From IMG/VR virus record IMGVR_UViG_3300033153_011579: a stretch of 64,000 bases of DNA; one strand, 5' to 3'. Positions within the stretch are counted from its first letter, which is position 1. Every line of letters begins with the position of its first letter. The notes beneath the pieces were generated by a model that saw nothing but the letters and a program-made list of their open reading frames with translations, had not been told where the DNA came from and did not search any database. Both the position numbers and the translations under genes were made by a program. This stretch comes from a virus. Lineage: Duplodnaviria > Heunggongvirae > Uroviricota > Caudoviricetes. Below are positions 1 through 64,000 of this stretch, piece by piece.

Positions 1-92
1 TCGCGGCGAGGGAGATGGAGCTCGAGCGCATCCGAGATCATTTATACAAGAACAGGGTCGAGGATTTCATCAGGGACGCCAATGGCGACTGA
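1..92 (+). CDS. 3' end of an upstream gene that runs in from outside the window (…MELERIRDHLYKNRVEDFIRDANGD*)
   Basis: Open frame from position 3 to TGA at 90-92; overlaps integrase start as ATGGCGACTGA. Confidence 0.35.
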   Translation, partial: AAREMELERIRDHLYKNRVEDFIRDANGD

Positions 93-969
93 GCAGCTAG
101 CTGCTTTTGAGCGGTTCCTCGAGCGCGGTGCGGCCAGTGGCCGCGCGCTGAGCGCGTCGTCGATCACGACGTACATGAAGGTCGCCAAGCTGATCGTCAA
201 GGCGAAGAAGCCGGAGAAGATTCTGGTCGCCGGGCTGAGCGTTTCTACCAAGACGAAGTACGTGTCTGTGCTGCGGCACTGGGCGGCGTTCACGAAAGAC
301 GCCGAGCTGGCGGAGATGGTGAGCGGCGGACCGCAGCTACAAAAGCTGCTGAAGAACCGTGAGTCGAAACTCCCGCAGAAGATCGAGGCGTTCACCGACG
401 CCGAGGTCGACCGGTTCCTCGAAATCCTGAAGGTGGTCAAGGGTGGCGAGCCGCCGTGGGTGTGGCCGTGTGTGTCGCTCCAGCTTCATCTCGCGCTGCG
501 GGTGAGCGCGGACCTGGCCGGCGTCCGACGGGACGCCGTGGAGAGCGCGCTCGTCACGAAGAAGCTCGCGCTGATGGGAAAGCGAGAGCGGATCGACTTC
601 ATGCCGGCGGGGTTCGTGGCCGAGGAGCTGCAGATGCTTGCCGAGCTCCCAAGCTGGGAGATCGTCGCGGACCTGATGTCGCCGACGACCAGGAAGCTGG
701 GCGAGTACGCCCACCGGCAGAAGGCGTACGAGATGTACGTCAGGGCGATGCAGGTCTTGGGTCCGAAGGCGGGGATCGTCGCGACGAAGACGCATCGGTT
801 TCGCCACTGGGGGATCACGAATTTTATCAAGAAGGTGGCCAAGGGCGACATCAAGCGAGCCCAGAGGTTCGCGCGCCACGCGAGTATCGAGACGACCCTC
901 CTCTACTACAGGACGGTCGACCTCGAGGAGGACGACGCGGCCCTGGCGGAGCTGAAAGGAAGACAATGA
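82..969 (+). CDS. int: Tyrosine recombinase / integrase (XerC/D-like, 295 aa)
   Basis: C-terminal catalytic boxes HRFRHWGIT (H-x-x-R) and ARHASIETTLLYY (catalytic Tyr); N-terminal SAM-like core-binding region. Confidence 0.8.
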   Translation: MATEQLAAFERFLERGAASGRALSASSITTYMKVAKLIVKAKKPEKILVAGLSVSTKTKYVSVLRHWAAFTKDAELAEMVSGGPQLQKLLKNRESKLPQKIEAFTDAEVDRFLEILKVVKGGEPPWVWPCVSLQLHLALRVSADLAGVRRDAVESALVTKKLALMGKRERIDFMPAGFVAEELQMLAELPSWEIVADLMSPTTRKLGEYAHRQKAYEMYVRAMQVLGPKAGIVATKTHRFRHWGITNFIKKVAKGDIKRAQRFARHASIETTLLYYRTVDLEEDDAALAELKGRQ

Positions 970-1139
970 GCGACAACCACATCTACGCCCCGGGGCGCTG
1001 CGTGAGCTGTGCACAGCGACGTTGGGACATCGAAGCCAAGAAGGCGGAGTGCGCGCTGGACCGTCCGGAATTCGATGCCGGTGACGACGGGAAGCGACGC
1101 GAGTGCTGGGAGTCGGGCAACGAGGACGAGGACCGGTAA
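966..1139 (+). CDS. Small Cys-containing protein (57 aa)
   Basis: ATG overlaps int stop (ATGA); SD AAGGAAG upstream; CVSC…C…C pattern. The listed 456..1139 ORF is only real from here. Confidence 0.5.
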   Translation: MSDNHIYAPGRCVSCAQRRWDIEAKKAECALDRPEFDAGDDGKRRECWESGNEDEDR

Positions 1140-1172
1140 GAGAGTGATGAATTCTCTGACACGGAGGGGACG

Positions 1173-1730
1173 ATGAAGGTCGATATTCCAGACAACGTGA
1201 TCGAAAATCTCGTCGACGAAAAGGTCAAACAGAAAATGCGGGAGGTCGGATTCGATCTCGTAAAGTCTCTGAAAGGCTGGTTAGACCAGATCGACACTGT
1301 TGGTGAACTGTCTGCCTGGTCTACGGTGACTTACTATTTCATAGATACTTATCATCGGTTTTTCGAATTGCGGTGGGGGGAGTTTGAGCTGGATGGGCAA
1401 GCCGTCCCTCCTAAAACAGAAGTTGTCTTCGATGCTGGTTTAGACTCTGACGGTTTCGGCTTGGTCAAGCTATCGTCCGGTGAGTATGGATATTCTCAAT
1501 GTGAAAAACCGTGGATTCGTGTGAAGCCGACCGTTCACCGTTACGGCCCCGAAGAGAACCAGGTCGTCCTTGAGTATGACGAGCCGTGGTGTGATGGCAA
1601 GTGCCGGGTTCGCGTCGAAGACGGTGAACATATAACCCTCTGGCAGGAAGAAGAATTTAAAAAAGACTCAGAGGAGTTTGATGAGCTACGACAGGCCTGG
1701 GAGTCGATCATGAAACCGCCGGAAAAGTGA
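1173..1730 (+). CDS. Hypothetical protein (185 aa)
   Basis: Preceded by junction cassette (GTAAGAGAGTGATGAATTCTCTGACACGGAGGGGACG-ATG). Confidence 0.7.
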   Translation: MKVDIPDNVIENLVDEKVKQKMREVGFDLVKSLKGWLDQIDTVGELSAWSTVTYYFIDTYHRFFELRWGEFELDGQAVPPKTEVVFDAGLDSDGFGLVKLSSGEYGYSQCEKPWIRVKPTVHRYGPEENQVVLEYDEPWCDGKCRVRVEDGEHITLWQEEEFKKDSEEFDELRQAWESIMKPPEK

Positions 1731-1769
1731 CTGTAAGGGAATGCGCAATTCTCTGACACGGAGGAGCGG

Positions 1770-2021
1770 ATGAGCTACGGAAGAACACCATACTACATCC
1801 TCAACATGATCAATTCGGACTGTGTTCACTTCTGGTGTGAGCTCGGAGAGGTTCTCGTGCCACAGCGCGCTGTCGACCAGTTTTGTGTCGTCCGCGTGCT
1901 GAACCCAGACGAGCTCATCCATGCTTTTCGCTGGTTCGAGGAACAGCGCCCGGACTGGGAGGACCTCCGCGAAGACTTTGTGGCAGCGCTCCGCAAAATA
2001 GCAGACGAGATAGAACGGTAA
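1770..2021 (+). CDS. Hypothetical protein (83 aa)
   Basis: Cassette 1732-1769 immediately upstream, SD GGAGG 8 nt before ATG. Confidence 0.7.
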   Translation: MSYGRTPYYILNMINSDCVHFWCELGEVLVPQRAVDQFCVVRVLNPDELIHAFRWFEEQRPDWEDLREDFVAALRKIADEIER

Positions 2022-2054
2022 GGGAATGCGGAATTCTCTGACACGGAGGAGACG

Positions 2055-2465
2055 ATGAACAAAGCAACCAAGGCACTCAAGACTCTCCGGGCTGTAAGTC
2101 GACCAGGTAGCCCGACGCGCCAGGCTGCCGTTCTAGGGTTGGCTGAAATTGAGAGGCTACGAAAGCAACGTGACGAAGCTCGACGTGACCACGCTGTTCC
2201 GGGGATGTACGCTCTCGGCTACGCGCTGTTCTACTTCCAGTTCAGTAACCGCGATCACGACTATGGAGATCAGGTCGGCCGCGTCCACGCTCTCTGTGAG
2301 CGCTGGGTGGATCTCCGGGCACGAGAGCACGCCGCGATGCTACAGGAGTTCGACCTCAACGAAGATCCAGACGACAAGAAGTGGGAAGCCTTCCTGCAGG
2401 GGTGGGCTCCAGAGTGGGACAAGCTCCTGGAAGACATCGACGACGAGTGCGAGAACCTGTGCTGA
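2055..2465 (+). CDS. Hypothetical protein (136 aa)
   Basis: Cassette 2018-2054 upstream. Confidence 0.7.
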   Translation: MNKATKALKTLRAVSRPGSPTRQAAVLGLAEIERLRKQRDEARRDHAVPGMYALGYALFYFQFSNRDHDYGDQVGRVHALCERWVDLRAREHAAMLQEFDLNEDPDDKKWEAFLQGWAPEWDKLLEDIDDECENLC

Positions 2466-2508
2466 GGGGCTGTAAGAGAATGCGGATTTTTCTGACACGG
2501 AGGAGTTG

Positions 2509-2712
2509 ATGGAGTATTTCTCGACACTGTTTAACATCATGCTCGGCGCGCTCGGTATCTTGGGACTCCTTGTTGGAGGGGGGATCTTTATTGTGGGCAT
2601 CGCGGCGACTATAGTGGAGGAAAAGGCTAGATTCTTGTTGCTGTGCCCGATTGGATTTTTGGCCGGGTGCAGCGGATTAGCCTGGTTCGTCACGGTGGTG
2701 AAGTATCTGTAA
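2509..2712 (+). CDS. Small membrane protein (67 aa, 2 TM)
   Basis: Cassette 2471-2508; ATG at 2509 (track start 2506 is TTG); hydrophobic GALGILGLLVGGGIFIVGIAATIV. Confidence 0.65.
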   Translation: MEYFSTLFNIMLGALGILGLLVGGGIFIVGIAATIVEEKARFLLLCPIGFLAGCSGLAWFVTVVKYL

Positions 2713-2745
2713 GAGAATGTAGAGTTCTCTGACGAGGAGCGGATT

Positions 2746-3075
2746 ATGACTGTCGAAGAAACAAGCGAAGAGCTGGCGCTGGAGGGACGATCGGTGGTCA
2801 TCGAGGTGACCCGCTTTCCCAAGGGCACATCCCGCGGCCGGGTGACATCGCTCGCCGTCGGCATCGACCCCGAGGTGAAGGAGGGGGACGAGGCCGTCGA
2901 TGTGTCTCCCGCCCTCGTGGTCGACGCGCTGATCTACGCCCTGAAGCTGAACTACGACGCTGAGAGCCAGCACGGATCGGACGAGACCGCCGAGGAGTAC
3001 GTCGAGGACGTGGCGCGGATCCTGCTGTCGCAGATCGAGAACGATGAGCCGAGCTCGCTCAGGAGGGTCCACTGA
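2746..3075 (+). CDS. Hypothetical acidic protein, paralogue copy 1 (109 aa)
   Basis: Cassette upstream; ~90% identical to the 5953..6282 product. Confidence 0.7.
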   Translation: MTVEETSEELALEGRSVVIEVTRFPKGTSRGRVTSLAVGIDPEVKEGDEAVDVSPALVVDALIYALKLNYDAESQHGSDETAEEYVEDVARILLSQIENDEPSSLRRVH

Positions 3076-3088
3076 CACGGAGAAGAAA

Positions 3089-3280
3089 ATGACTATGCTG
3101 ACCGCCTATATCGTTCTGGGGGTGCTCGTGCTGGGAGCTATCGGTACCGGTATCTGGGCCAAGCTCACTGGTGATCCGGTCCCTGTGATTCTTTGCGCCC
3201 TACTGATCGCGGCGGCGGCGGCGCTGTTGAACATCCCGTCGAGCAGGTTCGCCAAGTCCAAGAAGGAGCTCGACCGATGA
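3089..3280 (+). CDS. Small membrane protein (63 aa)
   Basis: Partial cassette CTGACACGGAGAAGAAA-ATG (no inverted repeat); two hydrophobic helices. Confidence 0.6.
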   Translation: MTMLTAYIVLGVLVLGAIGTGIWAKLTGDPVPVILCALLIAAAAALLNIPSSRFAKSKKELDR

Positions 3281-3519
3281 AAAGATTCAAACTTCACCAG
3301 CGAGTCCGCGTGACCGAGGGCGAGCTCGTCGGCCGATTCGGAGCCGTCTGGCGGTGTCGTCGAGCCGATGATGCGGCATGGATCGCGATGGACGAAGACA
3401 TCCCGGAGTCGCTGCGACAGTTTCCAGCAAACGACGCACACGGCCGCGGTAACCACGTGATCCTCTGGCCGGACCAATGCGAGAGGATCACCAAAGCGCC
3501 GAAGCTGAAGGCTGTGTGA
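3277..3519 (+). CDS. Hypothetical protein (80 aa)
   Basis: ATGA overlap with upstream stop; MKRFKLHQRVRVTEGE…. Confidence 0.55.
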   Translation: MKRFKLHQRVRVTEGELVGRFGAVWRCRRADDAAWIAMDEDIPESLRQFPANDAHGRGNHVILWPDQCERITKAPKLKAV

Positions 3520-3851
3520 TGATTCGAAACGGCGACAAACCAGGTGAGCGACGGTTAGCTCTTCCGATCCACTTCCGTGGGCCGACCAGGTGCCTCGGGG
3601 TGGAGGGGACCGTCGATGACGACTACAACGTGGTTCCAGTAGGTCGAGCTCGAGCTTGCGTGCTGAAGGACCTCTGCATCCGCTATCGGGACCGAGAAGA
3701 CTATGGACCGGCGACCCCCTGGTACTCCGAGTGTCCTTACGACTGGCAACGGATGATCTGTACGGAATATCAAACTTCGTGGAGAAATCGAGGGCCGGTG
3801 ATGGACCGTTTGGTAGACATCTACGCCGCGATGCCAGCGAGGGAGAAGTAG
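3519..3851 (+). CDS. Hypothetical protein (110 aa)
   Basis: TGATG overlap with upstream gene; Cys/Trp-containing. Confidence 0.55.
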   Translation: MIRNGDKPGERRLALPIHFRGPTRCLGVEGTVDDDYNVVPVGRARACVLKDLCIRYRDREDYGPATPWYSECPYDWQRMICTEYQTSWRNRGPVMDRLVDIYAAMPAREK

Positions 3852-3853
3852 TC

Positions 3854-4339
3854 TTGGTTGAAATCACACACGACCGCCTCGTGAAAGCTGCAGCTATCTG
3901 GCTCGGCCAGAAGCATCGAGTGGTCTCCACCGAGCTCGTCTGCAGTACCGTCTCAGAGAACGCCGATGCTATCGGATGGGACGGTTACGGCAGGTGCATG
4001 GTCATCGAGTGCAAGGTCAGCCGCTCAGATTTTCTCGCCAACAAGCACAAACCACACGAGATCGTCGGTGACTCCATGGGGAACGAGCGCTGGTTCATGA
4101 CACCACCTGGTCTTGTCGAGCCAAAGGAGTTGCCGCGCAGCCACGGGCTCCTCGAGTACACGCCCAGTGGCCACGGGTCCGGCTACTTCATCCGCAAGGT
4201 CAAGAAAGCTCGGCCGCGGAAGAGGACGGTCGACCGGCTTTGGAACGAGAACCGAACACTGGTCGCCATCGCAGGCCGTGCTCTCGAGGCCGCTTCGAGG
4301 CTCAAGCCGCTCTGGCTCGGTGACGGCGAGGACGAGTAA
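3854..4339 (+). CDS. Putative PD-(D/E)xK-family nuclease-like protein
   Basis: Motif …ADAIGWDGYGRCMVIECKVSRSDF… (D…ExK); probable TTG start at 3854 with SD AGGGAG 8 nt upstream; start uncertain. Confidence 0.4.
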   Translation: MVEITHDRLVKAAAIWLGQKHRVVSTELVCSTVSENADAIGWDGYGRCMVIECKVSRSDFLANKHKPHEIVGDSMGNERWFMTPPGLVEPKELPRSHGLLEYTPSGHGSGYFIRKVKKARPRKRTVDRLWNENRTLVAIAGRALEAASRLKPLWLGDGEDE

Positions 4340-4374
4340 GAGAATGCCGGATTCTATGACACGGAGGAGTGAAG

Positions 4375-4581
4375 ATGGGCGTGCGAACAAAAAAGTTGGC
4401 TGAATGGAAACACGCTGCCATCGAGGCGTTCTACCGACTAGATAGCCTCGTCAATGACAGCGAGTGTGACAACGCAGAGGAACCATACTCCGATTGGCAG
4501 CCGTGCGAGGATGGGTGCAACTACTGTGACGATCGCGAGGCGAGGGACAGGATCGCCCAGCTCATGGCCAAGGACCAATAG
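4375..4581 (+). CDS. Small Cys-rich protein (68 aa)
   Basis: Cassette 4337-4374 upstream; C…C…CNYCD. Confidence 0.65.
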   Translation: MGVRTKKLAEWKHAAIEAFYRLDSLVNDSECDNAEEPYSDWQPCEDGCNYCDDREARDRIAQLMAKDQ

Positions 4582-4620
4582 GCTGTAAGAGAGTGATAGA
4601 TTCTCTGACACGGAGGATAA

Positions 4621-4744
4621 GTGGATCGACGGCAAGTACAAGGAATCCGGCATGGACATCGATGGCAACCTCGACCGCGAAGTTGCGATCTTCCACCTGA
4701 CCGGTAAGGGGCGGGAGGCCGCGAAAAGCGATGAGGAAAAATGA
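4621..4744 (+). pseudogene. Cassette-associated ORF with apparent frame disruption
   Basis: Cassette positions a GTG at 4621, but that frame stops after 28 Arg-rich codons. The +1 frame (…KWIDGKYKESGMDIDGNLDREVAIFHLTGKGREAAKSDEEK*) is protein-like but lacks a start. Confidence 0.3.
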
Positions 4745-4845
4745 AAGAGACAATTGTCGAAATCATGTTTGGGTATCTGTATTTTGCGTTGGGTGGGGGT
4801 GCCGTCGCCTATGTGTGGTGGATGAGTAGCACTTTTGGAGGATGA
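4741..4845 (+). CDS. Small single-TM peptide (34 aa), not in ORF track
   Basis: ATG 4741, MKETIVEIMFGYLYFALGGGAVAYVWWMSSTFGG*; fills an otherwise non-coding gap. Confidence 0.45.
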   Translation: MKETIVEIMFGYLYFALGGGAVAYVWWMSSTFGG

Positions 4846-4846
4846 G

Positions 4847-5050
4847 ATGGACAACCCCGACCTGTACTGCGTGAAGTGCTCGATCGGACTTGGCTTCGGT
4901 CCGCGCGCAACCATCGACAAGAAGGATTACTGCAACGGCTGCGCTGTCTACTTGCTACGCGCCCGCGTGGCCGAACTAGAATCTCAACCGGCGCAGACGA
5001 TGCCTGTCAAACGCACCGTGCGCGAGGCGGTGAACGATGATGTTGATTAG
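4847..5050 (+). CDS. Small Cys-containing protein (67 aa)
   Basis: SD GGAGGA 5 nt upstream; shares a YLLRARVAELE(S/A)Q segment with the 6829..7152 product. Confidence 0.6.
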   Translation: MDNPDLYCVKCSIGLGFGPRATIDKKDYCNGCAVYLLRARVAELESQPAQTMPVKRTVREAVNDDVD

Positions 5051-5339
5051 AGCAATCGGCAGCTCCCTGCTCGCAGTGGCGAGCATGACTATCCGTTGGA
5101 TTGCGGCCGACCTTCTAAGGAGTAAAGGAAAACACATGAGATCAACAACAATAGAAAAGATGTGTCAGGCAGCATCGGTACTCGACCGGGAGAAGTTTGA
5201 TGCTCTCGCCGAAGACCTTTTCGACGAACTGGCGGCTTCTACGACTCGGATGTCAGCAGCTATTCACAATTCGTACTGTCCGAAGTGCCTCGAAAAACAA
5301 CTCATAATCGACGACCTGCGGATCGTCGATCCTGACTGA
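5037..5339 (+). CDS. Hypothetical protein (alternative start 5136)
   Basis: ATGATG overlapping upstream stop; internal ATG 5136 has the better SD (AAAGGAAAA). Confidence 0.4.
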   Translation: MMLIRAIGSSLLAVASMTIRWIAADLLRSKGKHMRSTTIEKMCQAASVLDREKFDALAEDLFDELAASTTRMSAAIHNSYCPKCLEKQLIIDDLRIVDPD

Positions 5340-5418
5340 TGAGGAATGACACGTTCCTTACGAAGAAAACGAATTTTGTAAGAGAACCCCAAGATTCTCT
5401 GACATGGAGGAGATAGTG

Positions 5419-5682
5419 ATGTTCGACGATTGGTCAACTTGGCAACTAGTACTGACCGGTGTCTTCTACTTTTTTCTGTGTATGCTGATCGGATTTCTTG
5501 CCACAGCCGTCCCAGCCTGGGTGCAGCTGTGGAGGGTCAAACAAGAATGTCGGAGTCGGGTAGCTCAAGCCAATCGAAGGTTTGATCTGTCTACTCGTGA
5601 TTTGTGTAAGAGAATGTCGGTTTCTCTGACACGGAGAAGAGAATGGGAACGGAAAAAGATCAAGACAACGTCAGGCACCTGA
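5419..5682 (+). CDS. Small membrane protein (87 aa)
   Basis: Hairpin-B plus cassette-A in tandem upstream (5343-5418); N-terminal TM; ORF reads through the next cassette. Confidence 0.55.
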   Translation: MFDDWSTWQLVLTGVFYFFLCMLIGFLATAVPAWVQLWRVKQECRSRVAQANRRFDLSTRDLCKRMSVSLTRRREWERKKIKTTSGT

Positions 5683-5945
5683 ACCAGGGTGAGCAGGCTT
5701 TTGCCGATCTGATCTCTGTCCTCTCCGACGGGAAGGTCTCCCGCGTCGTGGTGGCCTACTACTGCGAGGAGGACGAGGACGAGGAAGCTGGCTGGTCCTA
5801 CGTCCGGGCCTCGAGACCACCGAGCCCCATCGGTAGCGCCATCGTAGAGGATGTTGGAGCCGCGTCCTTGTTATCCTTGTACGTCAGAGACTGGTACGAC
5901 TCCGCCATGGCGACCGAGACAACCCACGAGGTGCCGCGGAAGTGA
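5643..5945 (+). CDS. Hypothetical acidic protein (100 aa)
   Basis: Cassette 5610-5642 upstream. Confidence 0.6.
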   Translation: MGTEKDQDNVRHLNQGEQAFADLISVLSDGKVSRVVVAYYCEEDEDEEAGWSYVRASRPPSPIGSAIVEDVGAASLLSLYVRDWYDSAMATETTHEVPRK

Positions 5946-5952
5946 GGACAAG

Positions 5953-6282
5953 ATGGCTGTTGAGGAAACAACTGAAGAGCTGGCCCTGGAGGGACGCTCG
6001 GTGGTCATCGAGGTGACCCGCTTTCCCAAGGGCACATCCCGCGGCCGGGTGACATCGCTAGCCGTCGGCATCGAGCCCGACGTGAAGAATGGGGGCGACC
6101 CCGTCGATGTGTCTCCGGCCCTCGTGGTCGACGCGCTGATCTACGCCCTGAAGCTGAACTACGACGCCGAGAGCCAGCACGGGTCAAACGAGACGGCCGA
6201 GGACTACGTCGAGGACGTGGCGCGGATCCTGCTGTCGCAGATCGAGAACGACGAGCCGAGCTCGCTCATGCGGGTTCACTGA
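5953..6282 (+). CDS. Hypothetical acidic protein, paralogue copy 2 (109 aa)
   Basis: SD GAGGA upstream; near-identical to the 2746..3075 product, including the downstream partial cassette. Confidence 0.7.
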   Translation: MAVEETTEELALEGRSVVIEVTRFPKGTSRGRVTSLAVGIEPDVKNGGDPVDVSPALVVDALIYALKLNYDAESQHGSNETAEDYVEDVARILLSQIENDEPSSLMRVH

Positions 6283-6295
6283 CACGGAGGGGAAG

Positions 6296-6493
6296 ATGAG
6301 CCTGTTTTTTACGACGACAATTCGCGAGGATGTTGAGATCGAGGTCGATGTGGAGTGCTCGAGGTGTGGAGCCGCTCTCACGGCAACATCCAGAAGCGAA
6401 CACATCGGCTCCCACGATGAAAACCACCGGCTGGTGATCCACCCGTGCACCACCTGCTACCCGGTTGGCGCGACGGATACCGAGAGCTCGTAA
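6296..6493 (+). CDS. Zn-ribbon small protein (65 aa)
   Basis: Partial cassette CACTGACACGGAGGGGAAG-ATG; CSRCG…CTTC. Confidence 0.6.
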   Translation: MSLFFTTTIREDVEIEVDVECSRCGAALTATSRSEHIGSHDENHRLVIHPCTTCYPVGATDTESS

Positions 6494-6529
6494 GAGAATG
6501 TGCGTTTCTCTGACACGGAGGAGTGGCAA

Positions 6530-6802
6530 ATGAATAAAGAGAAGAAACTCAAGAAGCTCGGGATCCCAGACAAGACCGTAACCTGGGAAGAGTTCAAGGA
6601 ACTCCCGCAAACGCGTGGTGAAGGGATCTCCTTTAAAGCGCAAGGTGTTGGGGACTGGAAGGGTGAGTGGTTCTGGTTTGAGTCGCTAGGGGTGGTTGAG
6701 GTCGACCGCGCCTTGGCCGATGGCGAGGTTATCAGAGGAATGAAGGTCAACGCTGGGAACTGGCACAGGCTTGTTGTCGTTCCTCATAATTTTCCTCGCT
6801 GA
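6530..6802 (+). CDS. Hypothetical protein (90 aa)
   Basis: Cassette 6484-6529 upstream. Confidence 0.6.
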   Translation: MNKEKKLKKLGIPDKTVTWEEFKELPQTRGEGISFKAQGVGDWKGEWFWFESLGVVEVDRALADGEVIRGMKVNAGNWHRLVVVPHNFPR

Positions 6803-6828
6803 CGACCTGTAAGAGAATGGAGCGTTCT

Positions 6829-7152
6829 ATGACAGAGAAAGAGATCAAGCCGAAGATGGTGGATGGCGAGGCGGTGTGTTCTAAAAACTGTCCGCGTTAT
6901 GGGATTGAGCCATGCATGGGGCTTGTTGATTTATCCTCATGCGCCCCCTACTACCGCGCCCGTGTCGCCGAGCTCGAGGCACAGATTTCAAGAATCAGCG
7001 ATACGATCTACCGGGGTGCTCCGCTGTCGTGGGCAAAGGCTGAATTTCACGAGGTCGTGAGCGCCTGGGAGCTGGATCTCTGTATCGCTCTGAACTTATG
7101 CGGCTTCCGCGACGCCCTTGAGCATATTAAGGCGAAGAAAGATTCAGAGTAA
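6829..7152 (+). CDS. Cys-containing protein (107 aa)
   Basis: Degenerate cassette; paralogous segment with the 4847..5050 product. Confidence 0.55.
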   Translation: MTEKEIKPKMVDGEAVCSKNCPRYGIEPCMGLVDLSSCAPYYRARVAELEAQISRISDTIYRGAPLSWAKAEFHEVVSAWELDLCIALNLCGFRDALEHIKAKKDSE

Positions 7153-7185
7153 GAGAATTTTACGTTCTCTGACACGGAGAAAAAG

Positions 7186-7674
7186 ATGAAGACACAAAAA
7201 GAGATTGCAGACCGAGTGAGCAAGTTAGGCAAATCAGACTTCTTCGGGTTCAGGGCAGAGGTACTGATCGGCTACTTGGGTATGGAACTGCTGGTGCCGT
7301 TCTTGAAGGAGGGTGCCCGCAAGCGGTTTGAAGAAGACAAGGAGAATCCCTGGACTGACCCGGTTTTCACAGAAGATGAGGTCAAGAAGGACATGCTCGA
7401 CTATCTCAAATTCGCTTTTGAGAAGTGTTTAGACCACCGTGGTATCTCCGCGAACCGGAGCATCGAGAAACTCGTTGAGTGGGCGTGGATTCTGGGGAGG
7501 GACGACCTGGTGGAGTTCGCAGGAGAGGCAGGCAACTTCCGAAATTACGGTGCGCCGGTTCTAAAGAAATTCGCTGAGGGGTTCGAGATAGAGCTGCCCG
7601 AGGACGAGCGGTTTCACCGAATGGCTCGTGGAGAGCGCTGCGGAGCGGACTACGCTTGCGGTTGTAACGAGTGA
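7186..7674 (+). CDS. Hypothetical protein (162 aa)
   Basis: Cassette 7149-7185 upstream. Confidence 0.7.
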   Translation: MKTQKEIADRVSKLGKSDFFGFRAEVLIGYLGMELLVPFLKEGARKRFEEDKENPWTDPVFTEDEVKKDMLDYLKFAFEKCLDHRGISANRSIEKLVEWAWILGRDDLVEFAGEAGNFRNYGAPVLKKFAEGFEIELPEDERFHRMARGERCGADYACGCNE

Positions 7675-7712
7675 GCTTGTAAGAGAATTTTGCATTCTCT
7701 GACACGGAGAAG

Positions 7713-8054
7713 ATGATGAATCAGGATAGAGTAATCGAAATAGTGAGGGGCTGGCGGTGTCCTCACTGCTTCATGGAGTACGAGAACATTAAGGAAGCCC
7801 AGGAGTGCGATCAGCAGTGCTCCGCCTTCCTCGACGATGCTCCCCCAACTTGTGACTGGTGTGATCAGCCGGGAGAACACGAGAGTCCAGTCGAGGGGCT
7901 ACACTTTCTCATCAACTGTGGGCACTACATGTACGGTATGCATGAGGACGATAGTGGGGACGCTGAGAACGACCGCTACGAGACCGTCCAGCGGTTACGC
8001 GGTGTCGAGGCCCTTCCATGGGAGTACCCAGACGTCGGAGTGAAAGATGAATAA
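7713..8054 (+). CDS. Cys/His-rich putative Zn-binding protein (113 aa)
   Basis: Cassette upstream; CPHC…C…C…CDWCD…. Confidence 0.65.
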   Translation: MMNQDRVIEIVRGWRCPHCFMEYENIKEAQECDQQCSAFLDDAPPTCDWCDQPGEHESPVEGLHFLINCGHYMYGMHEDDSGDAENDRYETVQRLRGVEALPWEYPDVGVKDE

Positions 8055-8376
8055 GCCAGAAGAAGACTTTGGTCTCGTGGTCGAACTTCACGGCCCGCGC
8101 GTGATTCATCGGTGCCGAGACTGTGATCACAGGTTCGGGTCTCCGCCCAGGCATTGGCAATGTAAGGCGCACCCGCGTCACCTGGAAAACCCAGAATATG
8201 CTCTTCATTTGGTCGGAAGAGAGTTGGATGAAAGCGAGCTCACAGACGGATATGGGTTTTGTGACCTCATCCGTGTGGCGACACAGCCGACGTGTCCTGA
8301 GTTCGAGCCGCGTAGACCGGCGAGTGCTGGATTTGTGTCTTGGTGGAGAAGGCTGTTGGCGAAGTTCGGTCTGTAA
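8047..8376 (+). CDS. Zn-finger protein (109 aa)
   Basis: Overlaps upstream gene by 8 nt; CRDCDH…C…. Confidence 0.6.
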   Translation: MNKPEEDFGLVVELHGPRVIHRCRDCDHRFGSPPRHWQCKAHPRHLENPEYALHLVGRELDESELTDGYGFCDLIRVATQPTCPEFEPRRPASAGFVSWWRRLLAKFGL

Positions 8377-8410
8377 GAGAATTTATGATTCTCTGACACG
8401 AGATGGGTAG

Positions 8411-8650
8411 ATGAAGAAGCGAGCAAAACGAGTCGAAAGATTCCATGTGAGGTGTCCCTTTTGTGGCGATCTCGTGGACATCATGACGTCGCTCTCTTGG
8501 TGCTCTGGGTGTTTTGTCGAGTGGTACCGTACACGAGCTTGCAATTACATTTTTGATACCGAGAGGAAGACCGAGAGGTTCGTGTGGGCCAAGGCGGTGC
8601 AGAAGTCCGGAGGCATGCGGATCGCCTCAGCCAACGAGGACGATGAGTAA
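8411..8650 (+). CDS. Zn-ribbon protein (79 aa)
   Basis: Cassette 8376-8410 upstream; CPFCG…CSGC. Confidence 0.65.
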   Translation: MKKRAKRVERFHVRCPFCGDLVDIMTSLSWCSGCFVEWYRTRACNYIFDTERKTERFVWAKAVQKSGGMRIASANEDDE

Positions 8651-8683
8651 GAGAATTCAGGATTCTCTGACACGGAGGATGAG

Positions 8684-9052
8684 ATGTGGAACAGAGTAAT
8701 ATTCGCGGGCTGGATGGTAGTCGCGTTGCTGATCGGGGTCCTATTCGGCGCAGGCCTCTACCAAACCTGGCCGGCTAATCCCGACGTGATCGAGGACACC
8801 GAACCCTCAAGCGGTCGGCCCCTAGAGATCGAGATCTGCTCAGACGCGGCTGACCACTGCAACGATTCGGAGGACTGCGTAGAGGACGTATTCTCGCGGT
8901 GTCTTTACCACCTCGGGACGCCAACAATGTCCGACTGTCACGAAGAGTGCGCAGGGATCATGAAGGAGCTAAGCGACAAGAACGATGCGTGCTGGGATAG
9001 CTTCATGAACTGCCAAGACGTACTCGACGAGGTGTGGCGAGAAGCGCTGTAA
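8684..9052 (+). CDS. Membrane-anchored Cys-rich protein (122 aa)
   Basis: Cassette upstream; N-terminal TM then Cys-rich domain; paralogue of the 32459..32836 (-) product. Confidence 0.65.
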   Translation: MWNRVIFAGWMVVALLIGVLFGAGLYQTWPANPDVIEDTEPSSGRPLEIEICSDAADHCNDSEDCVEDVFSRCLYHLGTPTMSDCHEECAGIMKELSDKNDACWDSFMNCQDVLDEVWREAL

Positions 9053-9091
9053 GAGAATTGAGAATTCTCTGACACGGAAAAGAGGAACTCA

Positions 9092-9349
9092 GTGACTGAC
9101 GACATCATCCAGATTCGAACCGCGCCAGGATGCCGCAAGGAAAAGCCGATGCGGTATCTGGTGTTCCGCATCGAGTGCTACTACCCAGCGGGTGGGTGGG
9201 ACGACCTCGAAGCGACGACCAACGACAAGGAAACCGCAATCGAACTGGCCAAGAAAATTGAGGCTGAATTCAGCAGCGGCGAGGTGATTGACCTCGATAC
9301 TGGGACTCGCCTTTACCCGCCGTGGCGCGGTGACGACGAGGACGAGTAA
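9092..9349 (+). CDS. Hypothetical acidic protein (85 aa, GTG start)
   Basis: Cassette upstream with SD AGAGGA 5 nt before GTG. Confidence 0.55.
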   Translation: MTDDIIQIRTAPGCRKEKPMRYLVFRIECYYPAGGWDDLEATTNDKETAIELAKKIEAEFSSGEVIDLDTGTRLYPPWRGDDEDE

Positions 9350-9382
9350 GAGAATTGGCGATTCTCTGACACGGAGAGGAAG

Positions 9383-9634
9383 ATGACCAGGCTCGAACAG
9401 TACCAAAAACTCCACGAGATCTTCCTCGTGAACAGGTTTTCGGACGTGTTGACCGAGGCTGAAGAAGACGACCTGCTCTACGCCCTGGACGCCGTTTGGT
9501 GGCAGATGACGAGTGCGGAGCACGCCGAAGCGGAGAAGGACACCTGGATGTGGAATCGGGTGCTGCGGGGATGGTTCGCGCACATCGATCCCGCTGGCGG
9601 AACGAACAACCCAGTGATGAAGTGGAGCTTGTAA
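9383..9634 (+). CDS. Hypothetical protein (83 aa)
   Basis: Cassette upstream. Confidence 0.65.
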   Translation: MTRLEQYQKLHEIFLVNRFSDVLTEAEEDDLLYALDAVWWQMTSAEHAEAEKDTWMWNRVLRGWFAHIDPAGGTNNPVMKWSL

Positions 9635-9669
9635 GAGAACTGACAATTCCCTTACACGAGGAGGAGAGG

Positions 9670-9945
9670 ATGAGGCGGAATCGCAGAACAATGGTGGCCA
9701 CAAGCACGATAGGTTCGTGGATGAGCCGAGTGTATAGACTGGAAGCTGAGAACGAAAAGCTTCGTACTGATCTTCTCTTCGCCAAAGCAAAGATTAAGGC
9801 GATCCGGGTACGTATTGAGATGGTCGATGATGGGGAGAGCTGTTACCAGTCACACGACGCGGTACCAGACATTCTCAACATTCTGCGTGGGGGGACGCTT
9901 TGGACAGGAAGTCCACAGTACGCCGCCGTCAAAAAACGCCTGTAA
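9670..9945 (+). CDS. Hypothetical coiled-coil protein (91 aa)
   Basis: Cassette variant (ATTCCCTTACACGAGGAGGAGAGG-ATG); start relocated to ATG 9670. Confidence 0.6.
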   Translation: MRRNRRTMVATSTIGSWMSRVYRLEAENEKLRTDLLFAKAKIKAIRVRIEMVDDGESCYQSHDAVPDILNILRGGTLWTGSPQYAAVKKRL

Positions 9946-9982
9946 GAGAACCGACTGACTCTATTACACGAGGAGATAATAG

Positions 9983-10465
9983 ATGCACGGGCTAGGAAGA
10001 AGAGGAAACCGCCGGAAGAAACGCCTGAAGAAACATCGAGGCCGTACTCCTGCTAGAGTTTCGGCATCCAGCAAGGTCTACAACACTACCTCCAGGACCG
10101 TCGTCAAGACTGCTGCGCCCAGCACCGTCGTCACGTTCGACGACGTAGCTGATCTGGCCGAGGCGACCCTCGACGAGGAGAACGTGACCGCGCTGTTCAT
10201 GCGGTACGACAATAACATCAGGCCAACGCTCTTCTACACTGCCTACGCGGAAACTCCGTCTGGGCGCGTCTTCCTCCAGGCAGTCCATGTACTGTCGAAA
10301 GATGAGATCTACGAGAACCCAAAACACCCGCTGCCCTGTTACAGGGACGGCAAGGACATGAGGTGCCCCTATCCGCAGGAGCACATCATCGACAGGGCCG
10401 TTGAGTACTGGGAGTCCCGAGGGATTGACGTCTACGAGGGCACGGTGGAGATGAAGATTTTGTAA
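9983..10465 (+). CDS. Hypothetical protein (160 aa)
   Basis: Cassette upstream. Confidence 0.65.
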   Translation: MHGLGRRGNRRKKRLKKHRGRTPARVSASSKVYNTTSRTVVKTAAPSTVVTFDDVADLAEATLDEENVTALFMRYDNNIRPTLFYTAYAETPSGRVFLQAVHVLSKDEIYENPKHPLPCYRDGKDMRCPYPQEHIIDRAVEYWESRGIDVYEGTVEMKIL

Positions 10466-10499
10466 GAGAACCTTCTATTCCCTGACATGGAGGATTGAG

Positions 10500-10733
10500 A
10501 TGAAAACGGGAGAACGCGAACTGTTCAAGGTAACCGGACGACCTGGTCGCCGTATCTGGCGCAAACAAGCCGGAGCGCGAGGGTACCGACCCATCTGGAC
10601 CTCCGACTACGTTGAGGAGGTTGACGGGAAGTTCTTCTGCACGATTCGGAGTGAGTCCGAGAACGACCTGCCGATGGAGCAGCACGATAACCTTCAAGAC
10701 GCGCTCGAGTGGTTGATGAGGGATCGGACGTAA
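10500..10733 (+). CDS. Hypothetical protein (77 aa)
   Basis: Cassette upstream. Confidence 0.65.
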   Translation: MKTGERELFKVTGRPGRRIWRKQAGARGYRPIWTSDYVEEVDGKFFCTIRSESENDLPMEQHDNLQDALEWLMRDRT

Positions 10734-10766
10734 GAGAATCAACGATTCTCTGACATGGAGGACAGG

Positions 10767-10961
10767 ATGAAACGCACGCTGTTGACCGAGATCGACTTTG
10801 ACCGTCAGAGCTGTCGGGTCATCGAGGCGGAGATCATCAAGTGCAACACCTGTAAGGGTAGCGGTTGGAAAGAGGTTTCGACGCACCGCGGAAACTACAG
10901 ACGCCGCTGTGCTCAGTGCCACGGCACAGGCAAGGTGCTGGTGGGACCGAAGGTTCGATGA
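10767..10961 (+). CDS. Zn-ribbon protein (64 aa)
   Basis: Cassette upstream; CNTCKGSG…CAQCHGTG. Confidence 0.65.
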   Translation: MKRTLLTEIDFDRQSCRVIEAEIIKCNTCKGSGWKEVSTHRGNYRRRCAQCHGTGKVLVGPKVR

Positions 10962-11002
10962 CTGTAAGAGAACAGACGATTCTCTGACACGAGGAGAGAA
11001 GG

Positions 11003-11254
11003 ATGAATTTCAGTAACGAGCAAATGACAGAGTGGCTGTCGGAGGTTCCGGAAGCTACCAGCGTACGCTGCGTGGCTATCCCTCCGTACATCAGTAAAGA
11101 GATGAAGGAGCGGCCAGTGATTCCGTGGGATCTGCTTACCCGAGAAGTCAACAACAAGATAGGTGATGGTGACCGCGTACTCGGGATTCGTGCTGCGGGG
11201 GCCAACTCCTACGGCAATTACTGGATCATCATTTGGGTTGGCAACAAAGAGTGA
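11003..11254 (+). CDS. Hypothetical protein (83 aa)
   Basis: Cassette upstream. Confidence 0.65.
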   Translation: MNFSNEQMTEWLSEVPEATSVRCVAIPPYISKEMKERPVIPWDLLTREVNNKIGDGDRVLGIRAAGANSYGNYWIIIWVGNKE

Positions 11255-11293
11255 GCTTGTAAGAGAAACTAATATTCTCTGACGGAGGAGAGC

Positions 11294-11527
11294 ATGGACA
11301 ACGATACCAAAAGACTGTGTGGCAACTGCTTCTGGTTTGATCAAGAGCTCTGTCGACGACTGCCACCGCGCATGATTGACCAGGTAGATCTTTATGAAAA
11401 AGATAGTGAGTTCAACACCTGGAATGCCAGTTACGCAGACGACTACACCTCTTGGCCAGTTGTAGAAGAGAAAGCCTGGTGCGGAGAATGGCGATCGAAG
11501 GAAGACGGCTGGCCCGTCGGTAAGTAA
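11294..11527 (+). CDS. Hypothetical protein (77 aa)
   Basis: Cassette upstream. Confidence 0.65.
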   Translation: MDNDTKRLCGNCFWFDQELCRRLPPRMIDQVDLYEKDSEFNTWNASYADDYTSWPVVEEKAWCGEWRSKEDGWPVGK

Positions 11528-11559
11528 GAGAATCAAACATTCTCTGACACGAGGAGAAG

Positions 11560-11673
11560 ATGATGGAAATTCTAATTTTTTGGCTGTGCTTTTGTGGACT
11601 CGGAGCCGTTGGTATATTGGTAGCGTCCTTGGTGATCCTCAGTGAGGAACGTCAACGAAACGGTCGCCAGTAA
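11560..11673 (+). CDS. Small single-TM peptide (37 aa), not in ORF track
   Basis: Cassette 11526-11559 upstream; MMEILIFWLCFCGLGAVGILVASLVILSEERQRNGRQ*. Confidence 0.55.
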   Translation: MMEILIFWLCFCGLGAVGILVASLVILSEERQRNGRQ

Positions 11674-11714
11674 GAGAATCAGCACGTTCCCTGAAAGGAA
11701 GATTGGAGAACAAA

Positions 11715-11927
11715 ATGTCGAAGAACACGGTCACGCAGCACGTTTTGGTTGATTCCCATGTTGAGTGCTTCCCTGAGGAATTCCTCGAAGCACTTCTCGC
11801 AGTTTGTCCGGCTCCCTTGGCACCGGACAGTCTTAAACAACTCCGTGACATAGGGAGAGTCCAGTTGAGCCTCTGGCTTTCCCCGGAGGACTTGAAGCGC
11901 TGGACAGGTAAAGCGCCAGGGGAATGA
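11715..11927 (+). CDS. Hypothetical protein (70 aa)
   Basis: Hybrid A/B motif upstream (GTAAGAGAATCAGCACGTTCCCTG). Confidence 0.55.
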   Translation: MSKNTVTQHVLVDSHVECFPEEFLEALLAVCPAPLAPDSLKQLRDIGRVQLSLWLSPEDLKRWTGKAPGE

Positions 11928-11976
11928 CACTTTCCCTGTGCCTACACAACAACCGCCTAGTGGGGCAAGGAGTAGG

Positions 11977-12330
11977 ATGATGACAGAGCATACATTGACC
12001 GTTGGTGGAAGCGAGGTCGTGGTTTCGAGTAACCCTGTTTCAAGGGACCTTGTCGGCTCGGACCGCAGCTTCGGAGATGAACGCGCGCACCCATGTCCGA
12101 ACTGTAGCAAAAATAGTCTGCGCTACCATTTCCTCGACTACAGGCCTGCGCTGTCGTGGGCCTGCGTCGAGTGTGGCTATGCTGAGCACCCGCCGATTGA
12201 AAAGTTGGTTGCCGATGGGTACTCCCCGCAGAAGGTAGAGGAGGATTGGTCGACCTGCATTTACCCAAAGGAGTGGATGCTTTACTCCCCGCTTGAGCGG
12301 TTAGCGTCACCACAAACACGAAAGGATTAG
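11977..12330 (+). CDS. Zn-ribbon protein (117 aa)
   Basis: Hairpin-B at 11929, SD AAGGAG; CPNC…CVECG. Confidence 0.55.
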   Translation: MMTEHTLTVGGSEVVVSSNPVSRDLVGSDRSFGDERAHPCPNCSKNSLRYHFLDYRPALSWACVECGYAEHPPIEKLVADGYSPQKVEEDWSTCIYPKEWMLYSPLERLASPQTRKD

Positions 12331-12334
12331 AACG

Positions 12335-12685
12335 ATGGGTTTGTTTTCACCACCAGGCCAAGCTCCAGATCTCCGAGAGGCGAAAGATGTTAGAGTTATC
12401 GTCACCCTATGCAAGGACGAAGAACCAGGTGATGGATATGTCCGAACACAGATAACCGCTCTCGATGAACTCGAGGAGGGTGAAGAGGGTTTAAATATTA
12501 ACGGAGACAACGTCTTTGAGGCACTGGTTTACGCGCTGTACCACCACTTTGTAAACGAGCACGAGGTTGGGCATTCTTGTTGCCTTACTCATTTTATCGA
12601 AGAGATCACAGACCTACTGGAGCGTGTCAACGAGACTGACGGAAACGAAAAGGTCAGTCGGAGTTCTGAAGAACACACACATTAA
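12335..12685 (+). CDS. Hypothetical acidic protein (116 aa)
   Basis: SD AAAGGA upstream. Confidence 0.55.
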   Translation: MGLFSPPGQAPDLREAKDVRVIVTLCKDEEPGDGYVRTQITALDELEEGEEGLNINGDNVFEALVYALYHHFVNEHEVGHSCCLTHFIEEITDLLERVNETDGNEKVSRSSEEHTH

Positions 12686-12794
12686 TAAGGGTTATTGCAT
12701 CAGCTGCGGACCGTCGACCCTGTATGAGGAATGACACGTTCCCTGGTGGGAGAACGTCGAACTGGAGTGAGAGGAGTTTGAATGTTTAAAGCAC

Positions 12795-12943
12795 GTCGAG
12801 TTCTCCGAGCGCGCGGTGAGTGTGGACGGGGGCCTGCGTTGGGTTTTTGTGACGAATTCTCCTTAGCAGGCCTTCTACGTGGAGTGCTTCAACCATTCCA
12901 TCGACCTACTCGACCCACTCACCGCGCGCTCGGAGAACTCGAC
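12795..12943. repeat. 28-bp perfect inverted repeat with a 93-bp spacer in a non-coding gap
   Basis: GTCGAGTTCTCCGAGCGCGCGGTGAGTG (12795-12822) and its exact reverse complement at 12916-12943; an inner IR GGCCTGC/GCAGGCC lies in the loop. Confidence 0.85.
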
Positions 12944-12971
12944 GGCACGCAGTCGGGGGAAGGAGAAAAGA

Positions 12972-13181
12972 ATGCGAAAATATCGATTTCAGCACGATGA
13001 GGATGGTGACGTGCTGTGGGTCTACATCGCCGGTAACTCCGCGTACCCAGGGGAGCACCGCTTCGATCCACCAGAAGTTTTGGAGGCCTACATCGGTTAC
13101 CTTCGAGCATGTAAAGGTGATCAACTTGATTCTGATGTAGTTATCGCCTGGAAGGACAGTGCTTGGGGTCCGGATGTCTGA
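12972..13181 (+). CDS. Hypothetical protein (69 aa)
   Basis: SD GGAAGGAGAAAAG upstream; the region 12686-12971 upstream is non-coding and structured. Confidence 0.5.
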   Translation: MRKYRFQHDEDGDVLWVYIAGNSAYPGEHRFDPPEVLEAYIGYLRACKGDQLDSDVVIAWKDSAWGPDV

Positions 13182-13232
13182 TGACACGTTCCCTGGTACC
13201 CCTATGCCCAAACACTAGGCAGGAGGAATGAG

Positions 13233-13412
13233 ATGTCTGAAAAGAAAGCTGTGGTTCAACGTGTTGTCATCCACGAACTCTTGGATGCAGGTGTGGTGGC
13301 GATCGAAGGACGTGATCTTGTGTTCGAGTCCCCCTGGGACAAGGGCTCAGAGGCGATGATTGCTTTGATGAAGAAAGGCCTCGTCAAAGACGTGGTCCGG
13401 GACAGGGAATGA
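13233..13412 (+). CDS. Hypothetical protein (59 aa), not in ORF track
   Basis: Hairpin-B at 13188, SD AGGAGGAATGAG-ATG; MSEKKAVVQRVVIHELLDAGVVAIEGRDLVFESPWDKGSEAMIALMKKGLVKDVVRDRE*. Confidence 0.5.
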   Translation: MSEKKAVVQRVVIHELLDAGVVAIEGRDLVFESPWDKGSEAMIALMKKGLVKDVVRDRE

Positions 13413-13437
13413 CACGTCCCCTGAAAGGAGAAGCCCG

Positions 13438-13713
13438 ATGGGTCAAACAACATCCGACAATCCAGGTGGAGTGAAGTCGCTCTTCGAAGATAACAACTCA
13501 CAAAAAGCTACTGCCTCCACGCTCGCCGGATACCTCGTCGAAGATGGTGCTTGGATGGTATTGCCAGATGGGGACCGCGAGATCACTATTGTGCGGCACA
13601 GAGACTATGGCACGATCATGTATCTCATTGATGGTCCAGGCGAGGATATAAGAAGCGGCGTAGTAAAAACGGTGCGAGAACTCGCTGACGCCATCGCCGT
13701 TGGTGGGGAATGA
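13438..13713 (+). CDS. Hypothetical protein (91 aa)
   Basis: Hairpin-B 13408 plus SD AAAGGAGAAG upstream. Confidence 0.6.
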   Translation: MGQTTSDNPGGVKSLFEDNNSQKATASTLAGYLVEDGAWMVLPDGDREITIVRHRDYGTIMYLIDGPGEDIRSGVVKTVRELADAIAVGGE

Positions 13714-13774
13714 CACGTTCCCTAGGAACTTGAGCTTGTAAGAGAATCTCGCATTCTCTGACACGGAGGAAAAA

Positions 13775-13954
13775 ATGGACGAACACATGAGATATTTAGG
13801 CTGCCTGAAACTACTTGAGGATTGCTCACCTTACGTACCGGAAGAGATTCGTGAGGGTATCGAGATGGCTCACGACGATGCTGTAGAGGCCAGCAACGGG
13901 ACCTTGCGGGCTCGCAGTGTGCTCGATCGACGAGAGATCGAGGTGGTGACGTAA
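13775..13954 (+). CDS. Hypothetical protein (59 aa), not in ORF track
   Basis: Tandem hairpin-B plus cassette-A upstream (13711-13774). Confidence 0.5.
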   Translation: MDEHMRYLGCLKLLEDCSPYVPEEIREGIEMAHDDAVEASNGTLRARSVLDRREIEVVT

Positions 13955-13985
13955 GAGAATCCGCACGTTCTCTTACACGGAGGAA

Positions 13986-14189
13986 ATGATGGGTAAAGAT
14001 GTGAGGACCAAGACATTCGCTATGATGTTTCGGGAGCGCTGCGTGATCATGCGGGATGCTTTCGACCGCCGTGACGTAGAGGGCTTTGCTACTGCTCTCA
14101 AGGACGTTGAGCGCCTGATGCGAGAGCACGCCGAGGGGTGCGGCTGCTCACAATGCCGAGAGACGCTGAAGATCATGAATGAGGTGTAA
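13986..14189 (+). CDS. Cys-containing protein (67 aa)
   Basis: Cassette upstream; CGCSQC. Confidence 0.6.
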   Translation: MMGKDVRTKTFAMMFRERCVIMRDAFDRRDVEGFATALKDVERLMREHAEGCGCSQCRETLKIMNEV

Positions 14190-14223
14190 GAGAATACACA
14201 CGTCCTTTAACACGGAGGAAACG

Positions 14224-14460
14224 ATGAGTACTGTTCTGGATAATGACCAAAAATTGATGGTAATTCTGGCGGTTGTGGTGGCACTCTTCCTGTTAATTTT
14301 GGCTGGTGGGAAGCTTATTGGTGATGTTTTGTCACCCCCAACACCCCAAGAGGACTGTATGAACCAGGCCCAGCAGCTGGACAGCGAGGAGTCTGAGAAA
14401 GAAGCCTACTACAAGTGTCTTGAGTCTTTAGGGCTGGAAGATCCTAAAAAGGCTTTGTAA
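14224..14460 (+). CDS. Small membrane protein (78 aa)
   Basis: Cassette upstream; TM LMVILAVVVALFLLILAGG. Confidence 0.65.
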   Translation: MSTVLDNDQKLMVILAVVVALFLLILAGGKLIGDVLSPPTPQEDCMNQAQQLDSEESEKEAYYKCLESLGLEDPKKAL

Positions 14461-14492
14461 GAGAATCTTCCGTTCTCTGACACGGAGAAGAA

Positions 14493-15164
14493 GTGAAGCT
14501 GAGAAAACCACCAATCCTCTGCTCGATCTGCGGAGACCCAATCGTCACGAAGTGGCGAGACAAGCGAAGGCAGACCTGCGGGTCTCCCGAGTGCCGGGTG
14601 GCGATCCTGCTCGAGCCGCACCTGGGCGACCGGACTCGACCGTACGCCGGCGGAGCTCGCGGGAAGTGGAAAAAAAGCACCAAGCGCGGGTCGGTGGTGC
14701 GCGACCTCGCGAAGTGGGGTATTGGGCTTTCCGAGGAGATCTCCACGAACCTCGCCGACGCGGCCGACCAGGTCTTTAAGAGAACCAAAACCGCGAAGGC
14801 GGTCGGGACGAAGAAGGACGAGCGCGGTGCGGACCACCCGGAGGCCCAGGCTCAGATCTGGGGCTTCCTCGCTCGTAGGAGCGCGCTCATAAAAGTCGTC
14901 AGCAAGGACGACGGCGAGCCCGGGTTGCTCATTCTCAAAACCAAAAGCGAGAGTGTCCCGCACGCCATCCGCCGTCTCCTGAGCATCACCCCGGTCTCCG
15001 AGAACCTGTGCGATGTCTTCATGGCGTGGAGCTGTCCTTGCCCTCAGGACTCTCGAGTGATTTACGAAACGATCGACGACCTGCCCAAGACGGTAGGCTA
15101 TCACGACCCGTGCCCGCGTTGCGGTGCGGCACCACTGGAGGTGAAAAATGTTCCTAAAAAATAG
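14493..15164 (+). CDS. Zn-finger protein (223 aa, GTG start)
   Basis: Cassette upstream; CSICG…CGSPEC …CPRCG. Confidence 0.6.
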   Translation: MKLRKPPILCSICGDPIVTKWRDKRRQTCGSPECRVAILLEPHLGDRTRPYAGGARGKWKKSTKRGSVVRDLAKWGIGLSEEISTNLADAADQVFKRTKTAKAVGTKKDERGADHPEAQAQIWGFLARRSALIKVVSKDDGEPGLLILKTKSESVPHAIRRLLSITPVSENLCDVFMAWSCPCPQDSRVIYETIDDLPKTVGYHDPCPRCGAAPLEVKNVPKK

Positions 15165-15528
15165 CGTGTTCCTTCCCGGGCGAGGCTGGCTACTCGTGAA
15201 GCCACCGGAGTCGGAAGCCGACACAGGAGAGGTCTACACTGTCGACGTGATCGAGCTCGCCGCCGAGGAGAAGTCCGCGTGCCCGCAGTTCCAGGAGGAG
15301 ACAGCGATACGCGGTGCTGGCGGCGCTCCGATGATGACCGTGGACATCGTGCTCCCGAAGCGCTGCTACGTCGGTGACCGGTGGAGCGTACTAAAGGACA
15401 GAGACGCAGTGCGCGAGGTACCCGACCTGGACGGTGCCCTGCTCAAGACCGAGGAGGTGATCGGCTGGGAGTGGGAGGACGACCGTCTCAAGCCGCCTCC
15501 TGGCGTCGTAGAGGACCTGGACTCCTGA
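15148..15528 (+). CDS. Hypothetical protein (126 aa); weak GroES-like N-terminus
   Basis: PGRGWLLVKPPESEADTGEVY loosely resembles the GroES mobile-loop region; speculative. Confidence 0.4.
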   Translation: MFLKNSVFLPGRGWLLVKPPESEADTGEVYTVDVIELAAEEKSACPQFQEETAIRGAGGAPMMTVDIVLPKRCYVGDRWSVLKDRDAVREVPDLDGALLKTEEVIGWEWEDDRLKPPPGVVEDLDS

Positions 15529-16487
15529 TGCCGACCAGAGCACACATCCAGGCGTTGGCCAACGCGAGAGAGGCTCTCGAGCCGTTCAGCCGGTGGCTCG
15601 TCCGCGGGTGCGGGAAGACCGATGGAGAGGCCGACTTCATCATCAGCTTCGTGTGTCGCGCGCTGTGGACTTCCACCGCCGACGACGACGAGGATCCCGA
15701 CCCGCTCGATTGCCTCTCCGAGCCGATGATCACCCGGCCGACATTCAACAAGCTGAAATCGGCCATCCGGCAGTATTACACCTGGCACCTCGTCCGGCAG
15801 TCGTCGCCACCGAGTGAGAAAGAGCGGGCGAGGCGGCAGCTCAGGCGGCTCGAATCCATCTTGCCGTACGGCGGCGTCGGGAGACGAGCCAAACGGGTCG
15901 CGATCGATGCGCTGTCGCAGGCGGATTTAAAAAAGCTCATGGACGGACTGAAAAAATGGCACGCGGAACAAGGACGGCGATGGCCCTGGAGCTACCCGGT
16001 GATCAGCATGTGCCTGAAGATCTCGCCGGCGATCAGAAACTGTCTGGTCTACCTCTCTCGTGAGGAGCTCGTCCTCGCTCTCGCCGACGGGGTGAACAGC
16101 GGGTCGTTCAACCTGTGGGTCCGCCAGAAGAACGTGCCGGTCATGAGGTCGATCCCCATCGGGCTCGTCTGGAAAGAGGCGGACATGCTCGTCGGCTGGC
16201 CCTGGCAATGGGAGACGCTCCAGGACATTATCTCGTCGTCCAACGCGAGCACCCAGAACTCGGTGAACAAGATCAAAGAGATCTCTTTCAAGTACTATCG
16301 CCACGTCCTGGGAGACATCGGCGACCCGAAGACGTTCTTAGCTCGACTTCGGTATGCCACCTGGGTCTGGCTCTTGAAAAAGACGAAAGGCGACTGGCTC
16401 TCCGTCGCGCAGATCGTCGGGAAGTCGGTAAAGATCCTCAGAAGACGGCCGGAGCTGCTCGAGGTCGTGTCGAGGAGGCTGAACTAG
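15528..16487 (+). CDS. Integrase-like protein with a degenerate catalytic box (319 aa)
   Basis: ARLRYATWVWLLKKTKGDWLSVAQIVGKS resembles box II of tyrosine recombinases (LRHTxAT…G.D…LGHS) but lacks the His and Tyr residues. Confidence 0.35.
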   Translation: MPTRAHIQALANAREALEPFSRWLVRGCGKTDGEADFIISFVCRALWTSTADDDEDPDPLDCLSEPMITRPTFNKLKSAIRQYYTWHLVRQSSPPSEKERARRQLRRLESILPYGGVGRRAKRVAIDALSQADLKKLMDGLKKWHAEQGRRWPWSYPVISMCLKISPAIRNCLVYLSREELVLALADGVNSGSFNLWVRQKNVPVMRSIPIGLVWKEADMLVGWPWQWETLQDIISSSNASTQNSVNKIKEISFKYYRHVLGDIGDPKTFLARLRYATWVWLLKKTKGDWLSVAQIVGKSVKILRRRPELLEVVSRRLN

Positions 16488-17191
16488 TCCGATACGCAGC
16501 GAGTGTACTGAGACTCGGTCTTGAGAGACCCCCACACATAGGCCTCGGAGAACAGGACGCCCCAGGCGTACGCCGGGTTGTTCCCGGGCGAGCTCGACCA
16601 GTGGTACGACCAGCACGGACCGACAAGGTCATCCCCCCAGTAGCACCCGTCCGACCCGGGGCCTTCCAATTCGGCGCACGGATCGCAGTCGGGACCCTCC
16701 GCGCACGGATTCGTCAGGCAGTCGGGGTCGGTCACCCCGCAGTCTACCGACGCGCAGCCGACGATGATTCCCGACAGCTCCTGGATCAGCGGGAGTCGCC
16801 AGTCGTCGCCGAGGGCCTCGCAGTAGTCGACCGCGTCGACCCAGAGCATGAGCTCGGTGCTCGGCGGGTTCTCCCAGCAGAGGTCGCCGTCTAGCCAGCA
16901 GGTGGCCGTGTCGGTATCGGTGTCGGTATCGGTGTCGGTGTCGGTATCGATCACTGTTTCCGTATTGGTTTCGGTATCTTGCGTGTCTGTGTCGATCACG
17001 GTGTCCGTGTCGGTGTCCGTATCGGTCTCGGTGTCGGTGTCACCGTCGGTGTCCGTGTCCGTGTCGGTGTCCGAATCGACGTCCGTGTCGGTGTCGCCGG
17101 CGTCCGGCTCCATGAACGGAGCCTCGGTATCGCCGCAGGCCATCACAATTGCGAATATCCAAATATATCTCATCCTACATCTCCTCCCCAT
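16484..17191 (-). CDS. Lipoprotein with (TD)n repeats and a DUF1566/Lcl-like C-terminal Cys-rich domain
   Basis: Lipobox IVMAC-G, about 35 Thr-Asp dipeptide repeats, WRLP..EL motif; strong SD GGGGAGGAG. Confidence 0.6.
   Translation of the reverse strand: MGRRCRMRYIWIFAIVMACGDTEAPFMEPDAGDTDTDVDSDTDTDTDTDGDTDTETDTDTDTDTVIDTDTQDTETNTETVIDTDTDTDTDTDTDTATCWLDGDLCWENPPSTELMLWVDAVDYCEALGDDWRLPLIQELSGIIVGCASVDCGVTDPDCLTNPCAEGPDCDPCAELEGPGSDGCYWGDDLVGPCWSYHWSSSPGNNPAYAWGVLFSEAYVWGSLKTESQYTRCVSD
16890..17110. repeat. Coding microsatellite (GTCGGT/ATCGGT)n encoding the (TD)n tract
   Basis: Hexamer-periodic repeats visible in the sequence; the + strand alternative frame reads VSVSVS. Confidence 0.8.
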
Positions 17192-17420
17192 GCTGCAGAG
17201 CTCTCAGGGCCTCCCCGAGGTCCATGAACTCCTCGACCAGGCTGACGTCACCGTCCTCGCCGCCGGGTGCCCAAAGGTCGTACGTCCGGCTCGTCTTGTC
17301 GAATATCACGAAGTCGTCCGGCTCGACCGCCTCGAACACGCCGTCCTTGACGACCCCGGTCACCCGGTACTTCCGGCCTCTCTCGTGAGGATCGCTACTG
17401 AACCAAAATCCAATTTTCAT
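17175..17420 (-). CDS. Hypothetical protein (81 aa)
   Basis: ORF with protein-like composition; overlaps downstream gene start. Confidence 0.5.
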   Translation of the reverse strand: MKIGFWFSSDPHERGRKYRVTGVVKDGVFEAVEPDDFVIFDKTSRTYDLWAPGGEDGDVSLVEEFMDLGEALRALQHGEEM

Positions 17421-17596
17421 CTCAAACTCCTATGCTCACGGGCTCGAGGGAGAGACAGGCCCCCCGGAGAACGACGACCGAGGCGAAGGCAGAAAGCCGC
17501 TGGTCAGACGGCAACCCCGACCGCTTTACAGGCGACCCGTCACTCCATCCAACCCGTGAGGTACTTCGTACATGTGTGATTTTGCGCTTCGGCATC

Positions 17597-18598
17597 CTAA
17601 AAAGGCGTCTTCCGCTCTGCTGCAGCCCTGATCATACCGTCTATCTCGCTCTTCAGCCACTCTCGCTCTCGCTCGGTCGGCTCCCGCCCCTTCACGCGGC
17701 CCGTGAACCACCCCAAATCGGCCTCCCAGTCGTACTCGTCGGCGAACACCCGGACCACCTGCAGCATCCGGTCTTTTACGTGCGCTCGAGTCAACCTCCC
17801 GCGGGAGATCGGCGCAGGCTTCTCCAGCGTCGCCATCAGCCCGCTAGCGGGTATGTATTCCTCGGACTCGTCCGGCTCGTCCTCTGAGGCCTCGTCGGGC
17901 TCGAGAGGCTCAGAATCGCCCTGAGGGGCGCTAGCGCCCTCTTTACATTGTTCACTAACACTGGAATCGGCGTTGACCGCGTTGATCAGGACAACGTGAT
18001 CGTCCAGCTTGTGCCAGAACGCTTGGACGAGTCCAGAGCACATCGCCTCGTCGAGCTTCTCGTCGTCCTCTTGCAGGCCGGACATCATGACCCGCCGAGT
18101 GTCAGGGTAGGTCGCCTCGATCTCACTCAGCAGACCGAGACCAGACATCCCAGGCATCTCGAAGTCGGTGATGACCACGTCGAACGTCCCGAGCTTGTTG
18201 ATGAGCATGATCGCCTGACTCGCCGAGCTCGCCTGGGTCGTCTCCCAGTCTTTGGGGAGAAGCCGGCAGACCGTCCGCCGCATGATGTCCTCGTCGTCGA
18301 CCACGAGGATGCGCAGGCGTCTCTTCGACGTCCTGGCTTCCGGAGGGTTGGTCCAGGCCCGGCACTCGCGAGCGAGGTTGACGTTCCCAACGCGCTCGGA
18401 GGTCGCGTAGACCGTCTCGATCACGGACTGCCAGAGGCCGCTGCAGGACTCGGGAGGTCCCCAGATCTCCTTCGGCCCAGCTCCCTCGATGGAGCTCAGC
18501 AGCCGGCCCTTGATCGTCGGGTCGAACAGCCCCTCTTTGAGAAACTGCATCGCGACCTCGCGAAGCTCGGGGTCCAGTGGTCGTCTAGATTTTGTCAT
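17597..18598 (-). CDS. Response-regulator receiver (CheY-like) protein with an unknown N-terminal domain and an acidic C-terminal tail
   Basis: ILVVDDEDIM…VVITDFEMPGMSG…RVMMSG receiver signature; motif C immediately upstream of ATG. Confidence 0.7.
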   Translation of the reverse strand: MTKSRRPLDPELREVAMQFLKEGLFDPTIKGRLLSSIEGAGPKEIWGPPESCSGLWQSVIETVYATSERVGNVNLARECRAWTNPPEARTSKRRLRILVVDDEDIMRRTVCRLLPKDWETTQASSASQAIMLINKLGTFDVVITDFEMPGMSGLGLLSEIEATYPDTRRVMMSGLQEDDEKLDEAMCSGLVQAFWHKLDDHVVLINAVNADSSVSEQCKEGASAPQGDSEPLEPDEASEDEPDESEEYIPASGLMATLEKPAPISRGRLTRAHVKDRMLQVVRVFADEYDWEADLGWFTGRVKGREPTEREREWLKSEIDGMIRAAAERKTPF

Positions 18599-18633
18599 TT
18601 CCGCTCTCTTTCTGCCGGAACCACCCGGCTGAT

Positions 18634-18861
18634 TTAGTCGCGCTCGACCGTGACGTCTTCCGCGTCGTAGGTGTGACCGAGGTCTTCCATCTCCATCCCG
18701 ACCTGCTTCTTGAGCTCCTCGTCGCTATCGCTTTGGGTCTGCGACAGGTTCTCGAACGACTCGAGGGCGAGCTGGCCGTCGTCGAGATCGTAACGGACTA
18801 CCCAGCCGCTGTAGTCGTCGGCTTCACCGTCCCAAAGTACTCTGATGTTGCTTGCGATCAT
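18634..18861 (-). CDS. Hypothetical acidic protein (75 aa)
   Basis: Motif C upstream. Confidence 0.6.
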   Translation of the reverse strand: MIASNIRVLWDGEADDYSGWVVRYDLDDGQLALESFENLSQTQSDSDEELKKQVGMEMEDLGHTYDAEDVTVERD

Positions 18862-18903
18862 CTTCCGCTCTCTCTCTGCCGGCGACCAGCCGGCGGTTAT
18901 TCG

Positions 18904-19215
18904 TCAGCTTAAAACCGGCCAGAGCTGGACGTCGAAGATCTCCTCTTGCGTCCTCTGGATGTCTGTGAGGATCTGGTCCTGCTTCGCGAGCGCGGCGTAT
19001 GACTCCTCGTCGCCCTCGGCCTTGTCGGCATCTTCGAACCACGCGCGCCAGTTCTGGTTCGGGGCATCGCCCCACTCGCAGTCGATCGTGATGTCAGGAT
19101 ACAGTCGCGCGATCTCTTCGCCGACTGCCTTGCAGAACCTGTGCATCGACTTCTGGACGTCCATCCCGTCCATGTCGCCCATCGCGTGCTCGTCGATTCT
19201 GATGTGTGCGATCAT
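18904..19215 (-). CDS. Hypothetical protein (103 aa)
   Basis: Start moved to ATG 19215, as motif C ends in …GCGGAAAATGA; track start 19242 lies inside the motif. Confidence 0.55.
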   Translation of the reverse strand: MIAHIRIDEHAMGDMDGMDVQKSMHRFCKAVGEEIARLYPDITIDCEWGDAPNQNWRAWFEDADKAEGDEESYAALAKQDQILTDIQRTQEEIFDVQLWPVLS

Positions 19216-19246
19216 TTTCCGCTCTCTTTCTGCCGGAACCACCCGG

Positions 19247-19420
19247 CTAGTTGTCTTTAGATGCCTTGTTTATATGCGGGTACCACTTCTGCTGCCGAGT
19301 CCACATCTCTAAAACCTCGTCGGATGGTTCCCCGTATATGTCCAAGGAACAATCATTGCACTCGCCTTGCGGACCATATGGCTCTGTCAAACACCCACAC
19401 TCTGGACAACAGTTTTTCAT
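19247..19420 (-). CDS. Small Zn-ribbon protein (57 aa), not in ORF track
   Basis: Motif C upstream; MKNCCPECGCLTEPYGPQGECNDCSLD…. Confidence 0.55.
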   Translation of the reverse strand: MKNCCPECGCLTEPYGPQGECNDCSLDIYGEPSDEVLEMWTRQQKWYPHINKASKDN

Positions 19421-19524
19421 TTTTCCGCTCTCTTTCTGGCCGGAACCACCCGGCTCACCAATTTAGACCCTGCACCCTGCTACATATTCACCACATTCGT
19501 AAGTGGTTGATTTTTCTCACCTTA

Positions 19525-19854
19525 TTAGCTCTTGGCCCGAGGATTCCGGACCTTGGGTTTCCGACCCTGCCGGACGGCTGTCATCCAGGCCTCGAGCTCG
19601 GCGACGAGGGCCTTGCTCTCGCGCAAGGTGTCTCGCTTCATCGGGTTCCCGCGGCTATCCTCTTCCGGGATCCACCGGCCGTACTTGTCCCTGCTGAACA
19701 CGAACCAGAGAGGCCCCCAGTTGAGCGACCTGGACTTCTTCTCGTCGGTCGCCGGCACGTACCCCGATTTTTCGATCTTCCAGTCTGCCGACGGGCAGCC
19801 GATGGACGTGTACTGACCGGCCGCCTTCCTCTTCCATTTGCATGAGTTTTCCAT
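19525..19854 (-). CDS. Hypothetical basic protein (109 aa)
   Basis: ORF, protein-like composition. Confidence 0.5.
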   Translation of the reverse strand: MENSCKWKRKAAGQYTSIGCPSADWKIEKSGYVPATDEKKSRSLNWGPLWFVFSRDKYGRWIPEEDSRGNPMKRDTLRESKALVAELEAWMTAVRQGRKPKVRNPRAKS

Positions 19855-19860
19855 GTCTCT

Positions 19861-20076
19861 TTATACCCTCACTGTGGGGTTGGGTTCCAGTCCAATCATC
19901 GACCGGACGTTCGCCGAAGACCCGAGACGGTCGGCCCAGATCTCCGCAGCGTGGTAGTCGCCGCTCGCGTAGGCAATCTGAAACTGTTTGACCGCTTCCT
20001 CGACCAGGGTGTTGGCCAGCTCGACCGCTTCCTCGTCGTTCTTGGGCTCTATCATCATCGCTTCTTCAAAGGTCAT
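19861..20076 (-). CDS. Hypothetical acidic protein (71 aa)
   Basis: ORF. Confidence 0.5.
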   Translation of the reverse strand: MTFEEAMMIEPKNDEEAVELANTLVEEAVKQFQIAYASGDYHAAEIWADRLGSSANVRSMIGLEPNPTVRV

Positions 20077-20124
20077 CGTTTTCTCCTGGTTGCCGTGCCT
20101 ACCCTGCTGATGCTCTCGACCGCC

Positions 20125-20496
20125 CTAATGTGACAGCCACTCCAACATTTCATCGAATTTTTTTGCCTCGCCGACCCTTGCGACGCCGTCCATATCGTCG
20201 GTGAACAGCCCGTATTTTCCGGTCTTCGGCGACCACATCGCATACCTGTATCCCCCACCGCGGCTGTCGTAGGTCTCGGTCACCACGGACCAGTGGAACC
20301 GTCGGATGCTGTACTCGATCCGACCGTCATCGAAGTGCTTGGCCAAGATGGCTCTGCCGTGCGGGAGATCGACATCTGGTTTCGACTCTCGAGCCTGAAG
20401 GCGGGTCCTGGACGACCCGTCCTTCTTCTTCTTCCACGAGCTGATGCATCCGGCCATCCTCTCTCTATGGGTCTTTCTGGTCTTCCTGCGCTTCAT
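20125..20496 (-). CDS. Hypothetical basic protein
   Basis: ATG at 20496 (track start 20526 is TTG); start uncertain. Confidence 0.4.
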   Translation of the reverse strand: MKRRKTRKTHRERMAGCISSWKKKKDGSSRTRLQARESKPDVDLPHGRAILAKHFDDGRIEYSIRRFHWSVVTETYDSRGGGYRYAMWSPKTGKYGLFTDDMDGVARVGEAKKFDEMLEWLSH

Positions 20497-20608
20497 GCCC
20501 CAGAGGCAATGCAAGCCCGGTGCCAACCAGAAAACTCAATGAAATTACGGGGCGGTCGGCCGGAGAGAGGGGCTGAGGTAAGATCTGTTACCGGGGAGGT
20601 GCGATCGG

Positions 20609-21295
20609 TTACATTCCGGCGATAAAAGCTGGCGGGCCAGCCCGCGCCACCAGGATCGGGCCGATCTTCGATCTCTCCCGCTTCACCTTCCGGGTCCTGA
20701 CCTTGGGGCCGAAGGCCGACGTCTTGCAATTCCCGGCCTGGTAGCAGGAGAGGGTCCCGACCAGGCTCCCGTCGCACTCTTCCTCCTGGCACCTCTTGAG
20801 CTCGTCGGTACCGGCCGAGAGCTGGCCCTCGGACGTCTTCATGTCGTAGCCCTTGGACAGAGCCTTTTTCAGAACCTGCCCGTGGACTTGCATCAGGCCT
20901 TGCTCTCCGTCTTTCCCATCTCGGATCTTTTCGTAAAAGCTCGATTCGTGGTCGACGACGACGGCCACCACGAGCGGGTCGACCCCGCGCTCGTCGGCAA
21001 TCCTGTCGATCATCGCCGCGAGCTTCGGAGCTCGCCGAGCTCTCTTCTGGTTGAGGGTGACCTCGATGCAGGCGTCTCGCCCTGGGCCTTCCTTCCGCTT
21101 CTTGCACGACGCGCTCAGAAAGCGCTTGATATAGTCCTCGACGTGGTCGGCTGTGACGAGTTTTTGGCCTCCCCAGACCGACGGCTCGTCACCAAGACCC
21201 TTCGACTCGGTCGGCCACGGGATCATCCAGATGACGATCACCACGAGGATGGCGATCAGTAAAAATAAAAAGAATCTGCCTCGCTTGTTCAGCAT
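20609..21295 (-). CDS. Lytic transglycosylase (SLT domain) with an N-terminal TM anchor
   Basis: VVDHESSFYEKIRDGKDGEQGLMQV (catalytic ES…GLMQ motif); SD CAGGAGGAC. Confidence 0.7.
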   Translation of the reverse strand: MLNKRGRFFLFLLIAILVVIVIWMIPWPTESKGLGDEPSVWGGQKLVTADHVEDYIKRFLSASCKKRKEGPGRDACIEVTLNQKRARRAPKLAAMIDRIADERGVDPLVVAVVVDHESSFYEKIRDGKDGEQGLMQVHGQVLKKALSKGYDMKTSEGQLSAGTDELKRCQEEECDGSLVGTLSCYQAGNCKTSAFGPKVRTRKVKRERSKIGPILVARAGPPAFIAGM

Positions 21296-21319
21296 CCGGT
21301 CCTCCTGGGTTTGGGTTTA

Positions 21320-21333
21320 GGCCCCGCGGGGCC
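21320..21333. other. 14-bp GC palindrome GGCCCCGCGGGGCC between the SleB-like and SLT genes
   Basis: Perfect palindrome directly upstream of SLT SD; no U-tract. Confidence 0.6.
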
Positions 21334-21366
21334 CCGCTACAGATTGGATATTGGTAAGCTCGAGCA

Positions 21367-22041
21367 TCACTTTTTCTTCGGCTTGATCATGTTGGAATAA
21401 ACCCACTCGCCGACCTTGTATAGCACGTAGCCGAGGCTCAGGCCGAGAAGCAGATCGACCGGAGTGAGATCTCCGTCGAGGTCGACGTCCTTCAGACTCG
21501 GGTCGATGTCGACGACCACCTTCTTGTTAGTCCACCTGATCCCAGAATCCTGTTTGTCGGTCAGGAAGTAGTGCGTCTTGAAAAAATAGCCGGACTCCCT
21601 CGCGGTCTTGTTGGTGGCGAAGTTGACAAACTGCTGGCCGAGCTCCTGCTTGAGGCCGCCCTCGGCGAACATCGTCGCGTACATCCTCGCCGACATCGGT
21701 ATCTGGTCCCAGGTCCAGCCCTGGATCTCCTTGCGTCTCGCGATCCGGGCGGGGGTGCAGTGGTCCGGGTTGGCCTTGCACTTCGCTCCGTTCGGATTGA
21801 GCCAGGCCGGGTTCGTCGGCTGTGAGAATTTCCTGATCAGGCTCTTGAACGACCGCCACTTGTTGCCCCACCGGAAGAACCGCAGGAACATCGTCCACGC
21901 GAGCGCAGAGGCCTCAGCACGACCGAGGTGCTTGCCGTACCCGCCCTCGCCGGCCAGCGCCTTCGCAAGCCACAGGACGTCGTCGTCGGTCAGCGTGTAC
22001 GACTTCGAATTATCCTCGTACCGGTAGACTGCTCGAGCCAT
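21367..22041 (-). CDS. Putative SleB/Hydrolase_2-like cell-wall hydrolase with a C-terminal TM
   Basis: DDDVLWLAKALAGEGG…AEASALAWTMFLRF resembles the SleB family core. Confidence 0.4.
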   Translation of the reverse strand: MARAVYRYEDNSKSYTLTDDDVLWLAKALAGEGGYGKHLGRAEASALAWTMFLRFFRWGNKWRSFKSLIRKFSQPTNPAWLNPNGAKCKANPDHCTPARIARRKEIQGWTWDQIPMSARMYATMFAEGGLKQELGQQFVNFATNKTARESGYFFKTHYFLTDKQDSGIRWTNKKVVVDIDPSLKDVDLDGDLTPVDLLLGLSLGYVLYKVGEWVYSNMIKPKKK

Positions 22042-22192
22042 TTGCTACCTCAAATAGCGGACTGGTCCGCCCACCATGGTCTGAACCCTGGACATTCCAG
22101 GGACGGGTGCTCGTCTCGATGGAGCGCGCAGTTGCCACAAAGGTCTTTCACGATGAAGCTGAGGATCCGCGTGAGGTGGTGGTCGTCCACGA

Positions 22193-22555
22193 CTACTTCC
22201 CCCCGAGGATCCGCTCGATGAACTTCGAGTACGTGGCGGTCTCCTCGCCACCGACCTTCTTGCCGACCATCTTGCCGCCTTTGAAGGCCGCGACGAACGG
22301 AATCGACGTGACCTTGAGCTCGTCCGCCAGGGCGGAGTCCTGCTCGACGTCGACCTCGAGGAACTCCGCGTCATCACGATGCGGACACGCCGCCTTCTGC
22401 AGCTTCGGCCCGGCCTCGATGCAGCTCCCGCAGTTCGGACTGTGGAACTTCACGACCACGGGCTTCTTCGAAGATCGGATCTGCTCCCTTGCCGAGGCCG
22501 AGTTCGACCTCTTCAGAGGCATACAAAATCCCTGGAACTCTTGGTTTAGAGCCAT
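22193..22555 (-). CDS. Thioredoxin-fold protein with a CGSC active site
   Basis: VVVKFHSPNCGSCIE…IPFVAAFKGGKMVGKKVG thioredoxin topology. Confidence 0.65.
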   Translation of the reverse strand: MALNQEFQGFCMPLKRSNSASAREQIRSSKKPVVVKFHSPNCGSCIEAGPKLQKAACPHRDDAEFLEVDVEQDSALADELKVTSIPFVAAFKGGKMVGKKVGGEETATYSKFIERILGGK

Positions 22556-22577
22556 GTATACTCCGCGTGCGACAAGG

Positions 22578-22826
22578 CTATCCTATTGATCTGAACTTGT
22601 CGAGGGCTTCGGTGAGGAGCTCGTCGTACCGATTCATCGCCTTGGCTCGCGCGTTGAACTCGAGCGACGTGAGCTCTGATAGGTCGACGTCTTGCTGCAG
22701 ACCGAGCTCGACCAGGATTCTGACCGCGCCACCGAAGCTCTCGCCGTTTGCCCCGGCGAACTCCATCACCTTGTTGTAGAGATCGCGCGATAGTCGGATG
22801 CCTGTTGGTGCCGTGTCGCTAGCCAT
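22578..22826 (-). CDS. Ribbon-helix-helix (CopG/Arc-like) DNA-binding protein
   Basis: IRLSRDLYNKVMEFAGANGESFGGAVRILVE; start moved to ATG 22826. Confidence 0.5.
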   Translation of the reverse strand: MASDTAPTGIRLSRDLYNKVMEFAGANGESFGGAVRILVELGLQQDVDLSELTSLEFNARAKAMNRYDELLTEALDKFRSIG

Positions 22827-23472
22827 CTTCGTCCACCTTCGTGAAGGTTGTTGCCCAGACCCACGGGTTGACGGCCCAACCGAGCCCGCGGGAGAAGTTG
22901 ATCTGGTCCCACAGTATCGCAAACCAGGCGCGCGGGCTATCGTAACTCTTCTCCCAGTCTGGTGGACAGCCCTCGGCGAGGGCGTCCTCGTCGGTGATGA
23001 CGTCGACCCGCTCGAGCCGGATCTTCTTTATGTCGAGGTCGAGTCTCGAATAGATCCGCTTCATGAACAGCGAGGTGGTCCATGGCCCATCGAATTCCGG
23101 GTCGGTCGCGCGCCAGTAGACGCCAGCTCCACCACCGATACTCCAGTGATAAAAGCATTCTTTGACCCAGTAGTGGTCGCCCGAATCCATCCTCGAATAG
23201 ATCCGGTGGCTGGTCCCTTCGAGACCCCACTCATCGTCGGGGCCGATATACGGGAGGTGCAGGTACGGGCCGCCGTTCCCGGCTGGCGAAGGTCCGCCGT
23301 CGGCGTGTGCGTTGTCCCAATCCCAGAGCTCTCGAGGCTTGAGGTGTTTGTACCACGGGCCGCCATCGAAGTAGGAGTTGATGTTCGTGACGACTCGGCG
23401 CGTCTGCGTCTTCCTGCCGGCGATGATCTGCCTGACCATCTCGTCCTTGAAGAGTATCGGTCGCTCGATCAT
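22819..23472 (-). CDS. ASCH-domain protein
   Basis: MIERPILFKDEMVRQIIAGRKTQTRRV typical ASCH N-terminus; ATGA overlap with upstream gene. Confidence 0.5.
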   Translation of the reverse strand: MIERPILFKDEMVRQIIAGRKTQTRRVVTNINSYFDGGPWYKHLKPRELWDWDNAHADGGPSPAGNGGPYLHLPYIGPDDEWGLEGTSHRIYSRMDSGDHYWVKECFYHWSIGGGAGVYWRATDPEFDGPWTTSLFMKRIYSRLDLDIKKIRLERVDVITDEDALAEGCPPDWEKSYDSPRAWFAILWDQINFSRGLGWAVNPWVWATTFTKVDEDG

Positions 23473-24215
23473 TTTGGAAAATCCTGAGGCCACGGATACT
23501 GCGGGGCCTGCTTGATGAGATTGTCCTTGACAAACACCGGAATATGATGGTCGAGGCACCAGAGACGGATATTCCAGGCCGTCTCTGCCGGGCATTCGAA
23601 CGCGTGCGGCCCAGTCATAGCACCGATTACTACCCAGCCGAGTCCGTCGAGGATCTTCGGGTTGAAGTTCTTCTCGACGAGCGGCTCGAGGCTGATCCAG
23701 TGGATGCCGGCCCTGGTCTCGGCGAGGTCATAGAGGCGATCGTCGGCCTCCCTGTCGTTCGTGGCGCTGACTCCCAGGTGGAGGTTATCGGGCCAGTCGC
23801 CGACGGCGAAGTTCAGCGGCCGCTTCGTCAGCATCAAAAACGTGTGCTGCGGCAGGGCGGTGATGGATTCGAGTATCTTTCGCTGGAGACCGGTCGTGTT
23901 GATCGCCACTTCCTTGGGATCGCCGGTCACTACCCAGCTCTGTGGAGACTCGACGCAGCAGAGGTCGGACATCGACCCGAGGAAGACGCGCTTCGTTTTT
24001 TTAGAACGCGAGAGTTTTGCGAATTCCCTCTCCCAGACGTCCAGGTGGACGGCGGGTGTGAAGGGGGCTAACCCCCTTTGTTTTAATCTCCAGTAAGCTG
24101 TTCCCTTCTTTCCTCCCAGTCTCGCCGCGAAGCGTCGCGCGTAGCAGTATTTACAACCGTTCGTGCAGCCGGTGAACGGGTTTATCGAAATATCGCACCA
24201 TTCGATCTTCGACAT
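23469..24215 (-). CDS. DUF5131 (phage Gp37/Gp68 family) radical-SAM-like protein
   Basis: MSKIEWCDISINPFTGCTNGCKYCYA with a CxxxCxxC cluster; start moved to 24215. Confidence 0.6.
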   Translation of the reverse strand: MSKIEWCDISINPFTGCTNGCKYCYARRFAARLGGKKGTAYWRLKQRGLAPFTPAVHLDVWEREFAKLSRSKKTKRVFLGSMSDLCCVESPQSWVVTGDPKEVAINTTGLQRKILESITALPQHTFLMLTKRPLNFAVGDWPDNLHLGVSATNDREADDRLYDLAETRAGIHWISLEPLVEKNFNPKILDGLGWVVIGAMTGPHAFECPAETAWNIRLWCLDHHIPVFVKDNLIKQAPQYPWPQDFPK

Positions 24216-24217
24216 CG

Positions 24218-24652
24218 CTACAGCCTTTCCACGACGGCCGCCATGAGGTCGATGACGGTGTCTCCGAGGTCGTCGATCTGAGTTTTGATCTTTTTGAATT
24301 TCTTTTTGAACGTGTTCGCCGAATCTTCGATGTAGCCGACCCGCGACTTGAGCCGATCGATTTTCTTCTCGATATTGCGGTCTCGCCTCTTGGAAGTCTC
24401 GTCGGCCCGCATGACCTGCTCTCGAAAATTCTGGTAGGCCGGACAGTCCGCCCAGCACTCCGGGCTCATTTTTTGCGATTGGGCCCGAGCTCTCGCTATG
24501 TCTTCGCCCGTCTTCTGTAGCGCCAGCTCGAGAGCGTGGTACCTCCCGAGCAGTACCGACTGCCACTGGAAGAGGAAGAACGACCGGTTCAGAGGCGGCA
24601 TTTTCTTCCACTCGTCGAGTTGGATCTCGGTCAGGTTGAGTTTGAAATCCAT
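24218..24652 (-). CDS. Coiled-coil protein (144 aa)
   Basis: ORF. Confidence 0.5.
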   Translation of the reverse strand: MDFKLNLTEIQLDEWKKMPPLNRSFFLFQWQSVLLGRYHALELALQKTGEDIARARAQSQKMSPECWADCPAYQNFREQVMRADETSKRRDRNIEKKIDRLKSRVGYIEDSANTFKKKFKKIKTQIDDLGDTVIDLMAAVVERL

Positions 24653-25119
24653 TACAACAACCTCCCTTGACCGTTCCGCTCTTCGTACTTCGCTATGGCC
24701 GCGGTCAGCCGCTGGTTCTCCTCCTCGAGCAGCTCGTTCCGCTCCTCGAGCTCGGCGACGTACGCGAGTAGTTTCTTGCGAGCCATCCTCGCCGGTTTTT
24801 CTGGAACCCTGATCGGTGGCCCGACGACCCAGACGACGGCCGTCCGCTTGGTGGTCGTTTTTCTGGTATTTCCGCTGTCCTTGATCTTCCCAAGGAGTTG
24901 GAGCTCGCGCCGGCGGGGGACCTCGGTGCTCACCGTGATGTCGAGCGCCAGCTGGATCTGCTCGTCGGTGGCCCCGACGTCGCCCATGTAGAGCAGGTGG
25001 CGAAATACCCGGTCGCGGATCGTCGGGGCCTTTTCCGACATCGACTCCGCGGCGTCCAGAGACGTCTCGCTATGAGCCTGGTGCGGGGGCGTCCCGCCGT
25101 ACGGCTGCTCGTGGGTCAT
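24652..25119 (-). CDS. Putative winged-helix DNA-binding protein
   Basis: RDRVFRHLLYMGDVGATDEQIQLALDI; start at 25119 (ATGA overlap). Confidence 0.4.
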   Translation of the reverse strand: MTHEQPYGGTPPHQAHSETSLDAAESMSEKAPTIRDRVFRHLLYMGDVGATDEQIQLALDITVSTEVPRRRELQLLGKIKDSGNTRKTTTKRTAVVWVVGPPIRVPEKPARMARKKLLAYVAELEERNELLEEENQRLTAAIAKYEERNGQGRLL

Positions 25120-25433
25120 GAGGGCTCGCCCTCCTTTTTCTTGAGCACGTCGATCGCCTGGGAGACGTGGCGGAGCCCCTGGTTGCCGCCCTGGGTCAGC
25201 ATGTCGTAGTCGATGTCGCCGTAGTCTTCGAGGCACTTGTAGGCCTGCTCGAGCTCGGCCTTCACCGCGTCGAGCTGCTTGCGGAGAGCTGCTTGTTTGT
25301 CGAGCAACTCTTCGTGGTCATCGATCAGCTTGACGACTCTCTGTTTTGCGATCGGGTGCAGTAGCGCCGTACCGAAGTTGATACCCTTGAACGTGCTCCT
25401 GAGCATGGCGGCGGTGGCTTTGAAGTCAGACAT
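25116..25433 (-). CDS. Hypothetical coiled-coil protein (105 aa)
   Basis: ORF. Confidence 0.5.
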   Translation of the reverse strand: MSDFKATAAMLRSTFKGINFGTALLHPIAKQRVVKLIDDHEELLDKQAALRKQLDAVKAELEQAYKCLEDYGDIDYDMLTQGGNQGLRHVSQAIDVLKKKEGEPS

Positions 25434-26061
25434 CGCGCTTCCCCCACCTCTTCGGCCAGGTCTCGGGATCGTCGGTGCACTTCGGGCAGAGCGCGTAGCC
25501 GTTGTCGTGCAACTCGTCGACTTTGATCACCATGCTGTTGCACCGCGGGCAGACCATGCAGACGACCGTCTGCCCGCTCAACTCGGACGCTGCCTTGCCG
25601 ATGTAGTCGACATGAATAGGGCTCGCTACTTTCTCGGAGAGTTGGCCGAGACCGATGAGTACTTTCTCGTAGGCGTGGTTGTCCCTCTGGTGCTGGCTGG
25701 ACATCACCTGGAGCGTCTGAGCCCGATGCTTCCAGAGGGCGAGCTCGGCCTTGAGCTCTCTGGCTTCCTTTATTTTCACCTGGGACAGCCGGATCATCTC
25801 CTCGAGATCTGTCGCGTGGCTTTTTTCCTCATTGAGGATTCTGACGAGCTTCTTGATCGCTTCGGCCCGAGTCGACCCGGGCGGCCAGAGGGATTCGTCG
25901 GCACCGTTCCCGAGTGCGTCGTCGATCTCGGCGATGGCGGTCTTCTGGGTCTTGTGCTCATCGAAGATGCTCATCAGGTCGGCCTGTAGTTCCTCAAGAG
26001 TCTCCTTCCTGAGATTCTCGTCCTGTAGCCGCTTGATGATGTCTTCCTTGGCCATTACCAT
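25426..26061 (-). CDS. Coiled-coil protein with a C-terminal Zn-ribbon
   Basis: CMVCPRC…CPKC. Confidence 0.5.
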   Translation of the reverse strand: MVMAKEDIIKRLQDENLRKETLEELQADLMSIFDEHKTQKTAIAEIDDALGNGADESLWPPGSTRAEAIKKLVRILNEEKSHATDLEEMIRLSQVKIKEARELKAELALWKHRAQTLQVMSSQHQRDNHAYEKVLIGLGQLSEKVASPIHVDYIGKAASELSGQTVVCMVCPRCNSMVIKVDELHDNGYALCPKCTDDPETWPKRWGKRDV

Positions 26062-26062
26062 C

Positions 26063-26266
26063 TCAATCCTCCCTCGTATATTTGTCTAAGAGCGCCTGCT
26101 GCTCCTTGGTGAGTTCTTCTCCGATCTGGGTCAGCATGACGACGTGCCAGAACTCGCACATCTCCCGCTGGGCGTCGTCGCACATTATTTGGAACTCGTC
26201 GGTGATCGTCTCGCCTTCTTCGAGCGGCGGCGCTTTGATCTCGACGGTCCAGGTGATCTCAGTCAC
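26063..26266 (-). CDS. Small acidic all-alpha protein, possible minimal MazG-like fold
   Basis: LEEGETITDEF…QREMCEFWHVVMLTQIGEELTKEQQALLDKY loosely matches the ExxE…ExxE helices of MazG; weak. Confidence 0.25.
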   Translation of the reverse strand: MTEITWTVEIKAPPLEEGETITDEFQIMCDDAQREMCEFWHVVMLTQIGEELTKEQQALLDKYTRED

Positions 26267-27368
26267 GGATCACCTCGACGATCCCTTTGGCAGTTGGTGA
26301 CAAGCTCGCGAGGACCGCATCGGCTCCGGTGACCTCCCTGATGTGCGCCAGGAACTTTGCGTCGTCGTCCATCTTCAAGATCTCGCCGCCGTCGAAGAAC
26401 CGAAAGTCGTCGTTGATGAGGTCGAGGCACGTGACGGCCAGCTCCGGGGTTTTCGTCATGATGTAGTCGTCTTTGTAGATGGCGTAGCTGAGCAGGTCGA
26501 GATCCAGGAGGGTCTTCCTAAATGTTCCCTGGGGGCCGTCGTCCGGGTTCTGCTCGTGTGGATTGTCCTTGATGTTGCAGGGGACGATGTCGCTCATCGG
26601 ACCTTTCCCATGCCGCGTCTGGTAAGCGCGGGTGACGAGCACGATCTCCGGCTCGTATCCCATCTCGCAAATATTTTTCGACCCGGTGTTCGTCGGAGTG
26701 ACGTATGGAAAAAAACCAAAATTCTGGTCGAGCAGCAGGCCTTGCGACCCTTCCCAGATAACCGTTTCGAACGAATCGATGACCTGCTCGTTCGACATCC
26801 CGATGGCCGCGTTGTGTGTCACCTCGTCGCACGCGACGAAGAAATTTTGGATGATGTAGTCGTCCGGTCTGAAGCCGTAGTATTGATAAAACTGCTCCAT
26901 CTTCATCCGCATTATTCTCGGGTGGAACAGGTCTTCGAACAGCAGGTGATGACCCTCCCGCTCTCTTTTGACGGTCGCGAAGATTCCGACCTCACAGCTG
27001 CCGCCGAAATCGGAATTCCGCTTATTCCACTCGATTTCAAACGGCGTGGTGACCGGGCACCTGTGGTCGACGAGGAGTCGTGGGAAGACTTTTTTCACCA
27101 GCAAGACGTCGAGCTCGTTCATGAGGGCGACGGGGTTGACCGAGCAGTATTTCGACCAGAAGGTCGGGACGCCTCGGAACGACCCGCTACCGAAATGAGA
27201 AAATACGTGAGACCTACCGTCCTCGAGCACCACCTGATGCGCGGCCTGGTGGCCGCCCGAGAACCGCACCACGAGCTCGGCCTTGTTGACGTCACAGAGG
27301 TAGTCGACCAGATGTCCTTTCCCCTCGTCCCCAAAGCCGAGCCCGATGACAGCGATGTGCTTGGTCAC
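26259..27368 (-). CDS. purZ?: Adenylosuccinate-synthetase-family enzyme (PurA homologue; candidate PurZ/PurZ0)
   Basis: N-terminal MTKHIAVIGLGFGDEGKGHLVDYL…VVRFSGGHQAAHQV matches the PurA P-loop and GGHNAGH signatures. It is 369 aa versus about 430 for bacterial PurA. Confidence 0.7.
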   Translation of the reverse strand: MTKHIAVIGLGFGDEGKGHLVDYLCDVNKAELVVRFSGGHQAAHQVVLEDGRSHVFSHFGSGSFRGVPTFWSKYCSVNPVALMNELDVLLVKKVFPRLLVDHRCPVTTPFEIEWNKRNSDFGGSCEVGIFATVKREREGHHLLFEDLFHPRIMRMKMEQFYQYYGFRPDDYIIQNFFVACDEVTHNAAIGMSNEQVIDSFETVIWEGSQGLLLDQNFGFFPYVTPTNTGSKNICEMGYEPEIVLVTRAYQTRHGKGPMSDIVPCNIKDNPHEQNPDDGPQGTFRKTLLDLDLLSYAIYKDDYIMTKTPELAVTCLDLINDDFRFFDGGEILKMDDDAKFLAHIREVTGADAVLASLSPTAKGIVEVIRD

Positions 27369-28219
27369 AGGATCTCCTCGCCGTCGGAGGGATCCGTCGC
27401 GCTGGACCGCCGCGTCGTTTTTCCGTAGTTGGCCAAGATCGTCGAGGCGATCGTCCCGGCGACATCCGTGTGGCGCTGGGCCGGCAGGAGGTCGTCACCG
27501 ATGAGCGCCTTCCACGAGTCGACCGTCTCGGGCTGGCTACCGCGGGCGGTCTCCGAGATGTTGATGTGAAAGACGTGGTACTTCTCACGCGCCGACTCGA
27601 GCAGCTCTCGGGACGTGACGTCCTGGTACTGGCCGGGGCCCATGATCTCCTGCAGGTCGCGGCTTGCTAAGCCGTTGAGGACCGGCTCGTCGCCGATGGT
27701 GAACAGGAAGCCGGGCTTGTTCCTATTTTTAAGGCAGTCGATCGCCGTGTGTCTCGCGGCGAAATACCAGGCGAGCATGTAGCTCTCGCCCTCGTTCCCC
27801 CCGCCGTGGCCTTCGAGGTAGACGTCGGTCAGCCAGCGGTCGAGCAGGTCGTCGCTCGATTCGAACTGCCCGACCTGGAGCGGGGCCTCGTCGCACGTGT
27901 GGTCGCCGATGGCCAGGAACAGGACTTGCGGGTCCTCGACGCCCTTGGCGATTATGGTCTCCATGATCTGCGGCAGCCCCTTCTTCACGAGCTCGTGCGG
28001 GACCGACCCCATCGACCCGGTGACGTCGAGCGCGATGATGATCGCGAGCGAGTTCGGGTGCTCTTCGGAATCGCACGACTCGCGTAGCGTGATCCCGTGG
28101 GGGCTCATGGCGTTGTGGATCGTCCGCTGCTTGAAGATCTGCTCGCGAGGGGCGTGTACGTAATTTAGCGACTCCGACCTCACAGCGCGGGCTGTGCTGT
28201 TGTATGTTCCGCCGCCCAT
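27365..28219 (-). CDS. von Willebrand factor A (vWA) domain protein
   Basis: MIDAS motif LAIIIALDVTGSMGS; start relocated to ATG 28219 with SD GGAGGTGAG. Confidence 0.55.
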   Translation of the reverse strand: MGGGTYNSTARAVRSESLNYVHAPREQIFKQRTIHNAMSPHGITLRESCDSEEHPNSLAIIIALDVTGSMGSVPHELVKKGLPQIMETIIAKGVEDPQVLFLAIGDHTCDEAPLQVGQFESSDDLLDRWLTDVYLEGHGGGNEGESYMLAWYFAARHTAIDCLKNRNKPGFLFTIGDEPVLNGLASRDLQEIMGPGQYQDVTSRELLESAREKYHVFHINISETARGSQPETVDSWKALIGDDLLPAQRHTDVAGTIASTILANYGKTTRRSSATDPSDGEEIL

Positions 28220-28220
28220 C

Positions 28221-28562
28221 TCACTCACCTCCAAACAGGTAGTCGTATCGCTTCTGGGCGATGTCCAGCTTGATCTCGGTGTTCCGGATCTTCACGCCGA
28301 GCTCGACGTCCTTGGCGACGTACTCGTCCGAGTTGAAGTCGCTGGCGAGCACCAGGCTGTCGGCCGAGGTGGGGGACAGGTCGAGCATGTTCTCCTGCTC
28401 CCTCGCCATCTTCCTTATCTGTAATTGCAGGTCTTCGATCCGCCGCTTGTAGATCAGCTCCGTGTCCTCGCCGATAGCCTCGGCTCGGTCGTTGCGGATC
28501 TTCTTGTTGTTGCGCTTCAGTGAAGACAGAAACGCGCCTTCTGTTTTCTCTTCTTCAGTCAT
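28221..28562 (-). CDS. Hypothetical coiled-coil protein (113 aa)
   Basis: ORF. Confidence 0.5.
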   Translation of the reverse strand: MTEEEKTEGAFLSSLKRNNKKIRNDRAEAIGEDTELIYKRRIEDLQLQIRKMAREQENMLDLSPTSADSLVLASDFNSDEYVAKDVELGVKIRNTEIKLDIAQKRYDYLFGGE

Positions 28563-28620
28563 CTTTTCTCTCCCTTACTCGTGTGCCGTTGGCACCTTGG
28601 GGTTTGTTGACTTCTATCGC

Positions 28621-28977
28621 TCATAGCTCGAGCCCTCTCCACCAGTCCGACCTGGTCAGAGCAGGGATGCCTATTTCTTTCATCTTCTTGGTGAGCTGCT
28701 TGTTCATCTGGCCGTTGTTGAGGGGTCTGGAGGTCGAATATCGCTCGGCCGAATCGGCGTGGAAACCGAGAGACGACCGGCCTCTGCCGAGCCGCTCGAT
28801 CATCTTGACGGCGTCCATGTCCCAGCTCTTGTTGTGAACATCCTGGCACTCGAGCACCGCGCGCTGGGCGAGCTCGACGATGCATTTCTTACAAAAATCT
28901 CCCTCGTCGCGCCAGGGGATCATGTGCGAGGGGCGGATGTCGACACCGCAACGCGGGCAGTTTGCCTGCTCAGCCAT
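28621..28977 (-). CDS. Zn-finger protein (118 aa)
   Basis: MAEQANCPRCG…CKKC; SD GAGGAG upstream of ATG 28977. Confidence 0.5.
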   Translation of the reverse strand: MAEQANCPRCGVDIRPSHMIPWRDEGDFCKKCIVELAQRAVLECQDVHNKSWDMDAVKMIERLGRGRSSLGFHADSAERYSTSRPLNNGQMNKQLTKKMKEIGIPALTRSDWWRGLEL

Positions 28978-29164
28978 TTTTTTGTAACTCCTCGTGAGCA
29001 ATCTTCACTCCGCAGCAGACTTCGTAGTATCCGTCGTCGGTAGCGATCTCGGTCAGGCGGTATCCTAACTCTTCCTCTTCCTCGTGGCACGACCCGCAGC
29101 ATCTGGTCTCGAGACCGAATTTTTGTGCCGCTGCCGCACAGCCGCCGAGGTACTTATCAGCCAT
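28970..29164 (-). CDS. Small Cys-rich protein (64 aa)
   Basis: CC.SC…CCG pattern. Confidence 0.4.
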   Translation of the reverse strand: MADKYLGGCAAAAQKFGLETRCCGSCHEEEEELGYRLTEIATDDGYYEVCCGVKIAHEELQKNG

Positions 29165-29477
29165 CGGACTTCTCGGCGTCCGGCTCTGGGAAGTCGTGCT
29201 GAGTACCAACCATGGTGATGGCCACGAACTCGGCGGCTGGACGGTTGTGGAGGGCGCGTGAGGCTTGCACGAACTCCGGCACGATGCGGCCTTTGAAGTT
29301 GTTCAAAACGGTGGTGCAGAGCCCGTTGCCTTTTTCCTCTTGGTTTTCGAAGTTGAACGACGCGACCATGGGGAGCTGGTGCTCATTGCAGATCGCAATG
29401 ATCTTCGTCATCAGCGGGCTGATCTGCTCGTCGTGCACGGCTTCGAGGTCGAAGTGTTCTTGCTCTTCTTTACTCAT
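29157..29477 (-). CDS. Hypothetical acidic protein (106 aa)
   Basis: ORF. Confidence 0.5.
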   Translation of the reverse strand: MSKEEQEHFDLEAVHDEQISPLMTKIIAICNEHQLPMVASFNFENQEEKGNGLCTTVLNNFKGRIVPEFVQASRALHNRPAAEFVAITMVGTQHDFPEPDAEKSDG

Positions 29478-29478
29478 C

Positions 29479-30102
29479 TCAAAAGCTCTTCCTACCGGTC
29501 AGCTTCGTGACCAGTTTTCCAATTTCGTCTGGCGTGGGCGCGTCGGGATCCGCCTCGGTCGACCCGGGCAAGAGGTGGGCGTCCTGCGCCGGCCGCAGAC
29601 TCGGGCACAGCACCTGTGCTGCTCCTGCCGTGAGCCGCCCCTTGTCGACCGCGGCCTTGATGGTTGACTCGCGCGAGCTGACGTCGTGCCCCAGGCTGAC
29701 CAGCCACGCGGGCTTCTCGCTCGAGTCTCGCCGGCTCGCGATCTTCTTCCTGTAGATTTCCAAAAACGCAACGCGGGCCGCCACGCGGTCGGTCATCTGG
29801 CGCACCGCCTCGAACGCCTCGGCGATCTCCTGCGTCCAGACGGTCGTGTCGTGCTCGGAGTGCGGGCAGAGGGCCCAGGCCTCTTGTGGGTCCGGCCAGC
29901 CGGTGTCCACCCGCTCGAGGATCGCAGCGAGGGTGAGACGACGGCTCAACTCCCGCCGGCACCGACGAAGCGCGTGCAGCACGACGTCGTCCGGATACAA
30001 GGACAATTCCTCGACCATCTCGGCTGTCGCCGCCTCGGAGAGCTCGGTCGCGCAGATCTCGGCGGTGACCGCCAAGGCGATCACGAGATTACTCTTCTTC
30101 AT
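29479..30102 (-). CDS. Hypothetical protein downstream of rep (about 207 aa)
   Basis: Start chosen at MKKSNLVIALAV…; start uncertain. Confidence 0.4.
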   Translation of the reverse strand: MKKSNLVIALAVTAEICATELSEAATAEMVEELSLYPDDVVLHALRRCRRELSRRLTLAAILERVDTGWPDPQEAWALCPHSEHDTTVWTQEIAEAFEAVRQMTDRVAARVAFLEIYRKKIASRRDSSEKPAWLVSLGHDVSSRESTIKAAVDKGRLTAGAAQVLCPSLRPAQDAHLLPGSTEADPDAPTPDEIGKLVTKLTGRKSF

Positions 30103-31111
30103 CTTCTTCAGCTTTGTATTTGTCGCGGAGTTTTCTCGCGACGTCCCCCGTGGTCGCCCGGCGGTCCGACGCACGCGCCGCGCCGTCGGTTATCTGTGAC
30201 CCGGTGGCCCACTCGGTCCTCACGGTCTCGGCGTCGACGAGCAGGGTGGGGAGGGCGTGGCCCTTCTTCACGTACCAGCCCTTGTTCATCGAGACGTAGT
30301 GCGCAACGACCTGCTCGGCGTCGGCGGCACCCAGGCGCTCGATGATGCGCCTTATGGCCGTGTTGGCCAGCGCGTTGCGCACAGGCGGAGTGCCGTACCG
30401 GAGCTTATAGGCGGCCGAATAGGCCTCCCAAACTCTCCCTGCTATCACCAGCCTCTCCTCCTTCGGCTTCGCCTTCGGTTTTTTCCTAGCTTCAGGTTTT
30501 TTCTCAACCGGGGTCACGGGCGCTTGCGCGCGTGAAGGATCCGGATCTCTCCCGTCGGGTTCCCCTCCGGGATCCCTTTCTGGATCTGGATCTGCCTCTG
30601 ATCTCTGCCTCTGCTTCTGCCTCTGCCTCTGCATGGCGTTACTATCGTTACTGGGCGTTACAGGGGGGTTACTAGGTGTTACATCAGCGTTACCAAGCGT
30701 TACATCAGCGTTACCATTACCTTTTTCATCCTCTTTTTTCCTCTCCCTGTACCTCCTTACCCTCTCAGCGGTTTTTTCTCGCCTATCGTCCGCCGAGCAC
30801 AGCTGCCGGTACTTCTCGCTGTTCAGCACCTTCCAGCCGCCGTCCACCGGGGCGATCCGCCGGCCCTCGTAATCCGGGGTCCTCGAGTGCTCGTCTGGAC
30901 TCATCAGCCGCTCGAGAGCTTCTTTGCAAAGGTCGAGGTCCACCCGCGCCTCGTGGGAGAGGCCGGGGACGCTCGCGCTCACGATCCCGTCTCTGTCCAT
31001 CAGCGCGAGCATCGTGATCCACACCAACCGGACGTGGTCCTCTTCGCAAACCCAGATCGACGACTGGAGAATCGAACTGTGCAACTTCGTAAAACCTCTG
31101 GTCATGGACAC
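30089..31111 (-). CDS. Putative replication initiator / replisome-organizer-like protein carrying internal iterons
   Basis: N-terminus FTKLHSSILQSSIWVCEEDHVRLVWITMLALMDRDGIV resembles phage replication-initiator N-domains. The basic linker is encoded by the GTTAC iteron array. Confidence 0.5.
   Translation of the reverse strand: MSMTRGFTKLHSSILQSSIWVCEEDHVRLVWITMLALMDRDGIVSASVPGLSHEARVDLDLCKEALERLMSPDEHSRTPDYEGRRIAPVDGGWKVLNSEKYRQLCSADDRREKTAERVRRYRERKKEDEKGNGNADVTLGNADVTPSNPPVTPSNDSNAMQRQRQKQRQRSEADPDPERDPGGEPDGRDPDPSRAQAPVTPVEKKPEARKKPKAKPKEERLVIAGRVWEAYSAAYKLRYGTPPVRNALANTAIRRIIERLGAADAEQVVAHYVSMNKGWYVKKGHALPTLLVDAETVRTEWATGSQITDGAARASDRRATTGDVARKLRDKYKAEEDEEE
30636..30716. repeat. Iteron array: 8 x GTTAC at 9-11 bp spacing inside the rep gene (candidate origin)
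   Basis: GTTAC starts at 30638, 30647, 30657, 30668, 30678, 30689, 30699 and 30710 (mean spacing about 10.3 bp). Flanked by a (CTGCCT)n tract. Confidence 0.7.
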
Positions 31112-31130
31112 CAGTGTCCTTTCTTGAACT

Positions 31131-31382
31131 TCAGCTTTCAGATCCGTAGGTGTCTTTCATGTATTGACGAAGCAACGTCTCGAGCTTCCCGAGCTCCCGC
31201 TTCGACGTCGTTACCGCCGCCGGCCAGTTTGACCAGAACTCCTTTAGCTCCTCGAAGAGCAGCACACTCGCCGGCGACCCCCGGTTCACGATGCGCAGCA
31301 GCACGGTCAAAATTCGCAGGTTTGTTTTCGTCAGCATGGCCTTGAACGCCATCGCCGTATCGATCTTGTCCATGAACCCCAT
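31131..31382 (-). CDS. Hypothetical protein (83 aa)
   Basis: ORF. Confidence 0.45.
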   Translation of the reverse strand: MGFMDKIDTAMAFKAMLTKTNLRILTVLLRIVNRGSPASVLLFEELKEFWSNWPAAVTTSKRELGKLETLLRQYMKDTYGSES

Positions 31383-31390
31383 GCGTCACC

Positions 31391-31651
31391 TCACCCTACC
31401 GGCCGCTTGGATCCGGTATCTCCGTAAATACTGATCGACGGCATGATGATCACCGACCAGTTCTGCCGGTAGTCGATCCCACCATCGCGCCACTTGTACT
31501 GAAAACCCCACGCCACATTCGGGCTGTTGAGCATCTCGGCCTGCATCGACTCGTTGTCGATCAGCGCGGCCATCGTCTGATGCGGCCCGAACCTCCCGAC
31601 CAGCTCGTCGACCAGCGGCTGGAGCTCAGCGTCCTTCGTTGCCAACCCCAT
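31391..31651 (-). CDS. Hypothetical protein (86 aa)
   Basis: ORF. Confidence 0.5.
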   Translation of the reverse strand: MGLATKDAELQPLVDELVGRFGPHQTMAALIDNESMQAEMLNSPNVAWGFQYKWRDGGIDYRQNWSVIIMPSISIYGDTGSKRPVG

Positions 31652-31833
31652 CAGGAGACCTCCCCACCGAGGGTTTTGACCTTGCCCTCGATCAGGATGA
31701 TCCTCTTCGCCTGCTTCTCGTTGACCTTCTTGTACTCGCGGATCGCGGTGTCCCGCTGGTCGACCTGCTCCTTGAGGTTGGCGATCTTCTCGCGCTGGTT
31801 TTTTGCAAGCTTCTCTCTCGTGTTCATCGACAT
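31651..31833 (-). CDS. Small coiled-coil protein (60 aa)
   Basis: Start region GAGGAGGACTGAGATGTCGA duplicated at the next gene. Confidence 0.5.
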   Translation of the reverse strand: MSMNTREKLAKNQREKIANLKEQVDQRDTAIREYKKVNEKQAKRIILIEGKVKTLGGEVS

Positions 31834-31834
31834 C

Positions 31835-32173
31835 TCAGTCCTCCTCTGCGATCCGCTTGGCCACGCACAACTCCTCGGCCTGGCGCAGGGCCTTGGTCAT
31901 CGCCACGGAGTGGTCCAACTTGCCCATCTCCTTTAACGCCTGGATTAGTCCGTACTTCGATTGGGACACGCACACCGCCGCGTGCTTGCACGCCGACAAC
32001 TGGACGTCGAGGTCGTGCATCCCGGCTACCAGGGCCGCCACGTCGTCCTCGAGCGCGTCCACGTCGGCCTTGGCATTTTTTAAAACGTTCATGGTGACAC
32101 CAGCGTAGGTGGCCGAGGCAACCGCCAGCAAGACCATCACCGACAGCGCAACCTGTAAACTCGATCTCGACAT
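31835..32173 (-). CDS. Secreted/periplasmic protein with a signal peptide (112 aa)
   Basis: MSRSSLQVALSVMVLLAVASATYA; identical SD/start context to the 31833 gene. Confidence 0.5.
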   Translation of the reverse strand: MSRSSLQVALSVMVLLAVASATYAGVTMNVLKNAKADVDALEDDVAALVAGMHDLDVQLSACKHAAVCVSQSKYGLIQALKEMGKLDHSVAMTKALRQAEELCVAKRIAEED

Positions 32174-32174
32174 C

Positions 32175-32462
32175 TCAGTCCTCCTCGTTTCCTTTGCTGA
32201 CCGACGGACACCCAATCATGATGAGCTCCGCCCTGATCTCGGCCTTCAACTTGATCTTTCGGAGTAGCTCGCTGAGAGGATCACAGGCTAACCCAATCAA
32301 AAAGCTTTTTTCCGGGTGGTCGACGAGAATTATGGCGAGACCAGAGATCGACTTCAGCGCATGGTCGGCCAGCGGGCCCACCATCGGGTCGTCGGCGATC
32401 ATCGCTAACGCCTCCTCGGTCAACTCCGGTAGGTCCCGTCCCTTGATGTCGTCCAGACTCAT
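32175..32462 (-). CDS. Hypothetical acidic protein (95 aa)
   Basis: ORF. Confidence 0.45.
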   Translation of the reverse strand: MSLDDIKGRDLPELTEEALAMIADDPMVGPLADHALKSISGLAIILVDHPEKSFLIGLACDPLSELLRKIKLKAEIRAELIMIGCPSVSKGNEED

Positions 32463-32836
32463 AGTGAGGCCTCCTCACTTTCTGCGCAGGCCAGCCAGCG
32501 CTCCCACAGGTCGTCGTTCGCTCTCGACAGGTCGCGCACTATCTCCGCGCACTCCTCCCGACACGTCTCGATGGTCGGGGCGGCTGCCGCCTCGATGCAC
32601 AGCCGGAACTCTCGCGAGCGACACTCTTCGGACTGAGTCCTCGAGTAGTCGTGGGCCGAGCCGGGGCAGATCTCGTCGACCACCTCACCACACGTCTTCT
32701 CGATCGGCTCCGGGCAGTCGGTCTCGCACCGAGGAACGAAGAACGTTGCGATGACACAGCCGACCGCGATGCCGATGATCATGAACACGATGGCCAGCGC
32801 GATCATGCCGCCCTCTGTCAGTTTTCCGTCAGCCAT
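32459..32836 (-). CDS. Membrane-anchored Cys-rich protein (125 aa)
   Basis: N-terminal TM plus Cys-rich ectodomain; paralogue of the 8684..9052 product. Confidence 0.55.
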   Translation of the reverse strand: MADGKLTEGGMIALAIVFMIIGIAVGCVIATFFVPRCETDCPEPIEKTCGEVVDEICPGSAHDYSRTQSEECRSREFRLCIEAAAAPTIETCREECAEIVRDLSRANDDLWERWLACAESEEASL

Positions 32837-32839
32837 GAC

Positions 32840-33718
32840 CTACCTCTTGGCCGGCGACACTACAGGAATCGAGCTCCCCTCGCCCGTGGCGATGACCTTG
32901 TCGCCGGGCCCGACGCGTTTATAAAGCGTCTTCTTGGCTTCGATCTCTCGCAGCGCAAGGTACTTGTCGGTGAGCGCGCCCCCCATGATCTTCACGTAGA
33001 CCGCCTCGGACTCCGCCTCGGCCGTCCTGACCGCCTTCATCTTCTCGGCGACCTTCAGCCGGTTGTCGGCCTGGAGCAGCTCCATCGCCTGCTTCGCCTT
33101 CTCCTCGTCGATCTCGATCTCTCGCCGGCGCTTCTTTTCGACGGCCTTGGTGATGACCTCCGGGTAGTCGAAGTTCGAGGTGACGACGCTCACGAGCTGC
33201 ATCGGCGTCCCCTTCAGCGAGGCGTGCAGCTGCTTGTGAATCTCTTTCTGGATCGCGTCCCGGTTTTCTCTGATCTGCGTCGTCGAGTATTTGCTCACGA
33301 TGCCACGCGCGATCGACCGAGCCTCGGGCTTCACGTACACGTTGTACAAGCTCTCGAACCCGAGTGCCGCCGCGTCGTACTCATCCCATCGCTCCATCTT
33401 CGACCCCTGGCGATTCAGGAGCTCCTTGATCGCAGATCCGTCTGCCGAGACCAGCCGCGTCCTCGTCACCAAATTGAACCTGAAGTTCAGGTCGTCCGAG
33501 CACAGGACGCTCATCTTCTCCTCGATGGCGTCCTCCTTCGTGTCGACCAGCTGCATCGAGTCGCGACCCCAGCACCCGTGGTGACCGGGTTGTAACACCT
33601 CGCCCGTCAGCCCTCCCGGGGTCTGTACCATCCCCACCCAGCCCGCAGGAACTACCTCGTTGCAACCGATGACCAAAAACGCCGCCAGGAACATTCCCAA
33701 AACACATGCTGATTTCAT
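32840..33718 (-). CDS. SPFH/Band-7 (stomatin/prohibitin-like) lipoprotein
   Basis: Lipobox LVIGC; SPFH region …KAVEKKRRREIEIDEEKAKQAMELLQADNRLKVAE…; start at 33718 (ATGA overlap, SD AGAGAGG). Confidence 0.6.
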   Translation of the reverse strand: MKSACVLGMFLAAFLVIGCNEVVPAGWVGMVQTPGGLTGEVLQPGHHGCWGRDSMQLVDTKEDAIEEKMSVLCSDDLNFRFNLVTRTRLVSADGSAIKELLNRQGSKMERWDEYDAAALGFESLYNVYVKPEARSIARGIVSKYSTTQIRENRDAIQKEIHKQLHASLKGTPMQLVSVVTSNFDYPEVITKAVEKKRRREIEIDEEKAKQAMELLQADNRLKVAEKMKAVRTAEAESEAVYVKIMGGALTDKYLALREIEAKKTLYKRVGPGDKVIATGEGSSIPVVSPAKR

Positions 33719-34077
33719 TGCCGAGCCTCTCTTTCTTCGGTGGTGAAGTCCACCTTGGAGCCACCGCGAACGCACGCGATGACTTGTTTGAGTTCTGCGA
33801 TCACAAACCGACCGAGACCGATCCTGTCGAGGTCGATGATGAGGGGCGGTGTCGTGTAGCCACGATCGTTGATCCTCACACGGAAGTTAACCCAGTCGCC
33901 GACCTTCACCCTGGTAAACCACCCGCGCACGGCGACCACCTCCCCGCGGAGGGTGTTTGTTTTCTCCGAGAATTTATCTCCGCAGTCGTCGGCGTGGATC
34001 CGCACGATCATCGACTTTCTCGGCATCGACGTGACGATGCCCTTGATGTCCTCCCTCTGAATTTCTCTATCGGCCAT
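33715..34077 (-). CDS. Putative OB-fold NfeD-like partner of the SPFH protein
   Basis: GEVVAVRGWFTRVKVGDWVNFRVRIND beta-rich segment; sits between a membrane protein and the SPFH gene. Confidence 0.35.
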   Translation of the reverse strand: MADREIQREDIKGIVTSMPRKSMIVRIHADDCGDKFSEKTNTLRGEVVAVRGWFTRVKVGDWVNFRVRINDRGYTTPPLIIDLDRIGLGRFVIAELKQVIACVRGGSKVDFTTEEREARQ

Positions 34078-34510
34078 CGTCCCGCTCCTTCGCCCGCTCG
34101 AGCGCGGCTTCGATGTACTCGTTCGCCTGCTGGCGCGCCTCGTCCGGTGGCTCGTCCTGCTGACGAAGATGCTCCGGTTTCTTCGCCTCGCGGTCGGCGG
34201 CGAGCTCCTCGGCCGTTGGCTCGTCTGGTTTTTCGAGGTTGAGCTCGGTGCGCCCCTCCTCGGAGGGAGGCGTGATGTCTGGCGCTATCCCCGCTCCGTG
34301 ACCGAACAGAAGGCCGTGCACGAACAAGCCCTCGATGGTCAGCAACAACGATGCTACGAACAACCACCGGAGCGTCTTCGCGTTCAACACCGGGTAGCCA
34401 GCCTTGATGCGACCCCTGATCCCGAGCGCCAGGAAGAAAGCCGTGATTCCAAACAGGATCGCCACGATGACGATCACCAGCACCTGCATCAGATAGTTCA
34501 GCGAAAGCAT
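34067..34510 (-). CDS. Polytopic membrane protein (147 aa)
   Basis: Three or four hydrophobic helices, acidic C-terminus. Confidence 0.55.
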   Translation of the reverse strand: MLSLNYLMQVLVIVIVAILFGITAFFLALGIRGRIKAGYPVLNAKTLRWLFVASLLLTIEGLFVHGLLFGHGAGIAPDITPPSEEGRTELNLEKPDEPTAEELAADREAKKPEHLRQQDEPPDEARQQANEYIEAALERAKERDDGR

Positions 34511-34520
34511 CAGTTACCTC

Positions 34521-34922
34521 CTATGCCTTGATGATTTTCGAGGTCGGTGCCGAGCCGGCCATCATCACCTGCTCGGCTGCAACCCGGAAGCCGATCTGGA
34601 ACATCTTGGCCGCCTCCACCGGGAAGACGTTGTCGTACGTCGCACCGGTGGCCAGGACGTGCCTCGCAAACTGGTCTCCGCAGATCCGACCGACCAGACC
34701 GATCATGACGTTCTGCTCGAGGCCGCCGCGACACTGGATCCGCATGGTGTCGAAGATCGCATCCTCGATCGCCGGCAGGACGTCTTTCTTGGTGCGGTCG
34801 ATCAGGTTGGGAGTGTCCTTGCCGAGGTAGGAGTTTCCCAGATGCAGGAGGAACACACCCCAGATTTTGGTGAACTCCGTCACCTGCTTTTTGAGGTCTG
34901 CCGGAAAGGTATTAAAAGTCAT
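34521..34922 (-). CDS. Hypothetical protein (133 aa)
   Basis: Start at 34922 (ATGA overlap). Confidence 0.45.
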   Translation of the reverse strand: MTFNTFPADLKKQVTEFTKIWGVFLLHLGNSYLGKDTPNLIDRTKKDVLPAIEDAIFDTMRIQCRGGLEQNVMIGLVGRICGDQFARHVLATGATYDNVFPVEAAKMFQIGFRVAAEQVMMAGSAPTSKIIKA

Positions 34923-35146
34923 CGGGCGTCTCCTTGCCGTCGCGACCTGTCGCGACCCAGCTCCTGGCTGAAGGCGATCGTCCCAGGAATCCACTCCATA
35001 TTTTTGGCGTTCGTTTTTACGATGTTGAAGCAGTCCTGCACGATGCGCGACAGCGACACCTCGTACTTGTCGGCCTGCGCTCGCATCTCATCGAGCAACC
35101 CCTCTGGCAGATAGATCGACTGTTTTCTTTTGTCTAATACGGCCAT
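34919..35146 (-). CDS. Ribbon-helix-helix (CopG-like) regulator
   Basis: KQSIYLPEGLLDEMRAQADKYEVSLSRIVQD; start at ATG 35146. Confidence 0.5.
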   Translation of the reverse strand: MAVLDKRKQSIYLPEGLLDEMRAQADKYEVSLSRIVQDCFNIVKTNAKNMEWIPGTIAFSQELGRDRSRRQGDAR

Positions 35147-35147
35147 G

Positions 35148-35513
35148 TCAGTCACCTCCAAGCTTGAAGAGTGCGTCCATGAACCGCACGCCGGTCGAGA
35201 CGCACTTGAGCACGACCTTCGCTCCGTCCGACGGCAGCGTGTCGACCAGCTCGTCGAGAGCCTTGTAGTTGACACGGCCGGTCGCTGGGTCGAACGCAAT
35301 CTTTACCAGGCGCTCCTGATCCGGGGTCATCCCGGTATGGGTGTTCTTCTCGATGAGCTCGTCGTCTCTGATCGAAAACTCTCGACGAATCTCGGCGAGC
35401 TTCTGGGCCATGCTCGCCACCTCGTTCTCGGCACCCGGAGTCTGACTGTCGACGTGAGCCTTCAGCTTCTGGCAGAGGGCGACCGCCTGCTCTCTATTCA
35501 TCTTCGTCGGCAT
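35148..35513 (-). CDS. Hypothetical protein (121 aa)
   Basis: ORF. Confidence 0.5.
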   Translation of the reverse strand: MPTKMNREQAVALCQKLKAHVDSQTPGAENEVASMAQKLAEIRREFSIRDDELIEKNTHTGMTPDQERLVKIAFDPATGRVNYKALDELVDTLPSDGAKVVLKCVSTGVRFMDALFKLGGD

Positions 35514-35751
35514 CGGCCTCTTCTTCCTCGTCCTCCTCGTCCTTCTCGTCGTCGTCGGCCGGAGCGGAGTCCGAGCTCTCCTCGACGAGGAAGATCAGAG
35601 TCAGCGTGTCCGCCTCGGCGTCCATATGCGGACGCACCGAGCAGTTCTCAGGGATGTCCGAAAATTCTTTCTTCGCCGCGACGATCAGGATGTTGACCAT
35701 CTCTTCGGTGCTGAACTCGACCTCGTTTTGAGATGTTTTTCTACGAATCAT
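35494..35751 (-). CDS. Hypothetical protein with poly-acidic tail
   Basis: Start at internal ATG 35751. Confidence 0.4.
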   Translation of the reverse strand: MIRRKTSQNEVEFSTEEMVNILIVAAKKEFSDIPENCSVRPHMDAEADTLTLIFLVEESSDSAPADDDEKDEEDEEEEADADEDE

Positions 35752-35956
35752 TTTCTGTCTCCTCGGTGATGTCCTCACAGTTTTTCTCGGCCATCTGGCA
35801 GAGAGCACATCTTCTCGCCAACCCGTTTTCCTCGTTCAAGTGAAGCTCGAATAAAAAGCACGACCAGAAGGGAGCGTCGCCACCGCGCCACGGACATTTG
35901 GGGTCGCAGTGCTGCGCTGTCAAGGGGACGATCGGTAGAAGGATCCGCCCCATCAT
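35741..35956 (-). CDS. Small Cys-rich protein (71 aa)
   Basis: MMGRILLPIVPLTAQHCDPKCPW…CALC; ATGATGA overlap. Confidence 0.45.
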   Translation of the reverse strand: MMGRILLPIVPLTAQHCDPKCPWRGGDAPFWSCFLFELHLNEENGLARRCALCQMAEKNCEDITEETENDS

Positions 35957-36152
35957 CAATTGCCCTTGTCCCAGGCGTCCCAGATTTTCTGTGTTTTCTG
36001 AATCACCTCGCCGAGCTCGTCGATGGATTCGATCTCGTCGGGCTCGAGCTGGGACGGCCCGCTGATGAGTTGGAGTTGTGCCAAATGTGCAGCCATCAGG
36101 TTCACGCAGCCGTCGCGAATGAATTTGTTGATCATCGACCGCTTGCTGATCA
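35956..36152 (-). CDS. First gene of the leftward operon (65 aa)
   Basis: SD GAGAGGAAACACC-ATG adjacent to the divergent control region. Confidence 0.45.
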
Positions 36153-36465
36153 TGGTGTTTCCTCTCGCCGCGGAGCCATCTAGCCACACCGTTACCTACA
36201 TGTCAACACAGTGGCAAAAAAACTTAGCACTTGACAGGGTGGGAGAGATGGATACAGTGTGTGCAATGTATTCAGAGGTATCACACTGCACTCGCCACCA
36301 CCACGCAGTTGCTAATAGGTGCTCATATAAAGGATCACCTATTGTTGTAGCACAGGTGTGTGTAGTACGGCATGCTACATGTCCCTACCCACCCCCCCCT
36401 AAAAAACGAAAAAAAACGAGTAGTTTAAAAAAAACGATCACCTCCGGTCACGTTCAAAGGATTTT
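36153..36465. promoter_or_regulatory. Divergent AT-rich control region between the leftward and rightward operons
   Basis: Back-to-back TTGACA boxes (rc at 36203-36208 and + at 36230-36235). Hairpin AATAGGTG-N14-CACCTATT. GTAGCAC/GTAGTAC/GCTAC repeated half-sites. A poly-C/poly-A tract before the 36466 SD. Confidence 0.55.
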
Positions 36466-37026
36466 ATGAAAATGCATGAGCACAATTTCACAGTCCAGTT
36501 GCGCGATAAAGAAGGCGGGGTCCTCGCCGAGGTCATCACCACAGCGACCGCCATGCGCGCTGGTGAGAAAAAACGCCTGCTCGAAGGCGTTCCCGAGCTC
36601 GAGATGAAGCCCCCCGGCAGCCTTTTCGTCGGCGACACCCTCCTGCGAGATCAGGAAGTAGTCGACCACGAGGAAAAATTCGACATCTGGCTCGATGTGA
36701 AAGAGGTGTTCGACAAGGTCGAGGACGACCCCGACCGGCTACCCGGGAAAGTCTGCCACAACTGCTACATCTGGGACCACGCCGAGGGCAAGCGTATTTT
36801 CACGATGCCGACCCACCGGTACGACAACGGGTCCTTTGCGATGTACGAGGAGATCACCAAGGCCGTTTCTGCGAAAAACCACGCGCGGACCTTGACCCCC
36901 GACAACGTCGGCTACTGCTCGAGCCACCTGAAGCTCTGCGCCGAGTCGGGGGTCGCCTGCAAGAACTACGACCCGAAGCCGTGGATCGCTCGATTTCGTA
37001 ACTGGTGGATCAGGGCGTTCAGATAA
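36466..37026 (+). CDS. Hypothetical Cys/His-rich protein, first rightward gene (186 aa)
   Basis: SD AAAGGA; follows the AT-rich control region. Confidence 0.6.
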   Translation: MKMHEHNFTVQLRDKEGGVLAEVITTATAMRAGEKKRLLEGVPELEMKPPGSLFVGDTLLRDQEVVDHEEKFDIWLDVKEVFDKVEDDPDRLPGKVCHNCYIWDHAEGKRIFTMPTHRYDNGSFAMYEEITKAVSAKNHARTLTPDNVGYCSSHLKLCAESGVACKNYDPKPWIARFRNWWIRAFR

Positions 37027-37586
37027 TGACGGACTTCAAAACACGCCGGGGCGACATCCCCGTACGCACCGAGCAGGAGCTGCTCGATGAACACTGGGTC
37101 TGCGCCTTCTGCCACGAAAAAACCCACGGGCCCGACTGCACCCACTGCGGGTCGCCTCGTCAGGACGCCCTGATCGTCGTGCCCGACGGCGAGGTCGGCG
37201 AGGAGCTGATCGAACGTCTTCGCACCAACCGCCGCTGTGGACACTGCGTCTATTTTTCGCACCGCAAAGGCCAGGAAGAGATGAACTCCCCCAGGGAGCA
37301 ACTCTTCCTCAAGCTCATCAAAGAGATGGAGATGCGGGAGGTCGCCGCCAACATGGACTGGAAGCTCGCCGGACTCTGCGAGCAGTGGTCCGGTGGTCAG
37401 GAAGACCTCTTCATCACCTGCGCCAACTCCCCGGCGCGCTGTGCCAAGAAACACCTCGGCGATGTGCCGTACGCCGAGAAAGATCAGAACGTCGAGTGCC
37501 CCGCGTACAAACCCCGCGGTGGCGACGGCAAGGAGATCCGGTCGTATCGCATGGTCAAGAACTCCAGAACGGTGGGGACCGACTGA
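37026..37586 (+). CDS. Zn-binding protein (186 aa)
   Basis: CAFCHEKTHGPDCTHCG, CGHC; TAATG overlap. Confidence 0.55.
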   Translation: MTDFKTRRGDIPVRTEQELLDEHWVCAFCHEKTHGPDCTHCGSPRQDALIVVPDGEVGEELIERLRTNRRCGHCVYFSHRKGQEEMNSPREQLFLKLIKEMEMREVAANMDWKLAGLCEQWSGGQEDLFITCANSPARCAKKHLGDVPYAEKDQNVECPAYKPRGGDGKEIRSYRMVKNSRTVGTD

Positions 37587-37780
37587 TGCCACCCAAATCA
37601 AAGGTCGTGACGTATCCCTGGACGCCGCAAGACGAAGAGCGAATCTCGCGGATCACCCAGGGCCTCGAGAACCACCAGATGAACTTCTTCCCACCTGGAA
37701 AGCTCCCGAGGACGAAGCTCATCTACCTGCTGATCCATCGCGGTATGGAGGCGATCGAAAAGGAGCTCGGTCTTGATTAA
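37586..37780 (+). CDS. Hypothetical protein (64 aa)
   Basis: TGATG overlap; start relocated inside the 37385..37780 ORF. Confidence 0.45.
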   Translation: MPPKSKVVTYPWTPQDEERISRITQGLENHQMNFFPPGKLPRTKLIYLLIHRGMEAIEKELGLD

Positions 37781-38246
37781 TTTGGCATCGCCGCGTCAGG
37801 GTGCTCTGGCCGATCTTCTCTCCACTGGAGAGTTACTCCCGATGGTCCTGGTCGCCCTCGGCCTGGCGATCGTCATCACGTGCACCAGGGCCGGCTACCC
37901 GCTCCGCTTCCTGTGGTGCATGCTCTTCAACTTCCGCTTCACCAGGTGGCTCTGGAACCTCGTGCTCTGCCCTCACTGCTGCTCGTTCTGGACCGGCTTC
38001 GCCGTTGGGTATGCGGTCACGGGTGACTGGATAAAAACCATACAGATCGCCGTCACGGCGTGCGGCGTCATGTACGTGCTCCAGAAGACTTTCTCACGAG
38101 ACCGCATTGTCGCCGCCGACCGTGTCCACGGCGACAGGTGGGTCTTGGATGTTCGCGGCGTAGCGTTTGAACCCCCTGAGGATTTCGAAGAGATCCTCGG
38201 TATAAAAAACGGTTTGAAGGAGACTCCAGATGACGAAGATGGGTAA
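37773..38246 (+). CDS. Polytopic membrane protein (157 aa, probable TTG start)
   Basis: SD AAAAGGAG 7 nt upstream of TTG; three hydrophobic helices. Confidence 0.5.
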   Translation: MINLASPRQGALADLLSTGELLPMVLVALGLAIVITCTRAGYPLRFLWCMLFNFRFTRWLWNLVLCPHCCSFWTGFAVGYAVTGDWIKTIQIAVTACGVMYVLQKTFSRDRIVAADRVHGDRWVLDVRGVAFEPPEDFEEILGIKNGLKETPDDEDG

Positions 38247-40275
38247 ACAACTCGGGGAAGCACTCGAAAAGAGCTTCGACAGAACCATCAGGGATTTCAG
38301 AACCGAGAGCCGGTCCACCGGCACCACGGGCCTCGATGCGCTCGAGCAGCTCGGGAGGGAGTTCGAAACCGTCAGCGTCAACATACATAGGAAAAACGAG
38401 CACGGTAAGTACACCCTGTTCTCTCCACTCGAGGGCGTGGCCGTCGCCGACCTCCTGCAGCAGGGGTACGACGTCTTTTGCAAGAACGAGGGCGGCGAGG
38501 GCGACTACAAGGTGGAGGTTGTCATCCCGGCGAAGGAGCCGGGGAAGCCACCCGTCCGTCGCTGGGAGGGGCCGTTCATCGTGAGCGGCACGCCGCGGCT
38601 CGAGGTCTCCAAGACCGAGATGTCCAAGCAACAGAACAGTTTCGGATTTCCGTTCAACATGATGAGCGGCCTCCCCGCGAACACCGCCGCCGCCGGCAAC
38701 CAGGGAGGAGCTCCCTACGTCCGCGACCTGCTCCAGCAGATGAACAAGTCCTCCGAGAGCCAGAACAACATGGTGCAGCAGATGATGGGCCTCATGATGA
38801 TGAAGGACATGATGCCCGGCGCGGACCAGAAGAAGAACGGCGAGACCGACGCCAATAACCCGGCCGTGCTCGCGCTCCAGACCCAGGTCAGCGAGGTGAC
38901 CCGACGGCTCGACGACGAGCGCCGACGGTCGGAGGACGACCGCCGATCTCGAGATCAGGAAAAGCGTATCGAGGCCGCCGAGCGACGCGCCGAGGAGAAC
39001 CACCGAGAGGTACTCCGCCTGCTCGACAACAACAAGACCACCGAGACCATCGAGCTCATGAAGCTCCAGCGCGACGGCCAGGGCTCCAAGGACGACTCGT
39101 TCCTCAAGCTGATGGCCATGAACCGTGAGGATTCCAACCAGTCCCAGGCGCGGTTCGACGGGCTCATGATGAAGCTGTTCGACAAGCCAGACGGCGTCGA
39201 CCAGAGCTCGAAGGTCATGGGCATGATGATGGAGTCGTCCGTCGCCCAGCTCAACATGATGACCCAGATCGCCGCGAGCGGTCTCGCCGGAGGTTCCGAA
39301 AACCCGTGGATCGACCTCGTCCGCGAAGGGGTCGGCACGGTCAAGGAAGGTTTCAAGGGCGTCCTCGCCATGAAGTACGGCATCGACATGGACGGCGACG
39401 ACGAGGACGGCGAAGATGGCGAAGAGGCCCCGGCCCCCCTCACCCAGCACGTCCCGCCGGCGAAGATCGAAGCGCGGACCGACCCGGAGACCGGAGAGGC
39501 GGTACCGGAAGAAGCACAGACCACCGTCGACCAGCCGGCTCCAGAAGAAGACACCGAGGACGAAATCCCGCAGAGCGCGCTCGACGACGCCGACGAGCTC
39601 AAAAAATACATCCTCACCGACGACGAGCTCACGGGGCTCGCGCAAAACCGGCAGACGCAAAAAATCCTCAAGGCCGTCGAGGAGAAGGACTATCCGCAGG
39701 CCACCGCCCGGATCTTCGAGCGCGTCCGTGGCAAGTCGCCCGTCCACAAGCGCTGGCTCAAAGCCCCCGGCCCGCTCACCGCGCAGATCCTCACGCACTT
39801 CGGGCTCACGCACCACATGTTCGCGATGACCCAGAACCTGATCGACTTCATCGGCCATATGAACGGCGGTGGAAATCCGAACGACTGGTCCGAGAACTAC
39901 AAGCCGGTCAAGGAAAAGAAGGAGAGCAAGATGAAACCCGACAACCCCGCAGCCACCGAGCTGGGCGTGACCATGGGCGAGCGCAAGGAAGGCGAGGACT
40001 ACGACGCGTCGAAGGTTCCCGACGATCCCAAGCTGGCCGAGCTGGCCGAGCAGCAGCGAGCTCTGCGCGAAGAGAAGAACGTGCTCGACCAGATGGAGCA
40101 GATCGAAGAGAACATCGGGTTGCTCAAGGAAGGGAAGATCGACCCGCAGCGCGCGGCGTTCCTGCGCACGGAGAAGAAGCTCCCGGCGTCCGGAGAAGAG
40201 GACGAGGCGCTCAAGGAGATCGCAAAGCTGCGGCACGACATAAAGAAGCAGCAGGCCGAGGAGGGGAGGGCTTAA
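38230..40275 (+). CDS. Large acidic, Met-rich, coiled-coil protein (681 aa)
   Basis: Protein-like composition, Met-rich blocks MMGLMMMKDMMPG and MGMMMESSVAQLNMMTQ, long acidic linker. The antisense 722-aa ORF has artefact composition. Confidence 0.7.
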   Translation: MTKMGKQLGEALEKSFDRTIRDFRTESRSTGTTGLDALEQLGREFETVSVNIHRKNEHGKYTLFSPLEGVAVADLLQQGYDVFCKNEGGEGDYKVEVVIPAKEPGKPPVRRWEGPFIVSGTPRLEVSKTEMSKQQNSFGFPFNMMSGLPANTAAAGNQGGAPYVRDLLQQMNKSSESQNNMVQQMMGLMMMKDMMPGADQKKNGETDANNPAVLALQTQVSEVTRRLDDERRRSEDDRRSRDQEKRIEAAERRAEENHREVLRLLDNNKTTETIELMKLQRDGQGSKDDSFLKLMAMNREDSNQSQARFDGLMMKLFDKPDGVDQSSKVMGMMMESSVAQLNMMTQIAASGLAGGSENPWIDLVREGVGTVKEGFKGVLAMKYGIDMDGDDEDGEDGEEAPAPLTQHVPPAKIEARTDPETGEAVPEEAQTTVDQPAPEEDTEDEIPQSALDDADELKKYILTDDELTGLAQNRQTQKILKAVEEKDYPQATARIFERVRGKSPVHKRWLKAPGPLTAQILTHFGLTHHMFAMTQNLIDFIGHMNGGGNPNDWSENYKPVKEKKESKMKPDNPAATELGVTMGERKEGEDYDASKVPDDPKLAELAEQQRALREEKNVLDQMEQIEENIGLLKEGKIDPQRAAFLRTEKKLPASGEEDEALKEIAKLRHDIKKQQAEEGRA

Positions 40276-40511
40276 TGGTCAACCACCAGGACCTGATGAA
40301 GCAGGCCGAGGCCATCTTCATCTTCTTCGAGCGAGAGGTGGAAAAATACGAGCGCGACCAGGGCGCACAGATGCTGACCGACAAGCCCACCAGAGAGGTG
40401 TGTCGGAAGACGCTGGTCGCCGCCGGGAACTACATCGCGAGAGCTATCGACGACCTCACCAAGATCGACGAGCACGAAGAGCTGCAGAAGAAGCAGCATC
40501 AGGAAGGGTAA
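40275..40511 (+). CDS. Hypothetical protein (78 aa)
   Basis: TAATG overlap; real part of the Arg-rich 39306..40511 ORF. Confidence 0.5.
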   Translation: MVNHQDLMKQAEAIFIFFEREVEKYERDQGAQMLTDKPTREVCRKTLVAAGNYIARAIDDLTKIDEHEELQKKQHQEG

Positions 40512-40512
40512 A

Positions 40513-40872
40513 ATGAAAGTCATCATCCACCCGCTTGGCGAGCGCGTACTCGTCGAGCCGTTCGACCTCGAAGGGGCGACCGCCGCCGGCGTCATCATCC
40601 CGCTCTCCAAGGGCTCCCACAAGCTCGGGAAGATAGTCGCCGTCGGCGACGACCTCGAGCCGTTGTGTGAAGAGACCGAAGCGGAGAGCGAGCTCGACGA
40701 CGACGAGGAGCTCGACCCCGTGAGCTCTTGGGGCCCCCCCCCTGTCGCGGTCGGCGACAGCATCATCTACAACCGCTTCCTCCCGCTCATCCTCCCCACC
40801 GATGATTCGAAAATCGAGAAGCACATGGTTGCGCTCGAGGACATCCAGGGCCGGGTCGAGATCGAAAAGTGA
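40513..40872 (+). CDS. groES-like: GroES-like co-chaperonin (Hsp10 family) with an acidic insert
   Basis: IHPLGERVLVEPFDLEGATAAGVIIPLS…KIVAVGDD…VAVGDSIIYN…IEKHMVALEDI matches the GroES pattern (PLgDRVLV…T.gGI.iP…G.VvAvG). Confidence 0.6.
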   Translation: MKVIIHPLGERVLVEPFDLEGATAAGVIIPLSKGSHKLGKIVAVGDDLEPLCEETEAESELDDDEELDPVSSWGPPPVAVGDSIIYNRFLPLILPTDDSKIEKHMVALEDIQGRVEIEK

Positions 40873-40874
40873 AC

Positions 40875-41207
40875 ATGTTCGAAAAACCGGTGGTCGTCGG
40901 GCCGCTGAGAGAGGAAGAGAAAATGTCAGCAGATAGAACCATCGACGCGGGGAAGGCGCGAGAGGCTGCCAAGGAGATCGGGGGACTCTTCTACGAGACC
41001 AAGGTGCAGACCAAGAAGCAGGCACGTGAGGTCGCACTCAGGATGGCCGATATGCCGATCGACTGGCACGGTATCATCGAGATCGTCGAGGACGGCCTCT
41101 TCGTGCACCACGGCTCACTCGAGACGGTAAAGTTGCTCCAGATTGCCGAGGGTGCCTGGACCGACCAGACGCTGGCCCTCACGTTTGTCGGCAAGCTGTT
41201 CGACTGA
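40875..41207 (+). CDS. Hypothetical protein (110 aa)
   Basis: ATG 40875 just after the GroES-like stop. Confidence 0.5.
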   Translation: MFEKPVVVGPLREEEKMSADRTIDAGKAREAAKEIGGLFYETKVQTKKQAREVALRMADMPIDWHGIIEIVEDGLFVHHGSLETVKLLQIAEGAWTDQTLALTFVGKLFD

Positions 41208-41299
41208 TCCTCAGCGAAAAACACCAATTCACGAAAAAAAAGAAGTCGTCCCAACACCCTGATAATCATGGGCAAACTCCTTAACAAGCCCATGTGTGC

Positions 41300-41348
41300 A
41301 AAAAAACACACTTGACTACAATGTGAGATATAGATTACACCAACACAC
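41300..41348 (+). promoter_or_regulatory. AT-rich intergenic patch with a TTGACT box upstream of the transglutaminase-like gene
   Basis: TTGACTACAATGTGAGATATAGATTACACC; the -10 assignment is ambiguous. Confidence 0.25.
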
Positions 41349-41951
41349 ATGAACCCAGAGGTGCATCGTGGGGTCACGAGCATCAAGCAACGACTCGACC
41401 TGATAGCACAAAGGATCGATGTCAGCGTTCGTAGACCCCAGAAATCCTTAGACGGACGGCAGTTCATGCTCAAGGATTTCACTCACTTCATCGTTCGCGG
41501 TACCCCACAACACGGCCCAGCATCAGAAGAAGAGCCCATCAACGCGGTGTTCAGCTACGTGAAAAACAACATCGAGTACCGCCAGGATCCGACGGGCTAC
41601 GACTACTACATGGGTGCCGGGCGCATCATCAACTCCAAGGCCGGCGACTGCGACGACCTCACCATCATCATCTGCGCGATGCTCGACAGCATCGGCTACC
41701 GCACTGGAGCTCGGGTGATCTCTCCCGACGGGCACCAGTGGCACATCTACTCGCTCGCCGGGGTCGACCCTGCGTTCAACGGGGAGCCCTCGAGAGTCGT
41801 ACCGCTCGACGCTGCCTACGGTGACGAGCCCGGCTGGGAGCCGTCGAACAGATTTCGAAAGTACGAGCAGCAATGCACCTTCTTTAAGGGCAAGGTCGTT
41901 GGCTACAAGGTCGTCCGGGACGGCGGGTCCTGGTTCAATTTTTTCAGGTAG
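41349..41951 (+). CDS. Transglutaminase-like cysteine-protease-fold protein
   Basis: GDCDDLTIIICAMLDSIGYRTGARVI (G.C.D…G.pAR core) followed by His (GHQWHIY) and Asp. Confidence 0.5.
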   Translation: MNPEVHRGVTSIKQRLDLIAQRIDVSVRRPQKSLDGRQFMLKDFTHFIVRGTPQHGPASEEEPINAVFSYVKNNIEYRQDPTGYDYYMGAGRIINSKAGDCDDLTIIICAMLDSIGYRTGARVISPDGHQWHIYSLAGVDPAFNGEPSRVVPLDAAYGDEPGWEPSNRFRKYEQQCTFFKGKVVGYKVVRDGGSWFNFFR

Positions 41952-41961
41952 GAGGGTACCA

Positions 41962-42927
41962 ATGGCCGTCAGGAATCCCAGTCTCGCCGCGCAGAACATG
42001 CCGCCCGAGTTTCGTTTCAAACCGACCAAAATCTATTACGACAAGCCGCCACGGAACACCGTCTACGAGGACGCCCTGGGGTCCGGTGGGAAAGCCCCGA
42101 TCGACCCGCGCCTCCAGCGGCTGCTCGACCCGATCACCTGGAAGTCCGACCGCTCGCCGGTCGCCAACATGCAGCAGAGCGCGCACGGCGTGATCTCGAA
42201 ACTCATCCACGAACACAAGCACTCGCAGACCCCCCGCACCATCATCCGCAAGAACGTCCCGAAGATAACGATCAACACGAGGCACGAAGAGCAGCCCGGA
42301 GCTCGCCAGCCGCTCATGCGCGGCAACCGCACCCCGCAGCAGGTGGCGCGCGGTGTGAAGACCACGCACAGGCCCGTCAGGCCGGGTCCGGACATCAACA
42401 AGATCAACGCCATCCTCGACCCACGGCGTGGCTTCAAGCCCGGGTCGGCCGAGGCGTACCGCAACCTCCTGATGCAGGCCACCCCGGAGTCGGTCGAGCA
42501 GATCGCCGCGAAGGCGGAGCGCGCTGCAGAAAAGCGCGAGGAGCCCACGACGTCCATCGGCAGTCACCAGTTCACCGACGCGGAGCTCCAGGCGGCCCCC
42601 CCCGGTCTGATCAAGGTGATGGTCGACCGCGAACTTCAACGACGCACCAAGAAGAACAAGCCGCGCGTGATGTTCGACCCGAGAGAATCTCGCGGTCTGT
42701 CGACACACGGGCAGTACACCACCATCCCGCGACCTGGTCTCGTCGAGTTCGAGCCCGGGAAGTTCATGCGGCCCGAGCAGCTCGGCATGACGGCAAACGA
42801 AGCGGTGGTCGCGATGGATTCCAACGGTCAGCCGAAGCCGAAGGTCGGCGGCGGGTCGATCCTCCTCGGCCTCGGTGCCGCGGCTCTCGCGATCCTCGGC
42901 CTCTCGATGGTAGTGGGTGGGAGATAG
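41962..42927 (+). CDS. Virion-region protein with a C-terminal TM (321 aa)
   Basis: SD GGTAGGAGGGTACCA-ATG; C-terminus ILLGLGAAALAILGLSMVVGG. Confidence 0.55.
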   Translation: MAVRNPSLAAQNMPPEFRFKPTKIYYDKPPRNTVYEDALGSGGKAPIDPRLQRLLDPITWKSDRSPVANMQQSAHGVISKLIHEHKHSQTPRTIIRKNVPKITINTRHEEQPGARQPLMRGNRTPQQVARGVKTTHRPVRPGPDINKINAILDPRRGFKPGSAEAYRNLLMQATPESVEQIAAKAERAAEKREEPTTSIGSHQFTDAELQAAPPGLIKVMVDRELQRRTKKNKPRVMFDPRESRGLSTHGQYTTIPRPGLVEFEPGKFMRPEQLGMTANEAVVAMDSNGQPKPKVGGGSILLGLGAAALAILGLSMVVGGR

Positions 42928-42928
42928 C

Positions 42929-43279
42929 GTGGGCGACGTCATCACACTGGACGGCCTCGACTCCACGACACTCTCCGGCACGAAGTGCGGGAAGCTCGTG
43001 TCGATCAACGCTCCGATGCTCGGGCAGAGCGTCCAGGTGTGCGAAACTGACGTCAGCCGCATGGCAGGCCTCGCGGGCGTCAAGCGCCGTCCTGGCCGCC
43101 CCAAGAACACCACCGTCAAGAACGGAGCGCGCAAGCCCCGGTTCAAGGGCTGCGGCTCTACCAAGGTAGTGAAGACCAAAAAAGGGAAGAAGATCTGTAA
43201 GTGTGCAGATCGTGGAAACGGGCAGATCCTGCCCCATAAATCCTGTGGGTTGGGAAAGCCCACGAAAAGGAGTCGATGA
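42929..43279 (+). CDS. Basic Cys-containing protein (GTG start)
   Basis: ORF; KR-rich. Confidence 0.4.
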   Translation: MGDVITLDGLDSTTLSGTKCGKLVSINAPMLGQSVQVCETDVSRMAGLAGVKRRPGRPKNTTVKNGARKPRFKGCGSTKVVKTKKGKKICKCADRGNGQILPHKSCGLGKPTKRSR

Positions 43280-43398
43280 TGGCCAGACGGAAGAAGAAGA
43301 AGGGTATCCGCACTGCTTCGGGTCGCTGCCGGTTCGGCAAGGTCAAGAAGGGCCGCCGGAAGGGCGCTTGCCTCAAGTCCAAGCGCGCCCGCAAGTAG
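43276..43398 (+). CDS. Poly-basic peptide (40 aa), not in ORF track
   Basis: SD AAGGAG 4 nt upstream; MMARRKKKKGIRTASGRCRFGKVKKGRRKGACLKSKRARK*. Confidence 0.5.
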   Translation: MMARRKKKKGIRTASGRCRFGKVKKGRRKGACLKSKRARK

Positions 43399-43471
43399 CC
43401 TTCGCCTGCTCTTTTAGCGGGCGGAACACACCGCAGCAGGCGAGTGATCCGCCCTGCGGAAGGAGGAGAAC

Positions 43472-43582
43472 ATGAAGAAGGGTACGTGCAAGCAGAACAA
43501 GAACAAACGCGGAGCCAAATGGGTCTGCCGGTCGAAGAAAACCGGCAGGGTCAAATTCTCCAAAACAAAGCTCTACAAGTGA
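43472..43582 (+). CDS. Poly-basic peptide (36 aa), not in ORF track
   Basis: SD GGAAGGAGGAGAAC-ATG; MKKGTCKQNKNKRGAKWVCRSKKTGRVKFSKTKLYK*. Confidence 0.5.
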   Translation: MKKGTCKQNKNKRGAKWVCRSKKTGRVKFSKTKLYK

Positions 43583-43590
43583 GCTCAACG

Positions 43591-44154
43591 ATGACGGGGT
43601 TTCCCGTCGAGGAGGACCAGAAGATGCGAAAGCGCAGCGATGACGCGGTCTCCGGCAGGGGACCACAGGACGACCAGTTCGTGGAAAAAAACGACGACAC
43701 CGACGTTGGTGCCTACACCATCGAGCCTCTGGCGGGAGTAATGGGCCTCGGGGCCAAAGACTTCCTTCCGCCCGCGGCCGGTGGCCTCGGCTACTTCGTC
43801 GCAACGTGGCTGGTGAACCGCTTCGGCGGGAACATCTCCGGCTACCTGACCCGGTTCGCTCCTCTCGTGGGCGGAGTGCTCGGGGCCTTGCTCAACGGCG
43901 TGGCCTTGCCCTTCGTCGCCAAGGGAAACGGGAAGAAGATGGTGGCGCAAGCCGCCGCCACTTCGCTGACCATGGGGATCATGTCCCAGATCCTCCGCGA
44001 GACCTCTGGCCTCGGAGCAGTCGTCATCGACCGGATCGCAGGAGCCGGTCCGATGGGTGCGCTCCCCGGCCCGACAGTCCACGGCGCAGGGACGATGCCC
44101 AGGCAGATCCGACAGACACTCGACAAGAGCGTCTATGGAAACTCGTGGGGCTAG
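43591..44154 (+). CDS. Gly/Ala-rich putative virion protein (187 aa)
   Basis: ORF, hydrophobic Gly-rich core. Confidence 0.5.
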   Translation: MTGFPVEEDQKMRKRSDDAVSGRGPQDDQFVEKNDDTDVGAYTIEPLAGVMGLGAKDFLPPAAGGLGYFVATWLVNRFGGNISGYLTRFAPLVGGVLGALLNGVALPFVAKGNGKKMVAQAAATSLTMGIMSQILRETSGLGAVVIDRIAGAGPMGALPGPTVHGAGTMPRQIRQTLDKSVYGNSWG

Positions 44155-44218
44155 GCCCCGCAAAACCCGTTAGGTCGATCGCTGAAAAGCACGCCTGACA
44201 CAGAGGAGAAAACAAGCC

Positions 44219-44929
44219 ATGGCCGTCAACACAATCGAATTGCCTTCGGGCGAGATCTTCACCATCGCCGATTGGGGCGATTTCCCGCTGTACTCGCGCG
44301 CCCAGATCGCTCCCGGCAACGCGCAGGACGTGATTGTTTTCAATTACGTCGAAGCCCAGCCGATCCCGGGCGGCGGTGTCGCCGCGGCGCTGTCAACGCT
44401 GATTGACAGCAATCTCGAGCAGGACTCCGCACTGCCCATCGACGAGCAGATGATCGTCTTCTCCGTCCAGATCCGTTTCGACGAAGCGGACTCGGATGCA
44501 GCCGGCCTGGTGACGCAGGCGGACAGCGGTGCAGAGGGCATGATCAAGTGGCTCAACATCACGCACAACACGTATTTCGAGCTGACGGTGACGAGCCAGA
44601 AGCCTCGGGTACAGGGCGTGATCACCGAGTTCCCGATCGGTGGTGGGTTGTACTGGCAGCAGTCCCGTGACACCGGCGCGACCGTGGCCGGCTACACGCC
44701 GACGCCGATGCCGTACGACAACAACGTGGCCTACGAGGTCATCAACGGGTTCCCGACCGCCGAAGCGGCTCGCCGCCTCGCGCTGCCGGTCCACATCCCG
44801 ACGATGCAGACCTTCAAGGGCCGCTTCCGGTGGCCGCGTGGTGCGCTGCCCGCCGGCGGTATCAGCCCGGTGACGGACTTCGGTCTGACCGTGTTCCTCT
44901 ACGGACCGCGTCAGCGCCAGGTCGACTAG
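44219..44929 (+). CDS. Putative virion structural protein (236 aa)
   Basis: SD GAGGAGAAAACAAGCC-ATG; beta-rich composition. Confidence 0.55.
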   Translation: MAVNTIELPSGEIFTIADWGDFPLYSRAQIAPGNAQDVIVFNYVEAQPIPGGGVAAALSTLIDSNLEQDSALPIDEQMIVFSVQIRFDEADSDAAGLVTQADSGAEGMIKWLNITHNTYFELTVTSQKPRVQGVITEFPIGGGLYWQQSRDTGATVAGYTPTPMPYDNNVAYEVINGFPTAEAARRLALPVHIPTMQTFKGRFRWPRGALPAGGISPVTDFGLTVFLYGPRQRQVD

Positions 44930-45008
44930 CCGAGCGATCCTACCTATTCACCACTCCCCGAGCCGACCGGCTCGGGGAGTTCCGAGGTGGTAGGATCAGG
45001 AGGCTGGT

Positions 45009-45911
45009 ATGACGGAAAAATTCTTCTCCCCGCGCTGGTTGCACCAGTCCGTAGAGATCGGTGCCACCAGCCACCGGCCAGTTCCCTCGGCGTTCTTCGC
45101 GAACAACGAGGTTTGGAATTGGCATCTGGTGTATCTCGCGATCGTCGGCACTGCCGCGCTCGACGAGGCGGGGAACTACTCGCACGCGCTGGGCGGCGTG
45201 GCCAGGCGCTTGCGCCTGAATATCGGCATGTCGCAGATGGGCGACATCAACGTCGTGCCGTCCAACGGTCACGCGATGTTCGGTCCTAACGAGTCGTACC
45301 TCGTGCACTCGAACGACTTGAACATCGGCGCGGCCCTGCGGTTCGACCCGAAGTATCCTTACCAGCTTCCTCCCGACACGGGCATCGCCGCGCGCGTCAG
45401 GAACGACAACCTGACCTACAACATCGACAACCTCGGCTGTTTGTTCATGGGGTTCGACGAGCCGGCAGGGTTCGGCGAAGGCCCGCGCAACCCGGTCCAC
45501 ATCGGAGCTCGCGCGATCGAGGAGCTGCAGCCCGGCGGCGACTTCACGTTCGACGACGCCGATTTGTTCAACGACGGAGAGCACCCGGCGACCTTGACCG
45601 ACATGGTTTTACAAGGGTTCGCTCTCAATGAGCAGAATGTTTCGAACAACACATGGGACCAGGTCTCCTGGCTCCTGAACCCGAGCACCGGGCCCGAGTG
45701 GATGCCGAACGACCAGCCGATCCCGGTCGGCTGCCTCTGCCCGTTCAACCGCGGCATCCTCGACGCTAACGACGTCGGACCTCGAGCGTACGTCTTCCCG
45801 GAAGAGACGATCATGAAGCCGCGCCAGCGGATCTCGATCGAAGCGTTCAACTACTCGGCGTCGGAGCAGATCTTCGAAGTCTGCCTGTTCGGATATTTGG
45901 AGGTGGCATGA
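45009..45911 (+). CDS. Putative virion structural protein (300 aa)
   Basis: ORF, SD AGGAGG. Confidence 0.6.
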   Translation: MTEKFFSPRWLHQSVEIGATSHRPVPSAFFANNEVWNWHLVYLAIVGTAALDEAGNYSHALGGVARRLRLNIGMSQMGDINVVPSNGHAMFGPNESYLVHSNDLNIGAALRFDPKYPYQLPPDTGIAARVRNDNLTYNIDNLGCLFMGFDEPAGFGEGPRNPVHIGARAIEELQPGGDFTFDDADLFNDGEHPATLTDMVLQGFALNEQNVSNNTWDQVSWLLNPSTGPEWMPNDQPIPVGCLCPFNRGILDANDVGPRAYVFPEETIMKPRQRISIEAFNYSASEQIFEVCLFGYLEVA

Positions 45912-46738
45912 TGAAGAACTACCTCCCGTTCGCAGTGCGCGAAATCCGGACGTCCGCAGGGGTCAACTGGGCCGGCGGCATCCCGCCGACGCAGAGCGCG
46001 GTCCAGGTCGTCTCGCTCGACGTGGGTTTTGGCGAGAAGGTGATCTTGCAAGACCTGAACGTCTACGCCTACACCGGCGGCGAGGCCGAGCCGTCGACCC
46101 AGCTGCTGATGCGCGTCGGCTACCTCGGCAAGGGATACCTCACCGAGCGCCGGCTGCCCGCCGGACTGTTCATCAACAAGTCCCGCCCGGCGGTACCGGT
46201 CTGGGAGTTCATCAGGCCGTACATCCTCTACCCGAACCAGCAGCTGCGAGCTCGGGTGGCGACGGCCCGGAACGTCTTCGGGAGCCAGGGCCTGATGTTC
46301 AGCGGCGTGAGGCTCAAGGACAACCGTCCTTGCATGCTGTACGACACGACGGAGAACGTGATCGCCGCCGGCGGTGGCGCGGGGTTCGTCGATACCAGCT
46401 TGCGCTGCCCGGGAGACTCCCCGGTCGCGTTGCACTCGGTGTCGATCGCCGACTGGGACTTCACGAAGACCGCCAACACCTCGGTGGTGCAGATCTGGAG
46501 CCCGCACGGTAGGGAGTGGTTCCAGGTGTCGCCGTTCGCCGGGCCGCCCCCGGCAGCCGACCAGAAGTGGATCGACCCCCCCGTCGACATGCTGTCGCTC
46601 GAGGAGTTCCGCGGCTGGAGCATCGGATCAGGCCAGACGTTCCTGGTCGAGTTCGAAAACACCGGACCCGACAACTTCAACGTCATGGTGACCTTACGGG
46701 GCTCCGTGGAGGTCGATGAGGAGGACCGTCATGGTTGA
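45908..46738 (+). CDS. Putative virion structural protein (276 aa)
   Basis: ORF with ATGA overlap. Confidence 0.6.
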   Translation: MMKNYLPFAVREIRTSAGVNWAGGIPPTQSAVQVVSLDVGFGEKVILQDLNVYAYTGGEAEPSTQLLMRVGYLGKGYLTERRLPAGLFINKSRPAVPVWEFIRPYILYPNQQLRARVATARNVFGSQGLMFSGVRLKDNRPCMLYDTTENVIAAGGGAGFVDTSLRCPGDSPVALHSVSIADWDFTKTANTSVVQIWSPHGREWFQVSPFAGPPPAADQKWIDPPVDMLSLEEFRGWSIGSGQTFLVEFENTGPDNFNVMVTLRGSVEVDEEDRHG

Positions 46739-47660
46739 TCTCGCACAGAGTGAGATGTACAAGACCATCCCCCTCGGCGACGACGTCGCGCGGGAGTTCC
46801 CCTGGTGGCGCGAGGGTCAGACCACCTTCGCGACCGGCGTCGCGTACCGCGAGCAGCGGTTTGTGTTCGGGCCGAACAGCGCGCCCTTGCGCTCCGACCG
46901 CGAGATCCCGATCGACATCACCGAGATCCGGATGATCCTCGATACGACCACCGAGCGCGAGCAGGCGGGAGAGCAGAACACGACGGTTCAGATTTTTCAC
47001 TCGAAGTACGACATCATCAACAGATGGCAGCCGGTGCTGAGCGTCAACACCCTGTGTAACCGGGGGTTCGGTGGCGATACCGCGTCCGCCATGTTCAAGC
47101 TGCCCGCTCCGTACTTCCTGCAGCGCGGCCAGGCGTTCAAGATGGAGCTCGTCCCGCTGACGGCGACCATGGCGAACAGGACGATCGACGTCTGCCTACG
47201 AGGCTGGGACCCGTTCAACAAGTTCCCATGCGTCATGTCCAAGCAGATCGCCCTGGGCGCGGCCAACGCCAAGGTCGACCTCGTGTTCGACGAGAACCGT
47301 GACGCCGCCATGCGCAGCATGTGGATCCGGGACATCACGTTCGGGTTCAGCGAGGTGAACGCCGCGGCAGCGCCGAGGTCGATCACCGACCATATCCGCG
47401 TGCGGTTCCATCCGGGGATGGGCCCGAAGTGGACCGACGATATGACGATTGGCACGAGGTTGTCAGGCCTCGTGCACGACGACAGCTACGTCTCGGCGGT
47501 CGGAGCATATCGGCCGACCACGAGGTTCGTTCCCAAAGCTCCAATCGTCCTGCGGCCCCGAGAGGTGTTGACGATCAAGGTGAGGAACGAGGTGGCCATC
47601 GCCTCCGGGCCTCACACCTGGTACTGCTGGGTGATCGGTACGCAGAAGGGAAGGTACTAG
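46731..47660 (+). CDS. Putative virion structural protein (309 aa)
   Basis: SD GGAGGACCGTC-ATG. Confidence 0.6.
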   Translation: MVDLAQSEMYKTIPLGDDVAREFPWWREGQTTFATGVAYREQRFVFGPNSAPLRSDREIPIDITEIRMILDTTTEREQAGEQNTTVQIFHSKYDIINRWQPVLSVNTLCNRGFGGDTASAMFKLPAPYFLQRGQAFKMELVPLTATMANRTIDVCLRGWDPFNKFPCVMSKQIALGAANAKVDLVFDENRDAAMRSMWIRDITFGFSEVNAAAAPRSITDHIRVRFHPGMGPKWTDDMTIGTRLSGLVHDDSYVSAVGAYRPTTRFVPKAPIVLRPREVLTIKVRNEVAIASGPHTWYCWVIGTQKGRY

Positions 47661-47945
47661 ATGCTGAAGGGCATTCCGCTGCGCGCCATCGCCACCGTCA
47701 TCGCCGGGCCGTTCCCCTCCGCGACCACAGTCGAGGTGGTGTCGACCACGATGTACGACGACCACCGGGAGGGGTCGATGTGCTGGGTCAGCGACGAGGG
47801 GGCAGCCAACTGCCGTGTTGGGCACGGCTTCCCGCTCGAGCCGGGCACCAAGGTCGAGGTCGAGCTCGCCTCCGGCCAGGAGTTGTACGCGATCACGCAG
47901 TCGATCGCTCGGCTCGGAGTTTCGGTAAAGGGAACGCGATGGTGA
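47661..47945 (+). CDS. Hypothetical protein (94 aa)
   Basis: ORF. Confidence 0.5.
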   Translation: MLKGIPLRAIATVIAGPFPSATTVEVVSTTMYDDHREGSMCWVSDEGAANCRVGHGFPLEPGTKVEVELASGQELYAITQSIARLGVSVKGTRW

Positions 47946-48112
47946 GAAAAAAGAAACTGTCGGCCGCGCAGAAGATGAAGCTCGCCATGCTCAACAAGGT
48001 GTTCGACATGGCGGACGCGTTCGTCAAGGGCGCGGGAGCTCCGCGCAAGAAGGCCACTAGTGGCCACCTCGCCGGCGGCGTGGCCCCAGCCCCGTGCGGG
48101 AAGTGCGACTGA
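47939..48112 (+). CDS. Small basic protein (57 aa), not in ORF track
   Basis: MVRKKKLSAAQKMKLAMLNKVFDMADAFVKG…; contains the GGCCACTAGTGGCC palindrome. Confidence 0.45.
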   Translation: MVRKKKLSAAQKMKLAMLNKVFDMADAFVKGAGAPRKKATSGHLAGGVAPAPCGKCD

Positions 48113-49047
48113 TGGAAGAAACGCCACAATTCCTCGACTGGAACAAGCCGATCCCGGTGGGGGTCTGGCGCGTGGCGATGTTCGTGTTCAACGACCGGGT
48201 GATGCAGGGCTATGGCGACGAGTATGTCGCCAACTACATCACGTACTGGGGGGCGAGGGTCGGTCTCGACGTCTCGAAAAACCATATCGTCAAGGGCGCG
48301 TACAAGGTTCAACTCGGCGCGGACCCAGCAACCCCGTGGTTCGTGTACGTGAGGAACACCGTGAAGGGCCTCACGTCGGTGGAAGTCTTCAAGACGACGA
48401 AGATGCTGGTGTGGTTCTTCGAGCAAGCCACCGAGGGCTGGATGGCCAACTACCTCGAGACGGCCCAGGGGCATCTCGGTGCGGGCATCAGGCAAGCCAA
48501 CCCACCGCAGTGGGCGACCTCCGATTCGTTTCTGCTCGCCGAGCGCTGGTACGGCGTGGCCACCATCTGGAAAGACGTCGCGCCCAACCCGAACTTGATA
48601 GAGGACAAGCTCCAAAAAATGGGGCTCGACATCTGGAGCGGTCCGGGGGGCGTCGTCTACAAGGACGACAATCCACGGGTCATGATCCTGTCGCTCTACA
48701 CGGGCGATAAGCCCCGGCGGGTGGGGGACATCCAAAAGGCGATTGGTGCCAAGGCTCTCGTCGTCGACCTCAACCATTTTGAAAAGAACTACACGAAGGA
48801 CAAGTCGGACAAGATCTACGAGGCGTCCGGGGCGATGCTCGAGACGATTGGCGATATGGCGGTTGGGATCTCCGAAGGTCTCGAGAACGCCACCGACCTC
48901 GTACCCACGGTGTTCGACATCCTCGGCTGGATCGCGAAGTGGGGACCGTTCATCGCGGTCGGCGCGGTCGCGCTCTACTTCGGCCCTCGGGTGCTGACGG
49001 CAGCCAAGAAGAGCCGAGGCGAGTGGAAGAAGGCGAGGGCGGCATGA
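48112..49047 (+). CDS. Virion-region protein with a C-terminal TM (311 aa)
   Basis: TGATG overlap; C-terminus GWIAKWGPFIAVGAVALYFG plus basic tail. Confidence 0.55.
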   Translation: MEETPQFLDWNKPIPVGVWRVAMFVFNDRVMQGYGDEYVANYITYWGARVGLDVSKNHIVKGAYKVQLGADPATPWFVYVRNTVKGLTSVEVFKTTKMLVWFFEQATEGWMANYLETAQGHLGAGIRQANPPQWATSDSFLLAERWYGVATIWKDVAPNPNLIEDKLQKMGLDIWSGPGGVVYKDDNPRVMILSLYTGDKPRRVGDIQKAIGAKALVVDLNHFEKNYTKDKSDKIYEASGAMLETIGDMAVGISEGLENATDLVPTVFDILGWIAKWGPFIAVGAVALYFGPRVLTAAKKSRGEWKKARAA

Positions 49048-49364
49048 CGAGCAAGCAAAAGATCATCGCGGGAGTCGCCGCGGGAGCCGCCGCCGCCCTG
49101 ATCACCGGTCTCGTCATCTGGCGCTCCCGGAAGAGGCTCGCGCTCGCCGCTCTTAAATACGAAGTCGATCCTTTATATAAGGCCCCCGCCGGCCTCAAGA
49201 CGCTGAAGCTCAGGAGCGTGCCGAAAGCCGCGGTGGTGGCCGTTAGAAAAATACACGGCAAGTTCAAGCTGCACCAGGCGTTCAGGGACACCGACGCCAT
49301 GTACTTGGTAGAAATCCACGAGGGGTTCGACCCGCTCGTGTTTCGAGTGAGGAGAAAGACATGA
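49044..49364 (+). CDS. N-terminally anchored small membrane protein (106 aa)
   Basis: IIAGVAAGAAAALITGLVIW TM; ATGA overlap. Confidence 0.5.
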   Translation: MTSKQKIIAGVAAGAAAALITGLVIWRSRKRLALAALKYEVDPLYKAPAGLKTLKLRSVPKAAVVAVRKIHGKFKLHQAFRDTDAMYLVEIHEGFDPLVFRVRRKT

Positions 49365-50419
49365 GAGGCAATCCCTACGATTGGATCAACCAGACTCGCG
49401 AGCACAAGGTGTTCGGAACTCGGCACTACCCGCTGATCGCCGGGCTCGCTGGGAAGTCCAACGGCTACCCGGCGTTCGCCATGCAGGTCCAGAGCCTGCC
49501 TGGTCTGCAGCGCAACCAGTACATCCGCGAGTGGCGGCAGTGGTTCGGGCGGCACGGCAAGAGCTGGGAGAAGATGGGCTGCCTCAAGGAAAACCGTCTC
49601 GGCCAGTACACCGACCGCTACAGGTGGACCGAGTGGAAGCCGGGCCTCGGTGCCTTCGGGTCGTTCGATACGAGCGTCGGGATGGGCTGGACCGCGATGG
49701 GGAACCCCGGCGCGAACTTCATCCCCAAGACGAACGTCATCCCGATCCCGGGGTACCCCGGCTGGGTACGCCAGATCGGCATGCTGAAGTACGACAAGGT
49801 CGGCGACGCGTGGCCCTGGTGTCTCGTGTACGCCAAGACCGACGGCTCGCAGTACGTCTGGTACTACAAGTACTCGGCGTCTCAGCCTCCGTTCCCCGGA
49901 GTCCCGCAGCCGACCGGCGGTGGCGACGACATCGGCACCGCGATCCCGAGCTCGACGAAGGCCGCGGTCACCGCGCTCCAGAAGGCGCTCAACCTCGCCG
50001 ACGCCAGGGACTCGCACAACAGGAAGCTGAACGAGGACGGCAACATCGGGCCCGACACGTGCTACGCGGCGTACCAGTTCAAGTCGGAGATGGGGCTCGG
50101 TACCGGAGCTGGGCTGCCCGCGGAGTTCTGGCTCTACCTCGGCCTGCCCGAGTCGTACGTCAAGTACAAGAACATCTGCTCGGCCTACTCGAGTGGAACG
50201 GAACCGAAAAAAACGACCAAACAACCGGGGCCGCTACCGGAGGAAGAGACTCCCGACCCGACGGTCAAGGCGGGCGACGCACCGCTCTCGATCTCGAAGG
50301 CGGGCCTCGGTGGCAAGAAGATGCTCCTGCTCGGCGGGGCCCTCCTGTTCGGGGGGCTCGTCGTGCTCGGTCGTAAGAAGAAGAAGCGCGGAAAACGCTC
50401 CAAGAAGAGGAGAAAATAA
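49361..50419 (+). CDS. Putative cell-wall hydrolase with a peptidoglycan-binding domain and C-terminal TM plus poly-basic tail
   Basis: PG_binding_1-like TAIPSSTKAAVTALQKALNLADARDSHNRKLNEDGNIGPDTCYAAYQFKSEMGL; C-terminus LLLGGALLFGGLVVLGRKKKKRGKRSKKRRK. Confidence 0.5.
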   Translation: MRGNPYDWINQTREHKVFGTRHYPLIAGLAGKSNGYPAFAMQVQSLPGLQRNQYIREWRQWFGRHGKSWEKMGCLKENRLGQYTDRYRWTEWKPGLGAFGSFDTSVGMGWTAMGNPGANFIPKTNVIPIPGYPGWVRQIGMLKYDKVGDAWPWCLVYAKTDGSQYVWYYKYSASQPPFPGVPQPTGGGDDIGTAIPSSTKAAVTALQKALNLADARDSHNRKLNEDGNIGPDTCYAAYQFKSEMGLGTGAGLPAEFWLYLGLPESYVKYKNICSAYSSGTEPKKTTKQPGPLPEEETPDPTVKAGDAPLSISKAGLGGKKMLLLGGALLFGGLVVLGRKKKKRGKRSKKRRK

Positions 50420-50988
50420 TGCCGTCCAAGAAGAGCAAGAAGAAGCGCGGGAAGAAAAAAGGGAGTCCGCTCCCACTCGTGATCGCCGCGGCGGCCATCG
50501 GTCTCGCCCTCTTCTTCGTGAGCAAGAAGGGGTCCGCCGGAGTGCCCAAGGACATCCCCAAGGGGAAGGGTCCCGGGAAGGCACCTCCCGCAGGAGCGCC
50601 GGCCAGCGCGCGCCCAGCTCCCGAGCTCACCGCGGCTCCGGACCCCGTGCCGACGGGAGAAGCGATCGACGACGCGCCGGCACCGACCAGTTCCGGCGAC
50701 ACCGGGCCGAGCGACCCGCTGAAGGCGGCCGGCTGGAAATGGGGCTTCATGGGATCTGTCGACCCCGACGAGGCATGGTCCGTCGGCGAGGTCATCAGCC
50801 CTTCACAGCTGCCGTTTGGTGCGGACAACCTGATCCAGGTGAGCCCGCTCGACACGGTCGAGGTGGCCTACTACCTCGCGTCGCAGGAGATGCTGACGCC
50901 TGGCTACTACGTGGTCGGGCAGATCAACTCGGAGGGCTTCTCCTTCGAGCCGCCCTTCTGGGGCATCATCCACGTCTGGCAGGAGTAG
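50419..50988 (+). CDS. Membrane-anchored Pro/Ala-rich protein (189 aa)
   Basis: N-terminal KKKRGKKKG plus TM. Confidence 0.5.
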   Translation: MPSKKSKKKRGKKKGSPLPLVIAAAAIGLALFFVSKKGSAGVPKDIPKGKGPGKAPPAGAPASARPAPELTAAPDPVPTGEAIDDAPAPTSSGDTGPSDPLKAAGWKWGFMGSVDPDEAWSVGEVISPSQLPFGADNLIQVSPLDTVEVAYYLASQEMLTPGYYVVGQINSEGFSFEPPFWGIIHVWQE

Positions 50989-50994
50989 GGAAAG

Positions 50995-51648
50995 ATGCCG
51001 TCGCCGCACAGCTATTACAGCTACCTGAAGATCTACAACGGGTCTGTGGGAGAATCGCCGCGCAAGGGGGCTTTTTACATCCCCAAGCATGGCGAGGCAC
51101 TCACGAGGATCGCCAAGCAGGCGTACGGGTTCGTGACCAGTACGCTCGCCGGCGTCCAGATGATCAACAGATCAGCATGGAATCGCAATGCGGCGAAGCA
51201 GGGTGCGTTCAAGTATCGCGTGACGTCGACTTCTTGCAAGTCGAAGATGGCCAACCCGGACAACGCGCTCACTACCCAGGGCTACAACAAGGGGGCCTGG
51301 CTCGCGCTGTGCCCGCCTTACCCGCTGTTCTGGATCCCGGCGAAGGCGGGCCAGATGCCGGAAGACCTCGCGCCTCCGGACGCCCCCCCCGGTCCCCCCG
51401 GAGCGACCTTCAAGGCACCGCCGAAGTCGCGTGGTGGAAGAGTGACGACGAAGAAGAGAGCCGGGGTCAAGACCACCAGGCAATCGCCCGGTCCGGGGAC
51501 GCAGTCGCCCTACTACCAGGGCCAGGGGACGTCGGGCTCGAGGAAGACGGCTCTCGCCGGCGTCGGGTCGCCGTGGATGCTGCTCGCCCTCGCGTTGCTC
51601 GCAGCCGGAGGATACGTATGGTACAGGCGGCGGAACAAGAAGAAGTAG
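50995..51648 (+). CDS. Protein with C-terminal TM and basic tail (217 aa)
   Basis: …WMLLALALLAAGGYVWYRRRNKKK. Confidence 0.5.
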   Translation: MPSPHSYYSYLKIYNGSVGESPRKGAFYIPKHGEALTRIAKQAYGFVTSTLAGVQMINRSAWNRNAAKQGAFKYRVTSTSCKSKMANPDNALTTQGYNKGAWLALCPPYPLFWIPAKAGQMPEDLAPPDAPPGPPGATFKAPPKSRGGRVTTKKRAGVKTTRQSPGPGTQSPYYQGQGTSGSRKTALAGVGSPWMLLALALLAAGGYVWYRRRNKKK

Positions 51649-51753
51649 AGACCAAGCGGTGCTCGATCTTCAAACCCTTCTCTGACCCTGTTTTTTCAAA
51701 GACAGTAACAGTCGTCCTTTGCCCTCGATGCGGGGCGACACCAGAGGTGATGC

Positions 51754-53571
51754 ATGGGTAACGAAAAGGGGCAGGAGCCCAAAACCCCTTCGAAGAGGAA
51801 GATGAACGACCGGAGGGTGACGCAGGCCCAGGTCGGCGTCGAGCAGCCGACCGACCGCGACGAGGGTTGGGACGTCTCGAAATTCCGGCAGATCATCTTT
51901 TCGATGCACCCGGTCGACCCGGACATCGACGACGTGGGTGCCGTCGGCTGGATCGCGTACGTCAAGGTCTGGCGCTTCAAGCTCGCCAACCGCTGGGGTA
52001 CCGGCAGCTCGGGAGGACAGTGGTACGCCGAGGACGAGCTCATCATCTCGATGGACGGCGATGTCGCGAACGGCGGCCCGATGGAGTACCAGCTGCCGAC
52101 GTGGAACGCCGAGAAGATGTTCTTCCAAGTGGTGCTCTCCGAGGGCGGTCCCGATACGTGGCAAGCCGCGCAGACCATCTCCGGGCTCGTCCCGCAGTCG
52201 TGCGAGTGCGAAGCGGACGTCGGCAGTATCGGTGGCGGCGGTGGGTCCGGTGGAATCGTCGTCTCGAACCTGTTCGATCTGATGGCCCACAACGACTACA
52301 CGTACAGCTCGCTTCGTGGCGATTTCGTCGCCACCAGGATTGCCGCGAACTCCATCCTGGTCAGCGGGCTCGACTTCGCGGTCGAAGAGCGGCAGATCCT
52401 GGCGATCGGCCTCAAGCGCTCGGGGACAACGTCCAGAACGCGCATGTGGTATCGCGACGACACCCTGCGTGTCGACTACACGCCAGGAACCTCGCTCATC
52501 GTGCACGCTGGCTTCACCAGCGACGCCCTGGACGAGGTGATCGTCTTCCTCGAGGGACCGTCCAAGGTGGACGACCCCACGAACCGAGCTCGACGCAACA
52601 AGACCGTCAACCCCGACCCGAAGCATGTCGCGACCGACGGGATTTTTCTCGACATCACGAAAGCCGAGCAGGCCGACGACGATTATTTCCCGTTCATGAT
52701 GAACCAGGACGGCTACCACTGGCTGTCGACGATGATCACCCTGACCGAGGACACCGTCGTGACGCTCGAGGCGACAAACGACCTCGCAGCGGACGGTGCC
52801 GAGGAATGGTACGACGTCACCGAGGAGGTGCTCGGCGTCGCCTCGGTCACCACGGCGAACGACGACCAGGCCTTCCCACCGCAGTGCTGGGTCGGCTGGC
52901 GACGGATGCGCTGGGTGGTCGGTGAGACCGGCTCTGGCGGTACCTGCAAGCTCTACATGCTGAGATCGGCCTATGGCAACCACTGGGTGCCCGTCGCCCG
53001 TGAGGGCCTCCCAGCGCTCCATGGCGGCCTCCCGGTGATGGGCGAAGCTCGAGCTGTCCAGGCCCCGGCCATCGCCGCGCTGTCCGCTGGGAAGTTCGTC
53101 ACGAACCTCTTCAAGGAGCTCGTCGGAGCAGCCTTCGACTGGGCCGTCGGAGCAGACCGCGGAGAAGAGGTCGACCCCGTCGACACGCGGGACTACACGA
53201 ACGTCATGGCCGAAGTCACCGGCCAAGGGGATGGTGATTTTTACTACTACCTCGACATGGCCCACTTCACAAAAGTGGGCATCCAGATCGAGAACGTCGA
53301 TGGAATAGCCGGCGACAACACCTACACGATCCATGGCTCGGAGCAGGACGACGGTACTGCACCGAACGCCGTTATCTACCAGGACATCACGCAGTTCGGG
53401 TGTGACAACATGAGAGCAGCCAACGCCGCGAACTACACGGCGGACGTCCTGTTGCAACTGAACGCCGCCGGGCTCTCGTACAAGTGGATCATGGTTCATG
53501 TCGAGCGCGCCAATGATGGCGCAAACACCGACGGCGAGTGGACCATCCTCGCCCGTCCGCTCTACCACTAG
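51754..53571 (+). CDS. Large putative spike/receptor-binding protein (605 aa)
   Basis: Largest late ORF, Gly-rich linker SIGGGGGSGGIV, beta-rich; no NTPase motif. Confidence 0.6.
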   Translation: MGNEKGQEPKTPSKRKMNDRRVTQAQVGVEQPTDRDEGWDVSKFRQIIFSMHPVDPDIDDVGAVGWIAYVKVWRFKLANRWGTGSSGGQWYAEDELIISMDGDVANGGPMEYQLPTWNAEKMFFQVVLSEGGPDTWQAAQTISGLVPQSCECEADVGSIGGGGGSGGIVVSNLFDLMAHNDYTYSSLRGDFVATRIAANSILVSGLDFAVEERQILAIGLKRSGTTSRTRMWYRDDTLRVDYTPGTSLIVHAGFTSDALDEVIVFLEGPSKVDDPTNRARRNKTVNPDPKHVATDGIFLDITKAEQADDDYFPFMMNQDGYHWLSTMITLTEDTVVTLEATNDLAADGAEEWYDVTEEVLGVASVTTANDDQAFPPQCWVGWRRMRWVVGETGSGGTCKLYMLRSAYGNHWVPVAREGLPALHGGLPVMGEARAVQAPAIAALSAGKFVTNLFKELVGAAFDWAVGADRGEEVDPVDTRDYTNVMAEVTGQGDGDFYYYLDMAHFTKVGIQIENVDGIAGDNTYTIHGSEQDDGTAPNAVIYQDITQFGCDNMRAANAANYTADVLLQLNAAGLSYKWIMVHVERANDGANTDGEWTILARPLYH

Positions 53572-53582
53572 GAGATTTTCAC

Positions 53583-53858
53583 GTGGGAATAGACATCAAA
53601 GCAGAACTCAGCAAGCTGGCGCTCGCCAACCTGGTCGATATTCCGCAATCTTCCGGAAAACCCCCAGGGGTGCCGGACATCACCAAAGCCAAGGCGCTCG
53701 CCGTTCTCAACAAGCTCCGCGAGATCGCCAAGCACAACGGCTACCGTGGGATCGCCAAGGCCGAAAAAATCCCCGAAAAATGGGTCAGGAAGCTCGACCT
53801 GCTGCGCAAGGAAGTCATCGCCGAGAAGCAACCCAAAGAGATCGAGGATCTCGAATAG
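53583..53858 (+). CDS. Hypothetical protein (91 aa, GTG start)
   Basis: SD GGAGA 7 nt upstream of GTG. Confidence 0.45.
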   Translation: MGIDIKAELSKLALANLVDIPQSSGKPPGVPDITKAKALAVLNKLREIAKHNGYRGIAKAEKIPEKWVRKLDLLRKEVIAEKQPKEIEDLE

Positions 53859-54467
53859 ATGCCCGCGTACTTCCACATCATCGACCCTAACGGCCACATC
53901 GTACGGATCGATGCGTCGACCCACGCCCAAACCACGATCGAGTACGAGCACCACGAAATCCATGGCTCCAGCTCGTTCACCTGCTGGTACGAGCAAGAGG
54001 TCTCGGACGATGGCGACCAATCGATCATCGCCTTCAAGACTCCCGCTGGAGCCAAGTGGGGCCACCTCACGTTTGCCGCCTCAGCCTCGCAGCCGGCGGA
54101 GGCCTGGATCCTCGAAGCCCCCGACGTCGTCGACAACACAGGAGCGCCGCTCGCAATCTGGAACAGAAACCGGGCCATCATCCTACCCAGCATAATGATC
54201 GACACCTCCCAGAACCCGGACGTCGTCGACCAGGCCACCTTCTTCACCGAGGTGACGATGGGTAACGTCACGGCTGGCGACGAGATCGACCACCAGCACC
54301 TCGAAGCGGGTCGGGGACCCCGTGCGATCGGCGGAGTATCCCGAGGCTCTCAGGAGTGGATACTCAAGCCCGAGGTCCACTATGCATTCATCGTCGAGTC
54401 CCTGAACGACGACACCAACGTCCACAACCTCCAGGTCAACTGGTACGAGCATACGGATAGAAACTGA
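53859..54467 (+). CDS. Hypothetical beta-rich protein (202 aa)
   Basis: ORF. Confidence 0.55.
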   Translation: MPAYFHIIDPNGHIVRIDASTHAQTTIEYEHHEIHGSSSFTCWYEQEVSDDGDQSIIAFKTPAGAKWGHLTFAASASQPAEAWILEAPDVVDNTGAPLAIWNRNRAIILPSIMIDTSQNPDVVDQATFFTEVTMGNVTAGDEIDHQHLEAGRGPRAIGGVSRGSQEWILKPEVHYAFIVESLNDDTNVHNLQVNWYEHTDRN

Positions 54468-55105
54468 TGAGCCGCCTTCTCCCACACGACGTTACCGCCG
54501 AAGACAGAATGCGCCGCTGTTTTTTTGGTACGCGGTTCCGTCGGCCGGGAGATGAAGTCGAGAAACAGGGTGTGATCAGCGGTGCGCCTGTTATCAATCG
54601 AGGTGCGACGTTCGATGGCGTGAACGACTACATCACCTACGGGTTGTGGGGGCAGTTCACCGATAAGGACCCCGTCTCGTTTCACTGCTTGTTCTACCCC
54701 AATATAGTCCCATCCGGCGCAATGACTGAGTTTCCGTTTTTTGATACGCCCGATGCTTCGTTGAACTACGCTTGCAGGTTGACAACGACTGGCACATTCC
54801 AGTTTCGTGTCGGCAACGTATCACTCATCAACATAGCTGTCGGGGTGTACTCCGCGCTGTGGAATAATGGCGGCCGAAACTTGGTGACACTGTCCTCAAC
54901 TAGCGGGGCGAGTGACATCATGTTCAACGGAACCGTGCTCGCTGCGGCTGTTGATACAGCTTGGACCCCGACGGTTGTCACTTCATTGGCCATTGGTCGG
55001 AGATCGGGTGCGCGATTCAACGGACGTATGGAGTCTCTCCACCTCTTCAACAGTCTCCTCAGCGAAGAAGACCACCAGGCGATCTGGGCTGGGGGAGGTG
55101 CCTGA
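54467..55105 (+). CDS. ConA/LamG-like domain protein, paralogue 1
   Basis: C-terminal NGRMESLHLFNSLLSEEDHQAIW typical of the LamG C-terminus. Confidence 0.5.
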   Translation: MSRLLPHDVTAEDRMRRCFFGTRFRRPGDEVEKQGVISGAPVINRGATFDGVNDYITYGLWGQFTDKDPVSFHCLFYPNIVPSGAMTEFPFFDTPDASLNYACRLTTTGTFQFRVGNVSLINIAVGVYSALWNNGGRNLVTLSSTSGASDIMFNGTVLAAAVDTAWTPTVVTSLAIGRRSGARFNGRMESLHLFNSLLSEEDHQAIWAGGGA

Positions 55106-55794
55106 TGGGCCTCTATAACTGGCGCAACAAGCTCCTCCTGGACCTGCCGATGTTGATGCGGGACCACGACCCCGGCAACACCCTGTCGGTCAACAGAGGG
55201 CGTGCGGGAGCGGCCCTCGATGCAACATGGACCGCTGGAGTCACTGCACCGACGAAGCTCGGATACCGGAGGGGGTACTCGTTCGATGGTGCCGACATTA
55301 TGTTGGTTGCGGATGATGCGTCAATCCGATTCGGTACTGGTGATTTCACTGTATTATCAACTTTTGGCACTACGCAGAGTGCGAATCCTGCCAGGACTAT
55401 CGTAGCGAAAGGCACTGTCGGCGTTGATGAGTGGTTGTTTTATCGCTTTGCCGCTGGAGGTATTCAAAGTATTAGATTTTACGGTGACGGTGGTGCACTC
55501 AACGTAACAGCTGTTTGGACTGGGCGGCATCAGGGCGTCAACACAGGCGTGTTTGTGCGTAGCGGTGATGACGGGTTTCTCTACATCGGAGGGCAGCAAG
55601 TAGCGACACAAGCAGGCATCGCAGCGGTTGATCTGAGCACGACAAAAGATGCTTCAATTGGATCTGCTAATGAGGGTGGTGAACGTTACTGGGTCGACGA
55701 CATCTACCACGTCGGCATGGCCAACTTCGCGCTGAGCCCCCATCAGGTCGCCCAGTACCACAGCACGATGATGCGGAGGCTCCATGCGCTTTGA
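55105..55794 (+). CDS. ConA/LamG-like domain protein, paralogue 2
   Basis: …DDIYHVGMANFALSPHQVAQYH; TGATG overlap. Confidence 0.5.
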   Translation: MGLYNWRNKLLLDLPMLMRDHDPGNTLSVNRGRAGAALDATWTAGVTAPTKLGYRRGYSFDGADIMLVADDASIRFGTGDFTVLSTFGTTQSANPARTIVAKGTVGVDEWLFYRFAAGGIQSIRFYGDGGALNVTAVWTGRHQGVNTGVFVRSGDDGFLYIGGQQVATQAGIAAVDLSTTKDASIGSANEGGERYWVDDIYHVGMANFALSPHQVAQYHSTMMRRLHAL

Positions 55795-55875
55795 CTTGCA
55801 AAGTAGTAGCGACATGAGGAGCTACCGGTCAGTCCCCGCAGGGGACAAGACTATCGGAACACCCGAGGTGTTACG

Positions 55876-56532
55876 ATGAGCTTCCTCCAGCAGTCGATCC
55901 GGGACCAGTCACTCGTCGAGTGGGTCGACCTGCGTCGTTGGAACGCCAACTTCAACGACCTCTCCGGTCAAGGGGCCGTCGGGACGCCCTCCGACGTCTG
56001 GTACGGTGGTGGTGGAGTGCAGTTCGCCAACGACGACGGCTACATCAGCGTGCCTGACGTCGCCGCACACCGAAACGACGCCCTGTCGATCGTAGTCGTC
56101 GGTGAGTTCGACAGGCTCGAGCGTCCCGCCGCCAACCCAGGATTCCTGCTCACCAGGATGGACGGCGGTGGAAACATCGAGTGGCAGTTCGGGATCGACG
56201 ACACTCCGCAACTGTTCTTCGTCGATACCAACGCGTCGGCGACAGTCACAAGAGCAGTCGACTACCGCGGCATGCGCTCGCTTGGGCTGACCACCACGAA
56301 TGGCGGTACGCCGATTGGTTACGGTCAAGGGCTCTCGCTCGGTAATTTCTCCGGTGCGGCAGACGTCGATGCAAACGTCGATATGCTGCTGTACCTCGGG
56401 AACAACGACGACTTCGACCGGTCGATGCTCAACCCCATGCACGCCGCCCTGCTCTTCAATCGACCTCTCGACGAAGAAGAGATGGCCGTCCTCCACGGCG
56501 AGCTCATGGCGCTCCCCGGAGGTGAGCACTGA
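55876..56532 (+). CDS. ConA/LamG-like domain protein, paralogue 3
   Basis: …LFNRPLDEEEMAVLHGEL. Confidence 0.5.
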   Translation: MSFLQQSIRDQSLVEWVDLRRWNANFNDLSGQGAVGTPSDVWYGGGGVQFANDDGYISVPDVAAHRNDALSIVVVGEFDRLERPAANPGFLLTRMDGGGNIEWQFGIDDTPQLFFVDTNASATVTRAVDYRGMRSLGLTTTNGGTPIGYGQGLSLGNFSGAADVDANVDMLLYLGNNDDFDRSMLNPMHAALLFNRPLDEEEMAVLHGELMALPGGEH

Positions 56533-57872
56533 TGCCGCGTGCATACGCCACACGACGAGTTCTCCTCGTGCCCGACCTCGCCGACCCCGCCCTCTACGGA
56601 GCGTGGACCATGGTGCCACGAGGTGGCCTCCTTGTTGACCACACTCCCCAAGGGAACGACGGCGTCCCAGGCGCGTCTTCCGGAGTCGAGCACACAATCC
56701 TCGGCCCGATGCGGAGGTATTGGCCGAATAGCGGAGCTGGCGGGTCCGTGATCGGTGCTCCTGGAGACTTCGCTCTGGGCGATCTGACATGCTGCTTTTG
56801 GACGCGGATGGATATTGGAGCTGCGCCTGATGCCTATGGGTTTGGCTACCGATTGAACAACAACGATCAGTGGTGGCTTCGCGTTCGTGCTGGGTTGGTC
56901 TCTATTTTCGACGACATCGATAATGCTGGAGCAAATCTGTACCAGACACTGGTTCAGGCGGGCAGGCTGGTTCACGTTGTTGGTGTGATGGATAATCTTG
57001 AAAATCTTCTGTACCTTGACAACGTCTTGGTGGGCTCGGGCACCTTTGCCTCTGACAACTGGGCGAGTTTTGCTGGGCAGTTGTATCACGGTGCGAGGAC
57101 CACTGGCGCTGATCCAGTTCAAGGCATCGTCTCACCCGCTCTCGTCCACAACGCAGCCAAGGACCAGGCCTGGGTCACCAAGGACTACATGAAGGGCGCT
57201 TCGGCCGTCCAGTTCAAAACCGACTGGGGCGTCAAACAGAGCGTCGGGAACGAAGTCGCCAACGCTCGCGTCGGCCACAATAGCTCGCCCTTCGAGATCG
57301 TCAGCGGTACCTGGCAGATGACCATGGACACCATCGACGGTGTCGACGTCAAGGTGATGGAGTGTATCGCTGCTGGAGTGGTCGGGATGCCGACCTCGCT
57401 GTTCGAGGCGACCCCAACCGAGGCGGCATTTGGGACGTGGGAGTGGTGGTTGACCAAGGTCGACGGCAGTTCACCTTATGTGATGTTCGCTGGATCTGAC
57501 CTTGCTGCTATAGCCGGTGGGACACAGAGCGGATACGACATTATTATCAACTCTGCCGAGCGTGTCTTTTTTCAAGAGTGTGCTGCTGGTGCTCCGGTAA
57601 GCTCTTGGTGGACTGACATCGATTATGTGACACCCGGATCATGGAACAAGTTCAGAGTCACTAGGAGATATGACGGCCAGTTCACCGTATACATGGATGA
57701 CGTTTTAATCAACGCGACTGGCGGTGTGGAGTCTAACCCCTTCACCGATCTGACCACCACGACAGCCAACTACGTCGTGCTCGAATTCGACGCCGGAGAT
57801 AAATTTGGGTATGCCGACCGTCGCGGCTCACACAGTTTCGTAAAATACCTCGGGGTCATCCCCCCAGGGTAG
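56532..57872 (+). CDS. ConA/LamG-like domain protein, paralogue 4 (446 aa)
   Basis: Jelly-roll-like composition, tandem with paralogues. Confidence 0.5.
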   Translation: MPRAYATRRVLLVPDLADPALYGAWTMVPRGGLLVDHTPQGNDGVPGASSGVEHTILGPMRRYWPNSGAGGSVIGAPGDFALGDLTCCFWTRMDIGAAPDAYGFGYRLNNNDQWWLRVRAGLVSIFDDIDNAGANLYQTLVQAGRLVHVVGVMDNLENLLYLDNVLVGSGTFASDNWASFAGQLYHGARTTGADPVQGIVSPALVHNAAKDQAWVTKDYMKGASAVQFKTDWGVKQSVGNEVANARVGHNSSPFEIVSGTWQMTMDTIDGVDVKVMECIAAGVVGMPTSLFEATPTEAAFGTWEWWLTKVDGSSPYVMFAGSDLAAIAGGTQSGYDIIINSAERVFFQECAAGAPVSSWWTDIDYVTPGSWNKFRVTRRYDGQFTVYMDDVLINATGGVESNPFTDLTTTTANYVVLEFDAGDKFGYADRRGSHSFVKYLGVIPPG

Positions 57873-57884
57873 GAGGATAGAAGG

Positions 57885-58640
57885 ATGGGCAACCAGTATT
57901 ACGGACGATCGTGGAACGAGCTGATGGAGCTCTGCACGGCCGAGTATCGGTTCTACCGAAACTCGCAGCGGAACTTCCGCCCGGCGAACATCGGTGCGGG
58001 AACCGGTGTCGCCGACATGGGCGAGTACCTGATCGACGCCGACAACGTGCCCAAGCAGTCGGTGTGTCTCGGGATGCCGGCCTTCTGTGTCGACTACCCC
58101 ACGGCCCACTTCAACTTCCCCCAGAACTTCGACGATACGATGGGGGCCGAGGACGCCTTTACCCTGGAGTACCTCGGTGTCGTCCAGGACCGCCTGATAC
58201 CAGATAGGTACATGGCCCTGGTCGGCGAAGATGGCGCGGCGACTCCCTACGTCGGGATCCGCGATGACAACCTGGTCGAGATGGATTTCGGCACGCAGCA
58301 GGTCTCGAACGGTCTCTGCGAGTGGTGGAAAGACGGTCTGATCCACTTCGTCGTCTCTCGGGCGGCTGGTGCAGCGCCCGAAACGGAAATTTACATCAAC
58401 GGAGTGCGGATCGACTTCGTCAGTCGTCTGGCTGGCGCGGGGGCCTTCACCGACGCCGCCGGCCAGATCTTCAACCACGCCGACAACAACGGAGACCAGC
58501 ACCCGTGGTGGGGTCACCACTTCATGCTCCGGCAATATTCGGCGGCGTTGAGGAAGTCCGAGGTCATCGAGATGTTCCAGGACGCGCAGCGCCTGATCCC
58601 GCATCACCTGATGCACATCCCGGTCGACTCGGCGGAGTAA
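57885..58640 (+). CDS. ConA/LamG-like domain protein, paralogue 5
   Basis: …RQYSAALRKSEVIEMFQDAQRLIP. Confidence 0.5.
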   Translation: MGNQYYGRSWNELMELCTAEYRFYRNSQRNFRPANIGAGTGVADMGEYLIDADNVPKQSVCLGMPAFCVDYPTAHFNFPQNFDDTMGAEDAFTLEYLGVVQDRLIPDRYMALVGEDGAATPYVGIRDDNLVEMDFGTQQVSNGLCEWWKDGLIHFVVSRAAGAAPETEIYINGVRIDFVSRLAGAGAFTDAAGQIFNHADNNGDQHPWWGHHFMLRQYSAALRKSEVIEMFQDAQRLIPHHLMHIPVDSAE

Positions 58641-58663
58641 GAACGAAGCGGTAGGAGGATAAC

Positions 58664-59158
58664 GTGGGAGACAGCGACACACTGATCGAGATCGCCAAGA
58701 GCCTGGGAGAGGTCAATGGCTCGATGGCCGGCGTCCATCGCGAGATGAAAGGTGTTCGTGGAGAGGTTCGAGAGCTGCGGGACGAGGTCAAGGAGATGCC
58801 CGACCAGTGGAGGGCGGAAGCTGCGGACATCGTCGAAAACTGCAGAGAGCGACGGGACGAGCTCGCCGAGGCGAAAGAGCGTGGGGAGTCCACCGCGGTC
58901 ACAAACCTCGCCAAGGAACAGGCAAGATCTCGGAGGCCGTCCACGCCTCCCCGGAAGCGCGACAGTTGGATCGACAGCGTCGTCAAGACGGCGATGAAGC
59001 CGGTCATCACTACGCTGGTGGTGGTCTGCATGGCCGCCGGCGCGGGGTTCGCCGTGTCCCACTGTAGCAACGGCAAAACGGTCGAGCCGGCTGATCTGAA
59101 GGCGCTCGAGGATAATTTGCTCGAGCGGTTCAAGAAGGTGAACGGAGGCGAGCGATGA
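58664..59158 (+). CDS. Coiled-coil protein with C-terminal TM (GTG start)
   Basis: SD GGTAGGAGGATAAC-GTG. Confidence 0.5.
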   Translation: MGDSDTLIEIAKSLGEVNGSMAGVHREMKGVRGEVRELRDEVKEMPDQWRAEAADIVENCRERRDELAEAKERGESTAVTNLAKEQARSRRPSTPPRKRDSWIDSVVKTAMKPVITTLVVVCMAAGAGFAVSHCSNGKTVEPADLKALEDNLLERFKKVNGGER

Positions 59159-59682
59159 GTAACCTCGACCCAGCTCTGTGCAAGTGGGAGCTGGTCAAGA
59201 AGTGGGACTATCAAGACGTCACCATGGAGCGGGCCTTTGCAGAAGGCGGCGGCCTGGTGGTCGGTGGCAAGCTCCGGGGCCACGCTGCTTCGGGATTCGT
59301 CCTGAGCGACCTCGGCGTCCCCTCTGAGCTGATCGACGAGATGGCCGATAAGTTCGGGAAGACGTGGGAGGTCCTCCTGTTCGTGACGTCTCCCCATCCG
59401 GTGGGTGCCGGGAACTTCACGCTTGCCGAAGAGGTGTATGCCCTGTGGGCCTACAAGGCGACCTGGCCGCCGCCGATGCACTCGTCGCTGGACTACGTCC
59501 CCGACGCGGTGCTGAGGAACGCGCGGCTGTTCAAGCTGCAGTGCCCGACGGAGGCCGCGCCCTGGCTCCAGAAGAAGAAAGAGCATTCGATGAAGCCCCG
59601 GAGCTCTATCTGGGTTCCCGTAATTGGCGGTTTTTGCCTGGTGGGAACCTGGTTGCTCGCGCGAAAAAGGAAGAAGCGGTGA
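59155..59682 (+). CDS. Protein with C-terminal TM and basic tail (175 aa)
   Basis: …IWVPVIGGFCLVGTWLLARKRKKR. Confidence 0.5.
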   Translation: MSNLDPALCKWELVKKWDYQDVTMERAFAEGGGLVVGGKLRGHAASGFVLSDLGVPSELIDEMADKFGKTWEVLLFVTSPHPVGAGNFTLAEEVYALWAYKATWPPPMHSSLDYVPDAVLRNARLFKLQCPTEAAPWLQKKKEHSMKPRSSIWVPVIGGFCLVGTWLLARKRKKR

Positions 59683-59712
59683 GCCACCGCTGGCAATATA
59701 GGAGGCCCACTG

Positions 59713-61014
59713 GTGGGTGACTGGGACAAAAAGTGCCGCGATCCTAAAACTGCAAAACTGGCTAGCCAGTGTGCGCGGCGTGGGTACCTGTCCGATAACA
59801 TAGGCGGCCTAGGCCGCTTCGGGACGGTGAAGACGTACGCCGCGCCAGAGCGAGGGCCTCTGGAGCGCGTGAAGTCCGCTGAGAACATGGGGCCGACCCG
59901 GTCTCAGCTGTTCACATGGACGACGAAGGTCCACGCGCCGAGCTGGAGCTTGCCCGCGGTTGGCACCTGTCCGGGGGCGTGTGGAGTCGACAAGAAGTCC
60001 ATCAGAGACACGAAGAAAATACCGAAAAAATGCCTCGGGTGCTACGCGTACAACGCGGGGAAGTACGGGACCGAAGAGGTGAAGAACGCTCAGCACCGGC
60101 GGTGGGCGTGGTTCGATTCTCAGCCCAAGAAGGAAGTCGTCAAGGGGTTGGTCGAGGCGATCAAGGTCTCCGGGCGAGACGATTGCACGACCAGCCGCGC
60201 GAAGAAGTCCGACCCGTGGACGTGCAAGAAGGACGAGGGCGGCCGGAAGGTATGCGCTCGCGAGGATCCGGTGACGTGCAAGACGACGGTGAGCGGGCTG
60301 CCGACACACTTCCGACTATTCGACTCGGGAGATTTCCACGACGCGAGAGCGGTATGGATCTGGCGGAGCGTCGCGAGAAAACTCCCGGACATCAAGTTCT
60401 GGGCTCCGACGACCGCGTGGATCGACCACAAGTACGAGCATCCCGAGGACAAGCAGAAGGAGGTCGACCTCCACCTCGAGCTCGGCCGGCTCGCGAAGAT
60501 GAAGAACGTTACTCTGCGGCCGAGCGCGTTGAGTCTCGACCGCGCAGCTCCCGACGTCGAGATCGGCGGCCGGAAGGTCGCGGGGAGCGGGATCGTCTCG
60601 TGGGAGGCGATGAAGACGACGGCCAAATGTCCGTGGGAGGACAAGCCGACGAAAAACAAGTGCAAGCGCACGTACCGGCACCTGCCGCAGGCGAAGACGC
60701 TGTCGGGCAAACCGGTCATTTACGACCCGGACGACGATTCGACCAGGCCGGAGAAGGTAAAGGTCAACGGGAAGGTCCACCGGCTCTGTCCGGGTGACTG
60801 TGCGAAGTGCATGGCGTGCTGGAACAAGCGAGAGCGGGTGGTGTACGTGCAGCACGGTCCTGACGCGAAGGCGAAGGAAAGGATGCTCGAGCGGGGCGAG
60901 GACATGCTCGAGTACATGGAATTGCTGTTCCCGCAATACGCGGACCTCGGGCCGGACAGTGCGGACCACCCGGCGCAACGGTTTTTGGCGGCACAGCGAA
61001 AGAAGGCCCACTAG
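59713..61014 (+). CDS. Cys-rich basic protein (433 aa, GTG start inside a CCCACTGGTGGG element)
   Basis: SD ATAGGAGG; multiple CxxC pairs; the stop TAG lies inside the CCCACTAGTGGG palindrome. Confidence 0.55.
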   Translation: MGDWDKKCRDPKTAKLASQCARRGYLSDNIGGLGRFGTVKTYAAPERGPLERVKSAENMGPTRSQLFTWTTKVHAPSWSLPAVGTCPGACGVDKKSIRDTKKIPKKCLGCYAYNAGKYGTEEVKNAQHRRWAWFDSQPKKEVVKGLVEAIKVSGRDDCTTSRAKKSDPWTCKKDEGGRKVCAREDPVTCKTTVSGLPTHFRLFDSGDFHDARAVWIWRSVARKLPDIKFWAPTTAWIDHKYEHPEDKQKEVDLHLELGRLAKMKNVTLRPSALSLDRAAPDVEIGGRKVAGSGIVSWEAMKTTAKCPWEDKPTKNKCKRTYRHLPQAKTLSGKPVIYDPDDDSTRPEKVKVNGKVHRLCPGDCAKCMACWNKRERVVYVQHGPDAKAKERMLERGEDMLEYMELLFPQYADLGPDSADHPAQRFLAAQRKKAH

Positions 61015-61039
61015 TGGGCTATTTTAAAGGAGGGCACTA

Positions 61040-61303
61040 GTGGCCAAACGAAGACCATGCAAAGGAGTAAGCGTCCGGCACGAGTTCAGCGGGCCGGTCG
61101 TCAGCAAAGGATATTCCACGGCGGAGGTAAGGTTCAAGAATGTAGGAAGGGACTTCCGAAACGAATTCGAGATCAAGTGCAAATATACCGACCCCAAGTC
61201 AAAAGTGAAAAAGTTAGTTGAGCGCATCAAGGTAGATGCGCAGCAAGAGGCAACCGACCGCGCCTGTGCACTGGTCAAGAGTCGTTGTAAGCGGAAGAAA
61301 TAA
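61040..61303 (+). CDS. Small basic protein (87 aa, GTG start inside a CACTAGTG element)
   Basis: SD AAAGGAGGG. Confidence 0.5.
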   Translation: MAKRRPCKGVSVRHEFSGPVVSKGYSTAEVRFKNVGRDFRNEFEIKCKYTDPKSKVKKLVERIKVDAQQEATDRACALVKSRCKRKK

Positions 61304-61304
61304 G

Positions 61305-61946
61305 ATGCCCAAGAGTCCAGGACCAGCGACGTTGTTCATGCTGCTGACGGGTGGAGCTTTGCTCCTGGCCGGCGCGGTCCGCGCATTCTCCGGTGAGCAA
61401 AAAAGCCCACTAGTGGGCCCGAGGTATGTGGTGGCGGTGGGCGACTCTCTGACGGCGAACGGGTCGTATTGTCGGACGCTCGAGCGGATGCTTCCTGTCG
61501 GGTCGAGGGTGGACTGCGTCGGGTACGTTGGCGAGGGGGCGCAGGCGATCTCCACGAAGGTAGGGAAGGCGATCCTCGCCGGAGCAGACGACGTGATCGT
61601 GTTGGCCGGCGTGAACGACCTGGCGTCGGGTCGCGGGGTGCAGGGGACGGTCTCCGGGCTCGACAAGATTTACCAGAAGGGGAGGGCATCGGGCGCGCGG
61701 GTGATCGCAGTCCACCTGACTCCGTGGGCGGGGCATTCGAAAGGGTCGCAGCTACAGACCGAGACGTGGAAGGTGAACGCGTGGATGGCGAAATACCCAT
61801 CGGTCGAGATGGTGGTCGAGACGCAGGAGCTCGGTGATGCCGGCGTCCTCTACCCGGAGTACGGAGCTGGCGACGGGTTACATCTGAGCGAGGCGGGCCA
61901 GGACAAGCTGGCGGAGATCATCTTTAGCCAGGTGTACGGAGGATAG
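61305..61946 (+). CDS. SGNH/GDSL-family hydrolase with N-terminal signal/TM
   Basis: Blocks VAVGDSLT, GVNDL, DGLHLSEAG. Confidence 0.6.
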   Translation: MPKSPGPATLFMLLTGGALLLAGAVRAFSGEQKSPLVGPRYVVAVGDSLTANGSYCRTLERMLPVGSRVDCVGYVGEGAQAISTKVGKAILAGADDVIVLAGVNDLASGRGVQGTVSGLDKIYQKGRASGARVIAVHLTPWAGHSKGSQLQTETWKVNAWMAKYPSVEMVVETQELGDAGVLYPEYGAGDGLHLSEAGQDKLAEIIFSQVYGG

Positions 61947-61948
61947 GG

Positions 61949-62260
61949 ATGAAGAAGGGCACGAAGAAGGTTCTCATCGGCGGCGCGATCCTCGGCGGCC
62001 TCGTGCTGGCGGCGTTGTTCATCCGAGATCGGTTGCTCACGGCCGGGCCGGGGAAGTCATTTAAGGAAGAGCTCAAGCTGGCCTGGATCAAGGGATACAA
62101 CAAGGGTTGGAAGGAATACGGCAAGGGGGTGGAAAGCTACCCTCCTTACGATTACGGCGAGGATGATTTGCACACCGCGTGGTCGCTTGGTTACAGTCTC
62201 GGTCGTATGGACAAGGGAACAGATAAGGATCACAGTTATAAGAAAAACCCGTATGCGTGA
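61949..62260 (+). CDS. N-terminally anchored membrane protein (103 aa)
   Basis: MKKGTKKVLIGGAILGGLVLAALFI. Confidence 0.5.
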   Translation: MKKGTKKVLIGGAILGGLVLAALFIRDRLLTAGPGKSFKEELKLAWIKGYNKGWKEYGKGVESYPPYDYGEDDLHTAWSLGYSLGRMDKGTDKDHSYKKNPYA

Positions 62261-62302
62261 CAGAAAAAGCTCTTAAATTACAGGGGCAGCACTTTGCTGC
62301 TC

Positions 62303-62347
62303 TTGACAAGACAAAGGATCGTCTAATAAGCTCGCCCTCAGGGCGAG
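62303..62347 (+). promoter_or_regulatory. Candidate sigma70-like promoter (TTGACA-15-TAATAA) followed by a GC hairpin CTCGCCC-TCA-GGGCGAG
   Basis: Perfect -35 at 62303-62308, TAATAA at 62324-62329, hairpin 62331-62347 followed by TTCTAG; lies between the 62260 stop and the 62381 start. Confidence 0.35.
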
Positions 62348-62380
62348 TTCTAGAGTGGGATAGCTCACAAGGAGGAGACG

Positions 62381-62725
62381 GTGTTCAACCCAGGTGTTTA
62401 CGGAAGTTCTTCGGTACCCGGTCTCGGCGTTCTCGGGATGTCTGGGTTCGACTACGAAAAGTTGATCGGCGAGGGCAAGAAGGCGCTCGACAACATCAAC
62501 AAGGGGAACGTGAAGATTCCGACCGAGAAAGAGCTCCAGGAGATGGTGTCGAAGCCGACGAAAGACCTCGCCGAGGAGATCGGCGGCCAGCTGGCGAAGG
62601 AGCATGGCACGGCGACGGGAAAAGCCGCCGCCGGCGAGCTCTGGACCAAGGCGAAACCGTTTGCGATCGGGGCACTTGTTCTCGTCGGCGGCATCCTGGT
62701 CGTGATGGCCGCGAGGAAAAAGTAG
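62381..62725 (+). CDS. Protein with C-terminal TM (114 aa)
   Basis: SD AAGGAGGAGACG; …AIGALVLVGGILVVMAARKK. Confidence 0.5.
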   Translation: MFNPGVYGSSSVPGLGVLGMSGFDYEKLIGEGKKALDNINKGNVKIPTEKELQEMVSKPTKDLAEEIGGQLAKEHGTATGKAAAGELWTKAKPFAIGALVLVGGILVVMAARKK

Positions 62726-62726
62726 C

Positions 62727-62999
62727 ATGGCCCGCAAGCCCAAATACGGTCTACGGAAATCGCTCGAGTCGAAGCGCAGCACGTACGACCACGAGTTTCG
62801 AGCTCGGCAGTCGTGCGAGAATCCATGCCGCACGTATTTCAACAAGCTCGAGGCGGCGGTCGACCGCGGGAACACCAAAGTGGCCGAGTTTCACGCGAGC
62901 CGGTACTGGAGCTGCGTGTGGAGTTGCATGGATACGAGAGTCCCCAAGAAACTGAAGCGAACGCGTATCGCCGCGAAGATCAAGAAGCGGAGGAGATAG
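62727..62999 (+). CDS. Basic Cys-containing protein (90 aa)
   Basis: ORF. Confidence 0.5.
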   Translation: MARKPKYGLRKSLESKRSTYDHEFRARQSCENPCRTYFNKLEAAVDRGNTKVAEFHASRYWSCVWSCMDTRVPKKLKRTRIAAKIKKRRR

Positions 63000-63446
63000 A
63001 TGGGCTACACGCACTACTGGGAGATCAAACAAAATCTCACAGCCTCGGAGTGGATGAAGATCCAGCAGAAGGCGCGCGCGTTGATCAAAAAAGCGCGAGC
63101 CAAGGGGATCTGTGTGGCCGGTGGCGCGGGGGAAGGTTCTCCTGAGGTGAGCTCCAAGGAGATCTGGCTCAACGGCTGCGCGAAGAAGAAGTGGAAGCAC
63201 AAGTACGCGTACCCGGGAGCTGACCAGGCCCACGAGACGTTCAGCTTCAAGCCGAAAAAGCGGGAGTTCGATTTCTGCAAGACGGCGGAAAAACCCTACG
63301 ATGCGCTCGTGGTGTCCATCCTGAACGAGGCGAGGAAGATCGCCCCAAAGAAGATCCGAGTCAGCTCCGACGGTGGCGACGAGGCTATCAAAACCGTGCT
63401 CAAGGGACTCGGACTTCTACCGGCCAAGAAGCGGAGGAGAAGGTAA
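63000..63446 (+). CDS. Basic protein (148 aa)
   Basis: ORF; KR-rich C-terminus. Confidence 0.5.
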   Translation: MGYTHYWEIKQNLTASEWMKIQQKARALIKKARAKGICVAGGAGEGSPEVSSKEIWLNGCAKKKWKHKYAYPGADQAHETFSFKPKKREFDFCKTAEKPYDALVVSILNEARKIAPKKIRVSSDGGDEAIKTVLKGLGLLPAKKRRRR

Positions 63447-63802
63447 TGAAGAAGGGTACCAAGAAGACACTCGGAGCCGGCCTCCTGCTCACCTCGGTCA
63501 TCCTGGGCGTCGTCCTCTACAAGAGGTCGAAGCAGCCGAGCACGTCTGGTCTCGCGGCGCTCTCGCCGAACCAGGCGAAGCAAGCGCGGCTCGTCCGCCA
63601 GTTCGCAAAGCGGATGGGACGCGACCTGACGCCGAAGCCGGTGGTCGTCGAGAAAGTTCTGCCAAACGGCATGACGCAGTCGTTCGCCAGAAAATACGTC
63701 GGCTGGTTGAACGACCGGAGCGCGCAACGCGGGACGAAGTATACCCACAAACACATCAGCCCGAGCAGCCTGGCGCTGCCCGTCGACCAGGCAGTGAGGT
63801 AA
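63446..63802 (+). CDS. N-terminally anchored membrane protein (118 aa)
   Basis: MKKGTKKTLGAGLLLTSVILGVVLY; same MKKGTKK leader as the 61949 gene. Confidence 0.5.
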   Translation: MKKGTKKTLGAGLLLTSVILGVVLYKRSKQPSTSGLAALSPNQAKQARLVRQFAKRMGRDLTPKPVVVEKVLPNGMTQSFARKYVGWLNDRSAQRGTKYTHKHISPSSLALPVDQAVR

Positions 63803-63806
63803 ACAG

Positions 63807-64000
63807 ATGCTCAACTTTTCACTCGGCGCAGGGTTCTCTCCTCGAGGTGCGGTAGCGGTGATCGACAAGTGGATCCAGGGAGTCGGAGTTCAGGCGAACG
63901 CGCGGATCGACGGGACGCCGGTACCGCACATCCTCATCCGGAGGCTGTCGCATCGGTTCGGTGCCGGCGCGTTCCGGATCCACCAGGGCCACCTCTGGGT
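63807..64000 (+). CDS. Hypothetical protein, truncated by the window end
   Basis: SD GTGAGGTAAACAG-ATG; open to the window end. Confidence 0.4.
   Translation, partial: MLNFSLGAGFSPRGAVAVIDKWIQGVGVQANARIDGTPVPHILIRRLSHRFGAGAFRIHQGHLW

Follow-up and report, generated by a model that had tools for sequence, protein, structure and literature searches.

Organization of the locus

Positions 32840–34510 of the window (the whole 64,000-nt stretch of phage DNA that was analyzed) are filled exactly by three consecutive minus-strand ORFs of the ORF list (Table 1). The three consecutive genes that the initial annotation had placed here are thus confirmed, and all of them show coding-type codon usage. 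Their GC3 is 0.74–0.85 and their in-frame codon score is +0.34 to +0.44 bits per codon, with negative scores for the other frames of the same strand. Every gene carries a Shine-Dalgarno-like motif 6–8 nt upstream, GGAGG for gene 1, AAGGAG for gene 2 and AGAGG for gene 3. Gene 1 and gene 2 overlap by 11 nt, and in the tetranucleotide ATGA the start codon of gene 3 runs into the stop codon of gene 2. The mechanical ORF of gene 3 begins earlier, at GTG 33775. The three genes are tightly coupled on the minus strand, and a scan for promoters and terminators within the operon gave no sites above shuffled sequence. The opposite strand has codon scores near or below zero, and its long ORFs over the region (e.g. 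32651..33595 on the plus strand, 314 aa) were dismissed as by-products of the high G+C. The claimed viral origin is supported by phage-type genes in the window and by the occurrence of the same module in IMG/VR and phage-like contigs.

Table 1. Coordinates of genes and protein features at the locus
Feature	Position	Strand	Description
Gene 1, partner gene	34510..34067	-	147 aa; ORF and RBS
Gene 2, middle gene, apparent orphan	34077..33715	-	120 aa; ORF
Gene 3, SPFH (Band_7, prohibitin/HflK-like) lipoprotein gene	33718..32840	-	292 aa from ATG at 33718
Lipoprotein signal peptide of gene 3, residues 1–19	33662..33718	-	Lipobox V-I-G-C, putative acylated Cys19, +2 residue Asn
SPFH domain of gene 3, residues 22–210	33089..33655	-	Pfam envelope; model core
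Coiled-coil helix 187–248 (62 residues) and second helix 251–262 of gene 3	32933..33160	-	DSSP on model
Possible accessory gene	32459..32836	-	125 aa, one TM helix, 10 cysteines; starts 4 nt past the SPFH stop

Gene 3 encodes an SPFH lipoprotein

The product of gene 3 matches the Pfam family Band_7 (PF01145) with E=1.1e-17 and 65 bits, against a cut-off of 23.6, and PHROG 200 'lipoprotein' (phrog_200) with E=2.8e-37. It has 173 homologs at E<=1e-5, and PF01145 is found in all 120 of those among the matches listed. In a profile search of the PDB, the alignment with prohibitin-2 (E=3e-7) extends through the coiled coil. The AlphaFold model has a pLDDT of 82; values in the β/α SPFH core are mostly 85–95, and the last ~16 residues are of low confidence. 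Foldseek with this model returns prohibitin 1/2, HflK, HflC, stomatin, erlin and QmcA with E=1e-12 to 1e-8 over 260–315 columns, and these matches are subunits taken from cage structures. After the helices comes a C-terminal G-D-K-V-I motif, in which G272, D273 and K274 each reach 90% conservation or more in the alignment. In solved SPFH assemblies, the cage wall and cap are built by elements equivalent to these helices and this motif. Sequence and model together identify the predicted protein as a true SPFH/Band_7 member with cage-type full-length architecture, suggesting that its subunits may assemble on a membrane as a ring or dome.

The N-terminus, M-K-S-A-C-V-L-G-M-F-L-A-A-F-L-V-I-G-C19, has the features of a lipoprotein signal peptide, as judged by motif and conservation. 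The lipobox call requires the motif [LVI][ASTVI][GAS]C within ~15–35 residues, after a basic n-region and a hydrophobic h-region. G18 and C19 are invariant in 27 homologs of gene 3, and x-x-[GA]-C occurs at residues 16–41 in 27/27. The +2 residue, Asn in gene 3, is Thr or Asn in most homologs, not Asp. The lipobox predicts that the protein is exported, lipid-anchored and periplasm-facing. A lipoprotein with an SPFH/band-7 signature was what the initial annotation had described, and both the Band_7 profile and the lipobox at Cys19 bear this out.

A conserved membrane partner precedes the SPFH gene

Gene 1 encodes a membrane protein with two TM helices (residues 10–28 and 46–64), a basic loop between them and an acidic C-terminal tail of about 75–83 aa. 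It had been described as a polytopic membrane protein; the membrane assignment stands, while 'polytopic' overstates a protein with only two TM helices. Conserved motifs are F-G-P-G just past TM2, G86, P95, L115-K116 and E-A-D-x-Y at 128–132. With gene 1 alone, tblastn detects homologs at 39 of the 80 related loci, and almost all of these end where the SPFH gene starts. An HMM built from 12 partner members matches in 63 of the 80 loci, and in 59 of the 64 that have sufficient upstream sequence. The partner lies directly upstream of the SPFH gene in 60 of the 63 matches, with gaps mostly between -18 and +63 nt. Two TM helices are predicted in 50 of 57 unique family members. The family N-terminus is uncharged, the loop has a median of 5 K+R versus 2 D+E, and the tail of ~73 aa has 17 D+E versus 12 K+R. 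By the positive-inside rule, the predicted topology has the N-terminus outside, the basic loop in the cytoplasm and the acidic tail in the periplasm.

Neither gene 1 nor its family has a match in Pfam, PHROG, NCBIfam or PADLOC. A word-indexed search of 5.8 billion proteins with gene 1 returned only itself, though tblastn on the fetched loci found the 39 homologs. In the closest relative (locus L001), whose SPFH protein is 77% identical, the membrane gene abuts the SPFH gene with a 4-nt overlap. The pair is kept among phages of differing replication modules and G+C, down to 28–35% SPFH identity. A gene for two TM helices and a hydrophilic tail also stands beside the SPFH lipoprotein gene in Pseudomonas phage PS24 (gp114-gp113) and Vibrio phage KVP40 (0339-0338). 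These two partners are matched by architecture only; the HMM match of PS24 gp114 is circular, as this protein is part of the HMM-building alignment, and the KVP40 partner has no sequence similarity to the family. A GenBank note assigns KVP40.0338 to FxsA (PF04186), but current Pfam gives no such match at E<=0.01. Based on these comparisons, the conserved unit appears to be a two-gene phage module of partner and SPFH lipoprotein, and by analogy we infer a physical interaction between the two proteins.

In the Myxococcota MAGs with the closest cellular homologs (54% identity), a search of both strands within 5 kb of the SPFH gene finds no partner gene, suggesting that an SPFH protein of this kind is able to work without the partner. 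Cellular homologs at 54–60% identity are found in chromosomal contexts with DsbD, VKOR-DsbA or MreB/MreC, as might be expected if the SPFH gene were a passenger recently captured from a Myxococcota-like host, with unrelated neighbors and no phage-specific role. This is extremely unlikely, however, given a pair conserved across such diverse phages, a phage-associated partner whose gene is coupled to that of the SPFH protein, and the size of PHROG 200, a large phage family that spans Pseudomonas, Vibrio, Aeromonas, Klebsiella and Erwinia phages.

The middle gene and comparison with NfeD-SPFH operons

Gene 2 has coding-like codon usage (+0.37 bits per codon) and is absent from L001. In the word search of 5.8 billion proteins it finds only itself. 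This negative is weaker than it appears because the word index is insensitive for the partner family and missed its known homologs, so a tblastn search with gene 2 was added for the complete set of related loci, with homologs in 0/80. A HMMER search of 1.84 billion representatives gave two weak matches; that to P0123, a helicase with a repetitive tail, was rejected as spurious because its score adds up over copies of one 35-residue segment. Against Pfam, gene 2 gives sub-threshold noise only (CusF_Ec, E=0.029; DPBB_1, E=0.033), and the same holds for PADLOC-DB v2 (CSD_V, E=0.025). Its single-sequence AlphaFold model has a pLDDT of only 40.9, with four strands in residues 22–70 and one helix. 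Foldseek on this poor model reaches a best E of 0.12 and finds no OB fold. The 'OB-like' fold given to gene 2 in the initial annotation is therefore not supported, and 'beta-rich' is a low-confidence prediction. Gene 2 lacks both a signal peptide and a TM segment (maximum 19-residue hydropathy 1.15) and for this reason is predicted to be cytoplasmic, whereas the SPFH domain is predicted to be exported; the two would not share a compartment. We regard gene 2 as a probable lineage-specific orphan insertion and not as a module component, contrary to the three-gene system first proposed.

The locus had also been read as a mirror of host NfeD-SPFH operons. NfeD (PF01957) has no Pfam match at E<=1 in gene 1, gene 2 or the 12 partner family members, while Escherichia coli YbbJ, used as a positive control, matches NfeD with E=3.5e-12. 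An hhalign comparison of the partner family with YbbJ gives 1.2% probability, and BLASTP of gene 2 against YbbJ gives E=2.1. Gene 1 has the N-terminal TM helices but, by Pfam and hhalign, lacks the C-terminal NfeD OB domain, and its tail is charged and acidic. It is nevertheless an SPFH operon partner in 59/64 informative loci. Gene 1 thus seems to resemble NfeD as an SPFH operon partner without being NfeD, and the module appears similar to NfeD-SPFH operons in logic, not by homology. Of the proposed operon likeness, the coupling of an SPFH gene to a membrane-protein gene holds and the NfeD homology falls.

A three-gene viral copy of the bacterial operon, in which gene 1 would supply the membrane part of a divided NfeD and gene 2 its SPFH-binding OB part, would fit the gene order of membrane protein, small soluble protein and SPFH protein, as well as the translational coupling. 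The four strands in the low-confidence model of gene 2 and its sub-threshold match to CusF_Ec, an OB-type family, point the same way. This reading is largely refuted and very unlikely. Besides the negative NfeD, BLASTP and hhalign results, gene 2 is missing both from the 77%-identical relative and from 80/80 loci, its model shows no OB fold by Foldseek, and it has no export signal to bring it to a periplasmic SPFH domain.

The known SPFH-NfeD operons likewise join an SPFH gene to that of a small membrane protein in one transcript: E. coli QmcA-YbbJ (PDB entry 8z5g), FloA-NfeD of B. subtilis and S. aureus, and PH1511-PH1510 of P. horikoshii. QmcA aligns with the gene 3 model over 305 columns (E=1.5e-8). 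The QmcA-YbbJ cage consists of 26 heterodimers, as stated in PMC13086221, which cites Tan et al. 2024, and a cage with the partner inside is a plausible working principle in common. The same source has QmcA-YbbJ protruding into the cytoplasm, whereas the phage SPFH protein is predicted to face the periplasm. Bacterial NfeD carries an OB barrel, while the predicted tail of the phage partner is charged and either disordered or helical. The bacterial SPFH proteins of these operons are anchored by an N-terminal TM segment or hairpin, the phage protein by a lipid, and the phage order places the partner first.

Relation to phage and cellular SPFH proteins

By HMM, gene 3 belongs to the same family as the phage SPFH 'lipoproteins' of PHROG 200, which include gp113-type proteins of Pseudomonas Nankokuvirus and Pakpunavirus, proteins of PA1C-like jumbo phages, Vibrio KVP40.0339 and proteins of Aeromonas/RB43-type T4-like phages. 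Matches are found in 99 GenBank phage records; they are 25–29% identical across 80% or more of the length and have a lipobox N-terminus, and some of these are annotated 'SPFH domain/band 7', 'prohibitin family' or 'lipoprotein'. The named phage SPFH proteins are only ~27% identical to gene 3. Gene 3 itself falls in an environmental clade of metagenome sequences that are 50–77% identical, and its nearest named relatives are Myxococcota proteins. A 2006 paper already lists SPFH ORFs in T4-like phages (PMC1524935), and what they do has been called poorly understood (PMC7760394). The searched literature assigns no function to phage SPFH proteins and mentions them only in genome annotation.

Prohibitin and HflK/HflC are the best matches to gene 3, by profile for prohibitin-2 and by Foldseek for prohibitin, HflK and HflC (E=1e-12 to 1e-10). 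HflK/C faces the periplasm, as is predicted for the phage protein. There are clear differences. HflK/C and prohibitin are only 14–19% identical to gene 3. They form heteropairs (HflK/C or PHB1/2), while the phage protein would be homo-oligomeric as far as the locus shows. HflK/C-FtsH and prohibitin use a TM helix anchor and an AAA protease partner; the phage system has a predicted lipid anchor and encodes no AAA protease.

The likeness to HflK/C raises the question of interference with a host protease, in which the phage SPFH protein would mimic or poison the host HflK/C cage or a prohibitin-like regulator and so alter FtsH activity on phage or host substrates. HflK/C is the one periplasm-facing bacterial SPFH cage and controls FtsH, the gene 3 model aligns at full length with HflK and HflC (7vhq, 7wi3, 9cz2), and several homologs are named 'regulator of protease activity HflC' by JGI. 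At such low identity, however, co-assembly with HflK/C is unlikely, and among cellular proteins the nearest relatives are SPFH lipoproteins that stand alone, rather than HflK/C. A conserved dedicated partner suggests a self-contained complex, and the module has no protease gene. We consider protease interference improbable.

Genomic neighborhood

In the window, the module lies in a leftward block; downstream of it, the same strand carries genes for a replication-initiator-like protein and a PurZ-like adenylosuccinate synthetase. Neighbors in L001 are Dam, PD-(D/E)XK, AAA_24 and DNA polymerase A; another related locus (L005) has adenylosuccinate synthetase and a third (L006) has thymidylate kinase and UDG. 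Because the module lies among genes of replication and nucleotide metabolism, its neighbors suggest early or middle expression, and the connection to a 'late region' made in the initial annotation does not hold.

The possible accessory gene past the SPFH stop (Table 1) has a homolog in L001, upstream of that phage's partner gene, and a paralog in the window at 8717–9019 on the plus strand. In two further loci (L052 and L068), unrelated ORFs for TM, Cys-rich proteins stand between the partner and SPFH genes. A TM, Cys-rich protein was considered as a third conserved component and rejected, as a scan of all loci shows that it is not a general neighbor. The SPFH, partner and Cys-rich proteins have no match in PADLOC-DB v2. 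NCBIfam and PADLOC gave nothing useful for the module genes, nor did PHROGs for nine neighboring small ORFs.

Spanins offer another comparison for the pair. An o-spanin is a small outer-membrane lipoprotein rich in proline, and its i-spanin counterpart combines a single N-terminal TM helix with a periplasmic coiled coil; both are encoded in the lysis cassette. An outer-membrane lipoprotein that binds the periplasmic tail of the partner could form a spanin-like bridge and time or assist envelope disruption. Two-component spanins likewise pair a lipoprotein with an inner-membrane protein that has a periplasmic tail (PMC6139136), the +2 residue of gene 3 is not Asp, and in PS24 the pair lies ~2.7 kb from annotated Rz-like spanin genes. 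The prophage HflK/C-like SPFH protein PM0222 of Pasteurella multocida is reported in outer-membrane vesicles and signals via TLR1/2, a receptor pair that senses acylated lipopeptides; its role is virulence toward animals, not phage biology (PMC9872710), and it is likened to gene 3 by description only. Such a lysis device is nonetheless unlikely. With 292 aa and an SPFH domain, the lipoprotein is unlike an o-spanin, a partner with two TM helices differs from an i-spanin, and the spanins of PS24 are separate from its pair. In the window and most relatives the pair is among genes of DNA metabolism, not lysis, and the SLT-domain gene of the window is ~11.5 kb away.

Proposed model and its implications

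We favor, with modest confidence, a two-gene module that forms a periplasmic, lipid-anchored SPFH cage enclosing an inner-membrane partner and acting on the host envelope. The lipoprotein signal peptide would direct export of the SPFH protein and Cys19 would be acylated, leaving the whole body of the protein in the periplasm, and the small inner-membrane partner would be made from the gene directly upstream of the SPFH gene. By analogy with solved SPFH assemblies (HflK/C-FtsH, QmcA-YbbJ, prohibitin, stomatin, erlin and flotillin), subunits would oligomerize via the long coiled-coil helices and the C-terminal motif into a ring or dome on the membrane surface. SPFH proteins build domed rings on membranes, as described in PMC12624060. 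The dome may fence a membrane patch that holds the TM hairpin of the partner, with the partner tail touching the dome interior. The module would be expressed early or in the middle of infection with the replication and nucleotide-metabolism genes and then act on the host envelope.

The most likely roles in infection would be superinfection exclusion, in which entry of a second phage is blocked at the periplasm or inner membrane, or protection of the envelope, which would be stabilized until lysis. Of the roles suggested in the initial annotation, superinfection exclusion is thus retained, and remodeling of host membranes may also be among the functions. T5 Llp, T4 Imm/Sp and TP-J34 Ltp are phage-encoded envelope proteins of superinfection exclusion; they are made before lysis and some are lipoproteins. 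To our knowledge they contain no SPFH domain and have no sequence or fold relation to the phage SPFH module.

The +2 residue bears on the membrane in which the dome would sit. In E. coli, a lipoprotein with a +2 residue other than Asp goes to the outer membrane. Since the +2 residue of gene 3 is Asn, this rule predicts the outer membrane, away from the inner-membrane partner. The SPFH lipoprotein would then sit in the inner leaflet of the outer membrane, and its periplasmic dome would be tied to the inner membrane by the partner tail, giving a trans-envelope scaffold that excludes incoming phage DNA or holds the envelope until lysis in environmental, Pseudomonas PAK_P-type and KVP40-type phages. 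This arrangement is rather doubtful; if true, it would be without known precedent among SPFH proteins.

SPFH proteins such as prohibitin, stomatin, flotillin and HflK/C are now understood as membrane-fencing cages. At this locus, a vague 'lipoprotein' annotation becomes a defined two-component system, with a predicted lipid-anchored SPFH protein and a two-helix, non-NfeD partner. Phage SPFH proteins have been known since 2006; for the conserved partner we found no description in the searched literature, Pfam, PHROG or NCBIfam. An equivalent pair is present in cultivable phages, Pseudomonas PS24/PAK_P-type and Vibrio KVP40. Should the pair have no phenotype, its members would be ordinary accessory genes. 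If the module is an exclusion or envelope-protection device, it would represent the first viral SPFH function and a new use of the SPFH cage.

Gene layout and the SPFH lipoprotein

Three consecutive minus-strand ORFs occupy positions 32840-34510, as the initial annotation had claimed; their coordinates and those of the other features are listed in the table. The ATG is supported as the start of gene 3, because in the alignment it coincides with the Met of 27 homologues, and it leaves the lipobox at its usual distance. A Shine-Dalgarno-like motif precedes each of the three genes by 6-8 nt. Gene 1 runs 11 nt into gene 2, and the stop of gene 2 overlaps the ATG of gene 3 as ATGA. Composition is of the coding type in all three frames: GC3 is 0.74-0.85, and codons score +0.34 to +0.44 bits each in the reading frame and below zero in the other frames of their own strand. 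Long antisense ORFs across the region were rejected as by-products of high G+C. A consensus scan found no promoter or terminator signals inside the block above shuffled background, so the three genes seem to belong to a long leftward transcription unit beginning close to the strand switch at ~36.2-36.4 kb. The strand-switch region is likely a divergent control region, and a promoter-like element lies within it.

Features of the window around the SPFH module
Feature	Position	Strand	Remarks
Gene 1, partner	34510..34067	-	147-aa ORF
Gene 2, middle gene	34077..33715	-	120-aa ORF
Gene 3, SPFH lipoprotein	33718 (ATG) to 32840 (stop)	-	292 aa; mechanical ORF start, GTG at 33775
TM + Cys-rich small protein	32459-32836	-	follows gene 3; one TM helix, about 8-10 cysteines
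Paralogue of TM + Cys-rich protein	8717-9019	+	30% identity, E=7e-10
Replication-initiator-like gene	30089..31111	-	same strand as module
PurZ-like adenylosuccinate synthetase	26259..27368	-	phrog_1211, E=1.2e-51; Pfam Adenylsucc_synt, E=1e-39
DUF5131 gene	23469-24611	-	radical-SAM-like phage Gp37/Gp68 family
SLT lytic-transglycosylase-domain gene	20609-21295	-	same strand as module; possible endolysin
75-aa ORF MAVLDKRKQSIYLPEGLL...	34919-35146	-	
Strand switch	36190-36465		leftward block (with module) and rightward block
Promoter-like TTGACA-16-TACAGT	36231-36258	+	inside strand switch
Seven large ORFs	38230-53571	+	300-681 aa
Laminin_G_3 domain	56532-57872		downstream of large ORFs
GP88 domain	59713-61014		downstream of large ORFs

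The identification of gene 3 as an SPFH lipoprotein was correct. Its product matches Pfam Band_7 over residues 22-210 (E=1.1e-17; 65 bits against a cut-off of 23.6 bits) and PHROG 200, 'lipoprotein' (E=2.8e-37). The protein begins with a lipoprotein signal peptide, MKSACVLGMFLAAFLVIGC, whose lipobox is V-I-G-C; the motif is found in every member of the 27-homologue alignment, where Gly18 and Cys19 are invariant. The AlphaFold model built with this alignment is confident (pLDDT 82) and has an alpha/beta SPFH core, then a 62-residue helix (187-248) and a second helix (251-262). The C-terminal segment G-D-K-V-I is conserved. Foldseek aligns the model with subunits of solved cages (prohibitin 1/2, HflK/C, stomatin, erlin and QmcA) over 260-315 columns at E=1e-12 to 1e-8, and searching PDB sequences with a profile gives prohibitin-2 (E=3e-7) in an alignment that spans the coiled coil. 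As modeled, the protein has every part from which known SPFH domes form their wall and cap.

A conserved two-helix partner

Gene 1 had been described as a polytopic membrane protein. It is a membrane protein, but only two TM helices are predicted (residues 10-28 and 46-64), linked by the basic loop RGRIKAGYPVLNAKTLR and followed by an acidic tail of 83 residues. It has no match in Pfam, PHROGs, NCBIfam or PADLOC, and a word-indexed protein search returned only the protein itself. For a survey of the partner we fetched 80 related loci around SPFH homologues: L001 (a Logan contig with a 77% identical SPFH protein), 8 IMG/VR contigs, 5 GTDB contigs, 63 metagenome contigs and cultured-phage regions. 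With gene 1 as the only query, tblastn finds a homologue in 39 of the 80, and nearly all of these end where the SPFH gene starts; an HMM of 12 members raises the count to 63. Informative loci, in which the SPFH match is near full length and 450 nt or more of upstream sequence is available, number 64, and 59 of them have the partner. Most partner genes are separated from the SPFH start by -18 to +63 nt, and in 3 loci the partner lies downstream instead. Among non-Myxococcota loci with ample upstream sequence, L058 (4 kb) alone has no partner match.

The architecture is well kept. Exactly two TM helices are predicted in 50 of 57 unique partner sequences. Across the 57, the N-terminus carries no charge, basic residues prevail in the loop (median K+R 5 versus D+E 2) and the acidic tail has ~73 residues. 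Conserved tail motifs are F-G-P-G right after TM2, G86, P95, L115-K116 and E-A-D-x-Y at 128-132. The basic loop would, by the positive-inside rule, place the tail in the periplasm, where the exported SPFH body also lies. On the comparative evidence, gene 1 is the genuine, conserved operon partner of the SPFH gene.

The same layout is seen in cultured phages. In Pseudomonas phage PS24, gp114 (two TM helices and a charged tail) is directly upstream of SPFH lipoprotein gp113; gp114 sat in the seed alignment, and its match to the partner HMM is circular. In Vibrio phage KVP40, KVP40.0338 (two TM helices and a hydrophilic tail) is directly downstream of SPFH lipoprotein KVP40.0339 and has no detectable sequence similarity to the partner family. 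Both partners are matched by architecture only. The KVP40 pair (L081, 1986-3275) sits as an insertion with baseplate gene 25 on one side and baseplate gene 5 on the other. The FxsA (PF04186) label in the record's note for KVP40.0338 was not reproduced with current Pfam at E<=0.01.

The closest cellular homologues of the SPFH protein are in Myxococcota MAGs (54-60% identity), in ordinary chromosomal surroundings with DsbD, VKOR-DsbA and MreB/MreC. No partner gene is found within 5 kb of them on either strand, so the partner goes with the viral SPFH copies. Two GTDB contigs labelled Paceibacteria and Saccharibacteria MAGs (L015, L017) carry the pair with phage-like neighbors; they may be of phage origin and binned with CPR genomes, not pieces of a CPR chromosome.

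The middle gene and NfeD

The reading of the locus as an NfeD-SPFH-type operon, with a small 'OB-like' protein as a component, is not supported. Neither upstream gene belongs to NfeD. Gene 2 has no match to Pfam NfeD at E<=1, while E. coli YbbJ, the positive control, scores E=3.5e-12, and direct comparison with YbbJ gives nothing. Its single-sequence model is poor (pLDDT 40.9), and Foldseek with this model finds nothing. No homologue except itself appears in a search of 5.8 billion proteins. An exhaustive HMMER scan of 1.84 billion representatives matched P0123, a helicase with a repetitive tail; this was rejected as an artefact of a repeated 35-residue segment. Gene 2 is absent from all 80 loci, and in L001, the closest relative, the partner and SPFH genes adjoin directly, overlapping by 4 nt. 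The gene 2 product lacks any hydrophobic segment and so should stay in the cytoplasm, apart from the SPFH domain. By codon usage gene 2 looks like a real gene, and it is best read as an orphan insertion outside the conserved system, which gives the locus its three-gene look.

Genomic neighborhood

The proposed link to the late region is not supported: the module lies outside the late/structural region, and its neighbors are replication and nucleotide genes. In L001, a Dam methylase is upstream and a PD-(D/E)XK nuclease, an AAA_24 ATPase and DNA polymerase A are downstream. In L005, a related IMG/VR phage, an adenylosuccinate synthetase homologue (3372-4493) is directly upstream of the pair, and L006 has a thymidylate kinase upstream and a UDG-family gene downstream. 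These recurrent neighbors suggest early or middle expression. The PurZ-family match goes with a possible Z-genome; the window phage may carry 2-aminoadenine in place of adenine.

The TM + Cys-rich protein may be an occasional third component. L001 has a homologue upstream of the partner gene (3906-4205), and unrelated TM + Cys-rich ORFs lie between the partner and SPFH genes in L052 (933-1199) and L068 (502-792). The 75-aa ORF is conserved upstream of the module in L001 (about 3204-3425); it has no PHROG match and by eye looks like a ribbon-helix-helix regulator. The seven large plus-strand ORFs are presumably structural and packaging genes. None has a Pfam match, and the three that were also compared with PHROGs (38230-40275, 41821-42927 and 51754-53571) have none there. 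Downstream, only the Laminin_G_3 and GP88 domains are recognized, and the virion module appears very divergent.

Possible mechanism and role

The module combines a lipobox-bearing, full-length cage-type SPFH protein with a conserved, translationally coupled two-TM partner. In solved PDB structures, FtsH is enclosed by HflK/C on the periplasmic side. SPFH proteins are described as forming domed rings on membranes (PMC12624060), and the QmcA-YbbJ cage is given as 26 heterodimers (PMC13086221, citing Tan et al. 2024). By analogy with the solved cages, we infer that the phage SPFH protein would oligomerize into a dome that faces the periplasm and covers a patch of membrane, with the partner hairpin in that patch and the partner's acidic tail touching the dome. 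The partner, though not NfeD, would then act as an NfeD-type cage occupant. Most members have Asn or Thr as the +2 residue of the lipoprotein, which leaves room for an outer-membrane anchor, and hence the complex may be trans-envelope.

Superinfection exclusion or envelope stabilization fits the envelope location and probable expression before lysis; this is the weakest step. PADLOC defence profiles give nothing for the module; the pair qualifies neither as a known defence system nor as a spanin. On phage SPFH function, the literature searched holds annotation-level mentions only (PMC1524935, PMC7760394), besides a virulence factor of HflK/C type that is encoded by a prophage and occurs in outer-membrane vesicles (PMC9872710).

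The phage SPFH gene itself is not new, since such lipoproteins are already catalogued (PHROG 200; 99 GenBank phage records), and the module is not surprising in principle. In the literature searched we found no description of the conserved non-NfeD partner, of a putatively periplasm-facing two-gene module common to very different phages, or of an orphan insertion behind the three-gene appearance. Phage SPFH genes, long unexplained, are now directly testable in cultivable phages.

What the first reader, a model, noticed from the sequence alone, without database searches (positions are those of the whole stretch)
36153..36465. Divergent control region with back-to-back TTGACA boxes, repeated GTAGYAC half-sites and a C8/A8 tract
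- This is the only long AT-rich intergenic region in the window, separating the leftward and rightward operons.
- Two perfect -35 hexamers face outward about 20 bp apart.
- Between them and the 36466 SD lie three GTAG(C/T)AC-type half-sites, an 8-bp-stem hairpin, and CCCCCCCC followed by AAAAAAAACGAAAAAAAACG.
- This looks like a genetic-switch or operator region for the RHH regulators encoded nearby.
Basis: seen in the sequence. Interest (0 to 1): 0.55.

Follow-up and report, generated by a model that had tools for sequence, protein, structure and literature searches.

The report
Divergent promoter pair of uncultured phage

Summary
The sequence features are mostly there. The two TTGACA boxes at 36201-36206 (minus strand) and 36231-36236 (plus strand) are almost certainly the -35 elements of divergent housekeeping-sigma promoters, which I call P_L and P_R.

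Evidence:
- **Spacing.** Each box is followed at 16-18 bp by a -10-like hexamer: TACAGT for P_R, and a weak TAGATG for P_L.
- **Conservation.** In the one diverged relative that spans the gap (L003, 58-70% protein identity, with an unrelated leftward gene), only three blocks survive:
  - the P_L -35 plus TGTAGGT;
  - an A7 tract plus the P_R -35;
  - the P_R -10 plus 13 nt downstream.

  The rest of the gap is 11-37% identical.
- **Third lineage.** L146 keeps GTTGACATGTA in front of a leftward gene, and has TTGACA-17-TAGATT about 230 nt upstream of the gene-1 homologue.

The hairpin, GTAGYAC sites, C8 tract and A-tract/CG repeats sit at about +50 to +170 of a ~206-nt A-rich leader. They are not conserved, match no Rfam family, and the leader as a whole folds no better than shuffled sequence.

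One of the two proposed RHH proteins is real (a CdbA homologue), but nothing links it to this region. No cI/cro-like pair flanks the gap.

Side lead: P_R shares its geometry (-10, then 7 nt, then ATG) with a second conserved promoter at 41312-41351, which drives a gene that has no Shine-Dalgarno sequence. P_R transcripts may therefore start at an AUG.

The parts
36151..36153 (-). Start codon (ATG) of the first leftward gene (35956-36153, 65 aa).
   Evidence: The JGI gene call on L002 gives the same 65-aa product.
36160..36164 (-). Shine-Dalgarno sequence (GAGGA, within GAGAGGAAA) of the leftward gene, 6 nt before its ATG.
   Evidence: The GCG..GA..GGA pattern is kept in all three P_L leaders.
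36177..36182 (-). P_L -10-like hexamer TAGATG. It matches the consensus at only 3/6 positions and lacks the final T. The predicted start is near 36170.
   Evidence: The homologous position in L003 is TATATT, with an 18-nt spacer and 11/12 matches overall. L146 has GATAGT with a 17-nt spacer.
36194..36208 (-). Conserved block 1, TGTTGACATGTAGGT on the minus strand. It holds the P_L -35 TTGACA (36206..36201) plus the flanking TGTAGGT, and contains the palindrome ACATGT.
   Evidence: 15/15 identical in L003. GTTGACATGTA is invariant in the window, L003 and L146.
36215..36236 (+). Conserved block 2, C-A7-CTTAGCAC-TTGACA. The A7 tract is at 36216-36222 and the P_R -35 at 36231-36236. Relative to the predicted starts, the A7 tract lies at about -43 to -49 for P_R and -46 to -52 for P_L.
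   Evidence: 36217-36236 is 18/22 identical in L003. An A6-A9 tract lies upstream of every P_R-type promoter seen.
36253..36271 (+). Conserved block 3, TACAGTGTGTGCAATGTAT. It holds the P_R -10 TACAGT (36253-36258), the predicted start at A36265/A36266, and ATG 36266-36268. It also holds TGTGnGCAA and the imperfect palindrome ATACAnTG-N4-CAnTGTAT.
   Evidence: The scan gives TTGACA-16-TACAGT at 10/12. The block is 18/19 identical in L003 and unique in the window.
36266..36469 (+). Possible 5'-terminal upstream ORF of 67 codons. It begins at the predicted transcript start, and its TGA stop overlaps ATG 36466. GC3 is 0.35 and the peptide is not conserved.
   Evidence: It is the longest of the three frames in all three lineages (67, 31 and 54 codons), with shuffle probabilities of 0.024, 0.17 and 0.077.
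36313..36344 (+). Leader hairpin AAUAGGUGC..GCACCUAUU followed by UUGUUGU. It is specific to this lineage.
   Evidence: dG -11.4, z -3.0. It is absent from L003 and was not called as a terminator.
36346..36379 (+). GTAGCAC / GTAGTAC direct copies and the TGTAGCA/TGCTACA inverted repeat.
   Evidence: As RNA it folds no better than shuffles (z +0.19). Not conserved.
36392..36436 (+). C8 tract, then A6-CG, A8-CG and A8-CG. This is the A/C-rich, G-poor 3' part of the leader.
   Evidence: A content is 33% in the window leader and 42% in the L003 leader, against 21% for the whole window. The tract lengths are identical in L002.
36457..36474 (+). SD AAGGA (36457-61), extra ATG 36466, and the conserved start ATG 36472 of gene 1 (184 aa, cysteine-rich, unknown function).
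41293..41351 (+). Related second promoter module inside the rightward operon: TGTGTGCA-A7-CACAC-TTGACT (41312-17), 18-nt spacer, TACACC (41336-41), 7 nt, then ATG 41349. That ATG starts a transglutaminase-like gene with no SD. It is listed because its geometry supports the start-site assignment for P_R.
   Evidence: The module is conserved in L145. There is an in-frame stop 6 codons upstream, and the protein is conserved from residue 1 (78% identity).

Best explanation
The gap is a back-to-back pair of divergent promoters read by the host housekeeping (sigma-70/sigma-A type) RNA polymerase.

**P_L (leftward)**
- -35 TTGACA at 36206..36201, an 18-nt spacer, then the -10 TAGATG at 36182..36177.
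- It starts near 36170 and gives a short SD-containing leader of about 17 nt.
- Its operon runs from 36153 to about 16484. It carries small unknown genes, the CdbA-like RHH, a replication-initiator-like protein and a PurA-like enzyme.

**P_R (rightward)**
- -35 TTGACA at 36231-36236, a 16-nt spacer, then the -10 TACAGT at 36253-36258.
- It starts at A36265 or A36266 and gives an A-rich leader of about 206 nt before gene 1 (ATG 36472).
- Its operon is long and rightward. It includes GroES-like, transglutaminase-like and lectin-domain proteins, and is probably a morphogenesis operon.

**Between and around the promoters**
- The conserved A7 tract between the two -35 boxes lies in the UP-element zone of both promoters, at about -43 to -52. 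It probably acts as a shared upstream A/T element or a bend.
- Conservation extends beyond the core hexamers: TGTAGGT next to the P_L -35, and GTGTGnGCAATGTAT after the P_R -10. This suggests an added constraint at each promoter, either a regulator site overlapping the core or, for P_R, a 5'-terminal AUG.

**Shown**
- The motifs, their spacing and their orientation.
- Their selective conservation in two or three lineages.
- Their uniqueness in the window.

**Inferred**
- That the host RNA polymerase uses them, and the exact start sites.
- The UP-element role of the A7 tract.
- Any regulator.

The hairpin, GTAG repeats, C8 and A-tract/CG repeats are lineage-specific leader sequence. At most they tune mRNA stability or translation.
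For: **Promoter motifs**
- The scan finds TTGACA-16-TACAGT (10/12) as the only hit in 35500-37100.
- My whole-window scan finds 8 sigma-70-like hits against 9.5 expected. This one is the joint-best, and it is the only hit that is both intergenic and correctly oriented at an operon head.

**Conservation in L003**
- Only three blocks are conserved, at 100%, 82% and 95% identity. The remaining gap is 11-37% identical.
- The leftward gene in L003 is unrelated, so the P_L block is not coding carry-over.
- An independent scan of L003 calls both promoters: TTGACA-18-TATATT (11/12) and TTGACA-18-TACAGT (10/12). That is 3 hits against 0.2 expected.

**Conservation in L146** (37-44% protein identity)
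- GTTGACATGTA followed at 17 nt by GATAGT lies upstream of a leftward helicase gene.
- TTGACA-17-TAGATT lies about 233 nt upstream of the gene-1 homologue.

**Related module.** A second module with the same layout (A7, CAC-TTGAC, N16-18, TACA, N2+7, ATG) lies at 41293-41351, directly in front of a conserved gene that has no SD. It is conserved in L145.

**Negative results**
- No Rfam family matches, even at E <= 5. No tRNA was found.
- The leader fold z-scores are -1.3 for the window and -0.4 for L003.
Against: - No transcript data exist, so the start sites are predictions.
- The P_L -10 in this window matches the consensus at only 3/6 positions and lacks the -7 T, so the scanner did not call P_L here.
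- Only one diverged sequence (L003) spans the whole gap. L002 is identical to the window, and L146 is rearranged, with a gene and 733 bp inserted between its two promoters.
- Sigma-70-like hits are not enriched in the window overall. The host is unknown, so its promoter consensus is assumed rather than known.
- The conserved flanks could mean the blocks are regulator sites that merely contain TTGACA.
Confidence: 0.72

Rival explanations
1. One reading: this is a lysis/lysogeny-type genetic switch. The GTAGYAC half-sites, the hairpin palindrome and the A/C tracts would be operators for the nearby RHH proteins, which set the balance between the two operons.
For: - The protein at 34919-35146 is a real RHH, with E = 4e-7 to CdbA. 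It is transcribed from P_L, so autoregulation is plausible.
- Two GTAGYAC copies within 22 bp, plus an inverted copy, are locally unusual.
- There is a weak integrase-like match at 82-969.
Against: - The sites lie at +80 to +115 of the P_R leader, not over either core promoter.
- None is conserved in L003 or L146.
- The direct copies are 15 bp apart, which puts them out of helical phase for an RHH tetramer. CdbA binds a direct repeat one helical turn apart (PMC7156744).
- The second proposed RHH has no support.
- No cI/Cro-like pair flanks the gap, and no HTH repressor was found among 117 ORFs.
- The P_L block is kept in L146, where no RHH gene is nearby.
- The integrase match is below Pfam's threshold.
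Confidence: 0.12
2. An add-on to the promoter model: P_R transcripts begin at AUG 36266 and act partly as leaderless mRNA. Ribosomes would load at the 5' end and translate a non-conserved upstream ORF through the ~200-nt leader. In this phage the ORF stops at TGA 36467-69, overlapping ATG 36466. That would couple expression of the rightward operon, or its protection from Rho and RNases, to translation.
For: - Geometry. The -10 is followed by 7 nt and then ATG in both the window and L003, and by 7 nt and then GTG in L146. The same geometry precedes the gene at 41349, which has no SD and cannot start anywhere else.
- Conservation. The conserved 19-mer extends across the ATG.
- Open frames. The frame from that codon is the longest of the three in all three lineages, with shuffle probabilities of 0.024, 0.17 and 0.077.
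- Composition. The leader is G-poor and C/A-rich around 36380-36420.
- Precedent. 5'-terminal uAUGs on SD-led E. coli mRNAs bind 70S ribosomes and can affect the downstream gene (PMC4965119).
Against: - GC3 is 0.35, against about 0.8 in the phage's real genes.
- The peptides are unrelated after residue 8 and differ in length.
- In L003 and L146 the ORF stops 70-90 nt before gene 1.
- The start-like codon in L146 is GTG, which is a poor leaderless start.
- The combined open-frame statistic is only modest, at about p = 0.01.
- The start site is predicted, not mapped.
Confidence: 0.3
3. The conserved blocks are mainly binding sites for a phage-encoded regulator or an alternative sigma factor rather than host sigma-70 promoter elements. 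Candidates are the ACATGT and ACAnTGT palindromes and the TGTGnGCAA motif. The TTGACA matches would then be part of those sites.
For: - Conservation extends well beyond the hexamers, to GTTGACATGTAGGT and TACAGTGTGnGCAATGTAT.
- TGTGnGCAA and ACA(n)TGT recur at the second conserved module, at 41293 and 41317, in both lineages.
- Sigma-70-like sites are not generally enriched in the window.
Against: - The hexamers, the 16-18 nt spacing and the gene orientation fit sigma-70 architecture exactly in six promoter instances across three lineages.
- No sigma factor or RNA polymerase was detected among 117 ORFs.
- TGTGnGCAA occurs only 3 times against 1.4 expected.
- This model and the promoter model are not mutually exclusive, because operators commonly overlap core promoters.
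Confidence: 0.15
4. The region contains the replication origin or the physical genome end (cos, pac or a terminal repeat). The A-tracts and repeats would be origin or packaging signals, not transcription signals.
For: - It is a relatively AT-rich gap with phased A-tracts (36401-36434).
- It is a strand-switch point.
- A replication-initiator-like gene lies in the leftward operon.
- One metagenomic contig (Ga0366832_1005091) ends at window position 36437, just after the last A8-CG.
Against: - No iteron family was found: the repeats are 7-12 nt two-copy matches.
- The A-tract region is not conserved in sequence in L003 or L146.
- Two other assemblies (the window and L002) and L003 read straight through the gap.
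- The contig end sits at homopolymer runs, where assemblies often break.
- Cumulative GC skew has no extremum here.
Confidence: 0.06

Closest known systems
Back-to-back divergent sigma-70 promoters in phage control regions, for example lambda PRM/PR, P22 immI Pant/Pmnt and TP901-1 PR/PL (from general knowledge)
   Same: - Two outward-facing promoters within about 100 bp head two oppositely transcribed operons.
- Conservation overlapping the core elements hints at operators.
- One transcript may start at an AUG, as lambda cI mRNA from PRM does (PMC10491246).
   Different: - No repressor/Cro-type gene pair flanks the gap.
- There are no repeated 14-17 bp operators.
- The -35 boxes are 24 bp apart with a shared A-tract between them, instead of interleaved operators.
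- Lysogeny is not shown.
UP-element-containing strong promoters, for example E. coli rrnB P1 (from general knowledge)
   Same: A conserved A6-A9 tract lies 7-20 bp upstream of a consensus TTGACA in every P_R-type promoter seen.
   Different: - The tract is shorter than the full UP consensus.
- Its distance to the -35 varies by 2-6 bp between lineages.
- Here it sits between two promoters and could serve either or both.
- Its function was not tested.
SD-led mRNAs with a 5'-terminal uAUG, and true leaderless mRNAs (Beck et al. 2016, PMC4965119; lambda cI)
   Same: - ATG lies 7 nt after the -10 hexamer, at the predicted +1/+2.
- A bona fide gene with no SD (41349) has the identical geometry.
   Different: - The start site is not mapped.
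- The upstream-ORF product is not conserved.
- The host, and how often it uses leaderless mRNAs, are unknown.
RHH-controlled phage and plasmid promoters (Arc/Mnt of P22, CopG, omega)
   Same: A genuine RHH protein (CdbA homologue) is encoded in the operon driven by P_L.
   Different: - No operator-like repeat overlaps either core promoter.
- The proposed GTAGYAC sites are in the leader, are out of helical phase, and are not conserved.

Membership tests
Sigma-70/sigma-A type promoter (P_R, 36231-36258) | A -35 hexamer close to TTGACA and a -10 hexamer of type TAnnnT, separated by 16-18 bp. | tested here: met
   TTGACA-16-TACAGT, 10/12 matches. The orthologue in L003 is TTGACA-18-TACAGT.
Sigma-70/sigma-A type promoter (P_R, 36231-36258) | Located upstream of a gene or operon, oriented toward it, and kept under selection. 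| tested here: met
   It heads the rightward block that starts at 36472. The blocks 36215-36236 and 36253-36271 are conserved while neighbouring sequence is at random-level identity.
Sigma-70/sigma-A type promoter (P_R, 36231-36258) | A primary transcript 5' end 6-8 nt downstream of the -10. | not testable with these tools
   No transcript data are available. The predicted start is A36265 or A36266.
Sigma-70/sigma-A type promoter (P_L, 36206..36177) | A -35 hexamer close to TTGACA and a -10 hexamer of type TAnnnT, separated by 16-18 bp. | tested here: inconclusive
   The -35 is perfect and conserved in three lineages. In this window the -10 is TAGATG (3/6, no T at -7), so it failed the scan. 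The orthologues pass: TATATT at 11/12 and GATAGT at 10/12.
Lambdoid-type genetic switch | Divergent promoters flanked by a repressor gene on one side and a Cro-like gene on the other. | tested here: not met
   The flanking genes (65 aa and 184 aa) match no DNA-binding family in Pfam or PHROGs. The left gene is replaced by an unrelated one in L003. No HTH repressor was found among 117 ORFs.
Lambdoid-type genetic switch | Several copies of a palindromic operator interleaved with the promoters. | tested here: not met
   Only short two-copy repeats were found. Single imperfect palindromes overlap the P_L -35 and the P_R -10/+1.
RHH operator (Arc/Mnt/CopG/CdbA type) | An RHH protein encoded in cis. 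| tested here: met
   The protein at 34919-35146 matches CdbA (6sbw) at E = 4e-7 over residues 1-51. Its Pfam RHH_5 and CopG matches are below threshold.
RHH operator (Arc/Mnt/CopG/CdbA type) | Repeated half-sites in helical phase that overlap the regulated promoter, and are conserved wherever the regulator is. | tested here: not met
   The GTAGYAC copies are 15 bp apart, lie at about +83 to +104 relative to the predicted P_R start, and are absent from L003 and L146. Whether the protein binds was not testable.
Known structured RNA leader (riboswitch, attenuator or other Rfam family) | A match to a covariance model, or a fold more stable than shuffled sequence. | tested here: not met
   No Rfam hits at gathering score or at E <= 5. 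Leader z-scores are -1.3 and -0.4. No plus-strand terminator was called.
Leaderless or 5'-uAUG mRNA | A start codon at or within a few nt of the transcript 5' end, with no SD upstream. | tested here: inconclusive
   The geometry (-10, then 7 nt, then ATG) is present at 36266. It is also present at the gene at 41349, which has no SD and is conserved in L003/L145. The 5' end itself is not mapped.

The most novel reading that the evidence does not exclude
This phage lineage may use one promoter design, consisting of an A-tract, CAC-TTGAC, a 16-18 nt spacer, TACAnn, 7 nt and then AUG. That design would put an AUG at the very 5' end of the transcript.
- At 41349 it would make a truly leaderless mRNA for a conserved gene.
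- At P_R it would make a 5'-terminal upstream ORF. Translation of that ORF through the 200-nt A/C-rich leader, ending in an ATGA overlap with gene 1 in this phage, would gate expression of the whole rightward operon.
- The shared TGTGnGCAA / ACAnTGT elements would be sites for one unidentified regulator. That regulator would sit over the start site at P_R and upstream of the -35 at the internal promoter.
Probability: 0.25. Interest if true: 0.5.

Novelty: new member of a known kind. Interest (0 to 1): 0.3.

Why it matters
- **Annotation anchor.** The phage lineage is almost entirely unannotated. It has no DNA or protein match in 50,697 cultured phage records for the genes tested, and nearly all the large proteins tested lack a Pfam or PHROG family. 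Two or three conserved promoters give the first anchor for its transcription map, showing which block is driven from where.
- **Host clue.** The promoters suggest a host with a canonical TTGACA/TAnnnT housekeeping sigma factor, one that tolerates leaderless starts.
- **Wider significance.** Beyond that, this is an ordinary divergent promoter region, and it does not open a long-standing question.

Tried and rejected
**RNA and structure searches**
- Rfam on the whole window at gathering score, and on the gap at E <= 5: no hits.
- tRNA/tmRNA scan: none found.
- RNA folding of the full leaders: not more stable than shuffles. Only the 36313-36344 hairpin stands out, and it is not conserved.

**Searches for more relatives**
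- Phage DNA search over 7.5 kb: no match.
- Protein-anchored locus scans in IMG/VR, JGI metagenomes and GTDB genomes with gene 1, gene 2 and the 681-aa protein: nothing confirmed.
- tblastn of two rightward proteins against cultured phages: no match.
- Exact-motif scans gave only chance hits:
  - The 19-mer gave 0 hits in IMG/VR and 16 unrelated hits in metagenomes.
  - The looser double -35 pattern gave 120 or more chance hits.
- Contigs with gene-2 homologues (L004-L007) have a different upstream gene or are too short to reach the gap.

**Structure prediction**
- Gene 1 gave pLDDT 51. The 681-aa protein gave pLDDT 58 and pTM 0.25.
- Both models are too poor for fold search, so none was run.

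**Z-genome idea**
- I considered that the phage uses diaminopurine, because PHROG 1211 is annotated as PurZ.
- I rejected it. The enzyme is far closer to cellular PurA (E = 3e-24) than to solved PurZ structures (E = 0.006 and 0.5) and keeps the GDEGKG motif. No DatZ or MazZ was found.

**Other repeats in the gap**
- The 9-nt repeat CTACATGTC (36196 and 36375) as a looping operator pair: my rough estimate puts a 9-mer repeat in 312 bp at about 0.2 by chance, and the second copy is absent from L003.
- The minus-strand terminator-like sites in the leader: their count does not exceed shuffles.
Full report
**Context**

The window has 59.5% G+C and looks like part of a phage genome. It has three gene blocks: plus strand from 1 to about 16487, minus strand from 16484 to 36153, and plus strand from 36466/36472 to 64000.

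The leftward block carries:
- a PurA-like adenylosuccinate synthetase;
- a replication-initiator-like protein;
- an SPFH protein;
- a receiver-domain protein;
- an SLT lysozyme;
- a small RHH protein.

The rightward block carries mostly family-less proteins, plus GroES-like, transglutaminase-like, lectin-domain and GP88 matches. A Pfam pass over 117 ORFs found no sigma factor, RNA polymerase, HTH repressor, terminase or portal. The finding is the one divergent gap, 36154-36465.

**Checking the observation**

The features exist, with small corrections:
- TTGACA lies on the minus strand at 36206..36201 and on the plus strand at 36231-36236, with 24 bp between.
- GTAGCAC is at 36347 and GTAGTAC at 36362. 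An inverted TGTAGCA/TGCTACA pair lies at 36346 and 36373.
- A hairpin lies at 36313-36344, with dG -11.4 kcal/mol and z -3.0.
- C8 is at 36392-36399, followed by A6-CG, A8-CG and a third A8-CG (36401-36436).
- The start codon conserved in the relative is ATG 36472, not 36466.
- The gap has the lowest G+C of any gap over 250 bp, but other stretches are equally AT-rich.
- GTAGYAC is not enriched window-wide: 8 found against 4.5 expected.

**Relatives**

This lineage is rare. The 7.5-kb DNA query and two rightward-operon proteins gave no hit in cultured phage records; one replication-block protein (27365-28234) did match 220 records at under 60% identity. Protein-anchored scans of IMG/VR, the JGI metagenome set and GTDB genomes also gave none. 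The protein database gave a handful of homologues, and I fetched their contigs:
- **L002** is an identical copy from a second sample.
- **L001/L008** is an identical copy whose contig ends inside the leader, at window position 36437.
- **L003**, with its probable continuation L145, is a sister lineage. Gene 1 is 58% identical, gene 2 is 68-70%, and the 681-aa protein is 46%.
- **L146** is a third lineage at 37-44% identity.

**Phylogenetic footprint**

I aligned the window gap with L003 (quantified). Three blocks survive:
- 36194-36208, ACCTACATGTCAACA, 15/15 identical. This is the P_L -35 plus TGTAGGT.
- 36215-36236, C-A7-CTT..AG..CTTGACA. 36217-36236 is 18/22 identical. This is the A-tract plus the P_R -35.
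- 36253-36271, TACAGTGTGnGCAATGTAT, 18/19 identical. This is the P_R -10 and the 13 nt after it. AGGTA at 36276-80 is also kept.

Everything else in the gap is 11-37% identical. That includes the hairpin, the GTAG sites, C8 and the A-tract/CG repeats.

The leftward gene in L003 is unrelated to the one here, so the P_L block is regulatory and not coding carry-over.

An independent scan of L003 calls both promoters, TTGACA-18-TATATT (11/12) and TTGACA-18-TACAGT (10/12). That is 3 hits against 0.2 expected. In the window the scan calls P_R (10/12). It does not call P_L, whose -10 is TAGATG.

L146 has a gene and 733 bp of non-coding DNA inserted between its two promoters. It still has GTTGACATGTA followed at 17 nt by GATAGT in front of a leftward helicase gene. 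It also has TTGACA-17-TAGATT about 233 nt upstream of the gene-1 homologue. GTTGACATGTA is invariant in all three P_L copies.

**Mechanism**

The best reading is a back-to-back pair of housekeeping-sigma promoters.
- **P_L** starts near 36170 and gives a leader of about 17 nt with SD GAGAGGAAA. That leader pattern, GCG..GA..GGA, is partly conserved in all three lineages even though the downstream genes differ.
- **P_R** starts at A36265 or A36266 and gives a leader of about 206 nt. A long leader of 185-233 nt is common to all three lineages. Leader sequence is not conserved. A-richness is shared only by the window and L003, at 33% and 42% A against 21% for the window as a whole.
- **The A7 tract** lies at about -43 to -49 of P_R and -46 to -52 of P_L. 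That is the zone where UP elements act (general knowledge). An A6-A9 tract precedes every P_R-type promoter seen.
- **RNA polymerase footprints.** Polymerase footprints on the two promoters would overlap only over this tract, so the promoters could share it or compete for it. This is inference.

**Extra conservation and a second module**

The conserved flanks go beyond what a core promoter needs. While checking other AT-rich gaps I found a second module at 41293-41351. Its layout is TGTGTGCA-A7-CACAC-TTGACT, an 18-nt spacer, TACACC, 7 nt, then ATG.

That ATG must be the start of a transglutaminase-like gene:
- An in-frame stop lies 6 codons upstream, with no other start codon between.
- The protein is 78% identical to its L145 orthologue from residue 1.
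- There is no SD.

The whole module of about 60 nt is conserved in L145, while the sequence upstream of it is not.

P_R has the same geometry: TACAGT, 7 nt, then ATG 36266. So does L003. L146 has TAGATT, 7 nt, then GTG.

This supports the P_R start-site assignment. It also raises the possibility that P_R transcripts begin with an AUG that ribosomes use, as on E. coli mRNAs with 5'-terminal uAUGs (PMC4965119) and on lambda cI mRNA (PMC10491246).

For the upstream-ORF idea:
- The frame opened by that codon is the longest of the three in each lineage, at 67, 31 and 54 codons.
- The shuffle probabilities are 0.024, 0.17 and 0.077.
- In this phage the frame ends at TGA 36467-69, overlapping ATG 36466.

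Against it:
- GC3 is 0.35.
- The peptides are unrelated after residue 8.
- The other two lineages show no stop/start overlap.

I rate this add-on at about 0.3. TGTGnGCAA occurs at the P_R start region and upstream of the internal -35, in both lineages. It is a candidate regulator site, but it occurs only 3 times in the window against 1.4 expected.

The protein at 34919-35146 is a true RHH. It matches Myxococcus CdbA (6sbw) at E = 4e-7, and its Pfam RHH matches are below threshold. It is the fifth gene of the P_L operon. The protein at 22578-22826 has no support.

The proposed half-sites lie in the leader, are not conserved, and are 15 bp apart. CdbA binds a direct repeat one helical turn apart (PMC7156744). 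No repressor/Cro-like pair flanks the gap, and the only lysogeny hint is a sub-threshold integrase match at 82-969.

The model cannot be excluded without binding assays. Nothing here supports it beyond the presence of one RHH gene.

**Other rivals**

- **Structured RNA.** No Rfam hit, and the leader fold z-scores are -1.3 and -0.4.
- **Origin or genome end.** No iterons and no skew extremum. Three assemblies read through the gap. The single contig end at 36437 sits at homopolymer runs. I keep this at about 0.06.

**Verdict**

This is a real control region of an ordinary kind: divergent sigma-70-type promoters with a shared A-tract, in a very poorly known phage lineage. The mildly interesting part is the recurring promoter-to-AUG geometry, which suggests leaderless initiation. 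Interest is 0.3, and the novelty class is a new member of a known kind.

Noticed in passing
window 1136-14481 (27 copies, e.g. 2709-2733, 6490-6514, 8647-8671, 10730-10754, 14457-14481): A 25-nt stem-loop cassette, GTAAGAGAA-N7-TTCTCTGAC, occurs on the plus strand only.
- It occurs 16 times exactly, against 0 expected, and 27 times when mismatches are allowed. It sits at almost every gene junction of the left block.
- The TAA inside its 5' arm usually coincides with the predicted stop codon of the upstream gene.
- The 3' arm is followed by ACGGAGGAG (an SD), and the next ATG comes 3-8 nt later.
- The loop sequence varies between copies, and the cassette is absent from 16.5-64 kb.
- From memory, it resembles the start-associated sequences of cluster K mycobacteriophages. 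This is probably the most unusual feature in the window.
   Followed up: partly
window 41293-41351; L145 3197-3255: A conserved internal promoter-like module (A7, TTGACT, 18-nt spacer, TACACC, 7 nt, ATG) lies directly in front of a transglutaminase-like gene of 200 aa. That gene has no Shine-Dalgarno sequence and has an in-frame stop 6 codons upstream, so its mRNA is probably leaderless or nearly so.
   Followed up: yes
window 26259-27368 (-): The phage encodes a short (369 aa) adenylosuccinate synthetase homologue. PHROG labels its family as PurZ, but it is much closer to cellular PurA (PDB 3hid, E = 3e-24) than to solved PurZ structures (6fm1 at E = 0.006, 7odx at E = 0.5). It keeps the GDEGKG motif. 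There is no evidence here for a diaminopurine genome.
   Followed up: partly
window 34919-35146 (-): A 75-aa RHH protein whose best solved relative is Myxococcus xanthus CdbA, a c-di-GMP-binding nucleoid-associated protein (6sbw, E = 4e-7). It is a possible hint to the host lineage, or to a phage-encoded nucleoid protein.
   Followed up: partly
L146 3600-3800 and 3966-3990: In the third lineage, the 733-bp non-coding stretch upstream of the P_R-like promoter holds three copies of a palindrome of about 35 bp, CAGTGTGGTTCCnGGCCnGGAACCACACT. It also holds three tandem GTGCCACT units. Their complement, CAGTGGCA, also occurs once between the two -35 boxes of the window (36209-36216).
   Followed up: no
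window 36437; L001/L008 position 1: The metagenomic contig Ga0366832_1005091 (24 kb) ends exactly at window position 36437, inside the P_R leader just after the last A8-CG. This could be an assembly break at homopolymers or a hint of a physical genome end.
   Followed up: no
window 62303-62345: Another intergenic perfect TTGACA is followed at 15-16 nt by TAATAA. A GC-rich hairpin, GCTCGCCC-TCA-GGGCGAGC, follows upstream of the gene at 62381. It may be a further promoter or regulatory site in the rightward block.
   Followed up: no
window 82-969 (+): A 295-aa protein has a weak, sub-threshold match to the catalytic part of tyrosine recombinases (Phage_integrase, E = 3.6e-4, 20.8 bits against a cutoff of 27.1). 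It is the only hint of a temperate lifestyle.
   Followed up: no
window 40872-41190 vs L002: The otherwise identical copy L002 differs from the window by a 10-bp length change somewhere between the GroES-like gene and 41190. I inferred this from the shift in coordinate offset between the two copies.
   Followed up: no
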